Part shown: positions 1 to 33,584 of the stretch, in pieces
Position numbering within the stretch: the first letter of the stretch is position 1
Layout of the letters: each line of letters opens with the position of its first letter
Assembly: GCA_028281205.1 (NCBI GenBank)
Contig: JANQKJ010000272.1
Coordinates: 1-33,584 of the forward strand
Origin: Gammaproteobacteria bacterium
GTDB taxonomy: Bacteria > Pseudomonadota > Gammaproteobacteria > UBA4575
Reading direction: 5' to 3'
Length of the DNA stretch: 33,584 nt
Translations under genes and position numbers: made by a program
The notes under the pieces: model-generated
What the model was told of the DNA's origin: nothing
The model's database searches: none
The model's input: the letters and a program-made list of their open reading frames with translations, nothing else

Positions 1-2681
1 CAATTTTATATCTGAGTTATTTATATGTGAGTGATAGCCTCGCAGTAATAGATAGCAAAAAACTTGAGTTAACTGGCTTAGACTATCAAGCTAAATTACG
101 TCCTTTATTAAAGAAATTTGCAACACATCGCGGATTAACAGCTTCTTTCCTTAGTGGTGATGAATCCGTTAAAGATAAGAAGTCAACAGCCTCTCAAGAA
201 ATAGATCAAGCCATGCAAGAATTATTTGATTTTCATGGTAATTGGACACACGTTTTTCAAACTGGTGAAACTTTAGATGAAATCAAGCAGGAATGGTCAT
301 CATTAAAAGCTAATAACCTAAATATTAGAAAAAGAGAGAATTTCGATCGTCATTCTGCATTAATAAAAAATGTACAAAAATATCTAAATCAGGTCGCCTA
401 TGAGTCTGGCTTGAAAACAGATGTTAATCCGACAACAACTTATTTAGTTCAATTAACTACAGTGGATCTTCCCAGTGTGTTAGAAGAACTGGGAAAAATT
501 AGAGGTATAGTAAGTTCTATTGCCACGCGTCAATATTTAGAAGATGGTGAAAATTCCACTGTCCTTGCTTACCAGATGGGTGTAACAAGTGCAATTGATT
601 CATTCAATGAAACATTGGAGGCGGTATTTTTAAAAGATGAATCAGTCAAGTCGCTGTTTGAAGAGCGTTTAGAGACATTTGATATTAGCGCAGGAAATTA
701 TCTTAATAAAATTGATACACTCATGAGTGATGTCATGGTGTTAATGAATGCAAATGGTCAGGAGTATTTTGCACAAGGTACAGAGTCTATTGATATTGGC
801 TTTGAGTTTTATGCCGATGCTATAGCAAGGATACGCAGCAATATTGATGATAATATCGCCTCATCCCAAACTGGTTTATATATTGCGTGCGCAATTGCAG
901 CTAGCTTATTTATTATAGCGGTGTTGTTAAGCTATGTTGTAATTAGTGATATTTCGAAGAACTTCAACAAAGTCACAAGTCTATTTAAGAACATTCAAAA
1001 TGGCCAGTACGATAACGAGATTGTTGTGTCTGGTAATACTGAAATCTCTACTATTTTCTCTGGTTTGTCTGCTATGCAATCAGGACTTAAAGAATCCATT
1101 GAAAGAGATCAAAGAGTAGCAAGAGAAAATGGTCGTATTAAGCAGGCGCTTGATCGAGTAACTTCGAGTGTGATGGTTACTAATTCAGAGAATAATATTG
1201 TGTATTTGAATGAAGCAGGTATACAAATGTTCTCTAACGCTGAAGCTAATATCGCACGTGATATAAGTGGGTTTTCTGCAAAATCTATTGTTGGACAATG
1301 TATTTCAGATTTCATGCAATATTCTGGAAGCCAAGGTCCGTTAGTTAAAGATTTTAATTCCATATCAACATCGACTGTAACAGTGGGTGGGCATACATTT
1401 GAAGTTACTTCTGGACCTGTGAAGGATGACAACAATGAACAAATTGGTATGGTTATTGAGTGGAGTGACAGAACACAAGAACTTAAGATTGAGTCAGAAG
1501 TGGAAGAGTTAGTTAATCTGGCGCTTAAAGGTGACTTAACTAATCGTATAGATATGCAGGGCAAGGAAGGATTTTATAAATTCCTAAGTCAAGGTATTAA
1601 TGATTTAGTTGATGTTTCAGAGCGTGTGATTAATGACACAATACGCGTATTAAGTGCATTATCACAAGGCGATTTGACACAAAAAATAGAAGAAGAGTAT
1701 CAGGGTGCATTTGATAAACTGAAGACAGATGCTAATGACACTATTGATAAATTAACCGACATTGTAAGTAAGATCAAAGAATCTAGCGGCTTGGTTAATT
1801 CAGCAGCGAGTGAAATCTCACAAGGCAATTTAAATCTAAGTAGTCGCACAGAGGCGCAAGCAAGCAGCCTAGAAGAGACCTCTGCAAGTATGACTGAAAT
1901 GACAAGCACCGTACAAAATAATGCAGAAAATTCTAAGCAAGCAAAAGTCCTGGCAAATAACTCTCGTCAACAGGCTGAAACAGGTGGTGAAGTTGTTAGT
2001 AAAGCTGTTGCTGCAATGGATAAGATTAATAGTGCCAGTAATAAAATTGCCGACATTATTAGTGTGATTGATGAAATCGCTTTCCAGACTAATCTTTTAG
2101 CGCTAAATGCAGCAGTTGAAGCTGCGCGTGCTGGCGAACAGGGTCGTGGATTCGCTGTGGTAGCAAGCGAAGTACGTAATCTAGCTGGTCGAAGTGCAAC
2201 TGCTGCTAAAGAAATTAAAGACCTGATTGAGGACAGCGTAGTTAAAGTCAAAGAAGGTGCAAAACTGGTCAATCAGTCTGGTGAGACGCTCAATGAGATC
2301 ACCAACAGTATTAAGGAAGTTGACGATATCATCGCAGATATTACAGTGGCCAGCCAAGAGCAATCGCAAGGTATTGAACAAGCTAATCGTGCCATTTTAG
2401 AAATGGATGGTACAACTCAGCAGAATGCGGCCTTAGTAGAAGAAATTTCAGCCTCTGCAGAATCCATGAATGAGCAAAGTAATGAACTGAATCAGTTAGT
2501 CGAATTCTTTGTTGTTTCAGATAGTAATGGGCAATCTGGTGATTCATTCATAGAAAGGCGTTCCGCAGACAGACCATGGTCTGAAAATGATAACCATAGT
2601 TCTGCAGATGATTTTGAGGATTTCCAAATGCCTAAAGCAGTAGGTGATAGTGTAGATGATCAAGATTGGGAACAGTTTTAA
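1..2681 (+). CDS. Methyl-accepting chemotaxis protein, probably 5'-truncated by the window edge. Domain order: NIT-like periplasmic domain, TM, HAMP, PAS, HAMP repeats, MA signalling domain, C-terminal xWxxF pentapeptide.
   Basis: The ORF track starts at GTG 27, but the frame (codons from nt 3) has no stop back to the window edge. Only one TM segment is present ([24 protein letters not shown]), so TM1 is probably off-window. The N-terminal 280 aa carry two helical motifs resembling the NIT signature ([15 protein letters not shown] and [18 protein letters not shown]). The MA domain is classical ([36 protein letters not shown]). The C-terminus is DWEQF, like NWETF. Confidence 0.9.
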
Positions 2682-2717
2682 ACAGTCGTATAGCTACAAA
2701 AATATGGAGAATTCTAA

Positions 2718-3080
2718 ATGGCAAGGATAATGGCAGTTGATGACTCACCATCAATGCGCAAGATGGTATCAGTGACATTAATGTCTAAAGGCCATCAAGT
2801 GATTTCCGCTGAAGATGGTGAAGATGCATACCAATTAGCTCAACAGGAAAATAATGTTGATTTAGTTATTACAGACCTATACATGCCAAAGCTTGATGGC
2901 ATAGGGTTAGTTGAAAAACTTCGTGGCTTGGATAGCTATCGTTATTTGCCAATACTTTTTTTAACAACTGAATCAAGCCCAGATATGAAGCAGCGCGGTA
3001 AAAAAGCAGGGGCTACGGGCTGGATAGTTAAGCCGTTTGAACCCAAACAACTGCTAGCGTCTTTAGATAAAGTACTTTAA
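2718..3080 (+). CDS. cheY: CheY-like single-domain response regulator
   Basis: 120-aa REC domain with the motifs AVDDS, ITDLYMP, LTTE and VKPF. A GGAGAA SD lies upstream. It sits directly before cheA. Confidence 0.9.
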   Translation: MARIMAVDDSPSMRKMVSVTLMSKGHQVISAEDGEDAYQLAQQENNVDLVITDLYMPKLDGIGLVEKLRGLDSYRYLPILFLTTESSPDMKQRGKKAGATGWIVKPFEPKQLLASLDKVL

Positions 3081-3100
3081 ATATATTGGAGAGTATTTAA

Positions 3101-5323
3101 GTGTCTGAATTTGAATTAGATGAAATTACAGAAATCTTCCTGGAAGAAAGCCTGGAAGGTCTAGATACCATGGAAACTGGTTTACTTGGGCTTGAGGCTG
3201 GTGAAGCAGATCCTGAAATCATGAATGATATTTTCCGTGCTGCCCATTCGATTAAAGGTGGTGCAGGAACATTTGGATTTATGGATGTATCTGAATTTAC
3301 CCATGGTGTTGAAACATTATTAGATGAAATGCGTTCTGGCGATCGCGATGTAACTCCGGATGCAGTGCAGCTATTGTTGCGTACTGTTGATCGTTTGCGT
3401 GCCATGATGGATGAAATTCAATCGACTGGACAAGTAGATGCATCACAGAATGAAGAACTAGAAAAAGAAATTACCACTATGCTTGAGTCTGATTCGGTTG
3501 CAGTAACCACACCTGCACCGGAGCCAAAGCAAGTAAGTGAGAATGTTGCCACTGAAGACGAAGCCTCAAATGGCATTGAATTACTTGAAGTTAATAATGT
3601 TGAGGGTGCAGAAAAGCTGCAACAGGGTGACACACGCTGGGTAATAGAATTTGTACCACATATGGATATGTTGCAAAAAGGTAACGACCCTCTACGAATT
3701 TTTAAAGAGTTAAGAAAATTAGGTGAATTAGCAGTTACTGCTGATTCTAGTGAAATTCCTCAACTCGATGCCTTGGTTCCTGAAAAGTGCTACATCAATT
3801 GGAAGTTGACATTAGTTGGTGATGTTTCTGAAGAGCAAATATATGATGTATTTGATTGGGTGCTGGAAGATTGCGACCTATCTGTGGAAGAAGAATTAGA
3901 ATGGGTGTCAGCGGAAGATATTAAGGCTATTAAAGATGATTCATCAGCCCAGGATGAAGTAAAAGTTAAAGAGCCATCAGAGATTGCACAAAATGCAACT
4001 CCAGTTGCAGAAAAAGAAGCGGCATCTAAAGCAACTGTAAAAAATGAAAAAAGCTCATCTAAAACTGTAAAAGATGAAAAAGTACAACCAGCTAAAGCAG
4101 TTAAGGCAGCTCCTAAAGAATCTACTTCAATCCGAGTAAGCATTGAAAAAGTCGATTCATTATTAAACTTAGTTGGCGAGCTGGTCATTACTCAGTCAAT
4201 GCTTAAACGCTTTGGTACCGAAATTAAAAGTGAGGACTTAAAAGATCTAGGTGATGGTTTAACTCAATTAGAACGTTATACCCGTGAGTTGCAAGAAAGT
4301 GTTATGGATATACGTATGTTACCTATTAGTTTTGCATTTAATCGTTTCCCGCGTTTGGTGCATGATATTTGTGGCAAATTAGGTAAGAAAGTTGATTTGG
4401 AAGTGGTAGGTGAACAGACTGAGGTGGATAAAACTGTTCTTGAAAAAATTGGTGATCCACTAGTGCATTTGGTTAGAAATTCTCTTGATCATGGAATTGA
4501 AGAAGCAGGCATGCGCATCGAGAATGGCAAACCGGAAGTAGGTAAATTGACACTTAGTGCAACTCAAGAGGGCGGTAATATTGTCATTCGTGTTATTGAC
4601 GATGGGGCCGGTATTAATAAAGAAAAGCTTGTTCAAAAAGCTATTGAAAAAGGAATTATCAGTGCAGATGATCAATTATCTGATGACCGCATCCATAATT
4701 TAATTTTCCACCCTGGATTCTCGACTGTCGACCAAGTCAGTGACTTGTCCGGGCGAGGTGTTGGGATGGATGTTGTAAGAAGGAATATTAAGGACTTGGG
4801 TGGCCGTGTTGAAGTGCATTCAGAGATTGGTGTAGGCACTTCATTTACTATTCGCTTGCCATTAACGCTAGCTATTCTGGATGGTCAGCTAGTGAGGGTA
4901 GGTGATGAGACATACATAATGTCATTGCTTTCTATTGTTGAAACTGTGTTGCTCAAAGAAAATGATATTAATGACATTGCAGGACGTGCAGACGTTTATC
5001 AAATGCGCGGTGAATATATCCATATCATTTGGCTGAAAGAAATTCTTCAAGGTACTCACGATCGCTCGACAAATCGTGAGGGGCTATTAGTGGTGGTGGA
5101 AGCAGATGGTCGACGCGTTGGCTTATTTGTTGATGAACTACTGGATCAACAGCAGGTGGTGATTAAAAACTTGGAAGATAATTTCAAGCAAATTGATGGA
5201 GTGTCTGGCGCAACAATCCTAGGAGATGGAACGGTTGCATTGATATTAGATATCCCAGGCTTGCTCCACGGTTGCTTATCGGATGAGGCATCGGTTTCTG
5301 GCAATGAGAAACATGCCGCTTAA
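3101..5323 (+). CDS. cheA: Chemotaxis histidine kinase CheA
   Basis: GTG start with a TGGAGAG SD 7 nt upstream. The Hpt motif AAHSIKGGAGTFG is present. A Lys/Glu/Ala-rich linker follows, then the dimerisation region, HATPase boxes (HLVRNSLDHGIE, DDGAGI, GRGVGMD) and a C-terminal CheW-like domain. Confidence 0.95.
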   Translation: MSEFELDEITEIFLEESLEGLDTMETGLLGLEAGEADPEIMNDIFRAAHSIKGGAGTFGFMDVSEFTHGVETLLDEMRSGDRDVTPDAVQLLLRTVDRLRAMMDEIQSTGQVDASQNEELEKEITTMLESDSVAVTTPAPEPKQVSENVATEDEASNGIELLEVNNVEGAEKLQQGDTRWVIEFVPHMDMLQKGNDPLRIFKELRKLGELAVTADSSEIPQLDALVPEKCYINWKLTLVGDVSEEQIYDVFDWVLEDCDLSVEEELEWVSAEDIKAIKDDSSAQDEVKVKEPSEIAQNATPVAEKEAASKATVKNEKSSSKTVKDEKVQPAKAVKAAPKESTSIRVSIEKVDSLLNLVGELVITQSMLKRFGTEIKSEDLKDLGDGLTQLERYTRELQESVMDIRMLPISFAFNRFPRLVHDICGKLGKKVDLEVVGEQTEVDKTVLEKIGDPLVHLVRNSLDHGIEEAGMRIENGKPEVGKLTLSATQEGGNIVIRVIDDGAGINKEKLVQKAIEKGIISADDQLSDDRIHNLIFHPGFSTVDQVSDLSGRGVGMDVVRRNIKDLGGRVEVHSEIGVGTSFTIRLPLTLAILDGQLVRVGDETYIMSLLSIVETVLLKENDINDIAGRADVYQMRGEYIHIIWLKEILQGTHDRSTNREGLLVVVEADGRRVGLFVDELLDQQQVVIKNLEDNFKQIDGVSGATILGDGTVALILDIPGLLHGCLSDEASVSGNEKHAA

Positions 5324-5359
5324 TATATGAGATTAAAGTAATTTTAAGGAGTAAATAAC

Positions 5360-5881
5360 ATGCAATCAGCGGCTGAAGTTAACCCAACCGACGAACAATA
5401 CTCTGAGGATGATTCTGATCAGTATCTTACATTTAAGCTAGCTGGCGAAGAGTATGGTGTTGAAATTTTACGTGTCCAGGGAATTCAAGGTTTACAGAAA
5501 GTTACTACGATTCCTAACACTCCAGAATACATTCTTGGTGTTATAAATTTACGCGGTGAAATTGTACCGGTTATTGATTTACGTAAGAGATTCTCGCTAG
5601 AAAGCGTTGAATTTAATTCTACAACAGTGGTTATTGTTGTAAGAATGGTTAATGAAGGTAAAGAAAGAACTATTGGTATCGTTGTTGATGGTGTTTCTGA
5701 AGTTTACCGATTTGAACATAAAAATGTACAAGAGCCACCAGAGTTTGGCGCCAAAGTTAGTACTGAATTTTTAAAAGGACTTGCGTCAGTTGATGAGAAA
5801 ATGGTGATTTTATTAGAGATTGATCATCTTGTTGATTTTAATGAAATAACATCAGCAGTAGATGGTAGTCCTAGCGAATAA
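5360..5881 (+). CDS. cheW: Chemotaxis coupling protein CheW
   Basis: 173 aa with typical CheW motifs (YLTFKLAGEEYGVEILRVQ, VINLRGEIVPVIDLRKRF). AAGGAG SD. Confidence 0.9.
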   Translation: MQSAAEVNPTDEQYSEDDSDQYLTFKLAGEEYGVEILRVQGIQGLQKVTTIPNTPEYILGVINLRGEIVPVIDLRKRFSLESVEFNSTTVVIVVRMVNEGKERTIGIVVDGVSEVYRFEHKNVQEPPEFGAKVSTEFLKGLASVDEKMVILLEIDHLVDFNEITSAVDGSPSE

Positions 5882-5931
5882 AATATTAATAATTAGAAAA
5901 TGGTAGCGCAACTAAATGGCTGGGAGTAAAA

Positions 5932-6177
5932 ATGTACGAATTTAAATTACCACAATCAGTAACCATATCAAGTTGTGATGAGTTGCTAAGCAAAGCGATT
6001 CAAGCCAAAGCAAATGATATGAAAATAGAATTGGATTCTAGTGAAGTTAATATTATAGATACTGCCGGCATTCAATTTATTTGTTCATTTTGTGCAGATG
6101 TTAACCAAGTAACTCACGTTAATATGTCTGAAGTCGTAAAAGATGCAATGAGTCAGCTTGGGTTATCTGCAACATGA
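5932..6177 (+). CDS. Small STAS-domain protein resembling an anti-sigma-factor antagonist
   Basis: 81 aa. GGGAG SD. The core pattern LDSSEVNIIDTAGIQFICSF resembles the STAS/SpoIIAA fold. It is embedded in the che operon, and its stop overlaps the next start (ATGA). Confidence 0.55.
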   Translation: MYEFKLPQSVTISSCDELLSKAIQAKANDMKIELDSSEVNIIDTAGIQFICSFCADVNQVTHVNMSEVVKDAMSQLGLSAT

Positions 6178-6644
6178 CTGAGTCATCAAATTTATCGCAT
6201 ACAAGAAATTACATTCGTCTATTTCAAATGCAATTACATGGTGTGCTAGAGGATATGGCAACACCAGCTGAAGTGTTGTCTAGTCAATTCTCAGAGTCAT
6301 TATTAAAGCTATATGACATACGTGAACATGTCGCAGATGATAATCAAATCAATCGTCAAGAGCTTTTAGATAAAGTACAAACACTTATTAGTGAAATGTT
6401 TGAGTGTGTCTCAAGTATGCAGTTTGTAGATGCTAAAAGACAAAGAATAGAACATGTAGCTGATGGTTTAAGTTATTTGATTGAAACAGATGATGCCAAT
6501 AATACTATGAAATATAGTTGGGATCAGATAAATACTATGATAGTAGAGCAGTTTAAAATGGATAAAGAACGTAATATTTATCAAAAATATCTGCAAGAAT
6601 ATAGTTCTTCCGACTCTGCTAATTACCAAAGTGAGGCAAATTAA
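6174..6644 (+). CDS. Hypothetical helical protein, possibly a short CheZ-like CheY-P phosphatase
   Basis: 156 aa, translationally coupled to the STAS gene. Contains MQFVDAKRQRIEHV with D86-x3-Q90 (nt 6429-6443), which resembles the CheZ active-site D-x3-Q motif (QDFQDLTGQ in E. coli CheZ). No other family was recognised. Confidence 0.4.
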   Translation: MTESSNLSHTRNYIRLFQMQLHGVLEDMATPAEVLSSQFSESLLKLYDIREHVADDNQINRQELLDKVQTLISEMFECVSSMQFVDAKRQRIEHVADGLSYLIETDDANNTMKYSWDQINTMIVEQFKMDKERNIYQKYLQEYSSSDSANYQSEAN

Positions 6645-6646
6645 TT

Positions 6647-7273
6647 ATGAGTCTCACTGCTGCTCAGTCACAAACAGCAATCCGTGGCTTTGAGCATTAT
6701 AAAAAATTCTTTGATAACTCTCTTAAGGCTAATGTTGTAAAGATATCGCCTGGAGATTATTACATCACAGATCAACAAGAAATAATTACCACTGTTTTGG
6801 GTTCGTGTATTTCTGCTTGTGTCAGAGATAAGCGTATGAAGATCGGTGGTATGAATCATTTTATGATTCCGGTTAAGTGTCCACATACTTCACATCCAGA
6901 GCAAGATATGGATACCCGTTATGGAACATATGCTATGGAACACTTAATTAATGATATCTATAAACATGGGGGTAGTCGTAGAAATCTTGAAATTAAACTA
7001 TTCGGTGCAGGTAATGTATTAGTTGGCAGCGGTGATGTAGGAGTAAAAAATATTAAATTTATTTATGACTTTATGCGTGTAGAAGGCTACAAGATTACCT
7101 CGGAGGACTTGGGTGGGGACTTCCCAAGAAAAATTAATTATTGTCCTATGACGGGTAAGGTCATGATGAAAAGATTAGTATCTGCCAATATTGCTGATAT
7201 CCAATTGCAAGAACGCAAATTGCAAAATCAAGTTGAGTCAACACCTGTGGCAGGTGAAATTGATCTATTTTAA
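6647..7273 (+). CDS. cheD: Chemoreceptor glutamine deamidase CheD
   Basis: 208 aa. Contains the CheD catalytic-Cys context TTVLGSCISACV and MNHFMIP. Lies between the che genes. Confidence 0.85.
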   Translation: MSLTAAQSQTAIRGFEHYKKFFDNSLKANVVKISPGDYYITDQQEIITTVLGSCISACVRDKRMKIGGMNHFMIPVKCPHTSHPEQDMDTRYGTYAMEHLINDIYKHGGSRRNLEIKLFGAGNVLVGSGDVGVKNIKFIYDFMRVEGYKITSEDLGGDFPRKINYCPMTGKVMMKRLVSANIADIQLQERKLQNQVESTPVAGEIDLF

Positions 7274-7294
7274 CTTATATTAAGAAGAATAAAA

Positions 7295-8413
7295 ATGGAT
7301 AAAATTAAAGTACTGGTTGTTGATGATTCAGCATTAATAAGGTGTCTGTTATCAGATATGCTTAATGCAGATCCGCATATTGAAGTTATAGATACTGCAA
7401 ATGATCCTATTGAAGCGCGTAGTAAAATAAAGTTACATAATCCTGATGTAATTACTTTAGATATTGAAATGCCAAAAATGGATGGCATTACATTTCTTGA
7501 TAAATTAATGCGTTTGCATCCAATGCCTGTAGTGATGATTTCTTCGCATACACAAAAAGGTGCGGAATGTGTAATGCGCTGTTTACAAATAGGTGCAGTA
7601 GACTTTATGCCTAAGCCTGTAAGTAATCATGATGATTCGCTAAGTATTTATGCCTCAAACCTTATTAATAAAGTCAAGGCTGCAAGTCATGCAGATGTTA
7701 CAAAGCATTTACAAATAAGTGATAAAAATTCTCACCAAGTAATGGCTGATGGCATGCCGGCTTGTGAAATTAAAGCACCAGAGCTGTTAAATGCAAATAC
7801 TAATATTCGCTTAGTTGCAATTGGCTCGTCAACAGGAGGTACTGAAGCGCTTGCCCAGCTAATACAACATATACCTGTTGATTTTCCGCCTATTGTTATT
7901 ACTCAGCATATCCCTTCAAAATTTAGTAAAGCTTTTGCGGAAAGGCTAGATCGTCATTGCGCGGTAAGCGTTATTGAGGCTCAGGATGGAGATGAGATAA
8001 AAGCAGGACATGTTTATATTGCGCCAGGTGGAAAGCAAATGGAAGTGGTTAAATATAAATATAATCTAATGTGTAAAGTTTTTGAGGGTGAGAAAGTCAA
8101 CAGACACCGCCCTTCCGTGGAAGTGTTGTTTAAGTCAGTTGCCAAAGTTGTTGGTAAGAAAGTGATTAGCGTTATGCTCACTGGTATGGGCGATGACGGT
8201 TCCGCATCAATGAAGACTATAAAAGATATGGGCGGTATTACCATCGCTCAAGATGAGCAATCTAGTGTGGTGTGGGGGATGCCAGGTGCTGCTGTTAAGT
8301 TAGGATGTATAGATAAAGTTGTTTCTTTGGATAAGATTCCTGAACTACTCGTTAAGTTATGTCGTGAAAATTCAACTAATTCACTTTCAAATTTACGTTC
8401 AGCATCACAATAA
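7295..8413 (+). CDS. cheB: Chemotaxis response regulator / protein-glutamate methylesterase CheB
   Basis: N-terminal REC domain (VLVVDDSALIR, TLDIEMPKMDG). C-terminal esterase domain (VAIGSSTGGTEAL, MLTGMGDDG, WGMPGAA). Confidence 0.95.
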   Translation: MDKIKVLVVDDSALIRCLLSDMLNADPHIEVIDTANDPIEARSKIKLHNPDVITLDIEMPKMDGITFLDKLMRLHPMPVVMISSHTQKGAECVMRCLQIGAVDFMPKPVSNHDDSLSIYASNLINKVKAASHADVTKHLQISDKNSHQVMADGMPACEIKAPELLNANTNIRLVAIGSSTGGTEALAQLIQHIPVDFPPIVITQHIPSKFSKAFAERLDRHCAVSVIEAQDGDEIKAGHVYIAPGGKQMEVVKYKYNLMCKVFEGEKVNRHRPSVEVLFKSVAKVVGKKVISVMLTGMGDDGSASMKTIKDMGGITIAQDEQSSVVWGMPGAAVKLGCIDKVVSLDKIPELLVKLCRENSTNSLSNLRSASQ

Positions 8414-8425
8414 AACTTTACTGCT

Positions 8426-9259
8426 ATGAGAAAAAATTACGTGCTGACAGATTCAGAATATAAAGATATATGCTCGTTAGTATATCAAAACACTGGTATC
8501 ATTCTTAATGAGGAAAAGCGTAAGCTTGCTTATTCGCGATTTTCAAGACGACTAAAAGCATTAAAATTAAACAGTTTTGGTGAATATTGCGATATTGTGC
8601 GTGCTGGCGATAAAAATGAAATGACTCATTTTGCAAATGCCATCACCACTAATCTAACTTCATTTTTTAGAGAGTCGCATCACTTTGATCGCTTGGTCGA
8701 TGATGTTATGCCAGCGTTACTAAAAAAGCCTTCACGTAAAATTCGTATTTGGTCTGCTGGGTGTTCCACAGGTGAAGAGCCTTATTCCATTGCCATTGCA
8801 ATATTGAAAAAATTTCCCAATATTGCTGCTGGATGGGATTGCAAGATTTTAGCGACAGATCTTGACTCTAAAGTACTTGAGACTGCATCACAAGGTTTAT
8901 ATAAGGCGCAAGGATTAGATACTCTGGATGATCCAGAGATCAGTATAAACTGGTTTAAGAAAGGTATTATTGATGGCGTTGAATATGCACAAGTCTTGCC
9001 GCAAGTAAGAGAGTTAATTAAATTCAAGCAACTCAACTTGATGAATTATCCCTGGCCTATGCAAGGGACTTTTGATGTTATCTTCTGTAGGAATGTAGTC
9101 ATCTATTTTGATCAGGTAACACAAAAAAAATTATTTTCACATTTCTCCAAAGTGCAAAACATTGGTGGTTATCTCTTCATTGGACACTCAGAAACACTTA
9201 AGGGTTTTGATACTGACTATAAAAATACTGGGCGTACTGTCTATATAAAAGAACGCTGA
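8426..9259 (+). CDS. cheR: Chemotaxis protein methyltransferase CheR
   Basis: 277 aa. Motifs TNLTSFFRE, IWSAGCSTGEEPYSIA, FDVIFCRNVVIYFD and LFIGHSE. Confidence 0.95.
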   Translation: MRKNYVLTDSEYKDICSLVYQNTGIILNEEKRKLAYSRFSRRLKALKLNSFGEYCDIVRAGDKNEMTHFANAITTNLTSFFRESHHFDRLVDDVMPALLKKPSRKIRIWSAGCSTGEEPYSIAIAILKKFPNIAAGWDCKILATDLDSKVLETASQGLYKAQGLDTLDDPEISINWFKKGIIDGVEYAQVLPQVRELIKFKQLNLMNYPWPMQGTFDVIFCRNVVIYFDQVTQKKLFSHFSKVQNIGGYLFIGHSETLKGFDTDYKNTGRTVYIKER

Positions 9260-9356
9260 GTAGTTAAGATATTGTTTGCTAGACAAATTAGAATAAGTGA
9301 GTAATCATGGTGCAGCTATATACATTATTTACTTACTTTAAATATGGTTTGTCATT

Positions 9357-10061
9357 ATGCTTAGAATACTTACCGCAGCAGTAGTAATATTTTTCTCAAG
9401 TGCTGCAATTGCCTCTAACCTTGCAGAGGACTTGGATAGATTCGTCAAAGAATACATTAATACAGCACCACAAGATGTACAAACAGACTTTAATCGAGGT
9501 ATCGAAGAAGTCAGCCTGTCAGGAATTCTGGATAAAGCCATTAATGTTGGCGACTATGCACCCGAGTTTAAATTGATTAACGCGGTAGGGAAAGAAGTCT
9601 CTTTATATGATGAGTTAGAAAAAGGGCCAGTGGTACTGGTCTGGTATCGTGGTGGTTGGTGCCCATATTGCAACTTACAGTTGCAACATATCCAACGTAA
9701 ACTTGCAGAAATTGCTGAAGCGGGAGGGCAAGTTATTGCAATCTCGCCTGAATTGCCGGATAAAACAATGACTACTAAAGAGCGTCATATGCTGCAGTTT
9801 CAGGTATTGAGTGATGTTAATAATCATGTTGCAGATAGATATAGATTAGCTTATACCGTACCTGATTATGTTGTTGATCATTATGACTTATCTTCTAAGC
9901 TAAATGCTCATAATGGAGATGATGAAAATAGGCTGCCTCTAGCAGTCACTTATGTCGTCGGTAAAAATGGTGTTGTTGAATATGCATTTTTGGATGCAGA
10001 TTATAAAAATAGAGCTACTCCGGAAGAGATAATTTCTGTATTGCGATATATAAATAAGTAA
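9357..10061 (+). CDS. Exported AhpC/TSA (peroxiredoxin-like) thioredoxin-fold protein
   Basis: Sec-type signal peptide (MLRILTAAVVIFFSSAAIASN). Thioredoxin-fold motif WYRGGWCPYCNLQL. Confidence 0.8.
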   Translation: MLRILTAAVVIFFSSAAIASNLAEDLDRFVKEYINTAPQDVQTDFNRGIEEVSLSGILDKAINVGDYAPEFKLINAVGKEVSLYDELEKGPVVLVWYRGGWCPYCNLQLQHIQRKLAEIAEAGGQVIAISPELPDKTMTTKERHMLQFQVLSDVNNHVADRYRLAYTVPDYVVDHYDLSSKLNAHNGDDENRLPLAVTYVVGKNGVVEYAFLDADYKNRATPEEIISVLRYINK

Positions 10062-10102
10062 TTATCTCTTCTTGTAAATGAGGTGCTTTAGATAACAATT
10101 AC

Positions 10103-10510
10103 TCAGTAGTCCGACCCCTCAATCATCACGCCAGCAAGTGTTGTGTAGGTTACTGCCCAAGCATCTTTCACTTCTGGAGTGAAATCATCTTTAAGGCCTT
10201 GTTCTAATGTCCATAGTAATGATGCACCTACTTTATCGTAATCTTCTGCTTTAACTCCATAATCAACATGCTTTTTACCTAATGCCTTGACTGGTTCAAT
10301 TAATGCTTCAATATTATCTAAGCCAGCAACTGCGGTATTGATCATCATCATTAGTTTTTTGCCTTGTTCTTTCATGTCTCCTTTGAAGTACGTTTTTACT
10401 TCTGGGTATTGTTCAAATAATCGATTGTAAAAGAGATCTGCTGCGGTCTCTTTAATTGGCATTACTTTTGCCCAAGATTGTTGAACGAGTTCTTTCTGCT
10501 CTGGGGTCAT
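10103..10510 (-). CDS. Single-domain 3/3 globin of the Vgb/Cgb/Hmp-globin type
   Basis: 135 aa with no signal peptide. LFYNRLFEQYPEVKTYF aligns by eye with Vitreoscilla Hb TFYKNLFAKHPEVRPLF (Tyr B10). KEQGKKL gives Gln E7. LGKKHVDYGV gives the proximal His F8. Its start codon directly abuts the stop of the upstream cytochrome c5 gene. Confidence 0.85.
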   Translation of the reverse strand: MTPEQKELVQQSWAKVMPIKETAADLFYNRLFEQYPEVKTYFKGDMKEQGKKLMMMINTAVAGLDNIEALIEPVKALGKKHVDYGVKAEDYDKVGASLLWTLEQGLKDDFTPEVKDAWAVTYTTLAGVMIEGSDY

Positions 10511-10891
10511 TTAATTGTCCTCTTTATTTATATAATATTCTGCAAGTGCTTTCATATAATCCACAGCTAGTTTTACTTCATTATCACTAAGGCTATCGTT
10601 ACCTCCTCTAGGAGGCATCATTGTATCTTCAGGCCCAAAGAAACCATTTATGGCGTGATCATATAAAATATCAATAGGTTTCACTACTCTGTCTTGCCAA
10701 TCTTTTGCTTTTAATGGGTTAGGAGATTCGGCGATGCCATAAGCATGACAGCCTTCACAGCTATCTATCCATATGACTCTTCCTTGGACTAAATTAGCTT
10801 GCTCAAAATGAACATACGTATCCTCTTCAGACAATGCTTGTGTACTGCCGAAGAGGATACATATGAAAATTAGTGTTGACTTAGTAATCAT
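10511..10891 (-). CDS. Periplasmic monoheme cytochrome c, c5 family
   Basis: Signal peptide present, single CEGCH motif, c5-like tail (MMPPRGGNDSLSDNEVKLAVDYM). Lies 3 nt after the preceding gene. Confidence 0.85.
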   Translation of the reverse strand: MITKSTLIFICILFGSTQALSEEDTYVHFEQANLVQGRVIWIDSCEGCHAYGIAESPNPLKAKDWQDRVVKPIDILYDHAINGFFGPEDTMMPPRGGNDSLSDNEVKLAVDYMKALAEYYINKEDN

Positions 10892-10894
10892 TAA

Positions 10895-11503
10895 CTAACC
10901 ACTAATAGGAATACGTATTACTACTCCTCCCATCACGTCACCCATTTTAAAGTCACGTTTAGGTGTGTCTTTATGGTCGTTATGACAACTTACACATACG
11001 GGCGCAACAGCAGTATCAGCATACACTGCAGTAAAATATTCAGTACCGCCAAGTTCTTCAGTTGCGTAGTAGTTTTGGCCTTTGTTTTCGGCAACAAATT
11101 TTAATCCTTCTTTCTCTACATCCGTTTTAGGAGCGTTTTGTTTATTGATTGGCCAAAGTGACTGTAATGAGTAACTAAAATTAACATCGGGTTTTTCTTC
11201 AGCACGTTTAGCTACCATTTCAGCGCCAAATCTAAACATCTGTGCAGGTAATACTAAGGCTTTGTCATCTTCGAAATGCTCACTTGCCTTAATGACTTTT
11301 TCTTTTTTAACCAAGCGATTAACAATTCTTTTTGTGTATACTGCACGATCTGAATCCATTACCAAATGTAATGCATCTGCCATCGCTTTTGGGGTAATTG
11401 ATGGGGTGGTGCCTGCATCTTTGGCGATAGCGATACCAGCACCAATGCTTAGACATGTGGCTATTGTGACAATAGCCAGGTTCATTTTTTTCTCTTCTTT
11501 CAT
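10895..11503 (-). CDS. Periplasmic DUF3365 / Tll0287-like c-type heme protein
   Basis: Signal peptide (MNLAIVTIATCLSIGAGIAIA; the true start may be the second Met at 11485). Single CVSCH near the C-terminus, followed by GDVMGGVVIRIP, as I recall for the family. AGGAG SD before 11503. Confidence 0.7.
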   Translation of the reverse strand: MKEEKKMNLAIVTIATCLSIGAGIAIAKDAGTTPSITPKAMADALHLVMDSDRAVYTKRIVNRLVKKEKVIKASEHFEDDKALVLPAQMFRFGAEMVAKRAEEKPDVNFSYSLQSLWPINKQNAPKTDVEKEGLKFVAENKGQNYYATEELGGTEYFTAVYADTAVAPVCVSCHNDHKDTPKRDFKMGDVMGGVVIRIPISG

Positions 11504-11581
11504 TGCTGTATGACTCCTATATTATGGTTGATACTAAAGTTAGTAGCTTGAGTGAAAATCAATACACAAATGCTACAAAGT

Positions 11582-12991
11582 TTATTCGGCATCCTGTTTC
11601 TCTTGTAAATATCTTTCTAAATCTTTTCTTGCTAAATCAATGCTTTCTACTTTGACTTTACTTAAACCATTAAAATTATTTTTAATTAAATCTTCATCTG
11701 CTAACGAATCAATAGCAAAACCAAGCCCATGACAATGTAAGCATGAAGATCGGATCATTTTGCTATTTGGAGACAAATTTGCGCTTTGGTTATGGTCGAC
11801 TAATTTTCTAGTAGTCCATTCGCTCACGTCATAGTCGATGCGGGGCATATGACAACTTGCACATGAGACACCTTGGTTTTCATGCTTGTTATCATTACTT
11901 GTTTGCTCTTGTATCCAGAGAGCATAATGTTTTGAATCTTTATAAGCTAATGAATGATCGTCGGCGTGACATTGAAGACAGCCATCTACAGCTGCATAAC
12001 TGACATCATAGTTATGTGCGCCATGACAACTATTGCAAGTCAGTTCTTTATGTGATGCATCACTATGCATAGGTAATAATGCTTGTGCTGGTGTCATAGC
12101 TGATAATCCAGCTTGTAAGCGCATGCCATGTTTACCTAATTTAAATCGATTCACTTCATGGTTATGGCATTGATTGCAACTATCCATGTTAGGAGAATCA
12201 TTCCAAACAGCTACTTGAGTTTTTTCAGTAATACTAATATGACACGCAGAACAGTTTACTCCTGATGCAGCATGAGCAGTGGTACTCCAGTCGTGGATGA
12301 TAGCTTCATCGTAATGTTTATCTTTTGGTGCATCTATTTCTTCTATGCTGAGTGCTTGTACTGGATATTTATCGCGAGGGTATTCAAGGATTTCATCCAA
12401 AACATCGAAAAACTCTTTCGCAGGAAGCGTTGCATTATTTTTATGGAAGGGGTCATCCATATGTTTAACAAGAAAATCTGTATATAGTGCGCGGTTGTTA
12501 TGGAAGTTATGACATCCGGAATCTTTGCACGTCATAAATGACATTCCTTCATGTGAAGGTCTTTCCTGGGCAATTTCTGCATGACAATGAAAACAGACAT
12601 CTCTTGGTTGAGTCAGGCCATCTTTTAAAGTTATTTCTGGTTTATGCTCAACGTGACAGCTAACGCAGTGAGTAGCATTAATTTTTTCTAAAGTATCTGC
12701 GTTACGAGGGTCCTTGAATTTCGACCTTGGGTGTGAGTCATTAGGCTTAACTCGGTCATCACCATGACAACTAATACAGGCATCTTGTAATATTTCGTCA
12801 CCACCAAAAGCACTGGTATGACATGTATCGCAAGCATCAACCAACTGGTGATGGCCTGGACTCAAGTCTCCAGGCATAAATAACGTTTTAGTTACTCCCT
12901 CAGACATTAGAAGGTAAGTAAAAAATAACGCAATGGCTACACTGGCTATCAGCCACGATACCCAGAACTGGAGATTGTTTTTTTTGTTCAT
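11582..12991 (-). CDS. Membrane-anchored multiheme cytochrome c with about 11 heme sites
   Basis: N-terminal signal anchor (FWVSWLIASVAIALFFTYLLM). Ten CXXCH motifs: CDTCH, CISCH, CVSCH, CFHCH, CSACH, CNQCH, CNSCH, CLQCH, CASCH and CLHCH. One CX4CH motif (CKDSGCH). No CXXCK motif. Confidence 0.9.
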   Translation of the reverse strand: MNKKNNLQFWVSWLIASVAIALFFTYLLMSEGVTKTLFMPGDLSPGHHQLVDACDTCHTSAFGGDEILQDACISCHGDDRVKPNDSHPRSKFKDPRNADTLEKINATHCVSCHVEHKPEITLKDGLTQPRDVCFHCHAEIAQERPSHEGMSFMTCKDSGCHNFHNNRALYTDFLVKHMDDPFHKNNATLPAKEFFDVLDEILEYPRDKYPVQALSIEEIDAPKDKHYDEAIIHDWSTTAHAASGVNCSACHISITEKTQVAVWNDSPNMDSCNQCHNHEVNRFKLGKHGMRLQAGLSAMTPAQALLPMHSDASHKELTCNSCHGAHNYDVSYAAVDGCLQCHADDHSLAYKDSKHYALWIQEQTSNDNKHENQGVSCASCHMPRIDYDVSEWTTRKLVDHNQSANLSPNSKMIRSSCLHCHGLGFAIDSLADEDLIKNNFNGLSKVKVESIDLARKDLERYLQEKQDAE

Positions 12992-13000
12992 AAATTAACA

Positions 13001-15010
13001 CTAATACCAGTAACCTTTTAAAATATGCCAAGCTAGTAATACTGGGATTGGCCAAAATAAAAGAATATGTATATACACAGATAAATGACGTGCGCGGGTT
13101 GCTATAGCATTACTTAATTTATGTTCTAAGCTGATTACACCAGATGAAATAGCACCGGCGATCAACATCATTGAAAAGCCAAGCATAAGAACAAAATTAA
13201 GGCCATTACCTAGCCGGAATCCGGTATGTGCAACTAATGTGACAACAACTAATACTCCCAGGCATATATGAGCTAAACGCCAGTAATCAAACTTACCTAA
13301 TTTGTCTAGCTTTCTTATTCGTTTGCGTAAAGATATTAATAATCCAATACTGAATAGTCCTAAGACGGAAAAACCCGATATCTGTTTAAATAAATCATTT
13401 CGCCAAAGTACGTCCCAATGCCAGCCGTTCTGTACTGTCGTTGCGTAAGGTAAATTTGGCGCAATATAAAAAAGTAATGACAAAATTAATGTCACTATAG
13501 AAAAACTTGTTAATGTTCTATACATTGAGGCCGGTTCTTTGTTTATGTTTGAGCCTATTAGCTCTTGAACTAAGGGCTTGCATGAACCACATACAGTGCT
13601 TGCGCCTGTTGAATCAGAAACCATTTGCACGCTATTTGCGCCTTGGTGGATACAATCGCTAATACTTCCGCGTGTGACGCTCATACATTGACAAACAACA
13701 GCTCTTGCCGGCCAGGCACTTACAGTATTACCAATATCTTCTGGCCAAATATTTCCAGTGCGTAAAAATCTTATAACTTGCCATGGATAAAATTTCGCAG
13801 CATTTCCAATAGTTGTTTGTAATCGTACTGTTTCATCCCATTGACCGATACCAATAGCTCCAACTAGGCGGTAGCGATGTACTAGAATCTTGCGGTATAT
13901 ACCTTTGCTTTCATCTTTATAAACATAATGCTTGCCATAATGTTGAATTTCGCTGTTACCCATTGGCCCCATACTAAATACTTGAGTATCGATTACCTTT
14001 AATCGAGAAGCAGCAACAGAACCTGAATATAAATGTTTGATATTTGCAATATTGGCAGCAGCGACACTCGCTTGCTCTAAACCAGGTGCAACTAAGCCAT
14101 AGATTTCATTGCGGTGTTCTGCACATTCTCCAACTGCATATATGTCTGCTTGCGAGGTTTGCATTGAATCATTGACAGTAATGCCTCTGTTATAAGCCAG
14201 CTTAGACCGTTTTGCTAATTCAATATTTGGTCTAATTCCAGTAGATAAAATGATTGTGTCACAATCAATATGTTTTCCTGAACGTAACGATAATCCCGTT
14301 ACACGCTCATCATTATCACCAAATATCTCGGTGACGCTATCTTGCGTAATTAATTCAATACCTAAAGATGTAATTTCTTTTTCTAGTATATTGGCTGCAT
14401 CGATATCAAGTTGATTGCTTAACAGACGATCCGCATGTTCTATCAGCGTGACTTTTGTATTTTGTTTTTGCATCGCACGTGCTGATTCAATACCAAGTAA
14501 TCCTCCGCCGAGGACCACAGTATGATGAGAGCGTGCACGTCTTGCGATTAAACTATTGGCATCTTTAAAGTTGCGAAATGTATATACGCCATGTTGATGA
14601 ATGCCAGGAATATTGGGTTCAAAAGGATAAGATCCTGTTGCTAATATTAATTTTGAATAAGGCTGTTTTCTGTCTGAATTGTCATAAATACATTTTTTAT
14701 CAATATCGATATTAGTCACTTTGAAACCAAAGCGCTGTTCTATATTACAATCAGATGGTATGTCTAATGGTTGTAATAATGATTCCCAATCGACATCACC
14801 TGCTAACCATGAAGATAGTTTAATGCGGTTATAGGGTTCTTGTTGTTCATCTCCATAGATAATGATGGAAGTATTAGGTGACTTTTTAATAATTTCTTTA
14901 GCAGTACGCATGCCAACCGGACCATTACCAATTATCACTAATGGTAATTCTCTTATCATAGAAACATTAGCTGAATTAGATTCCATGACTATGTGGCTGG
15001 TTGCTGACAT
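13001..15010 (-). CDS. Fusion protein: NirB-N-terminal-like FAD/NAD(P)H oxidoreductase, BFD-like [2Fe-2S] domain and a 5-TM bis-histidine (putative di-heme b) membrane domain
   Basis: Two Rossmann motifs (VIIGNGPVGMR, VVLGGGLLGIESA). Strong similarity to the first ~400 aa of the bona fide NirB at 19231 (for example AVGECAEHRNEIYGLVAP versus AVGECVQHRNVCYGLVAP). BFD pattern CQC...CGSC. Five predicted TM helices follow. TM3 is AHICLGVLVVVTLVAH (H581-x13-H595) and TM5 is HILLFWPIPVLLAWH (H648-x13-H662). No siroheme/4Fe-4S nitrite-reductase domain is present. Confidence 0.8.
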   Translation of the reverse strand: MSATSHIVMESNSANVSMIRELPLVIIGNGPVGMRTAKEIIKKSPNTSIIIYGDEQQEPYNRIKLSSWLAGDVDWESLLQPLDIPSDCNIEQRFGFKVTNIDIDKKCIYDNSDRKQPYSKLILATGSYPFEPNIPGIHQHGVYTFRNFKDANSLIARRARSHHTVVLGGGLLGIESARAMQKQNTKVTLIEHADRLLSNQLDIDAANILEKEITSLGIELITQDSVTEIFGDNDERVTGLSLRSGKHIDCDTIILSTGIRPNIELAKRSKLAYNRGITVNDSMQTSQADIYAVGECAEHRNEIYGLVAPGLEQASVAAANIANIKHLYSGSVAASRLKVIDTQVFSMGPMGNSEIQHYGKHYVYKDESKGIYRKILVHRYRLVGAIGIGQWDETVRLQTTIGNAAKFYPWQVIRFLRTGNIWPEDIGNTVSAWPARAVVCQCMSVTRGSISDCIHQGANSVQMVSDSTGASTVCGSCKPLVQELIGSNINKEPASMYRTLTSFSIVTLILSLLFYIAPNLPYATTVQNGWHWDVLWRNDLFKQISGFSVLGLFSIGLLISLRKRIRKLDKLGKFDYWRLAHICLGVLVVVTLVAHTGFRLGNGLNFVLMLGFSMMLIAGAISSGVISLEHKLSNAIATRARHLSVYIHILLFWPIPVLLAWHILKGYWY

Positions 15011-15042
15011 GCGTACGCAAATAATTAAGTAATATGTATTAA

Positions 15043-16377
15043 CTAAAAGTTAATACCACCCCAAAGCCAGAAGACTTTTTTATCTTCGCGGAAGTCATCG
15101 TCGCCATTGAAGTCTGCGTATTTAGCACCTAATGAGTAATGCTTGCCGAATTTCTTCACAGCAAGTAGATTAAGCTCATCACCATAATCATCAATTAACT
15201 GATCATCTTCTGGCTCGTATTCGTGGTAAACTGCAAGTAATTTGACACCATAGAACTTAGTTCCAACTGAAACGTAGGTGTCTTCGATTCCAGCAGTTCC
15301 TGCTGCACCATAAACACCTGATATTCCGGAGCCTAAGAACACATCAGCCCAACCTTGGAAAGCATGTAAAGTAGCAAAAGGTGTGATAAAACTTTCACCA
15401 TCGTCAACATCGCCTTCAAGCGTTTCCATGCCTACTTTAACTGTGATTGGTGCAAGGTTTGCAGCACCCGTTTTAAAACTCACGCCACCTTCAAGTAATG
15501 TGTAGTTTAAAGAACTGAAGTCATCTGCTTCTTTGTAATCATCTTGAGATGCATATTCGCCTGTGCCTAGCAATGTGATAGATTCAGACACAGGGAATTT
15601 ACCTTTTAAACGAATACCCGCGGTTTTGCGCGAATCATCTTCGCCAAATAACAGATTAACTTCTTCATCCCCTTCCCAGAGATAGTAGTAGCCTGTTGCA
15701 TCCAAGTACTTTAAGCCTGAATAGTTGATGTTAAAGTTGTTATTAGTGACATTGAAATCGCCTGCTGTGCCTGCTTGATCACCAAAAATGCGATTAACAT
15801 TTGTCTGGTGTGAATACATACCTCGTAAGCCATACTTTTTAGACTCTACTGTCACAAGAGTTGCGTCATAGGTTTGCTCGTTTTGTCTCCAACCAACATT
15901 GCCTATAAATCTATCGTTATCCCATTTTTGACGTTGCCGGCCATAGCGAATTAAAAAACTAGTATCTTCATAAGCATTACTAAATTGGATATATGCTTGG
16001 TTTAGTTCAGTTTCTTCAGGATCAGCAACAGTGTCGTATTCCAGATCTTCTTCGTCTAATGGGCCGGGGCCGTCATTATATTTTTTACTGCCTACTTCAC
16101 GAATGTCCTCCATTTCTGCAAATATCGAGAAACCATGAAAGTCTCCTGTTTGATAACCTAGGCGAGTGCGAATTGTTGATGCTTTAGCCTTATCACGATT
16201 TTCGCCCATTACAAGCGCGTCATCATCAACACCTTCGTAACGATAACGTACATTAGCTTTCAACTTTCCCCCAGTTAATGCTTTAGTAAATTCATCTACT
16301 TGACCGTCAGCAAATGTATAACTAGATTGCATGCCAAGTAGTAAGCAACTTGATAACGCAATGTTTAATAACTTCAT
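15043..16377 (-). CDS. Outer-membrane beta-barrel porin (family not assigned)
   Basis: Signal peptide ends in FA-DG. The sequence shows an alternating amphipathic pattern rich in Tyr, Gly and Asp. C-terminal WGGINF ends in Phe. GGGAGA SD. First gene of the minus-strand operon. Confidence 0.75.
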   Translation of the reverse strand: MKLLNIALSSCLLLGMQSSYTFADGQVDEFTKALTGGKLKANVRYRYEGVDDDALVMGENRDKAKASTIRTRLGYQTGDFHGFSIFAEMEDIREVGSKKYNDGPGPLDEEDLEYDTVADPEETELNQAYIQFSNAYEDTSFLIRYGRQRQKWDNDRFIGNVGWRQNEQTYDATLVTVESKKYGLRGMYSHQTNVNRIFGDQAGTAGDFNVTNNNFNINYSGLKYLDATGYYYLWEGDEEVNLLFGEDDSRKTAGIRLKGKFPVSESITLLGTGEYASQDDYKEADDFSSLNYTLLEGGVSFKTGAANLAPITVKVGMETLEGDVDDGESFITPFATLHAFQGWADVFLGSGISGVYGAAGTAGIEDTYVSVGTKFYGVKLLAVYHEYEPEDDQLIDDYGDELNLLAVKKFGKHYSLGAKYADFNGDDDFREDKKVFWLWGGINF

Positions 16378-16439
16378 GACTATTTATCTCCCTAGGTTTT
16401 TAAATAAGGTTGCCGATTAAAAATTTTTTTACGCGCATA

Positions 16440-16475
16440 AAAAAAGCCACAGCCAAATATTTCATTAGCTGTGAC
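16440..16475 (-). terminator. Leader intrinsic terminator (attenuator) upstream of the porin gene
   Basis: The minus strand reads GUCACAGC, a 14-nt loop, GCUGUGGC and then U6. The stem is 8 bp with one G-U pair. It lies between a sigma-54 promoter and the porin start codon, not at the end of any gene. Confidence 0.6.
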
Positions 16476-16509
16476 TTCTTCGTCTATTAGCTGAGCGTCT
16501 TTGATCAGC
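16473..16509 (-). promoter_or_regulatory. Candidate ANTAR (NasT) dual-hairpin binding element in the porin-operon leader
   Basis: On the minus strand, P1 is GCUGAuC-AAAGAC-GcUCAGC, with a hexaloop having A1 and G4. P2 is aGAC-GAAGAA-GUCa, and its 3' arm is the start of the terminator's 5' arm. Confidence 0.5.
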
Positions 16510-16536
16510 AAAGTTAAATTCTACTAATTCCGCTAG

Positions 16537-16552
16537 AGCAAAGATAATGCCA
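16537..16552 (-). promoter_or_regulatory. Sigma-54 (-24/-12) promoter for the porin operon
   Basis: The minus strand reads TGGCATTATCTTTGCT. This matches TGGCAC-N5-TTGCW, with GG and GC at canonical spacing. Confidence 0.65.
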
Positions 16553-16839
16553 ACATGTTATGAATTCTTCTAAGTAACTGACAAAGAAGTATAAAATCAT
16601 TTAGGCGCATAGTTTATCGACAACTATTTCTAAAACTTTAAGCACAATGATGAAGCGTAATATCAAAGGTAAATGTCGATTTTGTTCTGCATCGGTGCAT
16701 AGATTTCATGATCATTGATGAAATTAATTAAATTTGGTGTAGAAATTGCAATGGATTTTTAGAGCGTCAGAAAAAGTAAATGTATTTTTTCATTTTTCAG
16801 CATCATGCAAAGTAGTTAGCAAATAATGTTGTATAGCAA

Positions 16840-17442
16840 TTGGAGAACTGTGGCTTGAATAAATATTTATCTGTAATGTTAGTCGACAATGACCCTGTTA
16901 GGTCTGCAATTGTTGAAGAATATTTATTAGATAATGGATATCAAGTTGTTCAAAGGCTTGATTCAACAACTGACTTAGCTACTCAAATTGAGCAGATTAA
17001 GCCTGATGTGATTGTTGTTGATATTGATTCACCTGATAGAGACACTTTAGAGGATGTGCATTTAGCATCCAAAGATGAGCCGCGTCCAATAGTTTTGTTC
17101 ACGGATGATAGTAATAAGAACACGATGGATAAAGCTATTAAAGCTGGGATTAGTGCATATGTTGTAGATGGTTTAAGTAAATCCAGGATTAAGCCTGTTA
17201 TTGAAGTTGCAATCGCTAGATTCGAAGAATACCAAGCTTTAAGAAATGAATTAGATGAAGCTAAATCCAAGCTTGCAGATAGAAAAGATATTGATATCGC
17301 AAAAGGCTTACTTCAAAAGCAACACCATATGACTGAAGAAAGTGCTTATCAAGCATTAAGGAAAATTGCTATGGATCAAAAAATCACTATTGGGGCTGCA
17401 GCGCGTAATTTAATATCCATTAGTAAAATTATCAATTCATGA
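16840..17442 (+). CDS. nasT: NasT-type response regulator with an ANTAR RNA-binding antiterminator domain
   Basis: REC domain (MLVDNDPVR, VIVVDIDSPDRD) followed by an ANTAR domain (RKDIDIAKGLLQKQHHMTEESAYQALRKIAMDQKITIGAAARNLI). The start is ambiguous: TTG 16840, TTG 16855 (GGAG 9 nt upstream) or ATG 16876. Confidence 0.85.
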   Translation: MENCGLNKYLSVMLVDNDPVRSAIVEEYLLDNGYQVVQRLDSTTDLATQIEQIKPDVIVVDIDSPDRDTLEDVHLASKDEPRPIVLFTDDSNKNTMDKAIKAGISAYVVDGLSKSRIKPVIEVAIARFEEYQALRNELDEAKSKLADRKDIDIAKGLLQKQHHMTEESAYQALRKIAMDQKITIGAAARNLISISKIINS

Positions 17443-17450
17443 TCTAATGT

Positions 17451-17477
17451 GGTGCATCCATGCTAGGTATTTGCACG
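17451..17477 (+). promoter_or_regulatory. Inverted repeat GGTGCA-N15-TGCACG, a candidate NtrC-type enhancer
   Basis: The half-sites match NtrC consensus halves (TGCACC/GGTGCA). The repeat ends 85 nt upstream of the candidate sigma-54 promoter. The same geometry is seen at 26468-26492. Confidence 0.35.
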
Positions 17478-17561
17478 CTGATAGGGCGGACCACTATTAA
17501 ATTTAGCATGACTTTGTATAAAACTTGCGTGGTATCATTATATTACTTGAAATAATGCCGC

Positions 17562-17577
17562 TGGCACACTTTGTGTA
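17562..17577 (+). promoter_or_regulatory. Candidate sigma-54 promoter for the nrtA-like/nirBD/nasA operon
   Basis: TGGCACACTTTGTGTA has a perfect -24 TGGCAC element but an imperfect -12 element (GTGT instead of TTGC). The call is supported by spacings to the upstream inverted repeat and downstream hairpin P1 that match those at the 26575 promoter. Confidence 0.5.
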
Positions 17578-17606
17578 AGATAATATATGTAAAATAGATT
17601 ATTGCA

Positions 17607-17659
17607 CTGAGAATTCGCAATGAAGTGAAGCTCAGAAATACGGTTAAGACAACGACGTC
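17607..17659 (+). promoter_or_regulatory. Candidate ANTAR (NasT) dual-hairpin element in the nas-operon leader
   Basis: P1 (17607-17635) is CUGAG-aa-UUCGC-AAUGAA-GUGAA-g-CUCAG, with a hexaloop having A1/G4. P2 (17648-17659) is aGAC-AACGAC-GUCa. The P2 loop and 3' arm form the terminator's 5' arm. Confidence 0.6.
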
Positions 17660-17702
17660 AGATTGTTCATTGGAAAATGAGCGATGTGCGTCGTTTTTTT
17701 TT
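17651..17702 (+). terminator. Leader intrinsic terminator (attenuator) upstream of the nrtA-like gene
   Basis: AACGACG (17651-57) pairs with CGTCGTT (17689-95). An internal helix forms between GTTCAT and ATGAGC. A run of nine T follows (17694-17702). The element lies 83 nt upstream of the ATG at 17785. Confidence 0.65.
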
Positions 17703-17784
17703 GCGCATGATTTAGTAAACGATGCTTACGTTTATTATTTGATCGCAAGCTGAATTATAACTAATAAGGTTCATCAATTTTAAG

Positions 17785-19203
17785 ATGAAAAAGAAAGAAC
17801 TTAATATAAATAAATCATTTGTCAGTTCGCGAAGAGAATTTATTAAAACTTCAATGGGTGTTGCTGGCGTTGGTTCTTTGCTGGGTATATCGGAGCTGGG
17901 TTATGGGTCAACACAAAGCAGGGGAAATAACATGCTAGAAAAAACCAACATTGATCTAGGATTTATACCGTTAAACGATTGCGCAAGTTTGGTGATCGCA
18001 AAAGAAAAATCCTATTTTGAAAAGCACGGTTTATCTGTCACTTTAAAGAAACACTCTTCATGGAGTGGAATTCGTGACAACGTGATGCTAGGTGCTTTAG
18101 ATGGTGCACATATGCTGGCTAGTATGCCAATTGCGACAACACTCGGTATCGGCACTGTAAAAAAAGCAACTATTACACCGTTTACGATGGCGTTAAATGG
18201 TAATGGTATTACAGTTTCACACGAATTATATGCGCGCATGCTGGAAGCTGATCCGGTAGCCATGCAAGAAAAACCTGTAACGGCTAAAGCACTTAAAAAA
18301 GTAATCGATGAAGATAAGGCTAAAGGCAGACCGCAAATGACATTTGCTACTGTTTTTCCAGTGTCTACTCATAATTATGAATTACGCTACTGGATGGCAG
18401 CGGCTGGCATTGACCCAGACAAAGATATTCGTCTGACTGTGATCCCCCCTTCATACATAGTTGAAAACTTAGAAGCGAGGACAATCGTTGGATGCTGTGT
18501 GGGCGAGCCTTGGAATGCTGTGGCGGTGAATGAAGGTGTGGGTAGGACGTTAATAACTAAGTATGAATTATGGAACAACAGCCCTGAAAAAGTGTTTGGT
18601 GTTAATCAGGAATGGGCTGAGAAACACCCCAATACATTGAATGCGATTTTAAAAGCGCTAATAGAGGCATCTATTTGGTTAGATGATTCTGAAAATAGAC
18701 TGCAAGCGGCACAAATCCTTGCTCAAGAAAACTATGTTAATGCACCGTTAGATGTAATGAAAATGTCTATGACCGGGACGTTTCAATATGCACGTCATTT
18801 ATCACCAGAGCCAATGCATGACTTTAATGTTTTTCATCGTTATTCAGCTAACTACCCATGGGCGAGTCATGCGCAGTGGTTTATTAGCCAAATGTTGCGA
18901 TGGGGGCAAATTGAAAGTCCTTTATCAATTTCCGAGTTAGCCGCAAGTGTGTATCGCCCTGATCTCTATGCGCGTGCAGCAAGTGAATTGAATATCAATA
19001 TTCCAAGCTCAATGGTCAAGCAGGAAGGTATACATGATAGCAGTTGGCAACTTTCCGAAGCAGGCAGTGGAATCATGATGGGGCCGGATAAGTTTTTTGA
19101 TCAGCGGGTTTTTAATCCAGCTCAAGTGGTGGACTACATTTACGATTTTGCTATTTCTGCTCCGCGTATGACTAAAGATGAATTAAATATAGTTAATTCA
19201 TAA
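17785..19203 (+). CDS. NrtA/NasS-family nitrate/nitrite-binding protein, the paralog in the nasS position, with a Tat-like signal
   Basis: NrtA-family blocks are shared with the 26747 paralog ([33 protein letters not shown]). The N-terminus SRREFIKTSMGVAGVGSLLGI matches the Tat consensus S/T-R-R-x-F-L-K. An in-frame internal ATG at 17932 is preceded by AGGGGA. Confidence 0.85.
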   Translation: MKKKELNINKSFVSSRREFIKTSMGVAGVGSLLGISELGYGSTQSRGNNMLEKTNIDLGFIPLNDCASLVIAKEKSYFEKHGLSVTLKKHSSWSGIRDNVMLGALDGAHMLASMPIATTLGIGTVKKATITPFTMALNGNGITVSHELYARMLEADPVAMQEKPVTAKALKKVIDEDKAKGRPQMTFATVFPVSTHNYELRYWMAAAGIDPDKDIRLTVIPPSYIVENLEARTIVGCCVGEPWNAVAVNEGVGRTLITKYELWNNSPEKVFGVNQEWAEKHPNTLNAILKALIEASIWLDDSENRLQAAQILAQENYVNAPLDVMKMSMTGTFQYARHLSPEPMHDFNVFHRYSANYPWASHAQWFISQMLRWGQIESPLSISELAASVYRPDLYARAASELNINIPSSMVKQEGIHDSSWQLSEAGSGIMMGPDKFFDQRVFNPAQVVDYIYDFAISAPRMTKDELNIVNS

Positions 19204-19230
19204 GAAAAAGATGATGGAATAAAAACATAT

Positions 19231-21663
19231 ATGAAGAAAAAATTAGTATTAATAGGCAATGGTATGGCAGGTATAAGGACTGTCGAAGAACTGCTTAAAA
19301 TTGATGATTCACTCTATGATATTACTGTTTTTGGTTCTGAACCTTATGGTAACTACAATCGTATTATGCTTTCTCCTTTACTGGCAAGCGAGAAAACGAT
19401 TGATGAGATCATGCTTAATGATAAGGAATGGTATGCGCAAAACGATATAACTTTACGTGCTGGTGTTACTGTTGAAAATATTGATCGTATCAACAAACAA
19501 GTCAACGCAGGTAACGTAAAAGAATCATATGATCGTTTAATCATTGCCACAGGTTCTAATCCATTTATGTTGCCAGTCCCAGGTGCTGACTTAGAGGGTG
19601 TTATCGGGTTTCGGGATATCGCTGACGTAGAAAATATGTTGACGACTGCAAAAAATTATAAAAATGCAGTCATTATCGGTGGTGGTTTATTAGGCTTGGA
19701 AGCTGCAAATGGACTTATGAAACAAGGTATGCATGTTTCTGTCGTGCATCTAAGTGGTTCACTAATGAATCGTCAGCTGGATAAAGCATCTTCGTTGCTG
19801 TTGAAAACTTCATTAGAAGAGCGTGGCATGAAGTTTTACATGCAAGCAGATACCGAATGCATTTTAGGTGATGGTCATGTGCAGGAAGTTAAATTTAAAG
19901 ATGGTACTCGTATCCCTGCAGACTTGGTTGTAATGGCTGCAGGTATAAAACCCAATATTGCTCTGGCTCAACAAGCAAATATTTACTGCGATCGTGGCAT
20001 TGTTGTAACTGATACCATGCAAACCTACGATCCAAATATTTATGCAGTCGGTGAATGTGTTCAGCACCGTAATGTATGTTACGGCTTAGTAGCACCATTA
20101 TTTGATCAAGCTAAAGTATGTGCCAATCACCTTGCTCAAATTGGAACCAAACAATATGAAGGTTCAGTAATTTCTACAAAGTTAAAAGTCACTGGAATTG
20201 ATTTGTTTTCGGCTGGGCAATTTGATGAGAAAGAAGGTGACGAAACACTTATTCTGCAAGATCCATCACAAGGCGTCTATAAGAAACTAGTTATTCGTGA
20301 TAATGCGATTAAAGGTGCTGTTCTTTATGGAGACACGCTAGATGGAAGCTGGTATTTCCAATTAATGCGGGAAAAAACCGATGTTTCGGGCTTTAGAAAT
20401 AATCTTCTGTTTGGGCAGCATGATTTAGGTGACGCAGGTCATGGAGAAGAGAGTCGTGTCATAGCCATGGGAGACGATGCGGAAATATGCGGTTGTAACG
20501 GTGTATGTAAAGGCGAAATTGTTTCTGCGATTGGTGAGAAGAAGTTATTCACACTTGATGATGTTCGCTCGCATACCAAAGCCTCTTCTTCTTGTGGTTC
20601 ATGTACTGCCTTGGTTGAAGCACTGCTTGCATCGACAGTGGGTGAGGGTTATGACGCAGCACCCAGTGTGAAACCAATATGCGGGTGTACTGAATATAGT
20701 CATGACCAAATCATTGCGGCGATTAAAGAACAACAATTAAAAGATATGCGCTCCGTATTTGAATATTTGAATTGGAAAACCGACGATGGTTGTCATATAT
20801 GTCGCCCGGCAGTTAATTATTATTTGCTTGCGCGATGGCCAGGTGAATATGTAGATGATAGTCAATCACGTTTCATTAATGAGCGTGCGCATGGAAATAT
20901 ACAAAAAGATGGAACTTATTCTGTAGTGCCACGAATGTTTGGCGGTTTATGCACACCAAATGATTTGCGTGCAATTGCTGATGCATGTGACAAGTATGAC
21001 GTTCCGGAAATGAAAGTCACTGGCGGCCAGCGTATCGACATGTTCGGCGTTAAAAAAGAGGATCTTCCGTCAATGTGGAGAGATCTTTCTGAGGCGGGTT
21101 TTGTTTCTGGCCATGCCTATGGCAAAGCATTACGCACTGTTAAAACATGCGCAGGTAAAACATGGTGCCGCTTTGGAACACAGGACTCTACTGATCTTGG
21201 CGTCAAATTAGAACAACTCACATGGGGTTCTTGGATGCCACATAAATTTAAGATGGCTGTTTCTGGTTGTCCCAGAAATTGTGCTGAAGCAACTATCAAA
21301 GACTTTGGTGTCGTCTGTGTTGATTCTGGTTATGAGTTACATGTCGGGGGTAATGGCGGAATTAAAGTCAGAGTGACTGACTTTCTCGTCAAAGTAGATA
21401 CAGAAGAAGAAGTGCTCGAATACAGTGCTGCATTTGCCCAACTTTATCGTGAAGAAGCGCATTATTTAGAGCGTACTGCGCCTTGGGTTGAACGTGTTGG
21501 CCTAGCTTACATTAAACAGCAAATCTTAGAAGATGAACAAAATCGCAAAGCGTTATATGAGCGTTTTAAATATTCGCAGCAATTTGCACAGATTGACCCA
21601 TGGAAACAACGTGCTGAAGGCAAGCAACGTCATGAGTTCACGCCATTAGAATTAGTAGGATAA
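19231..21663 (+). CDS. nirB: Assimilatory NAD(P)H nitrite reductase, large subunit
   Basis: 810 aa. Contains FAD/NAD Rossmann motifs, a BFD [2Fe-2S] domain (CGCNGVCKGEI...CGSC) and a sulfite/nitrite-reductase siroheme-4Fe-4S region (TCAGKTWCRFG, SGCPRNCAEA). Confidence 0.95.
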   Translation: MKKKLVLIGNGMAGIRTVEELLKIDDSLYDITVFGSEPYGNYNRIMLSPLLASEKTIDEIMLNDKEWYAQNDITLRAGVTVENIDRINKQVNAGNVKESYDRLIIATGSNPFMLPVPGADLEGVIGFRDIADVENMLTTAKNYKNAVIIGGGLLGLEAANGLMKQGMHVSVVHLSGSLMNRQLDKASSLLLKTSLEERGMKFYMQADTECILGDGHVQEVKFKDGTRIPADLVVMAAGIKPNIALAQQANIYCDRGIVVTDTMQTYDPNIYAVGECVQHRNVCYGLVAPLFDQAKVCANHLAQIGTKQYEGSVISTKLKVTGIDLFSAGQFDEKEGDETLILQDPSQGVYKKLVIRDNAIKGAVLYGDTLDGSWYFQLMREKTDVSGFRNNLLFGQHDLGDAGHGEESRVIAMGDDAEICGCNGVCKGEIVSAIGEKKLFTLDDVRSHTKASSSCGSCTALVEALLASTVGEGYDAAPSVKPICGCTEYSHDQIIAAIKEQQLKDMRSVFEYLNWKTDDGCHICRPAVNYYLLARWPGEYVDDSQSRFINERAHGNIQKDGTYSVVPRMFGGLCTPNDLRAIADACDKYDVPEMKVTGGQRIDMFGVKKEDLPSMWRDLSEAGFVSGHAYGKALRTVKTCAGKTWCRFGTQDSTDLGVKLEQLTWGSWMPHKFKMAVSGCPRNCAEATIKDFGVVCVDSGYELHVGGNGGIKVRVTDFLVKVDTEEEVLEYSAAFAQLYREEAHYLERTAPWVERVGLAYIKQQILEDEQNRKALYERFKYSQQFAQIDPWKQRAEGKQRHEFTPLELVG

Positions 21664-21667
21664 AAAT

Positions 21668-22009
21668 ATGTTGGCAAAGAAAAAAGTCCAAGCAAGCGAA
21701 TGGATAGAAGTGGTTGCTCTAAAAGATATACCTAAATTAGGTTCAAGAGTAATAAAGACAGATGTTATGAATATTGCTGTGTTTAGAACAGCAAAAGATG
21801 AAGTATTTGCAGTTAAAGATCAATGCCCTCATAAGCAAGGGCCTTTATCACAAGGGATTGTGCATGGTTCATCAGTGACTTGCCCATTACATAATTGGAA
21901 AATCGATTTGGCTAGTGGTCAAGCATTAGGTCCCGACGAAGGGTGTACAAATATTTATCCAGTACGTGTGGAAGATGAACGCGTTTATTTAAAAGTACCG
22001 GCGGGTTAG
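21668..22009 (+). CDS. nirD: Nitrite reductase small subunit (Rieske-like fold)
   Basis: 113 aa. Contains CPHKQGPLSQG...CPLHNW. Lies 4 nt after nirB. Confidence 0.9.
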   Translation: MLAKKKVQASEWIEVVALKDIPKLGSRVIKTDVMNIAVFRTAKDEVFAVKDQCPHKQGPLSQGIVHGSSVTCPLHNWKIDLASGQALGPDEGCTNIYPVRVEDERVYLKVPAG

Positions 22010-22019
22010 AGGCAGCCGT

Positions 22020-24206
22020 ATGTTATTTGGAAGGAAGAATAAGAATCCAATTAAAATTGCAGACAAAGGTGTGGTCGAATGGAAATATGCAACCTGTGGC
22101 TACTGTTCAACGGGTTGTTCGATTGAAGTCGGTATTGATAAAAAAGGTGAAGCAGTTGCTTCCAGGGGAGTTGCTGATGCTGATGTTAACCGTGGCAAGC
22201 TATGTATTAAAGGTATATATGAGCATGAATTGTTTCGTAAAACCAGGGGTCGTGGAAATAAACCATTAATACGTGAAAATAGATGGGACGAATTTCAAGA
22301 AACAAACTGGGATACAGCATTAAGTAAAACTGCTGATGAAATAAAACGTATCCAACAGCAGTATGGCCGCGATGCTTTTTCGATTGTATCCACTGGTCAG
22401 ATAATGACGGAAGAATTTTACACTTTGGGTAAACTTGCCCGAGGCGTGATTGGTACTAATAATTACGATGGCAACACTACACTGTGTATGTCGTCAGCAG
22501 TTTCCGGTTATAAACGCTCATTTGGTTCAGATGGCCCACCTGGATGTTACGAAGACTTTGAACATACCGAATGTTTATTGGCGTTTGGATCTAATTTGCC
22601 CGAACAGCATCCAATTATCTATTGGCGCTTAATGGATGTACGTGAAAAACACAACTTTCCATTAATTGTTATTGATCCCCGTGTGACTATGTTTGCTCAG
22701 CAAGCAGACATGCATTTGGCTATAAATCCTGGAACCGACTTGGTGCTATTAAATGCTTTGGCACATGTTATTTTAGCTGAAAAACTCCATAAGCCAGAAT
22801 ATATTGAAGCATATACTCAAGGCTACCAAGAATTTGCTGAACTTGTTGCGCAATATGACCCTGTAACAGCTTCAAAAATCTGTGGCATTGATGAAGATAC
22901 TATTCGTAATGTCGCACGAGTATTTGCCAAGGCAGGAGCGGCCATGTCTATTTGGACTATGGGTATTAACCAAAGTACTCACGGTTCCGATGGTGTCGCG
23001 GCAATTAATAATTTGCATTTAATTACCGGCAATTTAGGTAAACCAGGCGCAGCTTCTTTATCAATTACCGGTCAGTGTAACGCAATGGGTACACGTGAGT
23101 GGTCATCATGTTCTGGTTTGCCGGGATATCGTTCGTTAGAGAATGAACAAGACCGAAAAGAAATATCTGAGTTTTGGGGAGTAGATCCAGAATTCTTCCC
23201 TAAAGAACGCGGCATGTTCATGACAGATATTTTACCCGCCATCGAAACTGGAGAGGTTAAAGGCCTATGGCTAATTGCCACCAACCCAATGACCTCGATG
23301 GCAAATACTGCACGTATCCGTAAGACATTAGAGAAACTTGAATTTCTCGTTGTACAAGATGCTTATCAGGACGTTGAAACTAATCAATATAGTCACGTTT
23401 TTTTGCCTGCTGCTATTTGGGCGGAAAAAGAAGGGTGTTTCACAAACACCGAAAGGCGTGTGAATATTATTCGCAATGTCTGTGAACCCTATGGAGAATC
23501 AAAAACTGATTTATGGATATTTAATCAAATGGCTAAACAATTTGAGCGCGGCCAAAATGTAATATTTCCTGAATCAGCAGAAGGTGTGTTCGAAGAGCTA
23601 AAAACATTATCTAAGGGGCGTATGTTAGATTACTCAGGTATGTCATACGAAAAAATTGAACAGTCGCGTGGCATCCAATGGCCGTGTAATGAAGAACAAT
23701 CACCTCAAGGCACGCAACGATTATACACAGATGGTGTTTTCCAAACTGCTTCCGGCAAAGCAAACTTATTAGCACTACCTTTTATTGATAATAACGAACG
23801 TCCCGATAAGGATTATCCATTTTGGTTGAATACGGGGCGGGTAGTTGAGCATTTTCATACGCGCACCCGAACTGGCAAAGTCGCGAATGGAAATAAATTC
23901 AGTCCAACACCATATATGGAAATGAATCCCGATGCTGCAGCAGAATTAAATATTCAACATGGTACTTATGCACGTTTAAGTTCGCGTCGTGGTGATGCCA
24001 TCGTTATGGTGCAGTTAACTCAACGTGTAGCAAAAGATACGGTATTTGTTCCATTTCATTTCCATGAGTGTGTGAACCGACTTGCATTAGGCTTACTAGA
24101 CCCGCATTCACGCCAACCTGCATATAAACAAAGTGCAGTACATATAGAGAGAATAGAGAACCAGCAGGACGCAGCACAAAAGAACGCTATGGCTAGGAGT
24201 TATTAA
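22020..24206 (+). CDS. nasA: Assimilatory nitrate reductase catalytic subunit (molybdopterin, NarB/NasA type), cytoplasmic
   Basis: N-terminal 4Fe-4S motif CGYCSTGCS...C. MopB-family core. The 728-aa length lacks the C-terminal 2Fe-2S extension. No twin-arginine signal is present. Confidence 0.9.
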   Translation: MLFGRKNKNPIKIADKGVVEWKYATCGYCSTGCSIEVGIDKKGEAVASRGVADADVNRGKLCIKGIYEHELFRKTRGRGNKPLIRENRWDEFQETNWDTALSKTADEIKRIQQQYGRDAFSIVSTGQIMTEEFYTLGKLARGVIGTNNYDGNTTLCMSSAVSGYKRSFGSDGPPGCYEDFEHTECLLAFGSNLPEQHPIIYWRLMDVREKHNFPLIVIDPRVTMFAQQADMHLAINPGTDLVLLNALAHVILAEKLHKPEYIEAYTQGYQEFAELVAQYDPVTASKICGIDEDTIRNVARVFAKAGAAMSIWTMGINQSTHGSDGVAAINNLHLITGNLGKPGAASLSITGQCNAMGTREWSSCSGLPGYRSLENEQDRKEISEFWGVDPEFFPKERGMFMTDILPAIETGEVKGLWLIATNPMTSMANTARIRKTLEKLEFLVVQDAYQDVETNQYSHVFLPAAIWAEKEGCFTNTERRVNIIRNVCEPYGESKTDLWIFNQMAKQFERGQNVIFPESAEGVFEELKTLSKGRMLDYSGMSYEKIEQSRGIQWPCNEEQSPQGTQRLYTDGVFQTASGKANLLALPFIDNNERPDKDYPFWLNTGRVVEHFHTRTRTGKVANGNKFSPTPYMEMNPDAAAELNIQHGTYARLSSRRGDAIVMVQLTQRVAKDTVFVPFHFHECVNRLALGLLDPHSRQPAYKQSAVHIERIENQQDAAQKNAMARSY

Positions 24207-26041
24207 TGTTTAAGTATCAACGCCCAAATGAACAAAGTTATGCATTTTTACCTCTGGTAAATCATCCTGAGAAAAATCGTTATGGGGACTCAATTGAAAC
24301 AGTACCAGAAGGACATGAACTAAGAGGTAAAAGCTTAAACATCAATAATGATGATGGTATTGGGGATAATGCTAACCGATACAAACAACATGGCTTCTAC
24401 TTTACAGCCGATAATTGTATTTCTTGTCATGCCTGTGAGGCTGCGTGCTCAGAAAAAAATGATTTGCCGTCACATATTGCGTTTCGCTCTGTTGGTTATG
24501 TTGAAGGTGGTTCTTATCCTGCTTACAGCCGGTTGAATATTTCTATGGCATGTAATCATTGTGATGATCCGGTATGTTTAAAAGGTTGTCCAACACGTGC
24601 TTATACAAAATTTGCTGAATATGGCGCAGTTTTACAAGATCCGGATATTTGTTTTGGCTGTGGTTATTGTACATGGGTATGTCCATATAATGCGCCTCAG
24701 CTTGATCAAGAAGCAGGACAAGTTGAAAAATGTAATATGTGTGTTGATCGACTTGAAGTGGGCTTAAAGCCAGCCTGTGTATCTGCATGTTTAGCAGGTG
24801 CACTAGATTTTGGTGTAATTGAAACAACGCCTGAGAATAGAACCCAATTAGAAACAACTATCCCAGGCTTTCCTAATAGTGATATCACACACCCTAATAT
24901 CCGATTTCAGCAAACTAAAAGTTTACCTAATGAAATGAAGCGTACAGATAGTATGCCCATCCGTTATGAAAAAGATTTACAAGGTGAGTATCAATCTAAA
25001 GTTGATGAAAAATCGCAAGCAATGCAGTGGAGTTTTAAAAAACTAAGTACTCGAGAAAATCCTTTAGTGGTATTTACATTGATTTCACAATTAGTAATAG
25101 GCGCATTTATTCTATTATTTATTGGACCAAAAATAGGTATTGCAACAATCACTGCCACCTCCAACCCAATAGTGTGGCCATTATTTCTGTTTGCACTTAT
25201 TAGTGTTCAAACGCTCGCGCTGGTATTATCAACCATGCATCTGGGAAAACCGCATCGTTTTTATCGTGCATTCAATAATTTGAAATACTCACCAGTCAGT
25301 CGCGAAGTTGCAGGGATTGCAGTGTTCTATAATTTTTTAGGTGCTTACACGTGTCTAACTGGCTTGCCAGTGTTGTTTACATGGCTACCTGATGCAGTGT
25401 TGTCGACGTTAGTCGTTGTTACTGGTTGGGGTGCGACTTTATCTGGTTTAGCAGCATTATATTTCATGCATGCAATCTATCGTATACCGGCACGACCTTA
25501 TTGGAATCACTGGTCAGTTTTGAATGCATTTTATGGCTCAATGTTGTCATTAGGCCCATTATTAATTGGAAGTTTGTACTTTTTAATGGCTATGTTAGTT
25601 GGTGAGAATAACTTGCAGGTGCTAAATAATATAGCGTTGATTATAGCGATAGGTATAACCATTGAGTTGCTTGGTTTATATGCACATGCTCGCTACCTAA
25701 AACATCATAGTGGTGAATCTCAAGCATCTCATTACCAGCAGATAACACAATTTGGAAAAACTTATTGGTTGCGAAATATTTTACTGTCATTGTCAGCTAT
25801 TAGTATGTTTGCTATGAGCGTAATTAATTTTGAAATAAATTTAGCCTTAATTGCTTGGTGGGCAGGCTGTATTATGATTATCATAGCAGCAGTGTTAGGA
25901 CGTAGTTTATTTTATGCGTTAGTGATACCGACGACTATGCCTGGTGCTTTCTTTTGGAAGAATAAAGGTTTTGAAGAGCATGCTCGGGAGTCGGGCTTGG
26001 CGAGTAGAACGGATGCAGGTGTTCTTATTAACGCACATTAA
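24206..26041 (+). CDS. Fusion of a four-cluster 4Fe-4S ferredoxin domain (DmsB/NrfC-like) to an 8-TM DmsC-like quinol-interacting anchor
   Basis: Cys groups CISCHACEAAC, CNHCDDPVCLKGCP, CFGCGYCTWVCP and CNMC...CVSAC. About 8 hydrophobic helices follow, with the DmsC-like motif STMHLGKPHRFYRAF...SPVSRE. The start overlaps the nasA stop (TAATG) and is preceded by AGGAG. No signal peptide. Confidence 0.8.
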   Translation: MFKYQRPNEQSYAFLPLVNHPEKNRYGDSIETVPEGHELRGKSLNINNDDGIGDNANRYKQHGFYFTADNCISCHACEAACSEKNDLPSHIAFRSVGYVEGGSYPAYSRLNISMACNHCDDPVCLKGCPTRAYTKFAEYGAVLQDPDICFGCGYCTWVCPYNAPQLDQEAGQVEKCNMCVDRLEVGLKPACVSACLAGALDFGVIETTPENRTQLETTIPGFPNSDITHPNIRFQQTKSLPNEMKRTDSMPIRYEKDLQGEYQSKVDEKSQAMQWSFKKLSTRENPLVVFTLISQLVIGAFILLFIGPKIGIATITATSNPIVWPLFLFALISVQTLALVLSTMHLGKPHRFYRAFNNLKYSPVSREVAGIAVFYNFLGAYTCLTGLPVLFTWLPDAVLSTLVVVTGWGATLSGLAALYFMHAIYRIPARPYWNHWSVLNAFYGSMLSLGPLLIGSLYFLMAMLVGENNLQVLNNIALIIAIGITIELLGLYAHARYLKHHSGESQASHYQQITQFGKTYWLRNILLSLSAISMFAMSVINFEINLALIAWWAGCIMIIIAAVLGRSLFYALVIPTTMPGAFFWKNKGFEEHARESGLASRTDAGVLINAH

Positions 26042-26063
26042 TCATGATGCCGGAATTTAATAA

Positions 26064-26432
26064 GTGCGTACACCTTATATATCATCAAAAAAATTATCTG
26101 ACATTGATAGTGAATTGGAAAAAGCTGTTTTTCTTGCTAGCTATTATTCCAAAAAACAAAAAATCCGTCGAAAACTTGCAGCAGTAATACTTTTATTTAA
26201 ACATGGTTTAAGAGGTTTGCTATTTAGTTGGCCACTATATTTATTGCCATTTTCAGTATTAGCAATGCCTGAACAGTTTAAATATTTATTTATCCTGTTT
26301 TTGTCACCAGGTTTATATGTGTCATTCATTATTTTAAAAAAAGGTATTTTAGAAGATTATTCGAATTTTGTTGCTGGTCATTTGTTAAATGATGGTTATC
26401 AACATATGTTGTTATTTGCGAAACAACTTTAG
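26064..26432 (+). CDS. Hypothetical small membrane protein
   Basis: GTG-initiated 122-aa ORF with 2-3 hydrophobic segments. It has no recognisable family or clear SD, so coding status is uncertain. Confidence 0.3.
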   Translation: MRTPYISSKKLSDIDSELEKAVFLASYYSKKQKIRRKLAAVILLFKHGLRGLLFSWPLYLLPFSVLAMPEQFKYLFILFLSPGLYVSFIILKKGILEDYSNFVAGHLLNDGYQHMLLFAKQL

Positions 26433-26467
26433 GAATTCTAACTGCTACAAAATAATAGATTGTTTAC

Positions 26468-26492
26468 GGTGCATCTAAAATAAACTTGCACC
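26468..26492 (+). promoter_or_regulatory. Inverted repeat GGTGCA-N13-TGCACC, a candidate NtrC-type enhancer
   Basis: Perfect 6-bp inverted half-sites that match NtrC consensus halves. The repeat ends 83 nt upstream of the sigma-54 promoter at 26575. Confidence 0.4.
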
Positions 26493-26574
26493 ATATAGAG
26501 GCATAATACTAGGTGAGAAAATGCTCTGTTAAATAATACTCAGTTAAAACAGTATGTTACATAAGTATGATACT

Positions 26575-26590
26575 TGGCAAGATATTTGCT
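26575..26590 (+). promoter_or_regulatory. Sigma-54 (-24/-12) promoter for nrtABD
   Basis: TGGCAAGATATTTGCT has GG and GC at canonical spacing and an intact TTGC -12 element. Confidence 0.7.
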
Positions 26591-26627
26591 GAGTGTAAAG
26601 TAAGTTTAGAATTTTTAATTAATTGCA

Positions 26628-26667
26628 ATCACCAACGAAGGTGATCAGCAAAACAGACAGAGGTGTC
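26628..26667 (+). promoter_or_regulatory. Candidate ANTAR (NasT) dual-hairpin element in the nrt-operon leader
   Basis: P1 (26628-26645) is AUCACC-AACGAA-GGUGAU, a perfect 6-bp stem with a hexaloop having A1/G4. P2 (26656-26667) is aGAC-AGAGGU-GUCa, which overlaps the terminator's 5' arm. Confidence 0.6.
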
Positions 26668-26711
26668 AACGTGTACCCGTTATTGGGCGGCACGTTGACA
26701 CCTTTTTTTTT
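26662..26711 (+). terminator. Leader intrinsic terminator (attenuator) upstream of nrtA
   Basis: Perfect 12-bp stem between GGTGTCAACGTG (26662-73) and CACGTTGACACC (26691-702), followed by nine T (26703-11). It lies 36 nt upstream of the nrtA ATG. Confidence 0.8.
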
Positions 26712-26746
26712 GAGAAAAAGTTTCAATTATTTAAGGAGTGATTTTT

Positions 26747-28162
26747 ATGAAACATGTTTGCAGTTCTCTCCCGCTAGCTTCTGGAGGTTCGCAAGAATAT
26801 GTCAAACATTTTTTGCTAAGTGTGATGATTATTATCAGTGCCGTCATTGCAAATAATGTAAACGCAGAAAAACTTGGATACCCGGAGAAAGAAGAACTGA
26901 AATTTGGGTTTATTAAATTAACAGACATGGCACCGATTGCTATTGCTTATGAAAATGGATATTTCGAGGATGAAGGTCTCTACGTCACAATTGAAGCACA
27001 AGCAAACTGGAAAGTATTGTTAGATGGAGTCATTGACGGTCAGCTAGACGGAGCTCATATGCTGGCGGGCCAACCAATTGCTGCCACCATGGGGTTTGGT
27101 ACTAAAGCGCACATCATTACACCATTTTCTATGGACTTAAATGGCAATGGCATTACGGTATCAAATGAGATCTGGGCCCAAATGAAACCAAATATTCCTA
27201 AAATGGACGACGGTAGGCCTGTGCATCCAATCAAGGCGGGTGCGTTAAAACCTGTGGTTGAAAAGTATAAAGATGAAGGTAAGCCATTTAATATGGGTAT
27301 GGTATTTCCTGTATCAACACATAACTATGAATTGCGTTATTGGTTGGCCGCAGGTGGAATCCATCCTGGATACTATGCACCACATAAAGGAGATATTTCT
27401 GGGCAAATAGATGCCGATGCTTTGCTTTCTGTGACGCCTCCACCGCAAATGCCTGCAACATTAGAAGCAGGGACTATATATGGTTATTGCGTGGGTGAAC
27501 CATGGAACCAACAGGCTGTATTTAAAGGCATTGGCGTACCAGTGATTACTGACTATGAAATCTGGAAAAATAATCCCGAAAAAGTATTTGGAATTACTGC
27601 TGAATTTGCAGAAAAATATCCCAATACGACAATAAGAATCGTGCGTGCATTAATCCGTGCCGCAATGTGGTTGGATGAAAATGACAATGCTAATCGTCCA
27701 GCTGCTGTAAAAATTCTATCTCAGTCGAATTATGTCGGTGCAGATTACGACGTTATAGCAAATAGTATGACGGGTACATTTGAATATGAAAAAGGGGACA
27801 AACGCGAAGTTCCAGACTTCAATGTATTCTTTAGATATAACGCTACTTACCCATATTATTCAGATGCAATTTGGTATCTAACGCAAATGCGCCGCTGGGG
27901 CCAAATTTCTGAAGACAAGTCTGATGATTGGTATAAAGATATGGCAGCAAAAGTTTATAAGCCAGATATTTATGCTAAAGCTGCCTTGTCATTAATAGAA
28001 GAAGGTCTAGCAGATGCAAAAGATTTTCCTGACTTTGCTACTGAAGATGGATTTAAAGATCCTCAAACAGAGTTTATTGATGGCATCACATTCGATGGAA
28101 CGAAACCAAATGATTACATTGATATGTTTCCAATCGGTTTGAAGTCAGGCGATAAAGTTTAA
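26747..28162 (+). CDS. nrtA: Nitrate ABC transporter periplasmic substrate-binding protein (NrtA/NasF)
   Basis: The ATG at 26747 is preceded by AAGGAG with 8-nt spacing; the ORF track starts at GTG 26738. The signal peptide ends in [10 protein letters not shown]. NrtA blocks: [33 protein letters not shown]. Confidence 0.9.
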
Positions 28163-28189
28163 AAATATATTTGTTTAAAGGAAGTATGT

Positions 28190-29185
28190 ATGAAGGCTGC
28201 AACATCATTAACTACAAAGCTAAATATGACGGGCATGTCTCCAAAGATGTCTGGCTTAATTGCTGGTTCGTTACAAAATCTGGTGATTCCTCTAGCTGGA
28301 ATTGTGTTTTTTTTAGCTTTCTGGTCGGTTGCAGCCTCAAACATCAATACATCGTTAGGGAAGTTTCCTGGCCCTAATGCGGTATGGACGCAATTAAATA
28401 GCCTTTATGTCGAACATAACGAAGAGAGAACCAAAGAACAGGCATTTTACGAGCGGCAGAAAAAACGCAATGCTGAACGTGTTGCGCAAGATCCAGATTA
28501 CGTGCCAAAAATTCGTTCCTATACTGGTAAAGAGACATTTTTAGATCAAATTGTCACGAGCTTGCTTACTGTTATGAGTGGATTTTTATTAGCTGCTGTT
28601 ATAGCTATCCCGTTAGGAATTGCTATTGGTTTAAGTAAAACGCTAAATACTGCATTTAACCCTGTTATTCAAATTTTCAAACCCGTGTCTCCATTGGCCT
28701 GGTTACCTTTGGTAACTATGGTTGTTAGTGCCCTTTATGCTACACCTGATCCGGTGATACCAAAATCATTTTTAAATTCGATGATAACGGTAACGTTATG
28801 TTGTTTATGGCCCATGGTAATCAACACATCGGTCGGTGTAGCATCTATTAATTCTGATTTAGTAAATGTAAGTCGGGTATTACGTTTGCCAGCATTGAAG
28901 CATATCCAAAAAATTGTCTTACCTGCATCAATACCTATGATATTTACTGGCATGCGCACATCTTTAGGGATTGCATGGATGGTGCTCATTGCAGCAGAAA
29001 TGCTCGCACAAAATCCTGGTCTAGGTAAATTTGTATGGGATGAATTTCAAAATGGCAGTTCTGATTCTTTGGGAAGAATTATGGCAGCAGTTGTTGTTAT
29101 TGGTGCCATAGGTTTTTTCTTAGACCGTTCAATGCTGCAAATTCAAAAATTTGTGTCCTGGGATAAAACATCTGCTAGTAGATAA
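28190..29185 (+). CDS. nrtB: Nitrate ABC transporter permease (NrtB/NasE)
   Basis: 331 aa and polytopic. Contains a BPD-transporter EAA-like region (AAEMLAQNPGLGKFVW). Lies between the binding protein and the ATPase. Confidence 0.9.
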   Translation: MKAATSLTTKLNMTGMSPKMSGLIAGSLQNLVIPLAGIVFFLAFWSVAASNINTSLGKFPGPNAVWTQLNSLYVEHNEERTKEQAFYERQKKRNAERVAQDPDYVPKIRSYTGKETFLDQIVTSLLTVMSGFLLAAVIAIPLGIAIGLSKTLNTAFNPVIQIFKPVSPLAWLPLVTMVVSALYATPDPVIPKSFLNSMITVTLCCLWPMVINTSVGVASINSDLVNVSRVLRLPALKHIQKIVLPASIPMIFTGMRTSLGIAWMVLIAAEMLAQNPGLGKFVWDEFQNGSSDSLGRIMAAVVVIGAIGFFLDRSMLQIQKFVSWDKTSASR

Positions 29186-29227
29186 GTATTAAGAATTTAA
29201 ATTTTTATGATATTTGGAAATTAAGCT

Positions 29228-30076
29228 ATGAGTGAGTTATTAAATATTAGTGGAGTTGACATGATTTTCCCAACGCCTAAGGGAGATTTCACAGCGTTAA
29301 CAGATATTAACTTAAAGATAAGTAAAGGTGAGTTTGTGTCGTTAATCGGTCATTCGGGATGCGGTAAGTCGACAGTATTAAATATTGTTGCTGGCTTACA
29401 TCAGGCAACTATTGGTGGTGTGATATTAAATGGTAAGGAAGTATCTGAGCCAGGGCCAGAACGCGCAGTTGTATTTCAAAATCATTCTTTACTTCCGTGG
29501 TTAAGTGCTTATGAAAATGTAGAGCTTGCTGTTAAACAGGTATTTGGTAAGTCAAAATCAAAAGCTGATACAAAAGACTGGATTGAACATAATTTACGTT
29601 TAGTGCATATGGATCATGCTATGCACAAACGACCTGATGAGTTATCAGGAGGCATGAAGCAAAGAGTGGGCATAGCACGGGCATTAGCTATGCAGCCAGA
29701 AATTTTATTAATGGATGAACCCTTTGGTGCTTTAGATGCATTGACACGTTCACATATGCAAGATTCATTGATGGAAATTCAAAATGAATTGAATAACACT
29801 GTAATCATGATCACTCATGACGTTGACGAAGCTGTTCTGCTATCAGATCGTATTGTTATGATGACTAATGGCCCAGCAGCTACTATTGGTGAAATACTTG
29901 AGATTAATCTTGAACGTCCAAGAGATAGAATTAGTTTAGCAAGTGATGTCGAATATACCAAGCTTAGACAGGCAGTATTAACCTTCTTGTATGAGAAACA
30001 GCGTAAAGTGGAGCCTATAAATAGTATAAAAAAGTCTAGTGATGTAGTTCATAACAGTAAAAATGAAGCCGCGTAA
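29228..30076 (+). CDS. nrtD: Nitrate ABC transporter ATP-binding protein (NrtD/NasD)
   Basis: Walker A GHSGCGKST, signature LSGGMKQRVGIARAL, Walker B ILLMDEPFGALD and H-loop ITHD. Confidence 0.9.
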   Translation: MSELLNISGVDMIFPTPKGDFTALTDINLKISKGEFVSLIGHSGCGKSTVLNIVAGLHQATIGGVILNGKEVSEPGPERAVVFQNHSLLPWLSAYENVELAVKQVFGKSKSKADTKDWIEHNLRLVHMDHAMHKRPDELSGGMKQRVGIARALAMQPEILLMDEPFGALDALTRSHMQDSLMEIQNELNNTVIMITHDVDEAVLLSDRIVMMTNGPAATIGEILEINLERPRDRISLASDVEYTKLRQAVLTFLYEKQRKVEPINSIKKSSDVVHNSKNEAA

Positions 30077-30229
30077 ATTAGTGTGACTATGCTAAAAAAC
30101 ATATATTCGTTAATAACTGTTTTGATTTTCAGTTTTACTTTTTTAACAATGCTTAAAATGCTAATAGGGAGTAGTTATTAGAAACTGTCTCTTGCATTAT
30201 TTGCGATGAGTAAGTAGAAATCTGTTGAT

Positions 30230-30541
30230 TTAACTATTGCGTAGTTGATTTTCTAACAGATACTGTATGTATTTACGGCGAGATTCTTTATCCCGTTTTA
30301 AAGATTGGTTTTTACACCACCACGAATAACTGATTGGGTCAATTTTGAGGCGCTCAAATGGCTTATTGCGGTTGGTCAAAATAACAACACTTTTATCCGC
30401 ATGAGCTAGCCATATCTGATAGCTTTCATGGAAACTATCCGGGTCATCTGAGATTTCCTTCATTTTCTTCCATGAGCGTTCGGAATACCATGGAATACCA
30501 ATAATAGCTGCCGATTCTTTTTTATTGTGTTGGCTAGACAT
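30230..30541 (-). CDS. Hypothetical protein
   Basis: 103-aa ORF that is basic and Trp-rich. No family was recognised. Confidence 0.4.
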   Translation of the reverse strand: MSSQHNKKESAAIIGIPWYSERSWKKMKEISDDPDSFHESYQIWLAHADKSVVILTNRNKPFERLKIDPISYSWWCKNQSLKRDKESRRKYIQYLLENQLRNS

Positions 30542-30722
30542 AACTGAATAGGAAATCTGGATTAAAGATCCCCATCTGATTGTTGGGTGCCTCTCAACTA
30601 TAACTAAATCCTGTTCTCTAGTAAGGTAAATGCTGAGGATAGTGGACGATTTGCATAACTGTGGGGTTGTATGGTCATAAATACTAAACTAAAGGCGTGT
30701 GTCTTAGTTGAGTATTAAGACC

Positions 30723-30995
30723 TTATTTAGGTATTTTTAGCTTACGTAATGCATTGATTTCTGTTGCTTTGAGAGCGTTTTTATCCTTGCCAAGCTTTTT
30801 GGCCACAGCATGTATGCTTTTGCCCGAAGTGGATTTTTTTGATTGATATTTACGCAGGCGACTAACACTGTTAGTTTCATCAATATCATCAATCCCATAT
30901 CGCATACATAGGACTTTTGCTTCAATGGTTGTTAGTGTGTCGTTTGGATCATCCTTCATTATTGTGTTCTCTTGGTGAACATATTCGCTTTCCAT
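30723..30995 (-). CDS. Small protein resembling sigma-70 region 4 (HTH)
   Basis: 90 aa. TIEAKVLCMRYGID ... SIHAVAKKLGKDKNALKATEINALRKLK follows the region 4.2 pattern (L-x-x-R-E-x-x-V-L-x-L-R-F-G ... I-E-x-x-A-L-x-K-L) with an insertion. No regions 1-3 are present. Confidence 0.45.
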   Translation of the reverse strand: MESEYVHQENTIMKDDPNDTLTTIEAKVLCMRYGIDDIDETNSVSRLRKYQSKKSTSGKSIHAVAKKLGKDKNALKATEINALRKLKIPK

Positions 30996-31189
30996 GGCGC
31001 ATTACACCGCGAATTATTGTTGTTATAGTAAATCTAAGTGTGAGCAATTGTATTAGAATGTTTTATTAGTGAAGTGATTAAAGTCACATGTATATATTGC
31101 TTGACAGTTTTTAACATTTTTTTATGCAGAGTTAGTGCTAATTCAAAATTCCTTAACCCGATTAATTAATATCCGTTTTAAACAACAAA

Positions 31190-32002
31190 ATGAGCATTGT
31201 TGATATCCCTTACGCCGCCCCTAAAGCAATTCTTTTCGACTGGCATGCTACTTTAGTTGATACACATGACGCGATGTATCACGCGGTTGATGATGTATTG
31301 CCTAAATTAAAAGAACTAAATGTAATTGACCGTATGGTGAAGACAGAAGATAGCAAAACTCTAGAAGACGCTAAACTGGTTAAGTACATTAGAGAAAATA
31401 GTAAACTTCATCCTAAAGTGAAAGCGGCGCGTAAAGTATCGCGTACTGATATTTTTCAGGTGCTGTTTGGGAATGATGAAGAGGCTAAGCGAATTGTACA
31501 CGAAGCCTTTGATGATGCCTATCGGACTCACTATGGCAATGTGCATCCATTTGAAGATGACGTGGAGAAGATGTTGCAAGACCTACGTCAGTTAAATATA
31601 AAAGTGGGTGCTTTAACTAATCGTAACCGTGAATTTATGATGCATGAAGTCAATGCTGTTGGTGACGGAGGATGGGAACACTATTTTGATACCATTGTGT
31701 GTGGTGATGATGTACCAAGGCGTAAGCCAGCACCGGACCAAATTATACATGCCATCAATGAACTTGAAGAAGAATTGAATTTAAGTTGTTGGTATGTTGG
31801 CGATAGCACAACAGATGTAATTGCGGCCAAAGAAGCAGGTATCACTTCAATCTATTATAACGGTGCAGACTGGAGTCAGGAATGGCTGGATAAAATATTT
31901 CCGGGTACAGTAGACCATCCGCATCGACCAGAAGTAGTGGTAGATAATTTTAAAGAATTAATGCGTTTGGTAAGACTCGAAACCTTCGCTATTTCTGAGT
32001 AA
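31190..32002 (+). CDS. HAD-superfamily hydrolase with an atypical motif I
   Basis: Motif I is LFDWHATLVDT (D-x-H rather than D-x-D). Motif II is ALTNRN. Motif III is the Lys in RRKPAPD. Motif IV is YVGDSTTDVIAAKEAG. Confidence 0.75.
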   Translation: MSIVDIPYAAPKAILFDWHATLVDTHDAMYHAVDDVLPKLKELNVIDRMVKTEDSKTLEDAKLVKYIRENSKLHPKVKAARKVSRTDIFQVLFGNDEEAKRIVHEAFDDAYRTHYGNVHPFEDDVEKMLQDLRQLNIKVGALTNRNREFMMHEVNAVGDGGWEHYFDTIVCGDDVPRRKPAPDQIIHAINELEEELNLSCWYVGDSTTDVIAAKEAGITSIYYNGADWSQEWLDKIFPGTVDHPHRPEVVVDNFKELMRLVRLETFAISE

Positions 32003-32006
32003 CACT

Positions 32007-33443
32007 TTAAACCAGTACCGCTTTTAACTCTTGGTATGCTTCTAATGCACGGTCTCTTGCTTTACTGTGATCAACAATAGGTTGGGGATAATCTTTGCCC
32101 ATAGTAATGCCAGCTGAGGACAGTACCTCATCAGGTGCCAACCAGGGTGAATGAATATATTTCTTTGGTAAGCTTTTAAGTTCAGGTATCCAAGTACGAA
32201 CGTAATCGCCTTGGGGATCAAACTTTTCACCTTGCAGCACAGGGTTGAATACTCTGAAGTAGGGCGCGGCATCGGCACCGCAACCTGCAACCCATTGCCA
32301 GCCAGCAGCATTGTTAGCCAGATTAGCATCAACCAGAGTGTCCCAAAACCATTTTTCGCCTTGTTGCCAGGGAATTAACAAGTCTTTAATTAAGAATGAT
32401 GCGACAATCATTCTTACTCTATTATGCATCCAGCCTGTTTTCCATAATTCACGCATGCCAGCATCTACAATCGGATAACCAGTTTGTCCCTGTTGCCATT
32501 TTTGTAGGGCTTTTTTATTGGGTTTCCACGGGAACTTGTCAAACTCGGGTCTAAAAGGCTTGTCAGGAAAATCTGGCCAGTGTACTAATAAGTGATATGA
32601 AAAATCTCTCCAAATTAACTGGCGCAAATATGCTTCTCCGCTGTCAGGAATATTGTGTTGATAGTTCTTAATTGTGGTCCAAACTTGCCTTGGACTGATT
32701 TCGCCAAAATGTAAATGTGCAGATAGTCTTGAAGTGCCTGTCACATCAGGTCGGTTACGAAGTATTGAATATTTTGATCCTGCATGTGTAATAAATTCAC
32801 TCAAATGTTGATGAGCACCATTTTCTCCAGGTAACCAATAATCATTAAACTGATGTGCCCAATTGGGTTGTTTAGGGAGTAGTTTCCAGTCGTTGAGTAA
32901 ATCACTGCTAATCTTTTTTTTGTATACCGCTAATGACTCAGGAGGGCTGATGGGTTGTGATGGTGAACCAGCTTTTAAGCACGATTTGTAGAAAGGTGTG
33001 AAAACTTTATAAGGCTGATCGTTACCAGTTCGTATATCTTCAGGCTCATGCAATAAGTAACCTTTAAAACGCTTGACTTCAATTTGATCACAAAACCGGT
33101 CATGAACTTGTTTTTCTAGACGACTTGCATAAGGTTCATACTGGCGCGTGAAATATAAACTATCTGCCCCTGTTTCATTGATAATATTATCCAACTCTTC
33201 TATGGCATTGCCTTTGCGTAAAATTAATCTACCACCTAATTCACTGATTGAATGACTAAATTCATTTAAACTGTGGTGTAGCCACCAACGACTGGCAGAC
33301 CCTATCGCCCATTTATCTCTAGGGTTTTGGTCGAGTATATAGACAGTTATGATAGGTCTGTCTGTTTTTACCGCAGCAGATAACGTAGGATTATCATGTA
33401 TTCTAAGGTCTTGTCGGAGCCAGTAAATTAATGGATTTTGCAT
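32007..33443 (-). CDS. phrB: Deoxyribodipyrimidine photolyase (class I CPD type)
   Basis: 478 aa. N-terminal LIYWLRQDLRIHDNPTL. FAD-binding region WREF-like IWRDFSY, TGYPIVDAGMRELWKTGWMHNRVRMIVASFL and WQWVAGCGADAAPYFRVFNP. Confidence 0.95.
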   Translation of the reverse strand: MQNPLIYWLRQDLRIHDNPTLSAAVKTDRPIITVYILDQNPRDKWAIGSASRWWLHHSLNEFSHSISELGGRLILRKGNAIEELDNIINETGADSLYFTRQYEPYASRLEKQVHDRFCDQIEVKRFKGYLLHEPEDIRTGNDQPYKVFTPFYKSCLKAGSPSQPISPPESLAVYKKKISSDLLNDWKLLPKQPNWAHQFNDYWLPGENGAHQHLSEFITHAGSKYSILRNRPDVTGTSRLSAHLHFGEISPRQVWTTIKNYQHNIPDSGEAYLRQLIWRDFSYHLLVHWPDFPDKPFRPEFDKFPWKPNKKALQKWQQGQTGYPIVDAGMRELWKTGWMHNRVRMIVASFLIKDLLIPWQQGEKWFWDTLVDANLANNAAGWQWVAGCGADAAPYFRVFNPVLQGEKFDPQGDYVRTWIPELKSLPKKYIHSPWLAPDEVLSSAGITMGKDYPQPIVDHSKARDRALEAYQELKAVLV

Positions 33444-33584
33444 GACTTATTTTAGTTAGATGAGAATCTATATGGCATTCGCTTTCTGCGATATAGTATA
33501 AAGATCTCATGGATAATCACACAGTTTCTGTACAGGACGTATCTAAACTTATATAGGTAGGATCAGTTAAATGTCGAGTTGCTG

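What the first reader, a model, noticed from the sequence alone, without database searches (positions are those of the whole stretch)
10103..16552. Six-gene periplasm-directed redox operon in the nitrate regulon that matches no characterised pathway
The genes are tightly packed on the minus strand. Gaps are 32, 9, 78, 3 and 0 nt. The gene order is porin; flavoprotein/[2Fe-2S]/bis-His membrane fusion; cytochrome c with about 11 hemes; DUF3365 heme-c protein; cytochrome c5; and a TyrB10/GlnE7 globin. Together they predict an electron path from cytoplasmic NAD(P)H across the inner membrane via two putative b hemes. Electrons would then enter a periplasmic pool of 13 c-type hemes, with a dedicated outer-membrane channel. 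The operon has its own sigma-54 promoter and an ANTAR-type attenuator of the same design as the nirBD-nasA and nrtABD leaders. It should therefore be induced by N limitation plus nitrate or nitrite. None of the known nitrate or nitrite modules (Nap, Nrf, NirS/K, Nor, Hao, Otr) has this composition. My hypothesis is a NAD(P)H-driven periplasmic system that reduces or detoxifies a nitrogen oxide such as nitrite, NO or hydroxylamine, and that accompanies assimilation. The globin would handle NO that reaches the cytoplasm. The function is inference only.
Basis: partly seen in the sequence, partly recalled or inferred. Interest (0 to 1): 0.9.

Follow-up and report, generated by a model that had tools for sequence, protein, structure and literature searches.

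The report
NAD(P)H-driven periplasmic heme module, nitrate-regulated
The six genes are real, and five of them form an uncharacterised cassette found in hundreds of bacterial species that probably carries electrons from cytoplasmic NAD(P)H across the inner membrane to periplasmic heme proteins. The cassette sits under nitrate/nitrite or nitric-oxide regulators, so it is most likely a new way of disposing of nitric oxide or related nitrogen oxides.

Summary
Six minus-strand ORFs lie at the stated coordinates with gaps of 32/9/78/3/0 nt, and every predicted domain is there.

The conserved unit is not the six genes. It is a core of flavoprotein-membrane fusion, 11-heme cytochrome and DUF3365/Cache_heme, usually with a class I cytochrome c and a globin. 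Relatives of the cytochrome were found in at least 588 genome stretches across Gamma- and Betaproteobacteria, Nitrospirota, Verrucomicrobiota and Terriglobia.

The membrane domain has four invariant histidines. It is also fused to an unrelated FNR-type reductase in other proteins, which supports NAD(P)H to FAD to [2Fe-2S] to two b hemes to periplasm.

Nitrate-assimilation genes are the commonest neighbours. About a third of cassette leaders carry a hexaloop hairpin plus terminator (1.6% in random windows), and about a third a sigma-54 motif (1.9%). Other cassettes sit next to NsrR-like regulators. Three different globin types have been recruited.

The porin is not a dedicated channel: it is rare beside cassettes and occurs with nitrate or amide uptake genes without the cassette.

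The best reading is an NAD(P)H-powered, two-compartment system that detoxifies or salvages NO or other N-oxides. The substrate is inferred. No paper describing the cassette was found.

The parts
16537..16552 (-). sigma-54-type promoter match TGGCAT-N5-TTGCT
   Evidence: It is one of three matches in the whole window, and another lies upstream of nrtA. The same motif is conserved in relatives L085, L005 and L087 and occurs upstream of 23 of 71 cassettes, against 1.9% of random windows.
16490..16509 (-). leader hairpin with an A-x-x-G hexaloop (GCUGAUC-AAAGAC-GCUCAGC), a candidate ANTAR/NasT binding site
   Evidence: Relative L085 has GCUGCUC-AACGUC-GCGCAGC, a compensatory A-U to C-G change with the U.C mismatch kept.
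16439..16481 (-). intrinsic terminator (attenuator) of the leader, 13-17 bp stem plus U-run
   Evidence: The leader fold has z = -4.6. The stem is kept through compensatory changes in L085 and L005.
15043..16377 (-). outer-membrane porin of the Alginate_exp family with a signal peptide. It is probably an uptake channel for nitrate/nitrite or another small N compound and is not specific to the cassette.
13001..15010 (-). fusion protein: FAD/NAD(P)H reductase (the N-terminal half of NirB), BFD-type [2Fe-2S] domain and a C-terminal 5-helix membrane domain (residues about 489-669, nt 13004-13546) with four invariant His
11582..12991 (-). membrane-anchored periplasmic cytochrome c with 11 heme motifs (10 CxxCH plus CX4CH) and 12 invariant non-motif His
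10895..11503 (-). periplasmic DUF3365/Tll0287-like (Cache_heme) monoheme protein of the subgroup without an axial Cys. It is the most conserved protein of the cassette.
   Evidence: preprint 10.64898/2026.02.01.703092
10511..10891 (-). periplasmic class I cytochrome c (c5/ScyA-like); CxxCH and the MPxxGG methionine-ligand motif are conserved
   Evidence: Present in 53 of 80 loci.
10103..10510 (-). cytoplasmic single-domain globin (TyrB10, GlnE7, HisF8)
   Evidence: Present in 60 of 80 loci. A truncated haemoglobin replaces it in 8 verrucomicrobial loci.
16840..17442 (+). divergently transcribed nasT (receiver + ANTAR response regulator), the likely antiterminator acting on the leader
   Evidence: nasT lies directly upstream of the cassette on the same strand in about 17 other loci.

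Best explanation
The core is a five-gene cassette that works as an NAD(P)H-powered module with a cytoplasmic and a periplasmic branch. It deals with nitric oxide, or closely related N-oxides such as nitrite or hydroxylamine, made as by-products of nitrate and nitrite metabolism.

**Proposed steps**
1. The cytoplasmic part of the fusion protein oxidises NAD(P)H and passes electrons from FAD to the BFD [2Fe-2S] cluster.
2. The electrons cross the inner membrane through two b hemes. One would be held by H581/H648 on the cytoplasmic side and the other by H595/H662 on the periplasmic side.
3. They enter the membrane-anchored 11-heme cytochrome.
4. They reach the Cys-less Cache_heme protein, and/or the class I cytochrome c, where an N-oxide is bound and reduced.
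5. The same flavoprotein probably keeps the cytoplasmic globin ferrous, so that it can turn NO and O2 into nitrate, as Flp does for Bjgb in Bradyrhizobium.

**Regulation.** In this window the operon starts at a sigma-54 promoter and is gated by a NasT/ANTAR-type attenuator. It would therefore be switched on together with nitrate assimilation.

**The porin** in front is a co-regulated uptake channel and not part of the redox machine.

**Shown:** domain composition, conservation, gene linkage and the leader elements.
**Inferred:** heme b binding, the direction and donor of electron flow, the substrate and product, and the globin-reductase coupling.
For: **Architecture**
- NirB-N-half plus BFD plus membrane domain.
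- Four invariant His, with a positive-inside topology that puts the BFD domain in the cytoplasm.
- The same membrane domain follows cNMP- or EF-hand + BFD + FNR-type FAD/NAD modules, with the same four His.
- Sub-threshold Ferric_reduct hits in 3 of 6 homologues.

**Linkage**
- Fusion, 11-heme cytochrome and DUF3365 occur together in 75-76 of 80 loci from five phyla or classes.

**N-oxide link**
- The top neighbour families are nrtA/nasS (32 loci), nrtB (24), nasT (23) and nrtD (19).
- A hexaloop hairpin plus terminator lies upstream of 23 of 71 cassettes, against 1.6% of random windows. A sigma-54 motif occurs in 23 of 71, against 1.9%.
- Thiosocius has a sigma-54 motif, two AACGUU hexaloop hairpins and a terminator although no nas gene is nearby.
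- NsrR-like Rrf2 regulators lie next to the cassette in 7 verrucomicrobial and 2 gammaproteobacterial loci. In the latter, NsrR scores 130-150 bits against 94-98 for RirA.
- The globin is present in three non-orthologous forms: HGbI-like, Vgb/Hmp-like at 36-41% identity, and truncated Hb.
- All 76 DUF3365 orthologues lack the axial Cys. The one characterised Cys-less Cache_heme binds NO tightly and does not form a stable oxy complex.
- The C-terminal half of the cytochrome has weak but significant profile similarity to IhOCC (3.7e-6), NrfA (4e-6) and the octaheme nitrite reductase. The best fold match is HAO.

**Precedent**
- The NasT-controlled Bjgb-Flp NO-detoxification pair in the nitrate-assimilation operon of Bradyrhizobium (PMC4724949).

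**Co-loss**
- The closest relative genome lacks the nas cluster. It has also deleted the cassette, leaving a 5' stub of the fusion gene.
Against: - No experiment on any member was found.
- The cytochrome has 12 invariant non-motif His for 11 hemes and no CxxCK, so sequence gives no sign of an open catalytic heme.
- Its AlphaFold model is mediocre (pLDDT 68.6) and the HAO match has a TM-score of only 0.28.
- The membrane domain has no Pfam family and no solved relative, so heme binding rests on the His pattern alone.
- The DUF3365 heme could be His/Met-ligated (M89 and M191 are invariant) and act only as an electron carrier.
- 23 of the 41 loci with full flanks have no N-assimilation gene within 10 kb.
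- The verrucomicrobial Rrf2 regulators score almost equally as NsrR and as the iron regulator RirA.
- NO crosses membranes freely, so the need for a separate periplasmic branch is not obvious.
Confidence: 0.5

Rival explanations
1. Assimilatory periplasmic reductase. The cassette would be an NADH-driven analogue of Nrf, epsilon-Hao or the octaheme nitrite reductase. It would reduce nitrite (or hydroxylamine) to ammonium in the periplasm as an alternative or supplement to cytoplasmic NirBD. NO handling by the globin would be a side function.
For: - The fusion is literally the electron-input half of NirB with the sirohaem half replaced by a membrane conduit.
- The cassette sits between nasT and nrtABC in many loci.
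- A sigma-54 promoter implies control by N limitation.
- The cytochrome shows similarity to NrfA, ONR and IhOCC.
Against: - This window and many loci also carry complete nirBD.
- There is no CxxCK motif or other active-site signature.
- A globin and NsrR-like regulators fit detoxification better.
- Verrucomicrobial cassettes show no link to N-assimilation genes.
Confidence: 0.2
2. Iron or metal reductase, or a general electron exporter. NAD(P)H electrons would be exported to reduce periplasmic Fe(III) chelates or other metals. This would supply iron for the iron-rich nitrate-assimilation enzymes.
For: - Weak Ferric_reduct similarity of the membrane domain.
- Pfam MtrC/MtrF-domain and DmsE-family hits of the cytochrome.
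- A porin lies at the head of this operon.
- The verrucomicrobial Rrf2 regulators score nearly as well for RirA, an iron regulator, as for NsrR.
Against: - The cytochrome is anchored in the inner membrane, not inserted in a porin. The porin is of the Alginate_exp type and is absent from 74 of 80 cassettes.
- No iron-uptake genes recur nearby.
- The globin and the ANTAR/NasT leaders have no explanation under this reading.
- The gammaproteobacterial Rrf2 neighbours are clearly NsrR-like.
Confidence: 0.1
3. Oxidative-stress or redox-balancing shunt. The system would feed the periplasmic cytochrome c pool, for example for a peroxidase or an oxidase. Alternatively it would make or consume superoxide, as NOX enzymes do.
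For: - A class I c5/ScyA-like cytochrome is in the cassette.
- AhpC-type redoxins lie nearby in the window and in L002.
- Cache_heme proteins make superoxide with O2 in vitro.
- The architecture is NOX-like.
Against: - The AhpC gene stays behind when the cassette is deleted in L087.
- The cytochrome c is missing from about a third of cassettes.
- The regulators are specific to nitrate/nitrite or NO.
Confidence: 0.1
4. Sensory device. The Cache_heme protein and the cytochromes would report periplasmic NO or redox state rather than catalyse a reaction.
For: Cache_heme domains fused to signalling modules are NO sensors.
Against: - This protein is stand-alone, with no transmitter domain in the cassette.
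- It is linked to a complete NAD(P)H-to-periplasm electron-supply chain of 13 c hemes, which is hard to justify for sensing.
Confidence: 0.05

Closest known systems
Bjgb-Flp (narK-bjgb-flp-nasC operon) of Bradyrhizobium diazoefficiens (PMC4724949)
   Same: A single-domain haemoglobin and an FAD/NAD(P)H flavoprotein are co-transcribed with nitrate-assimilation genes under NasS-NasT antitermination. They mitigate NO made during nitrate assimilation.
   Different: Flp is soluble. Here the flavoprotein carries a BFD [2Fe-2S] domain and a four-His membrane domain, and it is invariably linked to an 11-heme cytochrome and a Cache_heme protein in the periplasm. There is no evidence here that it feeds the nitrate reductase.
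NOX / ferric-reductase-domain systems, including bacterial SpNOX and the MsrQ-Fre-MsrP chain (PMC5676040, PMC11564096, PMC12525009; listed)
   Same: The logic is the same: cytoplasmic NAD(P)H, then flavin, then membrane b hemes held by His pairs about 13-14 residues apart on two helices, then an extracytoplasmic acceptor. MsrQ likewise feeds a periplasmic reductase.
   Different: The dehydrogenase here is of the Pyr_redox_2/NirB type with an extra [2Fe-2S] domain, not the FNR-like FAD_binding_8/NAD_binding_6 type. It lies N-terminal to the membrane domain. The membrane domain has 5 predicted helices and only sub-threshold Ferric_reduct similarity. The acceptor is a multiheme cytochrome c rather than O2, Fe(III) or a Mo enzyme.
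NirB, the NADH-nitrite reductase large subunit
   Same: The first roughly 490 residues align to positions 1-475 of the NirB model (399 bits). They are about 33-35% identical to the window's own NirB.
   Different: The NIR_SIR ferredoxin-like and sirohaem/[4Fe-4S] catalytic domains are absent and a membrane domain takes their place. The score is below the NirB cut-off of 578 bits.
Periplasmic multiheme N-oxide enzymes: NrfA, octaheme nitrite reductase (TvNiR), HAO/epsilon-Hao, IhOCC
   Same: The C-terminal six-heme half gives profile hits to IhOCC 4qo5 (3.7e-6), NrfA (4e-6) and TvNiR (3e-4). The best fold match is HAO 6t5e. From general knowledge, epsilon-Hao and the Nitrospira ONR are proposed to serve nitrate/nitrite assimilation from the periplasm.
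   Different: It has 11 hemes rather than 5 or 8, an N-terminal membrane anchor and no CxxCK. There are enough invariant His for all-bis-His ligation. The electron donor is NAD(P)H through a dedicated fusion protein rather than quinol through NrfH, NapC or a bc complex.
Cache_heme (DUF3365/Tll0287) proteins (preprint 10.64898/2026.02.01.703092)
   Same: Pfam Tll0287-like above cut-off, one CxxCH near the C-terminus, periplasmic and stand-alone.
   Different: The characterised stand-alone members (Tll0287, P. putida) have Cys/His ligation and weak NO binding. This subgroup has no Cys outside CxxCH, like the NO-binding receptor of P. azotoformans. Its profile finds no solved structure.

Membership tests
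NirB (NAD(P)H-nitrite reductase large subunit) | FAD/NAD(P)H pyridine-nucleotide-disulphide-oxidoreductase fold plus BFD [2Fe-2S] domain | tested here: met
   Pyr_redox_2 1.7e-57, Rubredoxin_C and Fer2_BFD 5e-12. TIGR02374 positions 1-475 are matched.
NirB (NAD(P)H-nitrite reductase large subunit) | NIR_SIR_ferr plus NIR_SIR sirohaem/[4Fe-4S] catalytic domains | tested here: not met
   Neither domain gives a hit. The window's true NirB (19231-21663) has both. The score of 399 is below the cut-off of 578.
NOX / ferric-reductase-domain (FRD) transmembrane electron carriers | Two His pairs, about 13-14 residues apart, on two transmembrane helices (bis-heme b) | tested here: met
   H581/H595 and H648/H662 are invariant in 66 orthologues and in the FNR-fused variants. 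Heme binding itself was not tested.
NOX / ferric-reductase-domain (FRD) transmembrane electron carriers | Significant match to the Ferric_reduct (PF01794) profile or to a solved FRD structure | tested here: inconclusive
   E-values of 0.013-0.09 (13-16 bits, cut-off 28) in 3 of 6 homologues. The profile finds nothing in the PDB. The fold could not be searched separately from the flavoprotein.
NOX / ferric-reductase-domain (FRD) transmembrane electron carriers | C-terminal FNR-like FAD_binding_8/NAD_binding_6 dehydrogenase | tested here: not met
   The dehydrogenase is N-terminal and of the Pyr_redox_2 type. Some paralogous fusions use FAD_binding_6/NAD_binding_1.
NrfA / ONR / HAO multiheme N-oxide oxidoreductases | Detectable homology of the heme core | tested here: inconclusive
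   The profile hits are local, with E-values of 4e-6 to 3e-4. Foldseek gives HAO at E 2.8e-4 but a TM-score of 0.28, on a model with pLDDT 68.6. Pfam Cytochrom_C552 scores 20.2, below its cut-off of 24.1.
NrfA / ONR / HAO multiheme N-oxide oxidoreductases | Catalytic heme signature (CxxCK Lys-ligated heme, or a five-coordinate or cross-linked heme) | tested here: not met
   There is no CxxCK. There are 12 invariant non-motif His for 11 hemes. Five-coordination cannot be excluded without a structure that includes the hemes.
Cache_heme (DUF3365/Tll0287-like) | Pfam PF11845 above cut-off and a conserved CxxCH | tested here: met
   72.3 bits against a cut-off of 24.1. CxxCH is present in every orthologue whose ORF was complete.
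Cache_heme (DUF3365/Tll0287-like) | Axial Cys ligand (the Tll0287 / P. putida 'redox' type) | tested here: not met
   No Cys lies outside CxxCH in the mature part of any of the roughly 76 orthologues.
NO-dioxygenase-type globins (flavohaemoglobin / single-domain Hb) | TyrB10, GlnE7 and HisF8 | tested here: met
   FY27-28, Q49 and H81 are at least 90% conserved in 58 orthologues. The best solved relatives are the Methylacidiphilum HGb proteins, neuroglobin, VHb and Hmp.
NO-dioxygenase-type globins (flavohaemoglobin / single-domain Hb) | Fused FNR-like reductase domain (true flavohaemoglobin) | tested here: not met
   The protein is 135 aa, globin domain only. It scores 81 bits against the Hmp cut-off of 432.
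ANTAR (NasT/NasR-type) antitermination leader | Hairpin(s) with a hexaloop carrying A at position 1 and G at position 4, upstream of or overlapping an intrinsic terminator, with the cognate ANTAR regulator present | tested here: met
   The hairpin at 16509-16490 has the loop AAAGAC and the terminator lies at 16481-16439. nasT is adjacent. A compensatory change is seen in L085. The combination is enriched in orthologous leaders. Only one hexaloop hairpin was found here, and its stem has a U.C mismatch. Rfam holds no matching family.
ANTAR (NasT/NasR-type) antitermination leader | Nitrate/nitrite- and NasT-dependent read-through in vivo | not testable with these tools
   Needs RNA-seq or reporter assays in a nasT mutant.
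Mtr-type porin-cytochrome conduit | MtrB-like barrel sheathing a soluble periplasmic decaheme cytochrome | tested here: not met
   The porin is of the Alginate_exp type. The cytochrome has an uncleaved N-terminal helix (pLDDT up to 95). The porin is absent from 74 of 80 cassettes.

The most novel reading that the evidence does not exclude
The cassette could be a previously unrecognised class of bacterial enzyme system: a transmembrane NAD(P)H:cytochrome c oxidoreductase built on a new di-heme membrane domain. It would power a new kind of periplasmic N-oxide reductase whose catalytic centre is either the Cys-less Cache_heme protein or an atypical heme of the 11-heme cytochrome. That would give aerobic, nitrate-assimilating bacteria in several phyla an unaccounted route for turning NO, nitrite or hydroxylamine into N2O or ammonium.
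Probability: 0.35. Interest if true: 0.9.

Novelty: new variant of a known kind. Interest (0 to 1): 0.8.

Why it matters
- **Electron transfer.** If the electron path is right, bacteria have a second, NOX-like way of sending low-potential NAD(P)H electrons into the periplasm. The route is independent of the quinone pool and is built from a membrane domain that has no family assignment.
- **Nitrogen cycle.** If the substrate is an N-oxide, a widespread module has been missed in nitrogen-cycle budgets. Relatives were found in at least 588 genome stretches and 2,514 protein clusters, in marine and freshwater Gamma- and Betaproteobacteria, Nitrospirota and Verrucomicrobiota. It could consume NO, nitrite or hydroxylamine, and might release N2O, during aerobic nitrate assimilation.
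- **Cache_heme proteins.** It would give the stand-alone Cache_heme (DUF3365) proteins a first physiological context.
- **Detoxification and assimilation.** It would extend the Bjgb-Flp idea that NO detoxification is built into nitrate assimilation.
- **Testability.** Cultured carriers exist: Thiosocius teredinicola, Halochromatium glycolicum DSM 11080 and Cerasicoccus maritimus/frondis.

Tried and rejected
- **Porin as a dedicated channel: rejected**.
- **Fold search of the fusion model.** It returned only ferredoxin, rubredoxin and persulfide reductases for the N-terminal part. The membrane domain could not be searched on its own, and model coordinates are not exposed.
- **Profile of the membrane domain against the PDB.** The first attempt was swamped by the cNMP and FNR domains of the long variants. 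A TM-only profile found nothing.
- **DUF3365 against the PDB.** The single sequence and the profile found no solved relative, not even Tll0287. The residue that replaces the axial Cys could therefore not be mapped.
- **Cytochrome model.** pLDDT is 68.6 overall and below 50 for residues 79-168. This is too weak to assign heme ligands.
- **Rfam** found no family in the window.
- **Literature.** Searches for DUF3365 with multiheme or globin, for Tll0287, and for NirB with multiheme, haemoglobin and nitrate assimilation found no description of the cassette. One search failed on term syntax.
- **Mtr-like extracellular electron transfer:** considered and rejected because of the anchored cytochrome and the porin type.
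- **NsrR versus RirA in Verrucomicrobia:** could not be resolved (122.6 against 119.2 bits).

Full report

Yes. One search lists six minus-strand ORFs at exactly the stated coordinates:
- 16377..15043
- 15010..13001
- 12991..11582
- 11503..10895
- 10891..10511
- 10510..10103

The gaps between them are 32, 9, 78, 3 and 0 nt. Pfam and NCBIfam confirm each predicted product:
- **Porin:** Alginate_exp family.
- **Fusion protein (669 aa):** Pyr_redox_2, Rubredoxin_C and a BFD [2Fe-2S] domain. It aligns to positions 1-475 of the 794-position NirB model. About 180 residues of membrane protein with no Pfam hit follow.
- **Cytochrome (469 aa):** ten CxxCH motifs, one CKDSGCH and an N-terminal anchor helix.
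- **DUF3365/Tll0287-like protein:** one CxxCH.
- **Class I cytochrome c:** its nearest solved relatives are c-556, c-555, ScyA and c5.
- **Globin (135 aa):** its nearest solved relatives are the Methylacidiphilum HGb proteins, neuroglobin, VHb and Hmp.

nasT, a nasS-like gene, nirBD, a NasA-like molybdoenzyme and nrtABD lie on the plus strand to the right. A chemotaxis cluster and a secreted AhpC-type redoxin lie to the left.

**2. The leader**

Three elements lie upstream of the porin gene:
- TGGCATTATCTTTGCT at 16552-16537. It is one of only three sigma-54-type matches in the 33.6-kb window, and another lies upstream of nrtA.
- A hairpin GCUGAUC-AAAGAC-GCUCAGC at 16509-16490. Its hexaloop has A at position 1 and G at position 4.
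- A strong terminator at about 16481-16439. The leader fold has z = -4.6.

A window-wide scan found four strict terminators. Two have such a hexaloop hairpin just upstream, and these are this leader and the nrtA leader. The nasS/nirB leader has an AAUGAA hexaloop hairpin and a bulged terminator.

In the closest relative (L085) the hairpin reads GCUGCUC-AACGUC-GCGCAGC. That is a compensatory A-U to C-G change with the U.C mismatch retained. The terminator stems also change in a compensatory way in L085 and L005.

**3. What is the conserved unit?**

The fusion protein and the cytochrome each have many full-length homologues. They are annotated only as 'FAD-dependent oxidoreductase', 'nitrite reductase large subunit' or 'cytochrome c3 family protein'.

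A scan of one genome per species found at least 588 stretches encoding a relative of the cytochrome. They come from Gamma- and Betaproteobacteria, Nitrospirota, Verrucomicrobiota and Terriglobia. In the 80 best loci the counts are:

| Component | Loci out of 80 |
|---|---|
| Fusion protein | 75 |
| DUF3365 | 76 |
| Cytochrome c | 53 |
| 3/3-fold globin | 60 |
| Porin | 6 |

The gene order fusion-cytochrome-DUF3365-cytochrome c-globin is the same in Thiosocius, a Burkholderiaceae MAG and Granulosicoccus.

Verrucomicrobia have a rearranged version: Rrf2 regulator, DUF3365, cytochrome c, truncated haemoglobin, fusion, cytochrome. The unit is therefore a three-gene core plus two frequent accessories. 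The six-gene form is restricted to the window's close relatives.

DUF3365 is the most conserved member, at 54-84% identity across phyla.

**4. Regulatory and genomic links**

Clustering of all neighbours within 6 kb gave four top families:
- nrtA/nasS in 32 loci
- nrtB in 24
- nasT in 23
- nrtD in 19

Of the 41 loci with full flanks, 18 have nitrate-assimilation genes within 10 kb. nasT lies directly upstream on the same strand in about 17 loci overall.

| Feature in the 450 nt upstream of a cassette | Cassettes | Random windows (n = 2,449) |
|---|---|---|
| A..G.. hexaloop hairpin followed by a terminator | 23 of 71 | 1.6% |
| Sigma-54 motif | 23 of 71 | 1.9% |

The Thiosocius cassette has no nas gene nearby. 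It still has a sigma-54 promoter match, two AACGUU hexaloop hairpins and a terminator.

Where nasT is absent, another regulator appears. Seven verrucomicrobial loci have an Rrf2 gene at the head of the cluster, whose best model is NsrR with RirA close behind. Two gammaproteobacterial loci (L038, L041) have clearly NsrR-like neighbours, scoring 130-150 bits for NsrR against 94-98 for RirA. One of these is paired with a truncated haemoglobin.

The verrucomicrobial operons also show a conserved GG-N10-GC motif of sigma-54 type.

**5. The porin**

The porin is not a dedicated channel:
- It is rare beside cassettes.
- A 44%-identical homologue heads an nrtABC-nirBD-nasA cluster that has no cassette.
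- A 52%-identical homologue sits beside amide/urea uptake genes.
- In the syntenic relative L087 the porin, at 77% identity, remains although the cassette has been deleted. A stub of about 65 codons of the fusion gene is left behind, and the nas cluster is replaced by other genes.

That co-loss of the nas cluster and the cassette is a single case, but it fits a functional link between the two.

**6. Electron path**

*Shown.* The N-terminal part of the fusion folds like ferredoxin and rubredoxin reductases (pLDDT 81). The membrane domain has five predicted helices. Its positively charged loops place the BFD domain in the cytoplasm. Four His (581, 595, 648, 662) are invariant in 66 orthologues.

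An exhaustive search found this domain in 602 clusters, almost always at the C-terminus of proteins of 640-700 aa. A few proteins carry it after cNMP-binding or EF-hand domains, a BFD domain and an FNR-type FAD/NAD module, with the same four His conserved. Two unrelated NAD(P)H-flavin modules, each with a BFD cluster, are therefore fused to the same domain. This is good domain-fusion evidence that the domain accepts electrons from NAD(P)H.

*Inferred.* Two b hemes would be held by H581/H648 and H595/H662, and electrons would flow outward. Similarity to the Ferric_reduct family is below threshold, and no solved relative exists.

**7. The periplasmic proteins**

The cytochrome has 11 invariant heme motifs and 12 invariant further His. 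All hemes could therefore be bis-His, and sequence does not reveal a catalytic site.

Its C-terminal half gives local profile hits to IhOCC (3.7e-6), NrfA (4e-6) and the octaheme nitrite reductase. The best fold match is HAO, but the model is mediocre and the TM-score is 0.28.

The DUF3365 orthologues never have a Cys outside CxxCH. A 2026 preprint compares the two types:
- Cys/His stand-alone Cache_heme proteins behave as redox proteins that bind NO weakly.
- A Cys-less member binds NO with k_off of about 6e-4 per second and does not form a stable oxy complex.

Whether the heme here is open, water-ligated or Met-ligated (M89 and M191 are invariant) is unknown.

**8. The globin**

It is cytoplasmic and has the TyrB10/GlnE7/HisF8 triad. 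Three globin types occupy the slot in different lineages:
- HGbI-like
- Vgb/Hmp-like, at 36-41% identity, in L016 and L037-L039
- truncated Hb in Verrucomicrobia

Repeated non-orthologous recruitment argues that a globin is functionally required.

**9. Best explanation (confidence 0.5)**

The cassette is an NAD(P)H-powered module with a cytoplasmic and a periplasmic branch that removes or salvages NO or related N-oxides formed during nitrate and nitrite metabolism. The fusion protein would feed the cytoplasmic globin, by analogy with Bjgb-Flp (PMC4724949). Through two b hemes it would also feed the periplasmic 11-heme cytochrome, the Cache_heme protein and the cytochrome c.

My confidence in the separate claims differs:

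| Claim | Confidence |
|---|---|
| Architecture (electron path) | about 0.8 |
| Membership of the nitrate/N-oxide regulon | about 0.85 |
| NO as the main substrate | about 0.5 |

**10. Rivals**

| Rival | Confidence | Main points |
|---|---|---|
| Periplasmic assimilatory nitrite/hydroxylamine reductase | 0.2 | Fits the replacement of the NirB catalytic half, but complete nirBD usually co-occurs |
| Iron/metal reductase or general electron exporter | 0.1 | Weak Ferric_reduct, Mtr and RirA signals; does not explain the globin or the NasT leaders |
| Redox or ROS shunt through the cytochrome c pool | 0.1 | — |
| Sensor | 0.05 | — |

**11. Comparison with known systems**

The module works like a NOX or MsrQ-Fre-type transmembrane electron exporter (papers listed) joined to a Bjgb-Flp-type NO defence. 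It may also be joined to an Nrf/HAO-like periplasmic reductase. It is not a member of any of these:
- It fails the NirB test because it has no sirohaem domain.
- It fails the NOX dehydrogenase and profile tests.
- It fails the NrfA active-site test.
- It fails the Cys-ligand test of the Tll0287 type.

**12. Novelty**

No paper describing the cassette was found. Only five papers in the library mention DUF3365 at all. The principles are known, but three of the five proteins have no characterised homologue and the combination is new. I rate it a new variant of a known kind, with a real chance (about 0.35) of being a new enzyme system.

**13. Limits**

- There are no experiments, and the predicted structures contain no hemes.
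- Whole genomes could not be scanned, so co-occurrence with other NO or nitrite enzymes is unknown.
- The loci analysed are the 80 best of at least 588, and many are MAG contigs.
- ORFs in the fetched loci were called mechanically.

Noticed in passing
window 22020-26432 (+): The 'assimilatory' nitrate reductase is unusual. A NasA/NasC-like molybdoenzyme without a Tat signal comes first. Its stop overlaps the start of a 611-aa fusion of a DmsB-like 4Fe-4S protein and a DmsC-like membrane anchor. A 122-aa membrane protein with no family follows. This suggests a membrane-anchored, quinol-linked cytoplasmic nitrate reductase. The same genes recur in L025, L034 and L041.
   Followed up: partly
L087 8560-10670 (relative genome, syntenic with window 9357-16552): The closest relative keeps the che cluster, the AhpC gene and the porin (77% identity) with its sigma-54 motif. 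It has deleted the five cassette genes, leaving about 65 codons of the fusion gene's 5' end. It has four unrelated genes where the nas cluster sits in the window. The leader hairpin with the hexaloop is no longer recognisable.
   Followed up: partly
proteins P0336, P0331, P0387, P0251: The four-His membrane domain also occurs at the C-terminus of 865-1013-aa proteins. These carry two or three cyclic-nucleotide-binding domains, or EF-hands, followed by a BFD [2Fe-2S] domain and an FNR-type FAD/NAD module whose closest solved relatives are flavohaemoglobin reductase domains. They may be ligand-gated transmembrane NAD(P)H oxidoreductases.
   Followed up: partly
L080 5752-11317; also L071, L062, L076, L077, L082, L084: The verrucomicrobial version of the cassette has a different gene order, lipoprotein forms of DUF3365 and cytochrome c, a truncated haemoglobin, and an Rrf2 (NsrR/RirA-like) regulator at its head. 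The Rrf2-DUF3365 spacer holds a conserved GG-N10-GC sigma-54-type motif and upstream palindromes such as AAATCGCA-N7-TGCGATTT. ResB/CcsA cytochrome c maturation genes are nearby.
   Followed up: partly
L041 4193-7705 and L038 7287-7694: Two gammaproteobacterial cassettes without nasT have NsrR-like Rrf2 genes immediately upstream. In L041 one of them is paired with a truncated haemoglobin behind an AT-rich palindrome.
   Followed up: partly
L002/L017 3136-9782 (Burkholderiaceae): Here the cassette follows cyanase (cynS), a nitrate/cyanate-type ABC transporter, OsmC, an acyl-CoA-dehydrogenase-like protein, a rhodanese and a DsbA. A sigma-54 activator lies upstream and a sigma-54 motif lies in front of the cassette. 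This is a different nitrogen (cyanate) context.
   Followed up: no
L085 4446-4934 / L086 248-736: The window's close relatives carry a second, 162-aa globin gene about 1.7 kb upstream of the porin, on the same strand.
   Followed up: no
window 9357-10061 (+): A secreted AhpC/TSA-family redoxin is convergent with the globin gene. It stays in place in L087 after the cassette is lost, so it is probably unrelated. A 1-Cys peroxiredoxin also lies near the cassette in L002.
   Followed up: partly
window 10457-10472 (+): A third sigma-54-type match (TGGCATTACTTTTGCC) lies antisense inside the globin gene. It is most likely a chance match.
   Followed up: no
window 27-9259 (+): A complete accessory chemotaxis cluster lies directly beside the cassette: MCP with HAMP_2, CheY, CheA, CheW, an unknown 156-aa protein, CheD, CheB and CheR. 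An MCP also neighbours the cassette in Granulosicoccus L004.
   Followed up: no

Follow-up and report, generated by a model that had tools for sequence, protein, structure and literature searches.

A single open reading frame on the minus strand (13001..15010) of the window, which is the whole analysed stretch of 33,584 nucleotides from a gammaproteobacterial contig, encodes a fusion protein of 669 amino acids in which a NirB-type NAD(P)H/FAD reductase is joined, through a BFD [2Fe-2S] domain, to a membrane domain of five helices and four conserved histidines. This protein is probably a single-polypeptide flavo-iron-sulfur cytochrome b that would take electrons from NAD(P)H in the cytoplasm, probably NADH, and pass them to the periplasm. 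Its gene and those predicted to code for an 11-haem cytochrome, two small haem proteins and a globin make up the core of an operon that is widespread and undescribed. A search of the published literature (full text, plus a preprint check) found no description of the protein or of the operon, in line with the preliminary description of this DNA, which knew of no enzyme with such an arrangement.

The domains of the fusion protein were delimited with Pfam and NCBIfam searches and with an AF2 model (pLDDT 87.7, pTM 0.73; a second model gave pLDDT 83.6). Residues 24-318 (14057..14941, minus strand) form a two-dinucleotide-binding FAD/NAD(P)H domain with GNGPVG and GGGLLG motifs (Pyr_redox_2, 1.7e-57), inside which a Pyr_redox match lies at 163-243. 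They are followed by the reductase's own C-terminal domain, which is of the Rubredoxin_C type (residues 335-402; 13805..14008, minus strand; PF18267, 6.3e-14) and by a BFD-like [2Fe-2S] domain (residues 438-485; 13556..13699, minus strand; Fer2_BFD PF04324, 5.3e-12), whose ligands C440, C442, C474 and C477 are invariant across 120 sequences. With Foldseek, BphA4, putidaredoxin reductase and rubredoxin reductase come out closest to the reductase domain (E ~1e-31), ferredoxin and rubredoxin reductases also dominate the matches of the full-length model, and the NCBIfam NorW profile matches at 2.3e-48. A profile search of the PDB that included the membrane domain gave a match limited to the BFD part, with bacterioferritin-associated ferredoxin structures.

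Homology to NirB extends over residues 24-491, through the FAD/NAD domains, the Rubredoxin_C domain and one BFD cluster. In a BLASTP alignment with the NirB of the window (19231-21663), these residues are 33% identical to residues 5-472 (E 5e-71) and VGECAEHRN of the fusion protein aligns with VGECVQHRN. The preliminary description had drawn the same parallel for the first ~480 residues, based on both Rossmann motifs, the GECAEHRN block and the CxC...CxxC BFD cluster, and its proposal that the sirohaem half had been swapped for a membrane domain also holds. Unlike NirB, the fusion protein has no second BFD, no NIR_SIR ferredoxin-like half-domain and no sirohaem/[4Fe-4S] domain; Pfam found neither PF03460 nor PF01077 in it, whereas the true NirB of the window has both. 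The nitrite reductase large subunit profile TIGR02374 is matched over positions 1-475 at 399 bits, against a cutoff of 578. Lacking the catalytic parts and scoring below this cutoff, the protein cannot reduce nitrite in the way of NirB.

The membrane domain (residues 495-669; 13004..13528, minus strand) consists of five helices, as had been proposed, on which hydropathy and the AF2 model agree (497-516, 539-564, 574-596, 603-627 and 634-668). TM2-TM5 are its conserved core (per-helix conservation 0.67-0.79) and TM1 is poorly conserved (0.52). TM3 and TM5 each carry an H-x13-H pair, at exactly the positions given in the preliminary description. H581 (codon 13268..13270) lies in the cytoplasmic half of TM3, on its conserved face (offset -13 degrees), and H595 (13226..13228) at the periplasmic end of TM3, in an HTGxR motif; H648 (13067..13069) and H662 (13025..13027) occupy the cytoplasmic half and the periplasmic end of TM5, all four codons being on the minus strand. 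In each pair the first histidine is a proposed ligand of an inner haem b and the second of an outer one. Among 120 full-length homologues with 49-81% identity, H581 is kept in 119 and the three others in all, so the pairs are not a matter of chance; all four are also present in two relatives with an FNR-type reductase. Loop 4-5, on the cytoplasmic side, holds a fifth conserved histidine, H630 (119/120).

The loops RKRIRKLDK and EHKLSNAIATRAR were found where they had been placed before. Lysines and arginines number four in loop 2-3 and three in loop 4-5, against one each in loops 1-2 and 3-4, which by the positive-inside rule sets the flavin domain in the cytoplasm, as had been claimed. With this topology TM3 and TM5 both run from inside to outside, and two stacked haems held by their histidines could therefore span the membrane and export electrons. 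The fusion protein shares with the NOX superfamily, whose His pairs are 12-13 residues apart, the placing of these pairs on helices three and five and an N-terminus on the inside.

Searches for relatives of this membrane domain returned little. Pfam assigned no family to residues 490-669 and, at loose thresholds, membrane domains of the family gave sub-threshold matches to DUF4405, DUF6713 and Cation_ATPase_C only. Ferric_reduct (PF01794) was matched in 1/18 members (E 0.21) and in 1/30 (5.7e-4), all below the cutoff. Comparisons by hhalign with E. coli MsrQ and YodB gave probabilities of 0.1-0.2%, with single-sequence templates and hence low sensitivity, and Foldseek, which is weak on helical bundles, aligned the domain with that of NOX5 (5o0t) at E 2.6 and TM 0.23. 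With a model of the membrane domain alone, Foldseek found nothing under E 0.44, the top matches being talin rods and designed bundles, which are meaningless. The likeness to ferric-reductase and NOX-type domains put forward in the preliminary description therefore stands as an analogy of design and topology; homology is not supported by Pfam, hhalign or Foldseek, none of which gave anything significant, and a distant kinship is possible. Of the families against which the domain had been proposed for comparison, ferric reductases, MsrQ/YedZ and cytochrome b561 gave no support and DUF4405 (PF14358) a weak one, with 8/18 and 8/30 members matching at 15.6-22.8 bits (cutoff 26.7) in a constant register, TM2-TM3 against profile positions 8-64 and ending at HTG. 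Noise reaches this level: Cation_ATPase_C matched 9/30 members (best 1.6e-6) and scored as well as DUF4405 (8/30). We took these Cation_ATPase_C matches as an effect of hydrophobic composition that does not speak for a transporter. One DUF4405 protein has been purified and binds haem b (PMC11334425).

That no proven haem-binding family is matched above threshold would suit a protein devoid of haem, in which the five helices do no more than anchor the protein in the membrane, or line a metal site with histidines, and the reductase serves cytoplasmic proteins, for example the globin or the nitrate reductase, much as Flp-type reductases serve cytoplasmic partners. This is very unlikely, since a simple anchor would not keep the four histidines together with WR, HTGxR and two prolines, which are invariant across phyla, and since obligatory periplasmic haem-c partners and the exchange of the reductase described below would be left unexplained.

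Downstream of the fusion gene lies a gene coding for a multihaem cytochrome c of 469 amino acids (11582..12991, minus strand) with an N-terminal TM anchor and conserved W10/W13, and a homologue is the next gene in 79/80 loci. Ten CxxCH motifs and an invariant CX4CH (C155-H161) add up to 11 haem motifs, for which there are 12 conserved non-motif histidines; no open catalytic haem is evident. Similarity to NrfA/ONR is limited to modular haem pairs (E 2e-9); we rejected an identification as NrfA or octahaem ONR, as there is no CxxCK, the histidines suffice for all-bis-His ligation and two modules are out of order. A Tll0287-like (DUF3365 / sCache_haem) periplasmic protein of 202 amino acids with a Sec signal peptide and one CxxCH (10895..11503, minus strand; PF11845, 7.6e-20) is encoded next, and its gene was found in 69/80 loci; in this family a Cache domain carries covalently bound haem c (PMC12889525). 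Then come genes coding for a small class-I cytochrome c of 126 amino acids with a signal peptide, CEGCH and MPPRGG (10511..10891, minus strand), and for a single-domain globin of 135 amino acids without a signal peptide (10103..10510, minus strand). At least 30/66 loci have a homologue of the former downstream, with Cytochrom_C/CBB3 Pfam matches in L081, L082 and L088. The globin, found downstream in 53/66 loci, has TyrB10 (Y28), GlnE7 (Q49) and HisF8 (H81), and its PDB matches include 3wfw (4.5e-30), neuroglobin, Vitreoscilla Hb and flavohaemoglobins; in L088 a truncated haemoglobin takes its place. Thiosocius teredinicola and a Burkholderiaceae MAG have these five genes too, although the surrounding genes are otherwise unrelated.

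The first gene of the operon here codes for an Alginate_exp-like outer-membrane beta-barrel (15043..16377, minus strand; PF13372, 4.5e-18), and the multihaem cytochrome is weakly matched by MtrC/MtrF domains and by the decahaem family DmsE. Both speak for extracellular or metal reduction, with a porin-cytochrome conduit leading electrons from NADH to Fe(III), Mn(IV) or another external acceptor, or for reductive iron uptake. We consider this improbable: the barrel, an accessory and not a core component, was seen at no more than 10/80 loci, its gene often standing beside nasS/nrtA instead, the DmsE profile (TIGR03508) reaches 32 bits where its cutoff is 192, and the globin and the nas linkage would be unaccounted for. 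A conduit of the MtrAB/DmsEF type was rejected on account of the nature and rare linkage of the barrel and of the TIGR03508 score, far below its cutoff.

Many respiratory enzymes have dihaem b subunits to which quinones bind, and the fusion protein could likewise be an NADH:quinone oxidoreductase with a dihaem quinone site like that of NarI, FdnI or SdhC. The multihaem cytochrome would then draw its electrons from quinol via its own TM helix, in the manner of NrfH, NapC or CymA, the quinone pool being the sole link between the two proteins. The N-terminal helix of the cytochrome and its conserved Trp speak for this scheme, as does a DmsC-type quinol module that the nas cluster of the window also contains. 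We nevertheless hold it to be unlikely. No NapC/NirT-family Pfam match was obtained for the cytochrome at E<=0.01, no quinone-site motif could be made out, and the adjacency of the two genes, kept even when the type of reductase changes, argues for a dedicated pair.

Such a change is seen in rare relatives that exchange the NirB-type for an FNR-type reductase and keep the membrane domain and the cytochromes. P0041 combines EF-hands, BFD, FAD_binding_6/NAD_binding_1 and the same TM domain, and P0132 three cNMP-binding domains, BFD, FNR and TM, the reductase remaining N-terminal to the TM domain in these variants. Each of the two genes is followed by one for a multihaem cytochrome c, and that of P0041 then by a Tll0287-like gene. 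P0292 (cNMP, BFD and FNR, with a P450 as the next gene) has no Pfam NAD_binding_1 match, aligns with no more than 62% of the BFD-FNR-TM query and probably stands outside the TM family.

Haem of the c type is attached only outside the cytoplasm, and the cytochrome partners therefore need electrons carried across the membrane. Together with the multihaem cytochrome as next gene, these periplasmic partners and the reductase swap give good support to outward electron transfer, that is, the one-polypeptide NAD(P)H dehydrogenase delivering electrons outward that the preliminary description had envisaged. We infer two b haems, this direction of flow and contacts between the partners. NAD(P)H would reduce the FAD of the NirB/NorW/ferredoxin-reductase-type domain, which would hand electrons to the BFD [2Fe-2S] cluster and from there to the inner haem b, presumably held by H581 (TM3) and H648 (TM5). 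The outer haem b, between H595 and H662, would receive them next and pass them on to the membrane-anchored 11-haem cytochrome c of the next gene, from which they may reach the Tll0287-like haem-c protein, the small cytochrome c or both.

A flow in the opposite sense, in which electrons that the periplasmic cytochromes take from, for example, Fe(II), hydroxylamine or a sulfur compound would go through the TM domain to NAD(P)+ or the globin, could be read from the many hosts that are sulfur or iron oxidisers and from the occurrence in sulfur enzymes of His/Cys-ligated haems like that of Tll0287. It is hardly credible: electron movement from the positive to the negative side opposes the membrane potential, the step from cytochrome c potentials to the NAD+ couple is strongly uphill, and the family is also present in heterotrophs such as Hahella, Halieaceae and Luteolibacter. 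Outward electron flow, which we favour, has the membrane potential in its favour and yields no conserved energy, and thus fits a protective or assimilatory rather than a respiratory role.

Genes of nitrate assimilation are frequent neighbours. Among 53 loci with full flanks, nas genes (nasT/nasS/nirB) lie within 8 kb in 24 and NasT in 20, about half of the loci having no nas genes nearby. In the window, the divergent neighbour encodes a NasT-type ANTAR response regulator (16840..17442, plus strand; Response_reg and ANTAR), a candidate regulator of the operon. The 5' leader of the operon contains a terminator-like hairpin followed by a U-tract (16439..16480, minus strand), recognised by sequence and fold (leader z-score -3.4), which is a possible control point for antitermination by NasT. 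Terminator-like hairpins on the sense strand precede the fusion gene in 38/71 loci, compared with 5/71 coding controls. Rfam found no known leader at the operon when 10-27 kb were searched, its one weak match (P11) being upstream of nrtA, and an alignment of the two operon leaders of the window showed no common sequence.

The terminal chemistry, the least certain step of the path, may be the removal of NO or another reactive N-oxide arising from nitrate or nitrite assimilation, a reading that we find plausible but hold with somewhat less than even confidence. It draws on the nas genes in 24/53 loci, the terminator in the leader, the TyrB10/GlnE7/HisF8 pocket of the globin, the haemoglobin exchange in L088 and the precedent of Bjgb-Flp. 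The cytoplasmic globin, with its NO-dioxygenase-type pocket, would act as an NO dioxygenase, maybe kept reduced by the same flavoprotein. To our knowledge, a defined redox partner has long been missing for single-domain bacterial globins. In Bradyrhizobium japonicum, the operon narK-bjgb-flp-nasC is controlled by NasT and Bjgb-Flp is an NO-detoxification module (PMC4724949). There as here, the genes of a single-domain haemoglobin and of an NAD(P)H flavoprotein stand together and are associated with NasS-NasT and nitrate assimilation; unlike the fusion protein, Flp is described as a cytoplasmic flavoprotein (PMC4724949), and its operon lacks both a membrane cytochrome b domain and periplasmic cytochromes.

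NOX5, SpNOX/CsNOX5 and Fre/FRO also unite a cytoplasmic NAD(P)H-flavin dehydrogenase and a membrane domain in one polypeptide, and the rare relative P0041 resembles NOX5 further in its EF-hands and FNR-type reductase. The reductase of the fusion protein is, however, of the two-dinucleotide-binding NirB/ferredoxin-reductase type and N-terminal, whereas that of NOX is FNR-type and C-terminal; an additional [2Fe-2S] cluster stands between flavin and haem, there are five helices instead of six, and the electrons would go to a periplasmic cytochrome chain of its own, not to O2 or Fe(III). In Tmc, Hmc, DsrMKJOP and dihaem succinate:quinone reductases, cytoplasmic flavin and/or Fe-S centres are combined with membrane b haems and, in Tmc/Hmc, with periplasmic multihaem cytochromes c. 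These complexes are multi-subunit, have no fused NAD(P)H dehydrogenase and move electrons mostly inward or to and from quinones. DUF4405, MsrQ-like and PepSY-like cytochromes b, which are thought to pass electrons across the cytoplasmic membrane, share with the fusion protein a small helical membrane domain with four central conserved histidines, but are free-standing proteins of six helices whose partners are flavinylated (ApbE) (PMC11334425), whereas the fusion protein carries its NAD(P)H reductase fused.

A fuller reading, which we put forward still more tentatively than the N-oxide chemistry, is that of a counterpart of NADPH oxidases, independently assembled from a NirB-type flavoprotein, BFD and an unrelated or distantly related five-helix dihaem domain. 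It would feed the 11-haem cytochrome, the haem-c Cache protein and the cytochrome c with electrons from NADH and, with the globin, would clear NO or other reactive N-oxides from either side of the membrane while nitrate is assimilated; sub-lineages with an FNR-type reductase would be gated by Ca2+ (EF-hand) or by cyclic nucleotides. We know of essentially no flavocytochromes b that export electrons from NAD(P)H other than NOX/ferric-reductase-type proteins. If the reading is true, the NOX design has been built a second time from different parts, its flavoprotein being of the two-dinucleotide-binding type, its relay an Fe-S one and its helix bundle another, and the reductase module of such exporters is exchangeable. 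Should the operon handle NO or related species, it would be an unrecognised sink in nitrate-assimilating bacteria and would provide a redox partner for stand-alone Tll0287-like proteins and many single-domain globins.

The family of the fusion protein comprises at least 415 clusters at 50% identity (E<1e-30), of near-constant length (~640-690 amino acids). It was found in 161 reference species of Gamma-, Beta- and Alphaproteobacteria, Planctomycetota and Verrucomicrobiota and is common among Proteobacteria of marine, sediment and freshwater habitats, with sulfur oxidisers and relatives of symbionts among them. The proteins of the window itself are singletons in their 90% clusters. Sulfur and iron oxidisers among the hosts include Thiosocius, Sedimenticola, Halochromatium, Thiogranum and Gallionellaceae; Hahella, Halieaceae and Luteolibacter are ordinary heterotrophs. 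Databases name the members 'FAD-dependent oxidoreductase' or 'nitrite reductase large subunit', and the latter label can distort nitrogen-cycle gene counts based on nirB. A short protein in L061, considered as a possible stand-alone version of the TM domain, proved to be a frameshift-fragmented copy and not a separate architecture.

The fusion gene (13001-15010, minus strand) is a single open reading frame of 669 codons, in whose product Pfam recognises a Pyr_redox_2 domain (residues 24-318), a Rubredoxin_C domain (335-402) and one copy of a BFD-like [2Fe-2S] domain (438-485), with no Pfam match in residues 490-669. A preliminary description had likened its N-terminal half to the genuine NirB of the window (19231-21663), and the likeness was borne out: residues 24-491 align with residues 5-472 of NirB at 33% identity (E 5e-71), and both the GECxxHRN block and the CxC...CxxC cluster motif fall inside the alignment. 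The NCBIfam NirB model is matched end to end by the window's NirB, which carries NIR_SIR domains, and is covered by the fusion protein over positions 1-475 of 794 only, at 399 bits for a cutoff of 578. Lacking the catalytic half, the fusion protein is not a NirB. NCBIfam also places its reductase module in the NorW class, and a glutamate after the second Rossmann strand (E191) suggests that NADH would be the donor. Publicly, the homologues are named only 'FAD-dependent oxidoreductase' or 'nitrite reductase (NADH) large subunit'.

Hydropathy and an AlphaFold model (pLDDT 87.7, pTM 0.73) place five membrane helices in the C-terminal part, at residues 497-516, 539-564, 574-596, 603-627 and 634-668, and histidines at 581/595 and 648/662 form the H-x13-H motif twice, in agreement with the five-helix domain first described. 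The loops between helices 2 and 3 and between helices 4 and 5 contain four and three Lys/Arg residues, against one in each of the remaining two; the reductase therefore lies in the cytoplasm, as had been proposed, with TM3 and TM5 running from inside to outside and the C-terminus in the periplasm. All of 120 full-length homologues (49-81% identity) have H595, H648 and H662, and 119 have H581; all four BFD cysteines, W577-R578, K563-R564, G597 and P654/P656 are likewise invariant. The HTGxR motif is nearly as constant (T596 in 119 and R599 in 118 of the 120), as is a fifth histidine in a cytoplasmic loop, H630 (119/120). Conservation is poor in TM1 (0.52) and reaches 0.67-0.79 in TM2-TM5, and the conserved face of TM3 carries both of its histidines.

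In NOX enzymes, too, helices three and five bear the His pairs, the N-terminus is inside and an NAD(P)H flavoprotein is fused, so that by analogy of design and topology the fusion protein would work like a NOX. This much of the NOX-like character claimed earlier holds, but homology to the ferric-reductase domain is not supported: membership in that family failed every test run. PF01794 matched a single member in each of two sets, one of 18 and one of 30, both times below cutoff. Foldseek, which is insensitive for helical bundles, found for a confident TM-only model (pLDDT 83.6) no neighbour below E 0.44 and scored the NOX5 TM domain at E 2.6, and hhalign comparisons with E. coli MsrQ and YodB, single-template and similarly insensitive, returned nothing; a very distant homology may have escaped both methods. 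The most regular weak signal was DUF4405 (15-23 bits, always TM2-TM3 to profile positions 8-64), a family of which one member has been purified and binds haem b (PMC11334425); Cation_ATPase_C matches come out about as strong, which is the noise level for hydrophobic domains. No description of the fusion or of its operon was found in the full-text literature searched, a body that leaves most subscription journals outside its coverage, and within that coverage the earlier statement that no described enzyme is known to have this arrangement stands. We rate the fusion protein as a putative flavocytochrome-b electron exporter assembled from different modules and served by its own periplasmic partners.

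The fusion proteins are a real family, both large and uniform. When 1.84 billion representative proteins were searched with a membrane-domain profile, at least 415 clusters scored E<1e-30, and complete members nearly all measure 640-690 amino acids with the membrane domain at the C-terminus. Scanning one genome per species revealed relatives in 161 species, most of them Gammaproteobacteria (Halochromatium, Sedimenticola, Hahella, Halieaceae, Corallincola, Neptuniibacter, Thiogranum) and the others Betaproteobacteria, Alphaproteobacteria, Planctomycetota and Verrucomicrobiota. Neither the fusion gene nor the multihaem gene is intact at one MAG locus (L061, 6555-10405): each is broken into several open reading frames, probably through long-read frameshift errors or decay, and a 160-amino acid 'stand-alone' match (P0014) is explained by this splitting.

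Two long members of the membrane-domain family (L087, 704-3559; L085, 6881-9922) carry a reductase other than the NirB type. P0041 consists of an EF-hand pair, BFD, FAD_binding_6 and NAD_binding_1 followed by the five-helix domain with all four histidines, and P0132 of three cyclic-nucleotide-binding domains, BFD and an FNR-type module followed by the membrane domain. Both lie on bacterial contigs and are each followed by a homologous multihaem cytochrome gene, P0041 also by a downstream Tll0287-like gene; a few further proteins of this kind exist. The NAD(P)H-flavin module is thus exchanged while the membrane domain and periplasmic partners stay constant, the pattern expected if the membrane domain relays between a cytoplasmic dehydrogenase and periplasmic cytochromes. 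P0041, labelled 'nitric-oxide synthase' by JGI, is reminiscent of NOX5 in its EF-hand and FNR-type parts, and the two proteins suggest Ca2+- or cyclic-nucleotide-gated electron export in bacteria.

The gene neighbourhood is the strongest evidence in the case. A homologue of the 469-amino acid multihaem cytochrome (11582-12991, minus strand) directly follows the fusion gene in 79 of 80 fetched loci, and a Tll0287-like gene comes after it in 69 of the 80. An N-terminal membrane helix with conserved W10 and W13, ten CxxCH motifs, an invariant CX4CH and 12 conserved histidines outside the haem motifs characterise the cytochrome, which therefore looks like a wire of 11 haems, all bis-His, and not like an open-haem enzyme; it contains no CxxCK. 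Among solved proteins only two haem-pair modules of NrfA/octahaem nitrite reductases are alike, in a different order. The CX4CH, CKDSGCH at residues 155-161, is an unusual motif for haem attachment and probably holds the eleventh haem. Proteins of the Tll0287-like/DUF3365 type are domains of Cache fold that bind a c haem covalently, and a stand-alone member behaved as a redox protein, its haem ligated by Cys and His (PMC12889525).

Further downstream on the same strand lie a small class-I cytochrome c (10511-10891, minus strand) and a 135-amino acid globin (10103-10510, minus strand). Where loci have room for these genes, 53 of 66 have a globin and at least 30 of 66 a small cytochrome c, and the same set of five genes recurs in Thiosocius teredinicola and, amid otherwise unrelated genes, in a Burkholderiaceae MAG. 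The window globin has TyrB10, GlnE7 and HisF8, lacks a signal peptide and counts Vitreoscilla haemoglobin, neuroglobin and flavohaemoglobins among its relatives. One genome, on a contig the size of a complete genome, encodes a truncated (2/2) haemoglobin (Bac_globin; L088, 11433-11786) at the point of the operon where other loci have the 3/3 globin; this non-orthologous exchange argues that the operon needs a globin function as such. The window's globin gene faces a convergent peroxiredoxin gene (AhpC/TSA; 9357-10061, plus strand) whose product has an apparent signal peptide; AhpC/TSA genes also occur near the module in two other loci (L082 and L071), which may be coincidence or a shared oxidative/nitrosative-stress context.

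Electrons would pass from NAD(P)H to FAD and [2Fe-2S] within the fusion protein, then to a predicted inner haem b (H581/H648) and outer haem b (H595/H662). From there they would reach the anchored 11-haem cytochrome, and through the Tll0287-like protein and/or cytochrome c a final acceptor. The domain make-up, topology, ligand conservation, gene partnership and reductase exchange are shown by the data, and we infer from there the haems themselves, the contacts and the direction of flow. Electron flow inward to NAD+ would be strongly uphill; outward flow is favoured by the membrane potential and does not conserve energy.

The operon is strongly, though not always, linked with nitrate assimilation: of the 53 loci with full flanks, 24 have NasT, NasS/NrtA-like or NirB genes no more than 8 kb away, and the window's operon is transcribed divergently from nasT and adjoins nasS-nirBD-nasA-nrtABC. 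Its leader contains a terminator-like hairpin (16439-16480), and such sense-strand hairpins were seen upstream of the fusion gene at 38 of 71 loci but in only 5 of 71 coding controls, which is compatible with, and no proof of, ANTAR-type antitermination. An operon of Bradyrhizobium under NasT control pairs a flavoprotein with a single-domain haemoglobin, and the two give protection from the NO that nitrate assimilation produces (PMC4724949). Given the nas link, this precedent and the NorW-class reductase module, we tentatively favour removal of NO or another reactive N-oxide, a possible role that we hold with somewhat more doubt than confidence; it is the weakest part of the account because no open catalytic haem was identified. 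In this scheme the cytoplasmic side would be served by the globin and the periplasmic side by the haem-c chain.

Just upstream of nrtA, a strong terminator hairpin (GGTGTCAACGTG...CACGTTGACACC, then T9) is preceded by a small AACGAA-hexaloop hairpin, and the region looks like a NasT/ANTAR-type leader; a weak Rfam P11 match lies there (26563-26711, plus strand; 24.8 bits, cutoff 70, E 0.06). Between nirBD and nrtABC (22020-26041, plus strand), a NasA-like molybdoenzyme of 728 amino acids has no twin-arginine signal and is therefore cytoplasmic; its stop codon overlaps the start codon of the next gene, which encodes a 611-amino acid fusion of a DmsB/NrfC-type four-cluster ferredoxin domain (Fer4_11) and a DmsC-type membrane anchor. 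It would be unusual for an assimilatory nitrate reductase to be coupled to a membrane (quinol?) module. Finally, an ordinary-looking, complete chemotaxis cluster (27-9259, plus strand) encodes an 884-amino acid MCP with HAMP_2, CheA, CheW, a 156-amino acid product without Pfam match (6174-6644), CheD, CheB and CheR.

Follow-up and report, generated by a model that had tools for sequence, protein, structure and literature searches.

How is an operon that joins an outer-membrane porin to a series of redox proteins controlled, when its first gene is preceded by a divergent nasT gene, and what does this control suggest about its function? The question was raised by the minus-strand region between nasT and the porin gene in the 33.6-kb window (i.e. 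the whole stretch of gammaproteobacterial DNA analysed here, 33,584 nucleotides long). Judging from the sequences compared below, positions 16439-16552 probably constitute a sigma-54-driven attenuator of this six-gene porin/redox operon, responsive to the ANTAR protein NasT. The redox operon would then stand under nitrogen control and, by analogy with characterised systems, probably under nitrate control as well.

The operon, which is entirely encoded on the minus strand, starts with a porin of the Alginate_exp family (15043..16377, Pfam PF13372). After a gap of 32 nt, it continues with a NirB-like FAD/NAD(P)H and [2Fe-2S] flavoprotein of 669 aa (13001..15010), which matched TIGR02374 over positions 1-475 only and carried, where NirB has its sirohaem half, a membrane domain in which four histidines are invariant. 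The third gene encodes a membrane-anchored cytochrome c (11582..12991) with 11 haem motifs, ten CXXCH and one CX4CH, which were all invariant in 33 homologues at ~60 % identity. Homologues of this cytochrome exceeded 2,500 and went by no other name than 'cytochrome c3 family'; against the PDB, sequence and profile comparisons uncovered local haem-motif similarity only (to NrfA, octahaem nitrite reductase and MtrC), and its AlphaFold2 model was poor (pLDDT 55). It is followed by a Tll0287-like haem protein (10895-11503), for which the same PDB comparisons returned nothing, a cytochrome c (10511-10891) and a single-domain globin (10103-10510) resembling the N-terminal domain of NO-inducible flavohaemoprotein (E 7e-23). 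As a five-gene module devoid of the porin, this set was also encountered in Thiosocius teredinicola and Thiogranum, as well as in further assemblies from Gammaproteobacteria and Betaproteobacteria. The module is made up of the flavoprotein, the 11-haem cytochrome, the Tll0287-like protein and the globin, with porin and cytochrome c being optional. Literature searches on porin/NasT, alginate export/nitrate assimilation, Tll0287/DUF3365 and undecahaem proteins retrieved no description of the operon.

The leader of this operon begins with a sigma-54 (-24/-12) promoter, TGGCATTATCTTTGCT (16552-16537, minus strand), described as near-consensus in an earlier note on this DNA and found here to match the consensus TGGCAYN5TTGCW exactly; the GG-N10-GC core of the sigma-54 class is present. 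According to standard spacing from the -12 element, transcription would start at about 16526. A sigma-70-like site (TTGTCA-18-TAACAT, 16555..16584, minus strand), matching nine of 12 positions in a consensus scan only, is a possible alternative promoter and is likewise located upstream of the hairpins. With regard to an upstream activator (NtrC) site, visual inspection picked up TGCAC and GTGC blocks at a distance of 100-170 nt upstream, both in the window and in its orthologues.

Downstream of the promoter lies the first hairpin, P1 (GCUGAUC-AAAGAC-GCUCAGC, 16509-16490), with six pairs and one internal U.C mismatch. Its hexaloop AAAGAC displayed both A1 and G4, as had been claimed, while the distance to the promoter, given before as 28 nt, amounts to 27 intervening nt. 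A linker of five nt (UAAUA) separates P1 from the second hairpin, P2 (GAC-GAAGAA-GUC, 16484-16473), which was found as previously read; its stem is limited to three bp and its hexaloop has G4 and, at position 1, a G instead of an A. The 3' arm of P2 does open an intrinsic terminator (16446..16475), the GUC at 16475-16473 being common to the 3' arm of P2 and the 5' arm of the terminator. The stem of eight bp announced earlier proved too short, since the core comprises nine bp (16475-16467 paired with 16454-16446) and 17 pairs were predicted in total. The U tract, counted before as six, consists of seven U on direct reading of the sequence (16445-16439). It is separated from the porin ATG (16377) by a spacer of 61 nt (16378..16438), in agreement with the earlier estimate of about 60 nt, and this spacer includes a Shine-Dalgarno sequence AGGGAG (16393-16388). 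Owing to its loop of more than eight nt, the hairpin escaped a simple terminator scan. No relevant family was reported by Rfam for the porin leader, at either gathering or permissive thresholds. The possibility of a leader peptide, encoded by a short ORF that opens within the terminator loop, was discarded: the ORF has no Shine-Dalgarno sequence, and neither its length nor the frame in which it ends is conserved.

Computational folding, which the earlier note had proposed as a check, was in favour of two exclusive states. The 82-nt core folded into P1 plus the terminator (-28.9 kcal/mol, z -4.8 vs shuffles), with GAAGAA of the P2 loop pairing with the U tract. The minimum-energy fold of the nascent 57-nt RNA was P1 plus P2 (-9.1 kcal/mol, of which P1 contributed -6.1 and P2 -3.0). 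When P2 was enforced, GGC intervened between the residual hairpin and the U tract, so that intrinsic termination should be disabled.

The same design had been said to occur in the nitrate-assimilation leaders, and it was indeed found twice more in the window, both times on the plus strand and with U9. The second leader (17562..17702) precedes NMT1_2-nirBD-nasA and comprises P1 (UUCGC-AAUGAA-GUGAA), P2 (GAC-AACGAC-GUC, 17648-17659) and then the terminator; its sigma-54-like motif TGGCACACTTTGTGTA has GT, not GC, as -12 element. The third leader (26575..26711) precedes nrtABC and displayed a sigma-54 motif with one mismatch (TGGCAAGATATTTGCT, 26575-26590), P1 (UCACC-AACGAA-GGUGA, 26629-26644), P2 (GAC-AGAGGU-GUC, 26656-26667) and a terminator of 13 bp. 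P2 thus conforms to GAC-N6-GUC in all three leaders of the window. The porin, nirBD-nasA and nrtABC operons accordingly look like, and we infer from their leaders that they are, members of one regulon obeying the same attenuation logic.

Chance alone could account for some of these features. The exact consensus TGGCAYN5TTGCW occurred once in the window vs 0.23 expected, and at least once in 21 out of 100 shuffles; a lone sigma-54 match, taken by itself, is not significant. A loose rule-based scan for two hexaloop hairpins ([A/G]1, G4) with an overlapping terminator retrieved the three leaders and nothing else in the window, and first-order Markov resamples averaged 2.6 sites; the count of loose composites by itself is not above chance. 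For this reason, reliance was placed on site quality, context and conservation. With strict thresholds chosen post hoc to match the real sites (terminator >=8 bp, T >=7, P1 >=5 bp, linker <=20), two sites were found in the window vs 0.007 per resample. By combined arithmetic, a loose composite with an exact sigma-54 motif at most 50 nt upstream is expected ~4e-4 times per window. Comparative evidence is nevertheless a stronger argument than these chance statistics.

Close relatives of the porin numbered about 18 (52-88 % identity), and DNA was recovered for ten of them. Four of these loci (L170, L171, L081 and L001) displayed the same redox genes after the porin as the window, and the full leader design was retained in all five cases, the window included. 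The promoter 16-mer was identical or nearly so, and at the same place, in the four orthologues. The five P1 loops (AAAGAC, AAUGAU, AACGAC, AACGUC and ACUGCA) all preserved A1 and G4 while the remaining four positions varied; pair 5 of P1 changed in a compensatory manner (A-U, C-G or U.G), and the internal mismatch was kept. The P2 stem was unchanged, and its loop (GAAGAA in the window, GACGAA in L170 and AACGAA in L171, L081 and L001) displayed G4 throughout. Terminator cells were paired in 45 out of 45 cases over the five leaders, with compensatory changes in four of the nine pairs; the alignments behind the covariation counts were in part fitted to the model. Invariant A1 and G4 in the P1 loop, invariant G4 in the P2 loop and compensatory changes in P1 and terminator together make up what an ANTAR target should display. 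U tracts of the orthologues ranged from U7 to U9. The 61-nt spacer was AT-rich and conserved at the Shine-Dalgarno sequence only. No nasT was found within 8 kb upstream in L081. The DNA of a further relative, L082, begins 37 nt upstream of its porin gene and its leader falls outside the comparison.

Five other close relatives encoded the porin without the redox genes, either as a stand-alone gene in a Che/AhpC locus shared with the window (L161 and L162) or beside other genes (L163, L164 and L172). The dual hexaloops and a comparable terminator were absent from all five, and the sigma-54 motif was retained in three. Among close relatives, the attenuator was therefore only encountered together with the redox genes, which indicates that it travels with the redox operon.

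A wider set was gathered from porin homologues at 36-44 % identity, in 160 further genome and metagenome loci. About one third of these homologues adjoin nrtA/nasS-like genes and 27 are near nasT. A covariance model (R1), seeded with 13 porin leaders including that of the window, gave 64 matches (E <=1) in 164 porin-homologue loci, all in sense orientation to the downstream gene. A match was located directly upstream of the porin in 29 of the 164 loci, and most others preceded nrtA/nasS-like genes. In 39 aligned matches, compensatory changes affected six of the seven P1 pairs and 96 % of P1 cells were paired vs 78 % in shuffles, bearing in mind that the model itself had guided this alignment and that the counts lean towards structure. 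P2 was conserved in sequence as GGRC/GUCC, with loops that were overwhelmingly AAAGGC or AACGGC. A G at position 1 of the P2 loop was confined to L013, to which L037 can be added on visual inspection; the leaders concerned precede operons with a porin followed by the redox module. In L013, the porin gene is separated from that of the flavoprotein by a further attenuator. Many distant loci displayed sigma-54 motifs upstream of porin or fadTM genes. As shown by this distribution, Alginate_exp porins are frequent among the predicted ANTAR targets. The porin-less redox modules of Thiosocius teredinicola and Thiogranum were likewise preceded by hexaloop hairpins and an overlapping terminator, the Thiogranum leader lying directly after nasT (32.4 bits, E 4e-6), and every inspected region upstream of a porin-less module contained a sigma-54 motif.

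Model R1 was also run without filters on the window, where it ranked the porin leader first (39.9 bits, its own sequence being part of the seed), followed by 26628-26672(+) and 17613-17663(+). A leave-out model (R2) was built from 38 leaders of other loci only, with the lineage of the window excluded, and scored the three window leaders at 15.6, 9.0 and 7.9 bits. The highest score belonged to the nrtABC leader (E 0.027), and the porin leader was the second-best match of the window (9.0 bits, E ~1.3). The three leaders were the top three for both models in the 67 kb searched. Taken alone, a blind search for the motif would have passed over the porin leader, whose low R2 score is due to the 3-bp P2, the G1 of the P2 loop and the P1 mismatch. 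These same deviations are typical of this AT-rich lineage, and the GC content of the window is 38 %.

The presumed partner of these leaders is a NasT-type antiterminator with REC and ANTAR domains according to Pfam (16840..17442, plus strand), encoded divergently from the porin leader. It was the only ANTAR-domain protein among the ORFs of the window, as stated in the earlier note. Its closest solved structures were Rv1626 and EutV. Residues Y170, M178 and R148 of NasT aligned with Tyr164, Met172 and Arg142 of EutV, and K155, E166 and R174 with Lys149, Glu160 and Arg168. In the EutV-RNA structure, the tyrosine stacks on G4 and the methionine forms a plug, while A1 is without protein contact (PMC8934654). 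The absence of such contact makes the G1 of P2 less damaging than genetics might suggest, as mutations of A1 reduced the function of both EutV and NasT in the systems tested (PMC3369931, PMC10783516). The G1 of P2 could still weaken the NasT site. The NasT receiver domain kept the acceptor aspartate and lacks the conserved lysine.

A cytoplasmic NasS was not found in the 33.6-kb window, where both NMT1_2 (NrtA/NasS-like) proteins carry export signals: the one adjoining nasT has a Tat motif that L171 has preserved, and the other a Sec-type signal. The NasS gene may be located outside the window. In Thiogranum, a NasS-like protein without signal peptide is encoded in the cluster of nasT and the module.

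Similar leaders have been characterised in several bacteria, and the element type as such is already known, being textbook NasT/ANTAR biology. The NalA/nirBD leader of Pseudomonas has an NtrC/sigma-54-type promoter, like the porin leader. In P. aeruginosa and P. putida, where it depends on NasS-NasT, it displays two A1/G4 hexaloop hairpins and an overlapping Rho-independent terminator, as found here, and is read through upon binding of a REC and ANTAR regulator of the NasT type, as proposed here (PMC10783516). Compared by described architecture, the porin leader differs by its target, a porin-led haem/flavin operon, and by its P2 with G1 and a 3-bp stem; the window furthermore differs from that system in being devoid of a cytoplasmic NasS. 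The nasF leader of Klebsiella oxytoca, controlled by NasR, is likewise an attenuator of nitrate assimilation with an A1/G4 hexaloop hairpin before an intrinsic terminator (PMC3369931), although NasR is a one-component NIT-ANTAR protein whereas the regulator here is of the REC-ANTAR type. The eutP leader of Enterococcus faecalis, recognised by EutV, shares with the porin leader the dual hexaloop hairpins, the short linker and bases common to P2 and terminator (PMC3369931), and the EutV contacts (tyrosine on G4 and methionine plug) are conserved in the NasT of the window (PMC8934654). It differs in belonging to an ethanolamine pathway, in receiving its signal from the kinase EutW and in its promoter type. 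ANTAR targets have been defined by two stem-loops (>=3 bp, with a hexaloop) joined by a linker, A1 and G4 in the loops and a P2 shared with the terminator (PMC3369931). By this definition (PMC3369931), the porin leader displayed the stem-loops, the linker, G4 twice, A1 in P1 and the terminator overlap, and it lacks A1 in loop 2.

Three other explanations of the porin leader were weighed. It is hardly credible that it is no attenuator of the porin operon at all, i.e. that the sigma-54 match arose by chance and the true promoter lies within the 61-nt spacer, the hairpin serving to insulate the divergent nasT region or to end a stand-alone small RNA. The exact motif did turn up in 21 out of 100 shuffles, and termination would yield a short RNA comparable to NalA of Pseudomonas (PMC10783516). 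Such a small RNA product is however compatible with attenuation and no alternative to it, no upstream minus-strand gene is in need of a terminator, and the sigma-54 16-mer stands at fixed spacing in five leaders and recurs in distant loci, whereas in the AT-rich spacer only the Shine-Dalgarno sequence is conserved. It is less far-fetched, but still improbable, that a real attenuator operates without NasT, P1 and P2 being incidental or bound by another factor; read-through would then be mediated by another RNA-binding protein or Rho/Nus, or the terminator would constitutively damp a strong sigma-54 promoter. The dual hairpin reached only 9 bits with R2, the P2 loop is without A1 on a stem of 3 bp, loose composites are expected ~2.6 times per window by chance, and NasS was not found in the window. 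What speaks for NasT is that A1 and G4 of P1 and G4 of P2 were invariant in orthologues while other loop positions drifted, that in distant bacteria the same motif, there with consensus loops, stands before homologous operons beside nasT, and that hairpins and terminator were lost together in porin-only relatives.

Finally, the leader might answer to NasT while NasT itself reports a signal other than nitrate or nitrite, through a phosphorelay or another ligand, which is judged rather unlikely. The export signals of both NMT1_2 proteins, with the Tat motif kept in L171, would agree with this, and so would a receiver domain that keeps its acceptor aspartate without the conserved lysine. Against it, all three target operons consist of nitrate/nitrite assimilation genes or are clustered with such genes, and a cytoplasmic NasS may sit beyond the window; the Thiogranum cluster does encode a signal-less NasS-like protein. 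The earlier note had presented the leader as evidence linking the operon to nitrate sensing; its first half, a NasT-type attenuator, is supported by the present comparison, and the step from NasT to nitrate draws on the NasS-NasT literature, by which a NasT target would be expected to follow nitrate sensing.

The preferred reading, a NasT-responsive attenuator, would operate as follows. Under nitrogen limitation, RNA polymerase with sigma-54 would start near 16526, and the first 57 nt of RNA are predicted to fold into P1 and P2. As long as P2 is unheld, its GUC arm would be captured by the far more stable terminator stem abutting U7, and transcription would end ~60 nt before the porin ATG, leaving a short leader RNA. 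An active NasT dimer would instead bind both hexaloops, with G4 presumably flipped onto the conserved tyrosine; GUC would be kept in P2, the residual hairpin would stop short of the U tract and polymerase would read through into the operon.

What is new here is the assignment: the module appears to share a nitrogen-limitation promoter and a nitrate-type antiterminator with nirBD, nasA and nrtABC, both in the genome of the window and in distant sulfur-oxidising bacteria. An anonymous operon thus becomes a candidate for periplasmic handling of nitrite, NO or hydroxylamine in nitrate assimilation. A precedent for this reading is provided by the globin and flavoprotein of Bradyrhizobium, the genes of which are named bjgb and flp. 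They are co-expressed with the assimilatory nitrate reductase and remove NO (PMC4724949). The Bradyrhizobium cluster, which is alphaproteobacterial, differs in having neither porin nor multihaem cytochrome nor membrane-fused flavoprotein. Control by NasT of genes beyond nas has also been reported in Bradyrhizobium, where it extends to nap and nos (PMC6759348).

With respect to function, only a tentative proposal is made, namely that the operon is a nitrogen-oxide-handling machine in the nitrate-assimilation regulon of many Gammaproteobacteria; the complete electron path is conceivable but more doubtful than the control of the operon. The NirB-like flavoprotein could pass electrons from NAD(P)H across the inner membrane to the 11-haem cytochrome, the Tll0287-like protein and the cytochrome c, and nitrite, NO or hydroxylamine might be reduced or detoxified by these periplasmic haem proteins while nitrate is assimilated. 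The flavoprotein may additionally re-reduce the cytoplasmic globin, and the leading porin might admit nitrate or nitrite. If this is true, the function of the module could for the first time be approached, through its conserved sigma-54 promoter and frequent ANTAR attenuator. Tenderiales have an undecahaem porin-cytochrome complex, Uet (PMC10734462); a relation to it was considered and rejected, as the module occurs without the porin and the porin without the module; the cytochrome encountered here moreover has an N-terminal membrane anchor, which further sets it apart from the Uet complex (PMC10734462).

A third leader of the porin-leader design was located on the forward strand at 26575-26711, preceding nrtA-nrtB-nrtC (26738-30076). 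It displayed a sigma-54 motif with one mismatch, the two hexaloop hairpins (P1 UCACC-AACGAA-GGUGA and P2 GAC-AGAGGU-GUC) and a terminator of 13 bp followed by U9. Within the window, this leader was the top match of the leave-out model, i.e. the covariance model built from 38 leaders of other loci with this lineage excluded.

In the porin leader itself (minus strand, 16439-16552), position 1 of the P2 loop (16476-16481) was a G instead of A, as also encountered at three other loci with porin homologues, L170, L013 and L037; the four loops read GAAGAA, GACGAA, GAAGAC and GAAGGC. All four leaders preceded a porin-then-flavoprotein operon and two of them came from distant lineages. This recurrent G could reflect chance or a tuned, weaker site. 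The terminator loop (16455-16467, minus strand) displayed an AAUGAAA that was kept in the orthologous operons L170, L171 and L081. Its AUG opens a short ORF, which lacked a Shine-Dalgarno sequence and varied in length between leaders.

Directly upstream of the sigma-54 motif lay a sigma-70-like site, TTGTCA-18-TAACAT (16555-16584, minus strand); if used, transcription from it would still begin ahead of the porin-leader hairpins. At 16600-16720 (minus strand), 60-170 nt ahead of the sigma-54 motif, inspection by eye uncovered TGCAC, GCATCA and GTGCTTAA blocks that resemble NtrC half-sites and appeared conserved in the corresponding stretches of L170, L171 and L081.

At loci L161 and L162, where the porin (77-80 % identity to that of the window) stands alone, the flanks were the same as those of window 9357-33443 (Che cluster, AhpC, HAD and photolyase). 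Neither the five redox genes nor the nas/nrt island was present, an ATP-grasp/Alpha-E/peptidase cluster occupying the position of the nas island, and in the porin leaders the hairpins had disappeared together with the strong terminator. Several distant loci displayed a second ANTAR-type leader directly downstream of the porin gene (L013, 11482-11521; L009, L011 and L022, ~11450-11610), preceding either the flavoprotein gene or an nrtA/nasS-like gene; the porin gene and the gene after it are attenuated separately there.

The receiver domain of NasT (16840-17442, forward strand) retained the acceptor aspartate (VVDID) but displayed YVVDGL where the ANTAR protein EutV has YLVKPL. Replacement of this conserved Lys-Pro, although the aspartate was kept, hints at a non-phosphorylated, partner-controlled receiver. 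No cytoplasmic NasS partner was seen in the window, as both NrtA/NasS-like (NMT1_2) proteins (17785-19203 and 26738-28162, forward strand) carried an export signal. The nasT-adjacent one displayed a twin-arginine motif, SRREFIK, whose counterpart SRRKFL was conserved in L171. In Thiogranum (L167), a homologue was without signal peptide.

The assimilatory-type molybdopterin nitrate reductase gene was followed by a gene whose 611-aa product fuses a DmsB-like 4Fe-4S protein with a DmsC membrane anchor (together 22020-26041, forward strand). Conserved also in L001, L164 and L172, this fusion would be an unusual and apparently membrane-linked electron donor for a NasA-like enzyme.

The second gene of the porin operon encoded a 669-aa flavoprotein (13001-15010, minus strand), composed of the NirB N-terminal half (TIGR02374 positions 1-475) and a membrane domain over which Pfam gave no family. 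Four invariant histidines in this domain (WR..H, HTG, H..L.WP.P.LL..H) are consistent with two b-haems. The third gene product, a cytochrome (11582-12991, minus strand), displayed 11 invariant haem motifs, one being CX4CH (CKDSGCH). More than 2,500 homologues were found at E <=1e-5, the best 120 being ~57-78 % identical to it; their sole name in public records was 'cytochrome c3 family protein'.

Follow-up and report, generated by a model that had tools for sequence, protein, structure and literature searches.

A putative membrane-bound, quinol-linked assimilatory nitrate reductase formed by NasA and a fused DmsBC-type protein

Organization of the nitrate assimilation locus

The stretch of DNA analysed here, referred to as the window, is 33,584 nucleotides long and derives from a member of the Gammaproteobacteria. 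On its plus strand, the gene for the catalytic subunit NasA and a gene coding for a fused Fe-S/anchor protein share their neighbourhood with nirBD, nrtABC, a NasT-like regulator gene and two terminator-bearing leaders (Table 1). In other words, the clustering known from Nas/NarB-type systems is found in the window, with NirB, NirD, NrtA, NrtB, NrtC and a NasT-like regulator all encoded.

Table 1. Features of the nitrate assimilation locus, with positions counted from the first letter of the window
Feature	Coordinates	Strand	Evidence
NasT-like response regulator (antiterminator)	16840..17442	+	Receiver domain; 88% identical to the gene of related locus L002
Leader with terminator-like hairpin and T-run, 5' of the nirBD-nasA operon	17590..17705	+	Sequence
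NrtA-like nitrate/nitrite-binding protein, twin-arginine-type signal	17785..19203	+	Pfam NMT1_2, 307 bits
NirB, NAD(P)H nitrite reductase large subunit	19231..21663	+	TIGR02374, 935 bits vs cut-off 578
NirD/NasG-type Rieske protein	21668..22009	+	TIGR02378, 103 bits vs cut-off 75
NasA, cytoplasmic Mo-bisPGD nitrate reductase catalytic subunit, short form, 728 aa	22020..24206	+	Three Pfam domains
Fe-S/anchor fusion protein, 611 aa	24206..26041	+	Pfam, TIGR02951, AlphaFold2, Foldseek
Small membrane protein, conserved, 122 aa	26064..26432	+	Invariant FSWPLYLL
Leader 5' of nrtA	26620..26712	+	Fold, sequence
NrtA, periplasmic nitrate-binding protein of ABC importer	26738..28162	+	Pfam NMT1_2, 323 bits
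NrtB, ABC permease	28190..29185	+	Pfam BPD_transp_1
NrtC/D, ABC ATPase	29228..30076	+	Pfam ABC_tran

The regulator gene has a counterpart in L002 whose product carries both Response_reg and ANTAR domains, and the leader preceding the nirBD-nasA operon (...ACGACGTCAG...GCGTCGTTTTTTTTTT) may be a target of NasT. The leader of nrtA, in which a small hairpin with an AACGAA hexaloop precedes a strong terminator hairpin with a T9 run, has a minimum free energy of -57.2 kcal/mol (z-score -6.6) and is probably a second NasT/ANTAR target. As for the proteins encoded around the pair, the twin-arginine-type signal of the NrtA-like product lies in an N-terminus that contains SRREFIKTSMGVAGVG, and the translated NirD retains the Rieske cluster ligands (CPH...CPLH). 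On the minus strand, at 13001-15010, the window also encodes a flavoprotein resembling the N-terminal half of NirB, which belongs with a globin to a common divergent operon.

The nasA and fusion genes are translationally coupled. Specifically, the nasA stop codon TAA (24204-24206) and the ATG of the fusion gene (24206-24208) overlap in a TAATG, with an AGGAG at 24195-24199 (junction: ...GCTAGGAGTTATTAATGT), exactly as the earlier note on this DNA had described.

NasA is a short-form enzyme outside the curated subfamilies

Three Pfam domains, Molybdop_Fe4S4, Molybdopterin and Molydop_binding, make up NasA, and neither Fer2_BFD nor any other additional C-terminal domain was found with Pfam. Its N-terminus, MLFGRKNKNPIKIADKGVVEWKYATC, shows neither a twin-arginine motif nor a hydrophobic stretch. 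NasA carries the motif C26-x2-C-x3-C for the N-terminal [4Fe-4S] cluster (FS0). Domain content and N-terminus thus agree with what had been read from the DNA at the outset, namely a short NasA devoid of a Tat signal and of a C-terminal 2Fe-2S domain. The Mo-ligand context LCMSSAV aligns with LCMASAV, the Cys140 context of Desulfovibrio desulfuricans NapA; the Cys-His context of FdhF, included in the same search, found no match in NasA.

Among the NCBIfam models for nitrate reductases, NasC (535 bits) and the haloarchaeal NasA (485 bits) score best, yet each stays below its equivalog cut-off, so that the protein falls outside every curated subfamily. Other identities were considered and rejected. 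In particular, NasA reaches 129 bits with the DmsA/YnfE model, whose cut-off is 778, and is 23% identical to E. coli DmsA; the NarGHI models narG and narH score just 41 and 49 bits (cut-offs 1084 and 524, respectively); and a SoeA-type enzyme in a sulfur context does not match a catalytic subunit of NasA type in a nitrate assimilation neighbourhood.

The fusion protein joins a four-cluster ferredoxin to a DmsC-type anchor

The product of the second gene is organized in consecutive modules: a clade-specific extension (residues 1-60), a PsrB/DmsB-type domain for four [4Fe-4S] clusters (61-235), a beta-rich linker (236-284) and an 8-helix DmsC/PsrC-type anchor (285-571), followed by a cytoplasmic tail. 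Profile matches follow the same layout, with TIGR02951 (DmsB) at 61-206, Pfam Fer4_11 at 113-204 and Pfam DmsC at 283-572. In addition, residues 61-232 are collinear with E. coli DmsB (39% identity) and residues 284-578 with E. coli DmsC over all eight helices (23% identity). Sixteen cysteines, invariant or nearly so among 104 sequences, are arranged in four ferredoxin-type groups, enough for four [4Fe-4S] clusters, and the MHLGKPHRF and SREV blocks are both present. The profiles and the collinearity with the E. coli proteins bear out the initial description of a DmsB/NrfC-type ferredoxin fused to an 8-TM DmsC-type anchor with an HLGKP...SREV block.

The AlphaFold2 model (pLDDT 91.9, pTM 0.91) contains eight helices. 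When searched with Foldseek, the Fe-S half matches PsrB (2vpw_B, TM 0.81, rmsd 2.3 A) and the anchor half PsrC (2vpw_C, TM 0.68), with ActC matched as well. By sequence and fold, all modules of a complex iron-sulfur molybdoenzyme (CISM) are therefore present: a Mo-bisPGD subunit with FS0, a four-cluster subunit and a membrane anchor.

Predicted membrane orientation and quinone site

The fusion protein showed neither a Tat nor a Sec signal, and the 70 residues preceding its first Cys motif are free of any signal sequence. The loops on the Fe-S side of the anchor carry 14.3 Lys+Arg in close relatives, against 0.57 on the opposite side, and all 104 fused proteins share this bias (11.0 against 0.66), even where identity drops to about 18%. 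In E. coli DmsC the distribution is reversed, with 2 positive charges on the Fe-S side and 8 on the other. With export signals missing and an extreme positive-inside bias that mirrors the one of E. coli DmsC, the cytoplasmic face is the predicted location of the Fe-S domain, of NasA and of the HLGKP quinone loop. A periplasmic orientation of the DmsABC kind was rejected on the inverted charge bias and on the absence of a Tat motif from all 67 NasA orthologue N-termini. Signal absence and charge distribution agree, in fact, with the earlier proposal of a non-exported ferredoxin part in a module placed opposite to DmsABC.

Within the anchor, His345 occupies the position of DmsC His65 and is invariant (104 of 104 sequences), while Glu367, at the position of DmsC Glu87, is replaced by Asp in one sequence only (Glu in 103 of 104). 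Both are essentially unchanged even though identity within the family falls to about 20%. As reviewed in the literature, replacement of DmsC His65 blocks quinol oxidation. These conserved residues mark the fusion anchor as a putative quinone-binding membrane module and lend support to the suggested link with the membrane quinone pool, quinol:nitrate activity itself being a prediction.

Distribution and synteny of the pair

The fusion gene occurs in at least 589 species-level genomes, and its pairing with nasA is found in Gammaproteobacteria, Betaproteobacteria and Nitrospirota. The named matches of the family are all metagenome-assembled genomes, with no cultured organism among them. Synteny was examined from both genes. 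Anchored on the fusion gene (the best 80 loci plus L002-L005), nasA lies directly upstream in 77 of the 77 loci that have room upstream; anchored on NasA in metagenome loci, the fusion gene lies within 400 nt in 74 of 77, with one more at 440 nt. Adjacency thus approaches 100% from either side (77/77 and 75/77), which answers the call for a survey of nasA next to dmsBC fusions. At just 24-35% identity, fusion genes are still found next to nasA or to the gene of a NarK-type transporter, in some cases with the gene order reversed, and the pairing is also seen at about 20-30% identity. Recurrence of the same two-gene arrangement in hundreds of genomes implies that the pairing does not arise by chance.

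The small membrane protein encoded downstream directly follows the fusion gene in 45 loci and shares 43-74% identity with its copies in two other loci. It belongs to no Pfam or NCBIfam family, and may be an accessory subunit or an assembly factor.

Comparison with known systems

A close parallel, which the earlier note had overlooked, is offered by SoeABC of the Allochromatium vinosum and Aquifex aeolicus type, in which an NrfD/DmsC-like anchor of eight helices and an Fe-S subunit with four clusters accompany a Mo-bisPGD subunit that likewise has no Tat signal. According to a review, SoeABC is predicted to be oriented towards the cytoplasm, its anchor being inverted and its quinone site on the N-side, and the same orientation is predicted for the nasA-fusion module. 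The SoeC loop, AHLGRPxRAxRA...SWLSRE, shares with the fusion anchor the pattern HLG(R/K)PxRAxRA...S(W)LSRE and the same charge bias. However, NasA is just 29% identical to an Azospirillum SoeA-like protein over 252 residues, the B and C parts are here joined in one chain, the predicted role is assimilatory, and electrons would be expected to flow from quinol to substrate, whereas in SoeABC they pass from substrate to quinone. With DmsABC and PsrABC the module shares order and folds, together with the quinol-site His and Glu of DmsC; it differs in the absence of a Tat signal, in the predicted flip to the cytoplasmic face, in the fusion of B and C and in a catalytic subunit of the Nas/Nap/Fdh clade.

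NarB, Klebsiella NasAC, Bacillus NasBC and Paracoccus NasBGC belong to the same catalytic family, with Cys-Met Mo ligation, and the classical enzymes have the same operon partners, i.e., nirBD, an nrt transporter and NasT-type control. Those enzymes, however, are soluble proteins whose electrons come from ferredoxin, flavodoxin or NADH (ferredoxin for NarB, NADH for the Klebsiella, Bacillus and Paracoccus enzymes), whereas here a putative quinone-binding membrane module is the conserved partner. A published review states that members of the NasA clade lack four-cluster and anchor subunits. NarGHI, in turn, depends on quinol, as is proposed here, and likewise reduces nitrate at an active site in the cytoplasm, served by an Fe-S subunit with four clusters, but it uses its own NarG-type subunit and the dihaem cytochrome b NarI, in contrast to the haem-free DmsC-type anchor and the predicted cytoplasmic-side quinone site of the fusion. 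NarI oxidises quinol at the periplasmic side, which makes NarGHI electrogenic. On architecture, the nasA-fusion system is best read as a CISM distinct from DmsABC, SoeABC and NarGHI.

Candidate electron donors and physiological roles

We consider, with a probability of roughly 0.6, that NasA and the fusion protein form a membrane-bound, cytoplasm-facing quinol:nitrate oxidoreductase serving nitrate assimilation. Formation of the complex is suggested by the translational coupling and the near-obligate synteny; quinol as donor, the direction in which electrons flow and any benefit to the cell are likewise predictions. A different route, which the earlier note had overlooked, may be encoded immediately upstream in the same operon, since nirB encodes an NADH/FAD/2Fe-2S module and nirD has kept its Rieske ligands. 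NADH electrons could reach NasA through the NirB flavin and 2Fe-2S centre and then the NirD/NasG Rieske protein, in line with the published Paracoccus model in which NasB and NasG feed the nitrate reductase from NADH. The fusion protein would then act as a tether near the nitrate importer, a back-up or overflow route, or a redox sensor. NirBD does adjoin the pair in most related loci (NirB at more than 50% identity in 67 of 80 metagenome loci), and some betaproteobacterial loci have nasA, the fusion gene and the small ORF inserted between nirB and nirD. Nevertheless, the pair is kept where the flanks are free of NirBD (L002/L003, L034) and beside a ferredoxin-type nitrite reductase with a CysJ-like protein (L002, L095), and a tether would need neither four clusters nor a quinol-site His and Glu left invariant across about 20% identity. 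An NADH-dependent NasA is therefore considered unlikely.

Short enzymes of the NasA/NarB type classically depend on ferredoxin or flavodoxin, and a soluble donor of this kind, as for NarB, or the flavoprotein at 13001-15010 could feed NasA, leaving the fusion unrelated to nitrate reduction. For the flavoprotein a precedent exists in Bradyrhizobium japonicum, where flp, co-encoded with a single-domain globin, is required for growth on nitrate, a requirement that implies Flp as the donor of NasC; the flavoprotein and globin of the window resemble that arrangement. The flavoprotein-cytochrome-globin operon, however, stands beside nasA in none of 174 related loci, the sole matches being cross-matches to NirB, and the essentially constant presence of a fusion gene translationally coupled to nasA speaks against any soluble donor. 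This explanation appears very improbable. Quinol might, on the other hand, reduce nitrate chiefly for non-assimilatory ends, either as an electron sink for redox balance that conserves no energy, or as a cytoplasmic respiratory enzyme gaining energy via NrfD-like proton pathways. Wiring to the quinone pool recalls respiratory enzymes, NrfD-like subunits have been proposed in reviews to conduct ions, and NirBD can, according to genome papers, serve dissimilatory nitrite ammonification. Against this stand a consistently assimilatory context (NrtABC and a NasT-type regulator, with P-II and Amt genes in relatives) and, for a redox loop, the location of quinone site and active site on one side; we regard such a role as improbable.

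Proposed mechanism and implications

In the favoured quinol:nitrate oxidoreductase, quinol would be oxidised at the quinone loop on the cytoplasmic face of the inverted anchor. The fused PsrB/DmsB-type domain, with its four [4Fe-4S] clusters, would conduct two electrons to the [4Fe-4S] cluster at the N-terminus of NasA. From there they would reach Mo-bisPGD, where nitrate imported by NrtABC would be reduced to nitrite. Nitrite would then be converted to ammonium by NirBD with NAD(P)H. With quinol oxidation and nitrate reduction on one side of the membrane, the reaction should not be electrogenic, unlike that of NarGHI. The potentials of the nitrate/nitrite couple (about +420 mV) and of ubiquinone/ubiquinol (about +100 mV) make quinol-driven nitrate reduction favourable. 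DmsB-type [4Fe-4S] clusters are usually of low potential, so that transfer from ubiquinol would include uphill steps. Uphill electron-transfer steps are tolerated in NarH.

As the earlier note had supposed, the system appears to have escaped study: no paper describing it, no Pfam family and no NCBIfam model was found. Its view that the arrangement would suit a chemolithoautotroph is in keeping with the taxonomic labels of relatives; the organism of the window may share this lifestyle, and the family extends to other lineages as well. The data suggest a widespread and apparently undescribed feeding of nitrate assimilation by quinol, in place of NAD(P)H or ferredoxin. Two of the eight electrons needed for nitrate assimilation would come from the quinone pool, sparing NAD(P)H or reduced ferredoxin, which are costly for sulfur and iron oxidisers because they are obtained via reverse electron flow. 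On balance, we lean towards the view that these proteins represent a third class of bacterial assimilatory nitrate reductase, membrane-bound, cytoplasm-facing and receiving electrons directly from the quinone pool by way of a DmsBC module that is fused and inverted. Such a class would be widespread among uncultured Gamma- and Betaproteobacteria that oxidise sulfur and iron, in Nitrospirota and in further lineages, would bypass reverse electron transport for the first step, and would at present be mis-annotated as a DMSO reductase subunit. If true, it would stand beside the ferredoxin/flavodoxin-dependent and the NADH-dependent classes.

The nitrate-assimilation cluster and its catalytic subunit

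The window (33.6 kb, about 38% G+C) carries a nitrate-assimilation cluster on its plus strand, in which nasA, coding for a 728-residue cytoplasmic assimilatory nitrate reductase, is followed by the gene of a 611-residue fusion protein. The nasA stop codon overlaps the start of this gene (TAATG), with an AGGAG sequence 6 nt 5′ of the ATG, as the earlier note had read it.

Features of the window discussed in the text
Feature	Position	Strand	Remarks
Chemotaxis cluster	27-9259	+	Aer2-like MCP, CheY, CheA, CheW, unassigned 156-aa ORF, CheD, CheB, CheR
Divergent operon	10103-16377	-
Flavoprotein, C-terminal part (~190 aa)	13001-13570	-
NasT-like response regulator	16840-17442	+
Leader with terminator	17590-17705	+	5′ of the nrtA-like/nirB operon
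NrtA-like binding protein	17785-19203	+	Twin-arginine-type signal (SRREFIKTSMGVAGVG)
nirB	19231-21663	+	TIGR02374, 935 bits
nirD/nasG-type Rieske gene	21668-22009	+	Ligands CPH...CPLH kept
nasA	22020-24206	+
611-aa fusion gene	24206-26041	+
122-aa ORF	26064-26432	+
Leader with terminator	26620-26712	+	5′ of nrtA
nrtABC	26738-30076	+
Second NrtA-family binding protein	26738-28162	+	Sec-type signal; first of the ABC transporter genes
Photolyase	32007-33443	-

NasA consists of the three standard Mo-bisPGD domains only and lacks the C-terminal 2Fe-2S domain (Pfam). The N-termini of all 67 orthologues examined share MLFGRKxKNPIKIADKGVVEWKY(A/T)T-Cys and none contains a Tat motif, in keeping with the short, non-exported form described in the earlier note. 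The top NCBIfam match of the protein is TIGR01591 (Fdh-alpha), at 605 bits and below the cut-off of 666. Around the Mo ligand, LCMSSAV corresponds in the alignment to LCMASAV of Desulfovibrio NapA, while FdhF, retrieved in the same search, has Cys-His at this position, and the protein is therefore assigned as a nitrate reductase. In other words, a formate dehydrogenase is ruled out by the Cys-Met at the Mo ligand, in place of Cys/Sec-His, and by the nitrate-assimilation context. A sequence search of solved structures returned no assimilatory NasA.

A four-cluster domain fused to an eight-helix anchor

The fusion protein joins a DmsB/PsrB-type four-cluster domain to a DmsC/PsrC-type anchor. Specifically, residues 61-232 share 39% identity with E. 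coli DmsB, and residues 284-578 are collinear with all eight helices of E. coli DmsC, at 23% identity. The 16 cysteines fall into four canonical groups and are invariant, or nearly so, among 104 fused homologues. Pfam and NCBIfam hold no model for the fusion as a family, the best match being DmsB (160 bits against a cut-off of 214), and the anchor half has no match among solved structures by sequence. AlphaFold2 given a shallow alignment (65 sequences with identities of 67% or more) produced no usable Fe-S domain, the pLDDT over residues 61-210 being about 27; the model used was built from the diverse 104-sequence alignment and reaches a pLDDT of 91.9 and a pTM of 0.91. Its helices span residues 285-310, 323-343, 363-386, 396-424, 437-465, 471-500, 517-539 and 544-571. 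Compared with the PDB by Foldseek, the N-terminal half resembles PsrB (2vpw_B, TM 0.81, rmsd 2.3 Å), as well as ArrB and FdnH, and the C-terminal half PsrC (2vpw_C, TM 0.68), as well as ActC. The domain composition proposed in the earlier note is thereby borne out.

Predicted orientation and quinone site

No export signal was found in NasA or in the fusion protein, in which the 70 residues N-terminal of the first Cys motif are polar and contain no usable twin-arginine motif. With a cytoplasmic Fe-S domain and eight helices, loops 2-3, 4-5 and 6-7 and the C-terminus would therefore be cytoplasmic. By the positive-inside rule, the distribution of charge supports this placement very strongly: in 65 close relatives the mean number of Lys and Arg is 14.3 in these segments versus 0.57 in loops 1-2, 3-4, 5-6 and 7-8, and in 104 fused proteins, the most divergent of which are about 18% identical, it is 11.0 versus 0.66, with the bias present in every one. 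In E. coli DmsC, the termini of which are periplasmic, the homologous segments carry 2 versus 8. Since export signals are absent and the charge bias is opposite to that of E. coli DmsC, the module is best described as a flipped DmsBC, and the cytoplasmic Fe-S side that the earlier note had put forward is the one predicted here. The HLGKP loop, which bears the quinol-site His of DmsC, is likewise predicted to lie on the cytoplasmic side, adjoining the Fe-S domain.

His345, equivalent to DmsC His65, is found in 104 of 104 sequences, and Glu367, equivalent to DmsC Glu87, in 103, the remaining one having Asp. According to a review, replacement of DmsC His65 blocks quinol oxidation. The retention of both residues over such divergence argues against a mere tether, which would not need them.

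Distribution and conserved association with nasA

Members of the fusion family number more than 3,500 (90% clusters), and the best 120 all have the same architecture. At least 589 genomes, at one genome per species, encode a fusion; the best 80 of these are labelled Thiotrichaceae, Acidiferrobacterales, Thiohalobacter, Chromatiales, Ectothiorhodospiraceae, Thioalkalispiraceae, Thiobacillaceae, Gallionellaceae, Nitrosomonadales and Burkholderiales. The survey of adjacency suggested in the earlier note revealed a widespread arrangement. In particular, among the best loci nasA lies immediately 5′ of the fusion gene in all 77 with room upstream. Seen from the NasA side, the fusion gene follows within 400 nt in 74 of 77 metagenome loci and at 440 nt in one more; in one of the other two the sequence runs out after 311 nt, and the second, L151, genuinely departs from the pattern. 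There (3400-5831), a cytochrome-c-like ORF and the gene of an NrfC-like Fe-S protein with a Tat signal come after a NasA of 78% identity, in place of the fusion gene, which may reflect a rearrangement or a chimeric contig.

The association extends to distant members. A 42%-identical fusion protein is still encoded 3′ of NasA (59% identical), and in Nitrospirota MAGs the gene order is P-II, MFS transporter, NasA, fusion, NirB, NirD, MobA, MoeA. Fusions of 24-32% identity lie beside a NasA-type gene in reversed order, in the company of NarK, NirBD, NrtABCD, Amt and P-II, or of a ferredoxin-type nitrite reductase and a CysJ-like protein. One more distant fusion is found 3′ of the C-terminus of an MFS transporter with a nitrate/nitrite-porter-like GAGGNFGA motif, and the distant group represented by P0200 is not next to NasA. 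Synteny maintained across such varied nitrite-reductase contexts therefore points to NasA as the partner, rather than to a particular nitrite reductase, and to an old partnership.

In several betaproteobacterial loci (L029, L035, L041 and L046), nasA sits between nirB and nirD together with the fusion gene and the small ORF, which suggests very tight co-expression of the five genes. Two loci whose contigs start just 5′ of the fusion gene (L069, 2337-4124; L079, 2573-4633) have, 3′ of it, a second molybdoenzyme gene with a distant likeness to NasA (34-36% identity). A search for homologues in a cultured host, seeded with a Gallionellaceae sequence, gave MAG-derived names only, and a plasmid/chromid collection yielded only ordinary DmsBC and one Azospirillum SoeABC-like locus, used for comparison.

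The 122-residue product of the small ORF belongs to no known family and has about two hydrophobic helices and an invariant FSWPLYLL motif. Of the related loci, 45 have the ORF directly 3′ of the fusion gene and roughly half lack it; it may encode an accessory subunit or assembly factor of the complex. A 122-residue hypothetical protein encoded 3′ of SoeC in Azospirillum was considered as a homologue and proved unrelated on comparison.

Regulation and neighbouring genes

Of the two NrtA-family binding proteins in the window, the first occupies the place of NasS in other nas clusters. Strong terminator hairpins with T-runs are present in both leaders. Rfam detected no known RNA family in the window, and the large-loop hairpin at 26660-26712 escaped a simple terminator scan. 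Upstream of the terminator that precedes nrtA lies a small hairpin whose hexaloop, AACGAA, has A at position 1 and G at position 4, as ANTAR targets do. The NasT-like gene and the two terminator leaders suggest antitermination control.

The divergent operon encodes an Alginate_exp-type porin, a 669-residue flavoprotein, a 469-residue multihaem cytochrome c, a Tll0287-like protein, a small cytochrome c and a single-domain globin. This gene content is reminiscent of a conduit that carries electrons from NADH across the membrane to the periplasm, or of an NO-detoxification unit of the Bradyrhizobium Flp-Bjgb kind. The flavoprotein corresponds to the N-terminal half of NirB alone (FAD/NAD plus BFD 2Fe-2S); its C-terminal part, for which no family was found, is hydrophobic, with about 4-5 predicted helices and conserved-looking His residues (e.g. 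HICLGVLVVVTLVAH), and may represent a membrane domain, or one that binds haem b, attached to an NADH oxidoreductase. The chemotaxis cluster is an ordinary one, and the opposite end of the window holds the photolyase and a HAD hydrolase.

Electron supply to NasA

On this evidence, NasA and the fusion protein would form a cytoplasm-facing quinol:nitrate oxidoreductase, a reading that we give a probability of roughly 0.6. Quinol would be oxidised at the His345/Glu367 site, and the electrons would then pass via the four [4Fe-4S] clusters to FS0, the N-terminal [4Fe-4S] of NasA, and through Mo-bisPGD to nitrate. With nitrate/nitrite at about +420 mV and ubiquinone at about +100 mV, such a transfer is favourable, and charge separation is not expected, because both half-reactions would take place on the same side of the membrane. 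A plausible benefit is that NAD(P)H or ferredoxin would be spared. Most close relatives bear the labels of lithoautotrophs, in agreement with such a benefit and with the chemolithoautotrophic setting imagined in the earlier note; for the window's own organism this setting is a conjecture.

The accepted view is that electrons for Nas enzymes come from NADH, and NirB and NirD might feed NasA as in Paracoccus NasBGC. NirBD is usually adjacent to the pair, but it is missing from the flanks in L002/L003, where the fusion protein is 81% identical, and in L034; we consider this route unlikely. The quinol-to-nitrate chemistry might also be retained in a redox-balancing or respiratory role, which appears improbable for a pair encoded within a nitrate-assimilation cluster. 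Least expected of all, as the donor, is a soluble ferredoxin or the minus-strand Flp-like flavoprotein: the operon of the latter is not syntenic in 174 related loci, which rules the flavoprotein out as a conserved donor.

As regards known systems, the closest functional and topological precedent for the proposed quinol:nitrate oxidoreductase is SoeABC, for which an inverted anchor with the quinone site on the N-side has been predicted. Against the two halves of the fusion, a SoeBC-like pair from Azospirillum shows 32% and 29% identity, and its SoeC loop, AHLGRPERAWRALSQWRSSWLSRE, nearly matches the fused-family consensus. What sets the present pair apart from SoeABC is the catalytic subunit, the direction in which electrons are expected to flow, the fusion of B with C and the assimilatory role. 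It is not DmsABC, as the Tat signal is absent, the orientation opposite and the catalytic clade different, nor NarGHI, having neither a NarG-type subunit nor a haem-b anchor. The Azospirillum operon (L096, 5966-10692, Azospirillum sp. TSH58 plasmid p04) adjoins xsc, for sulfoacetaldehyde acetyltransferase, and encodes a 998-residue molybdoenzyme with no obvious Tat motif, a four-cluster protein and a DmsC/YnfH-annotated anchor, consistent with oxidation of the sulfite released from sulfoacetaldehyde.

A recent family-wide survey states that enzymes of the NasA/NapA/AioA/Fdh clade have no association with four-cluster or anchor subunits, and a full-text search of the literature found nothing linking NasA with a DmsB/DmsC/NrfD-type partner. 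The arrangement is thus apparently undescribed, in line with the earlier note, which took it as not studied biochemically. As far as computation reaches, the interpretation given in that note is supported. A module of the complex iron-sulfur molybdoenzyme (CISM) type thus appears to have been recruited, inverted and fused, to an assimilatory nitrate reductase, with a function that we infer from sequence.

Implications

Source annotations of the fusion protein are generic or wrong: public names of P0030, P0287, P0014 and others include 'DMSO reductase iron-sulfur subunit', 'DMSO reductase iron-sulfur/anchor subunit', 'dimethyl sulfoxide reductase anchor subunit', 'formate dehydrogenase iron-sulfur subunit' and sometimes 'aspartate carbamoyltransferase'. 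Such labels could yield spurious calls of DMSO respiration in metagenome and MAG studies. In textbook schemes, assimilatory nitrate reductases have two types of donor, ferredoxin/flavodoxin or NAD(P)H. If the proposal is true, a quinol-fed NasA would represent a third donor type, and the module would be the second cytoplasm-facing one of the NrfD/DmsC type after SoeABC, and far better populated. Estimates of what growth on nitrate costs in energy would then change for lithoautotrophs abundant in sediments, groundwater and vents.
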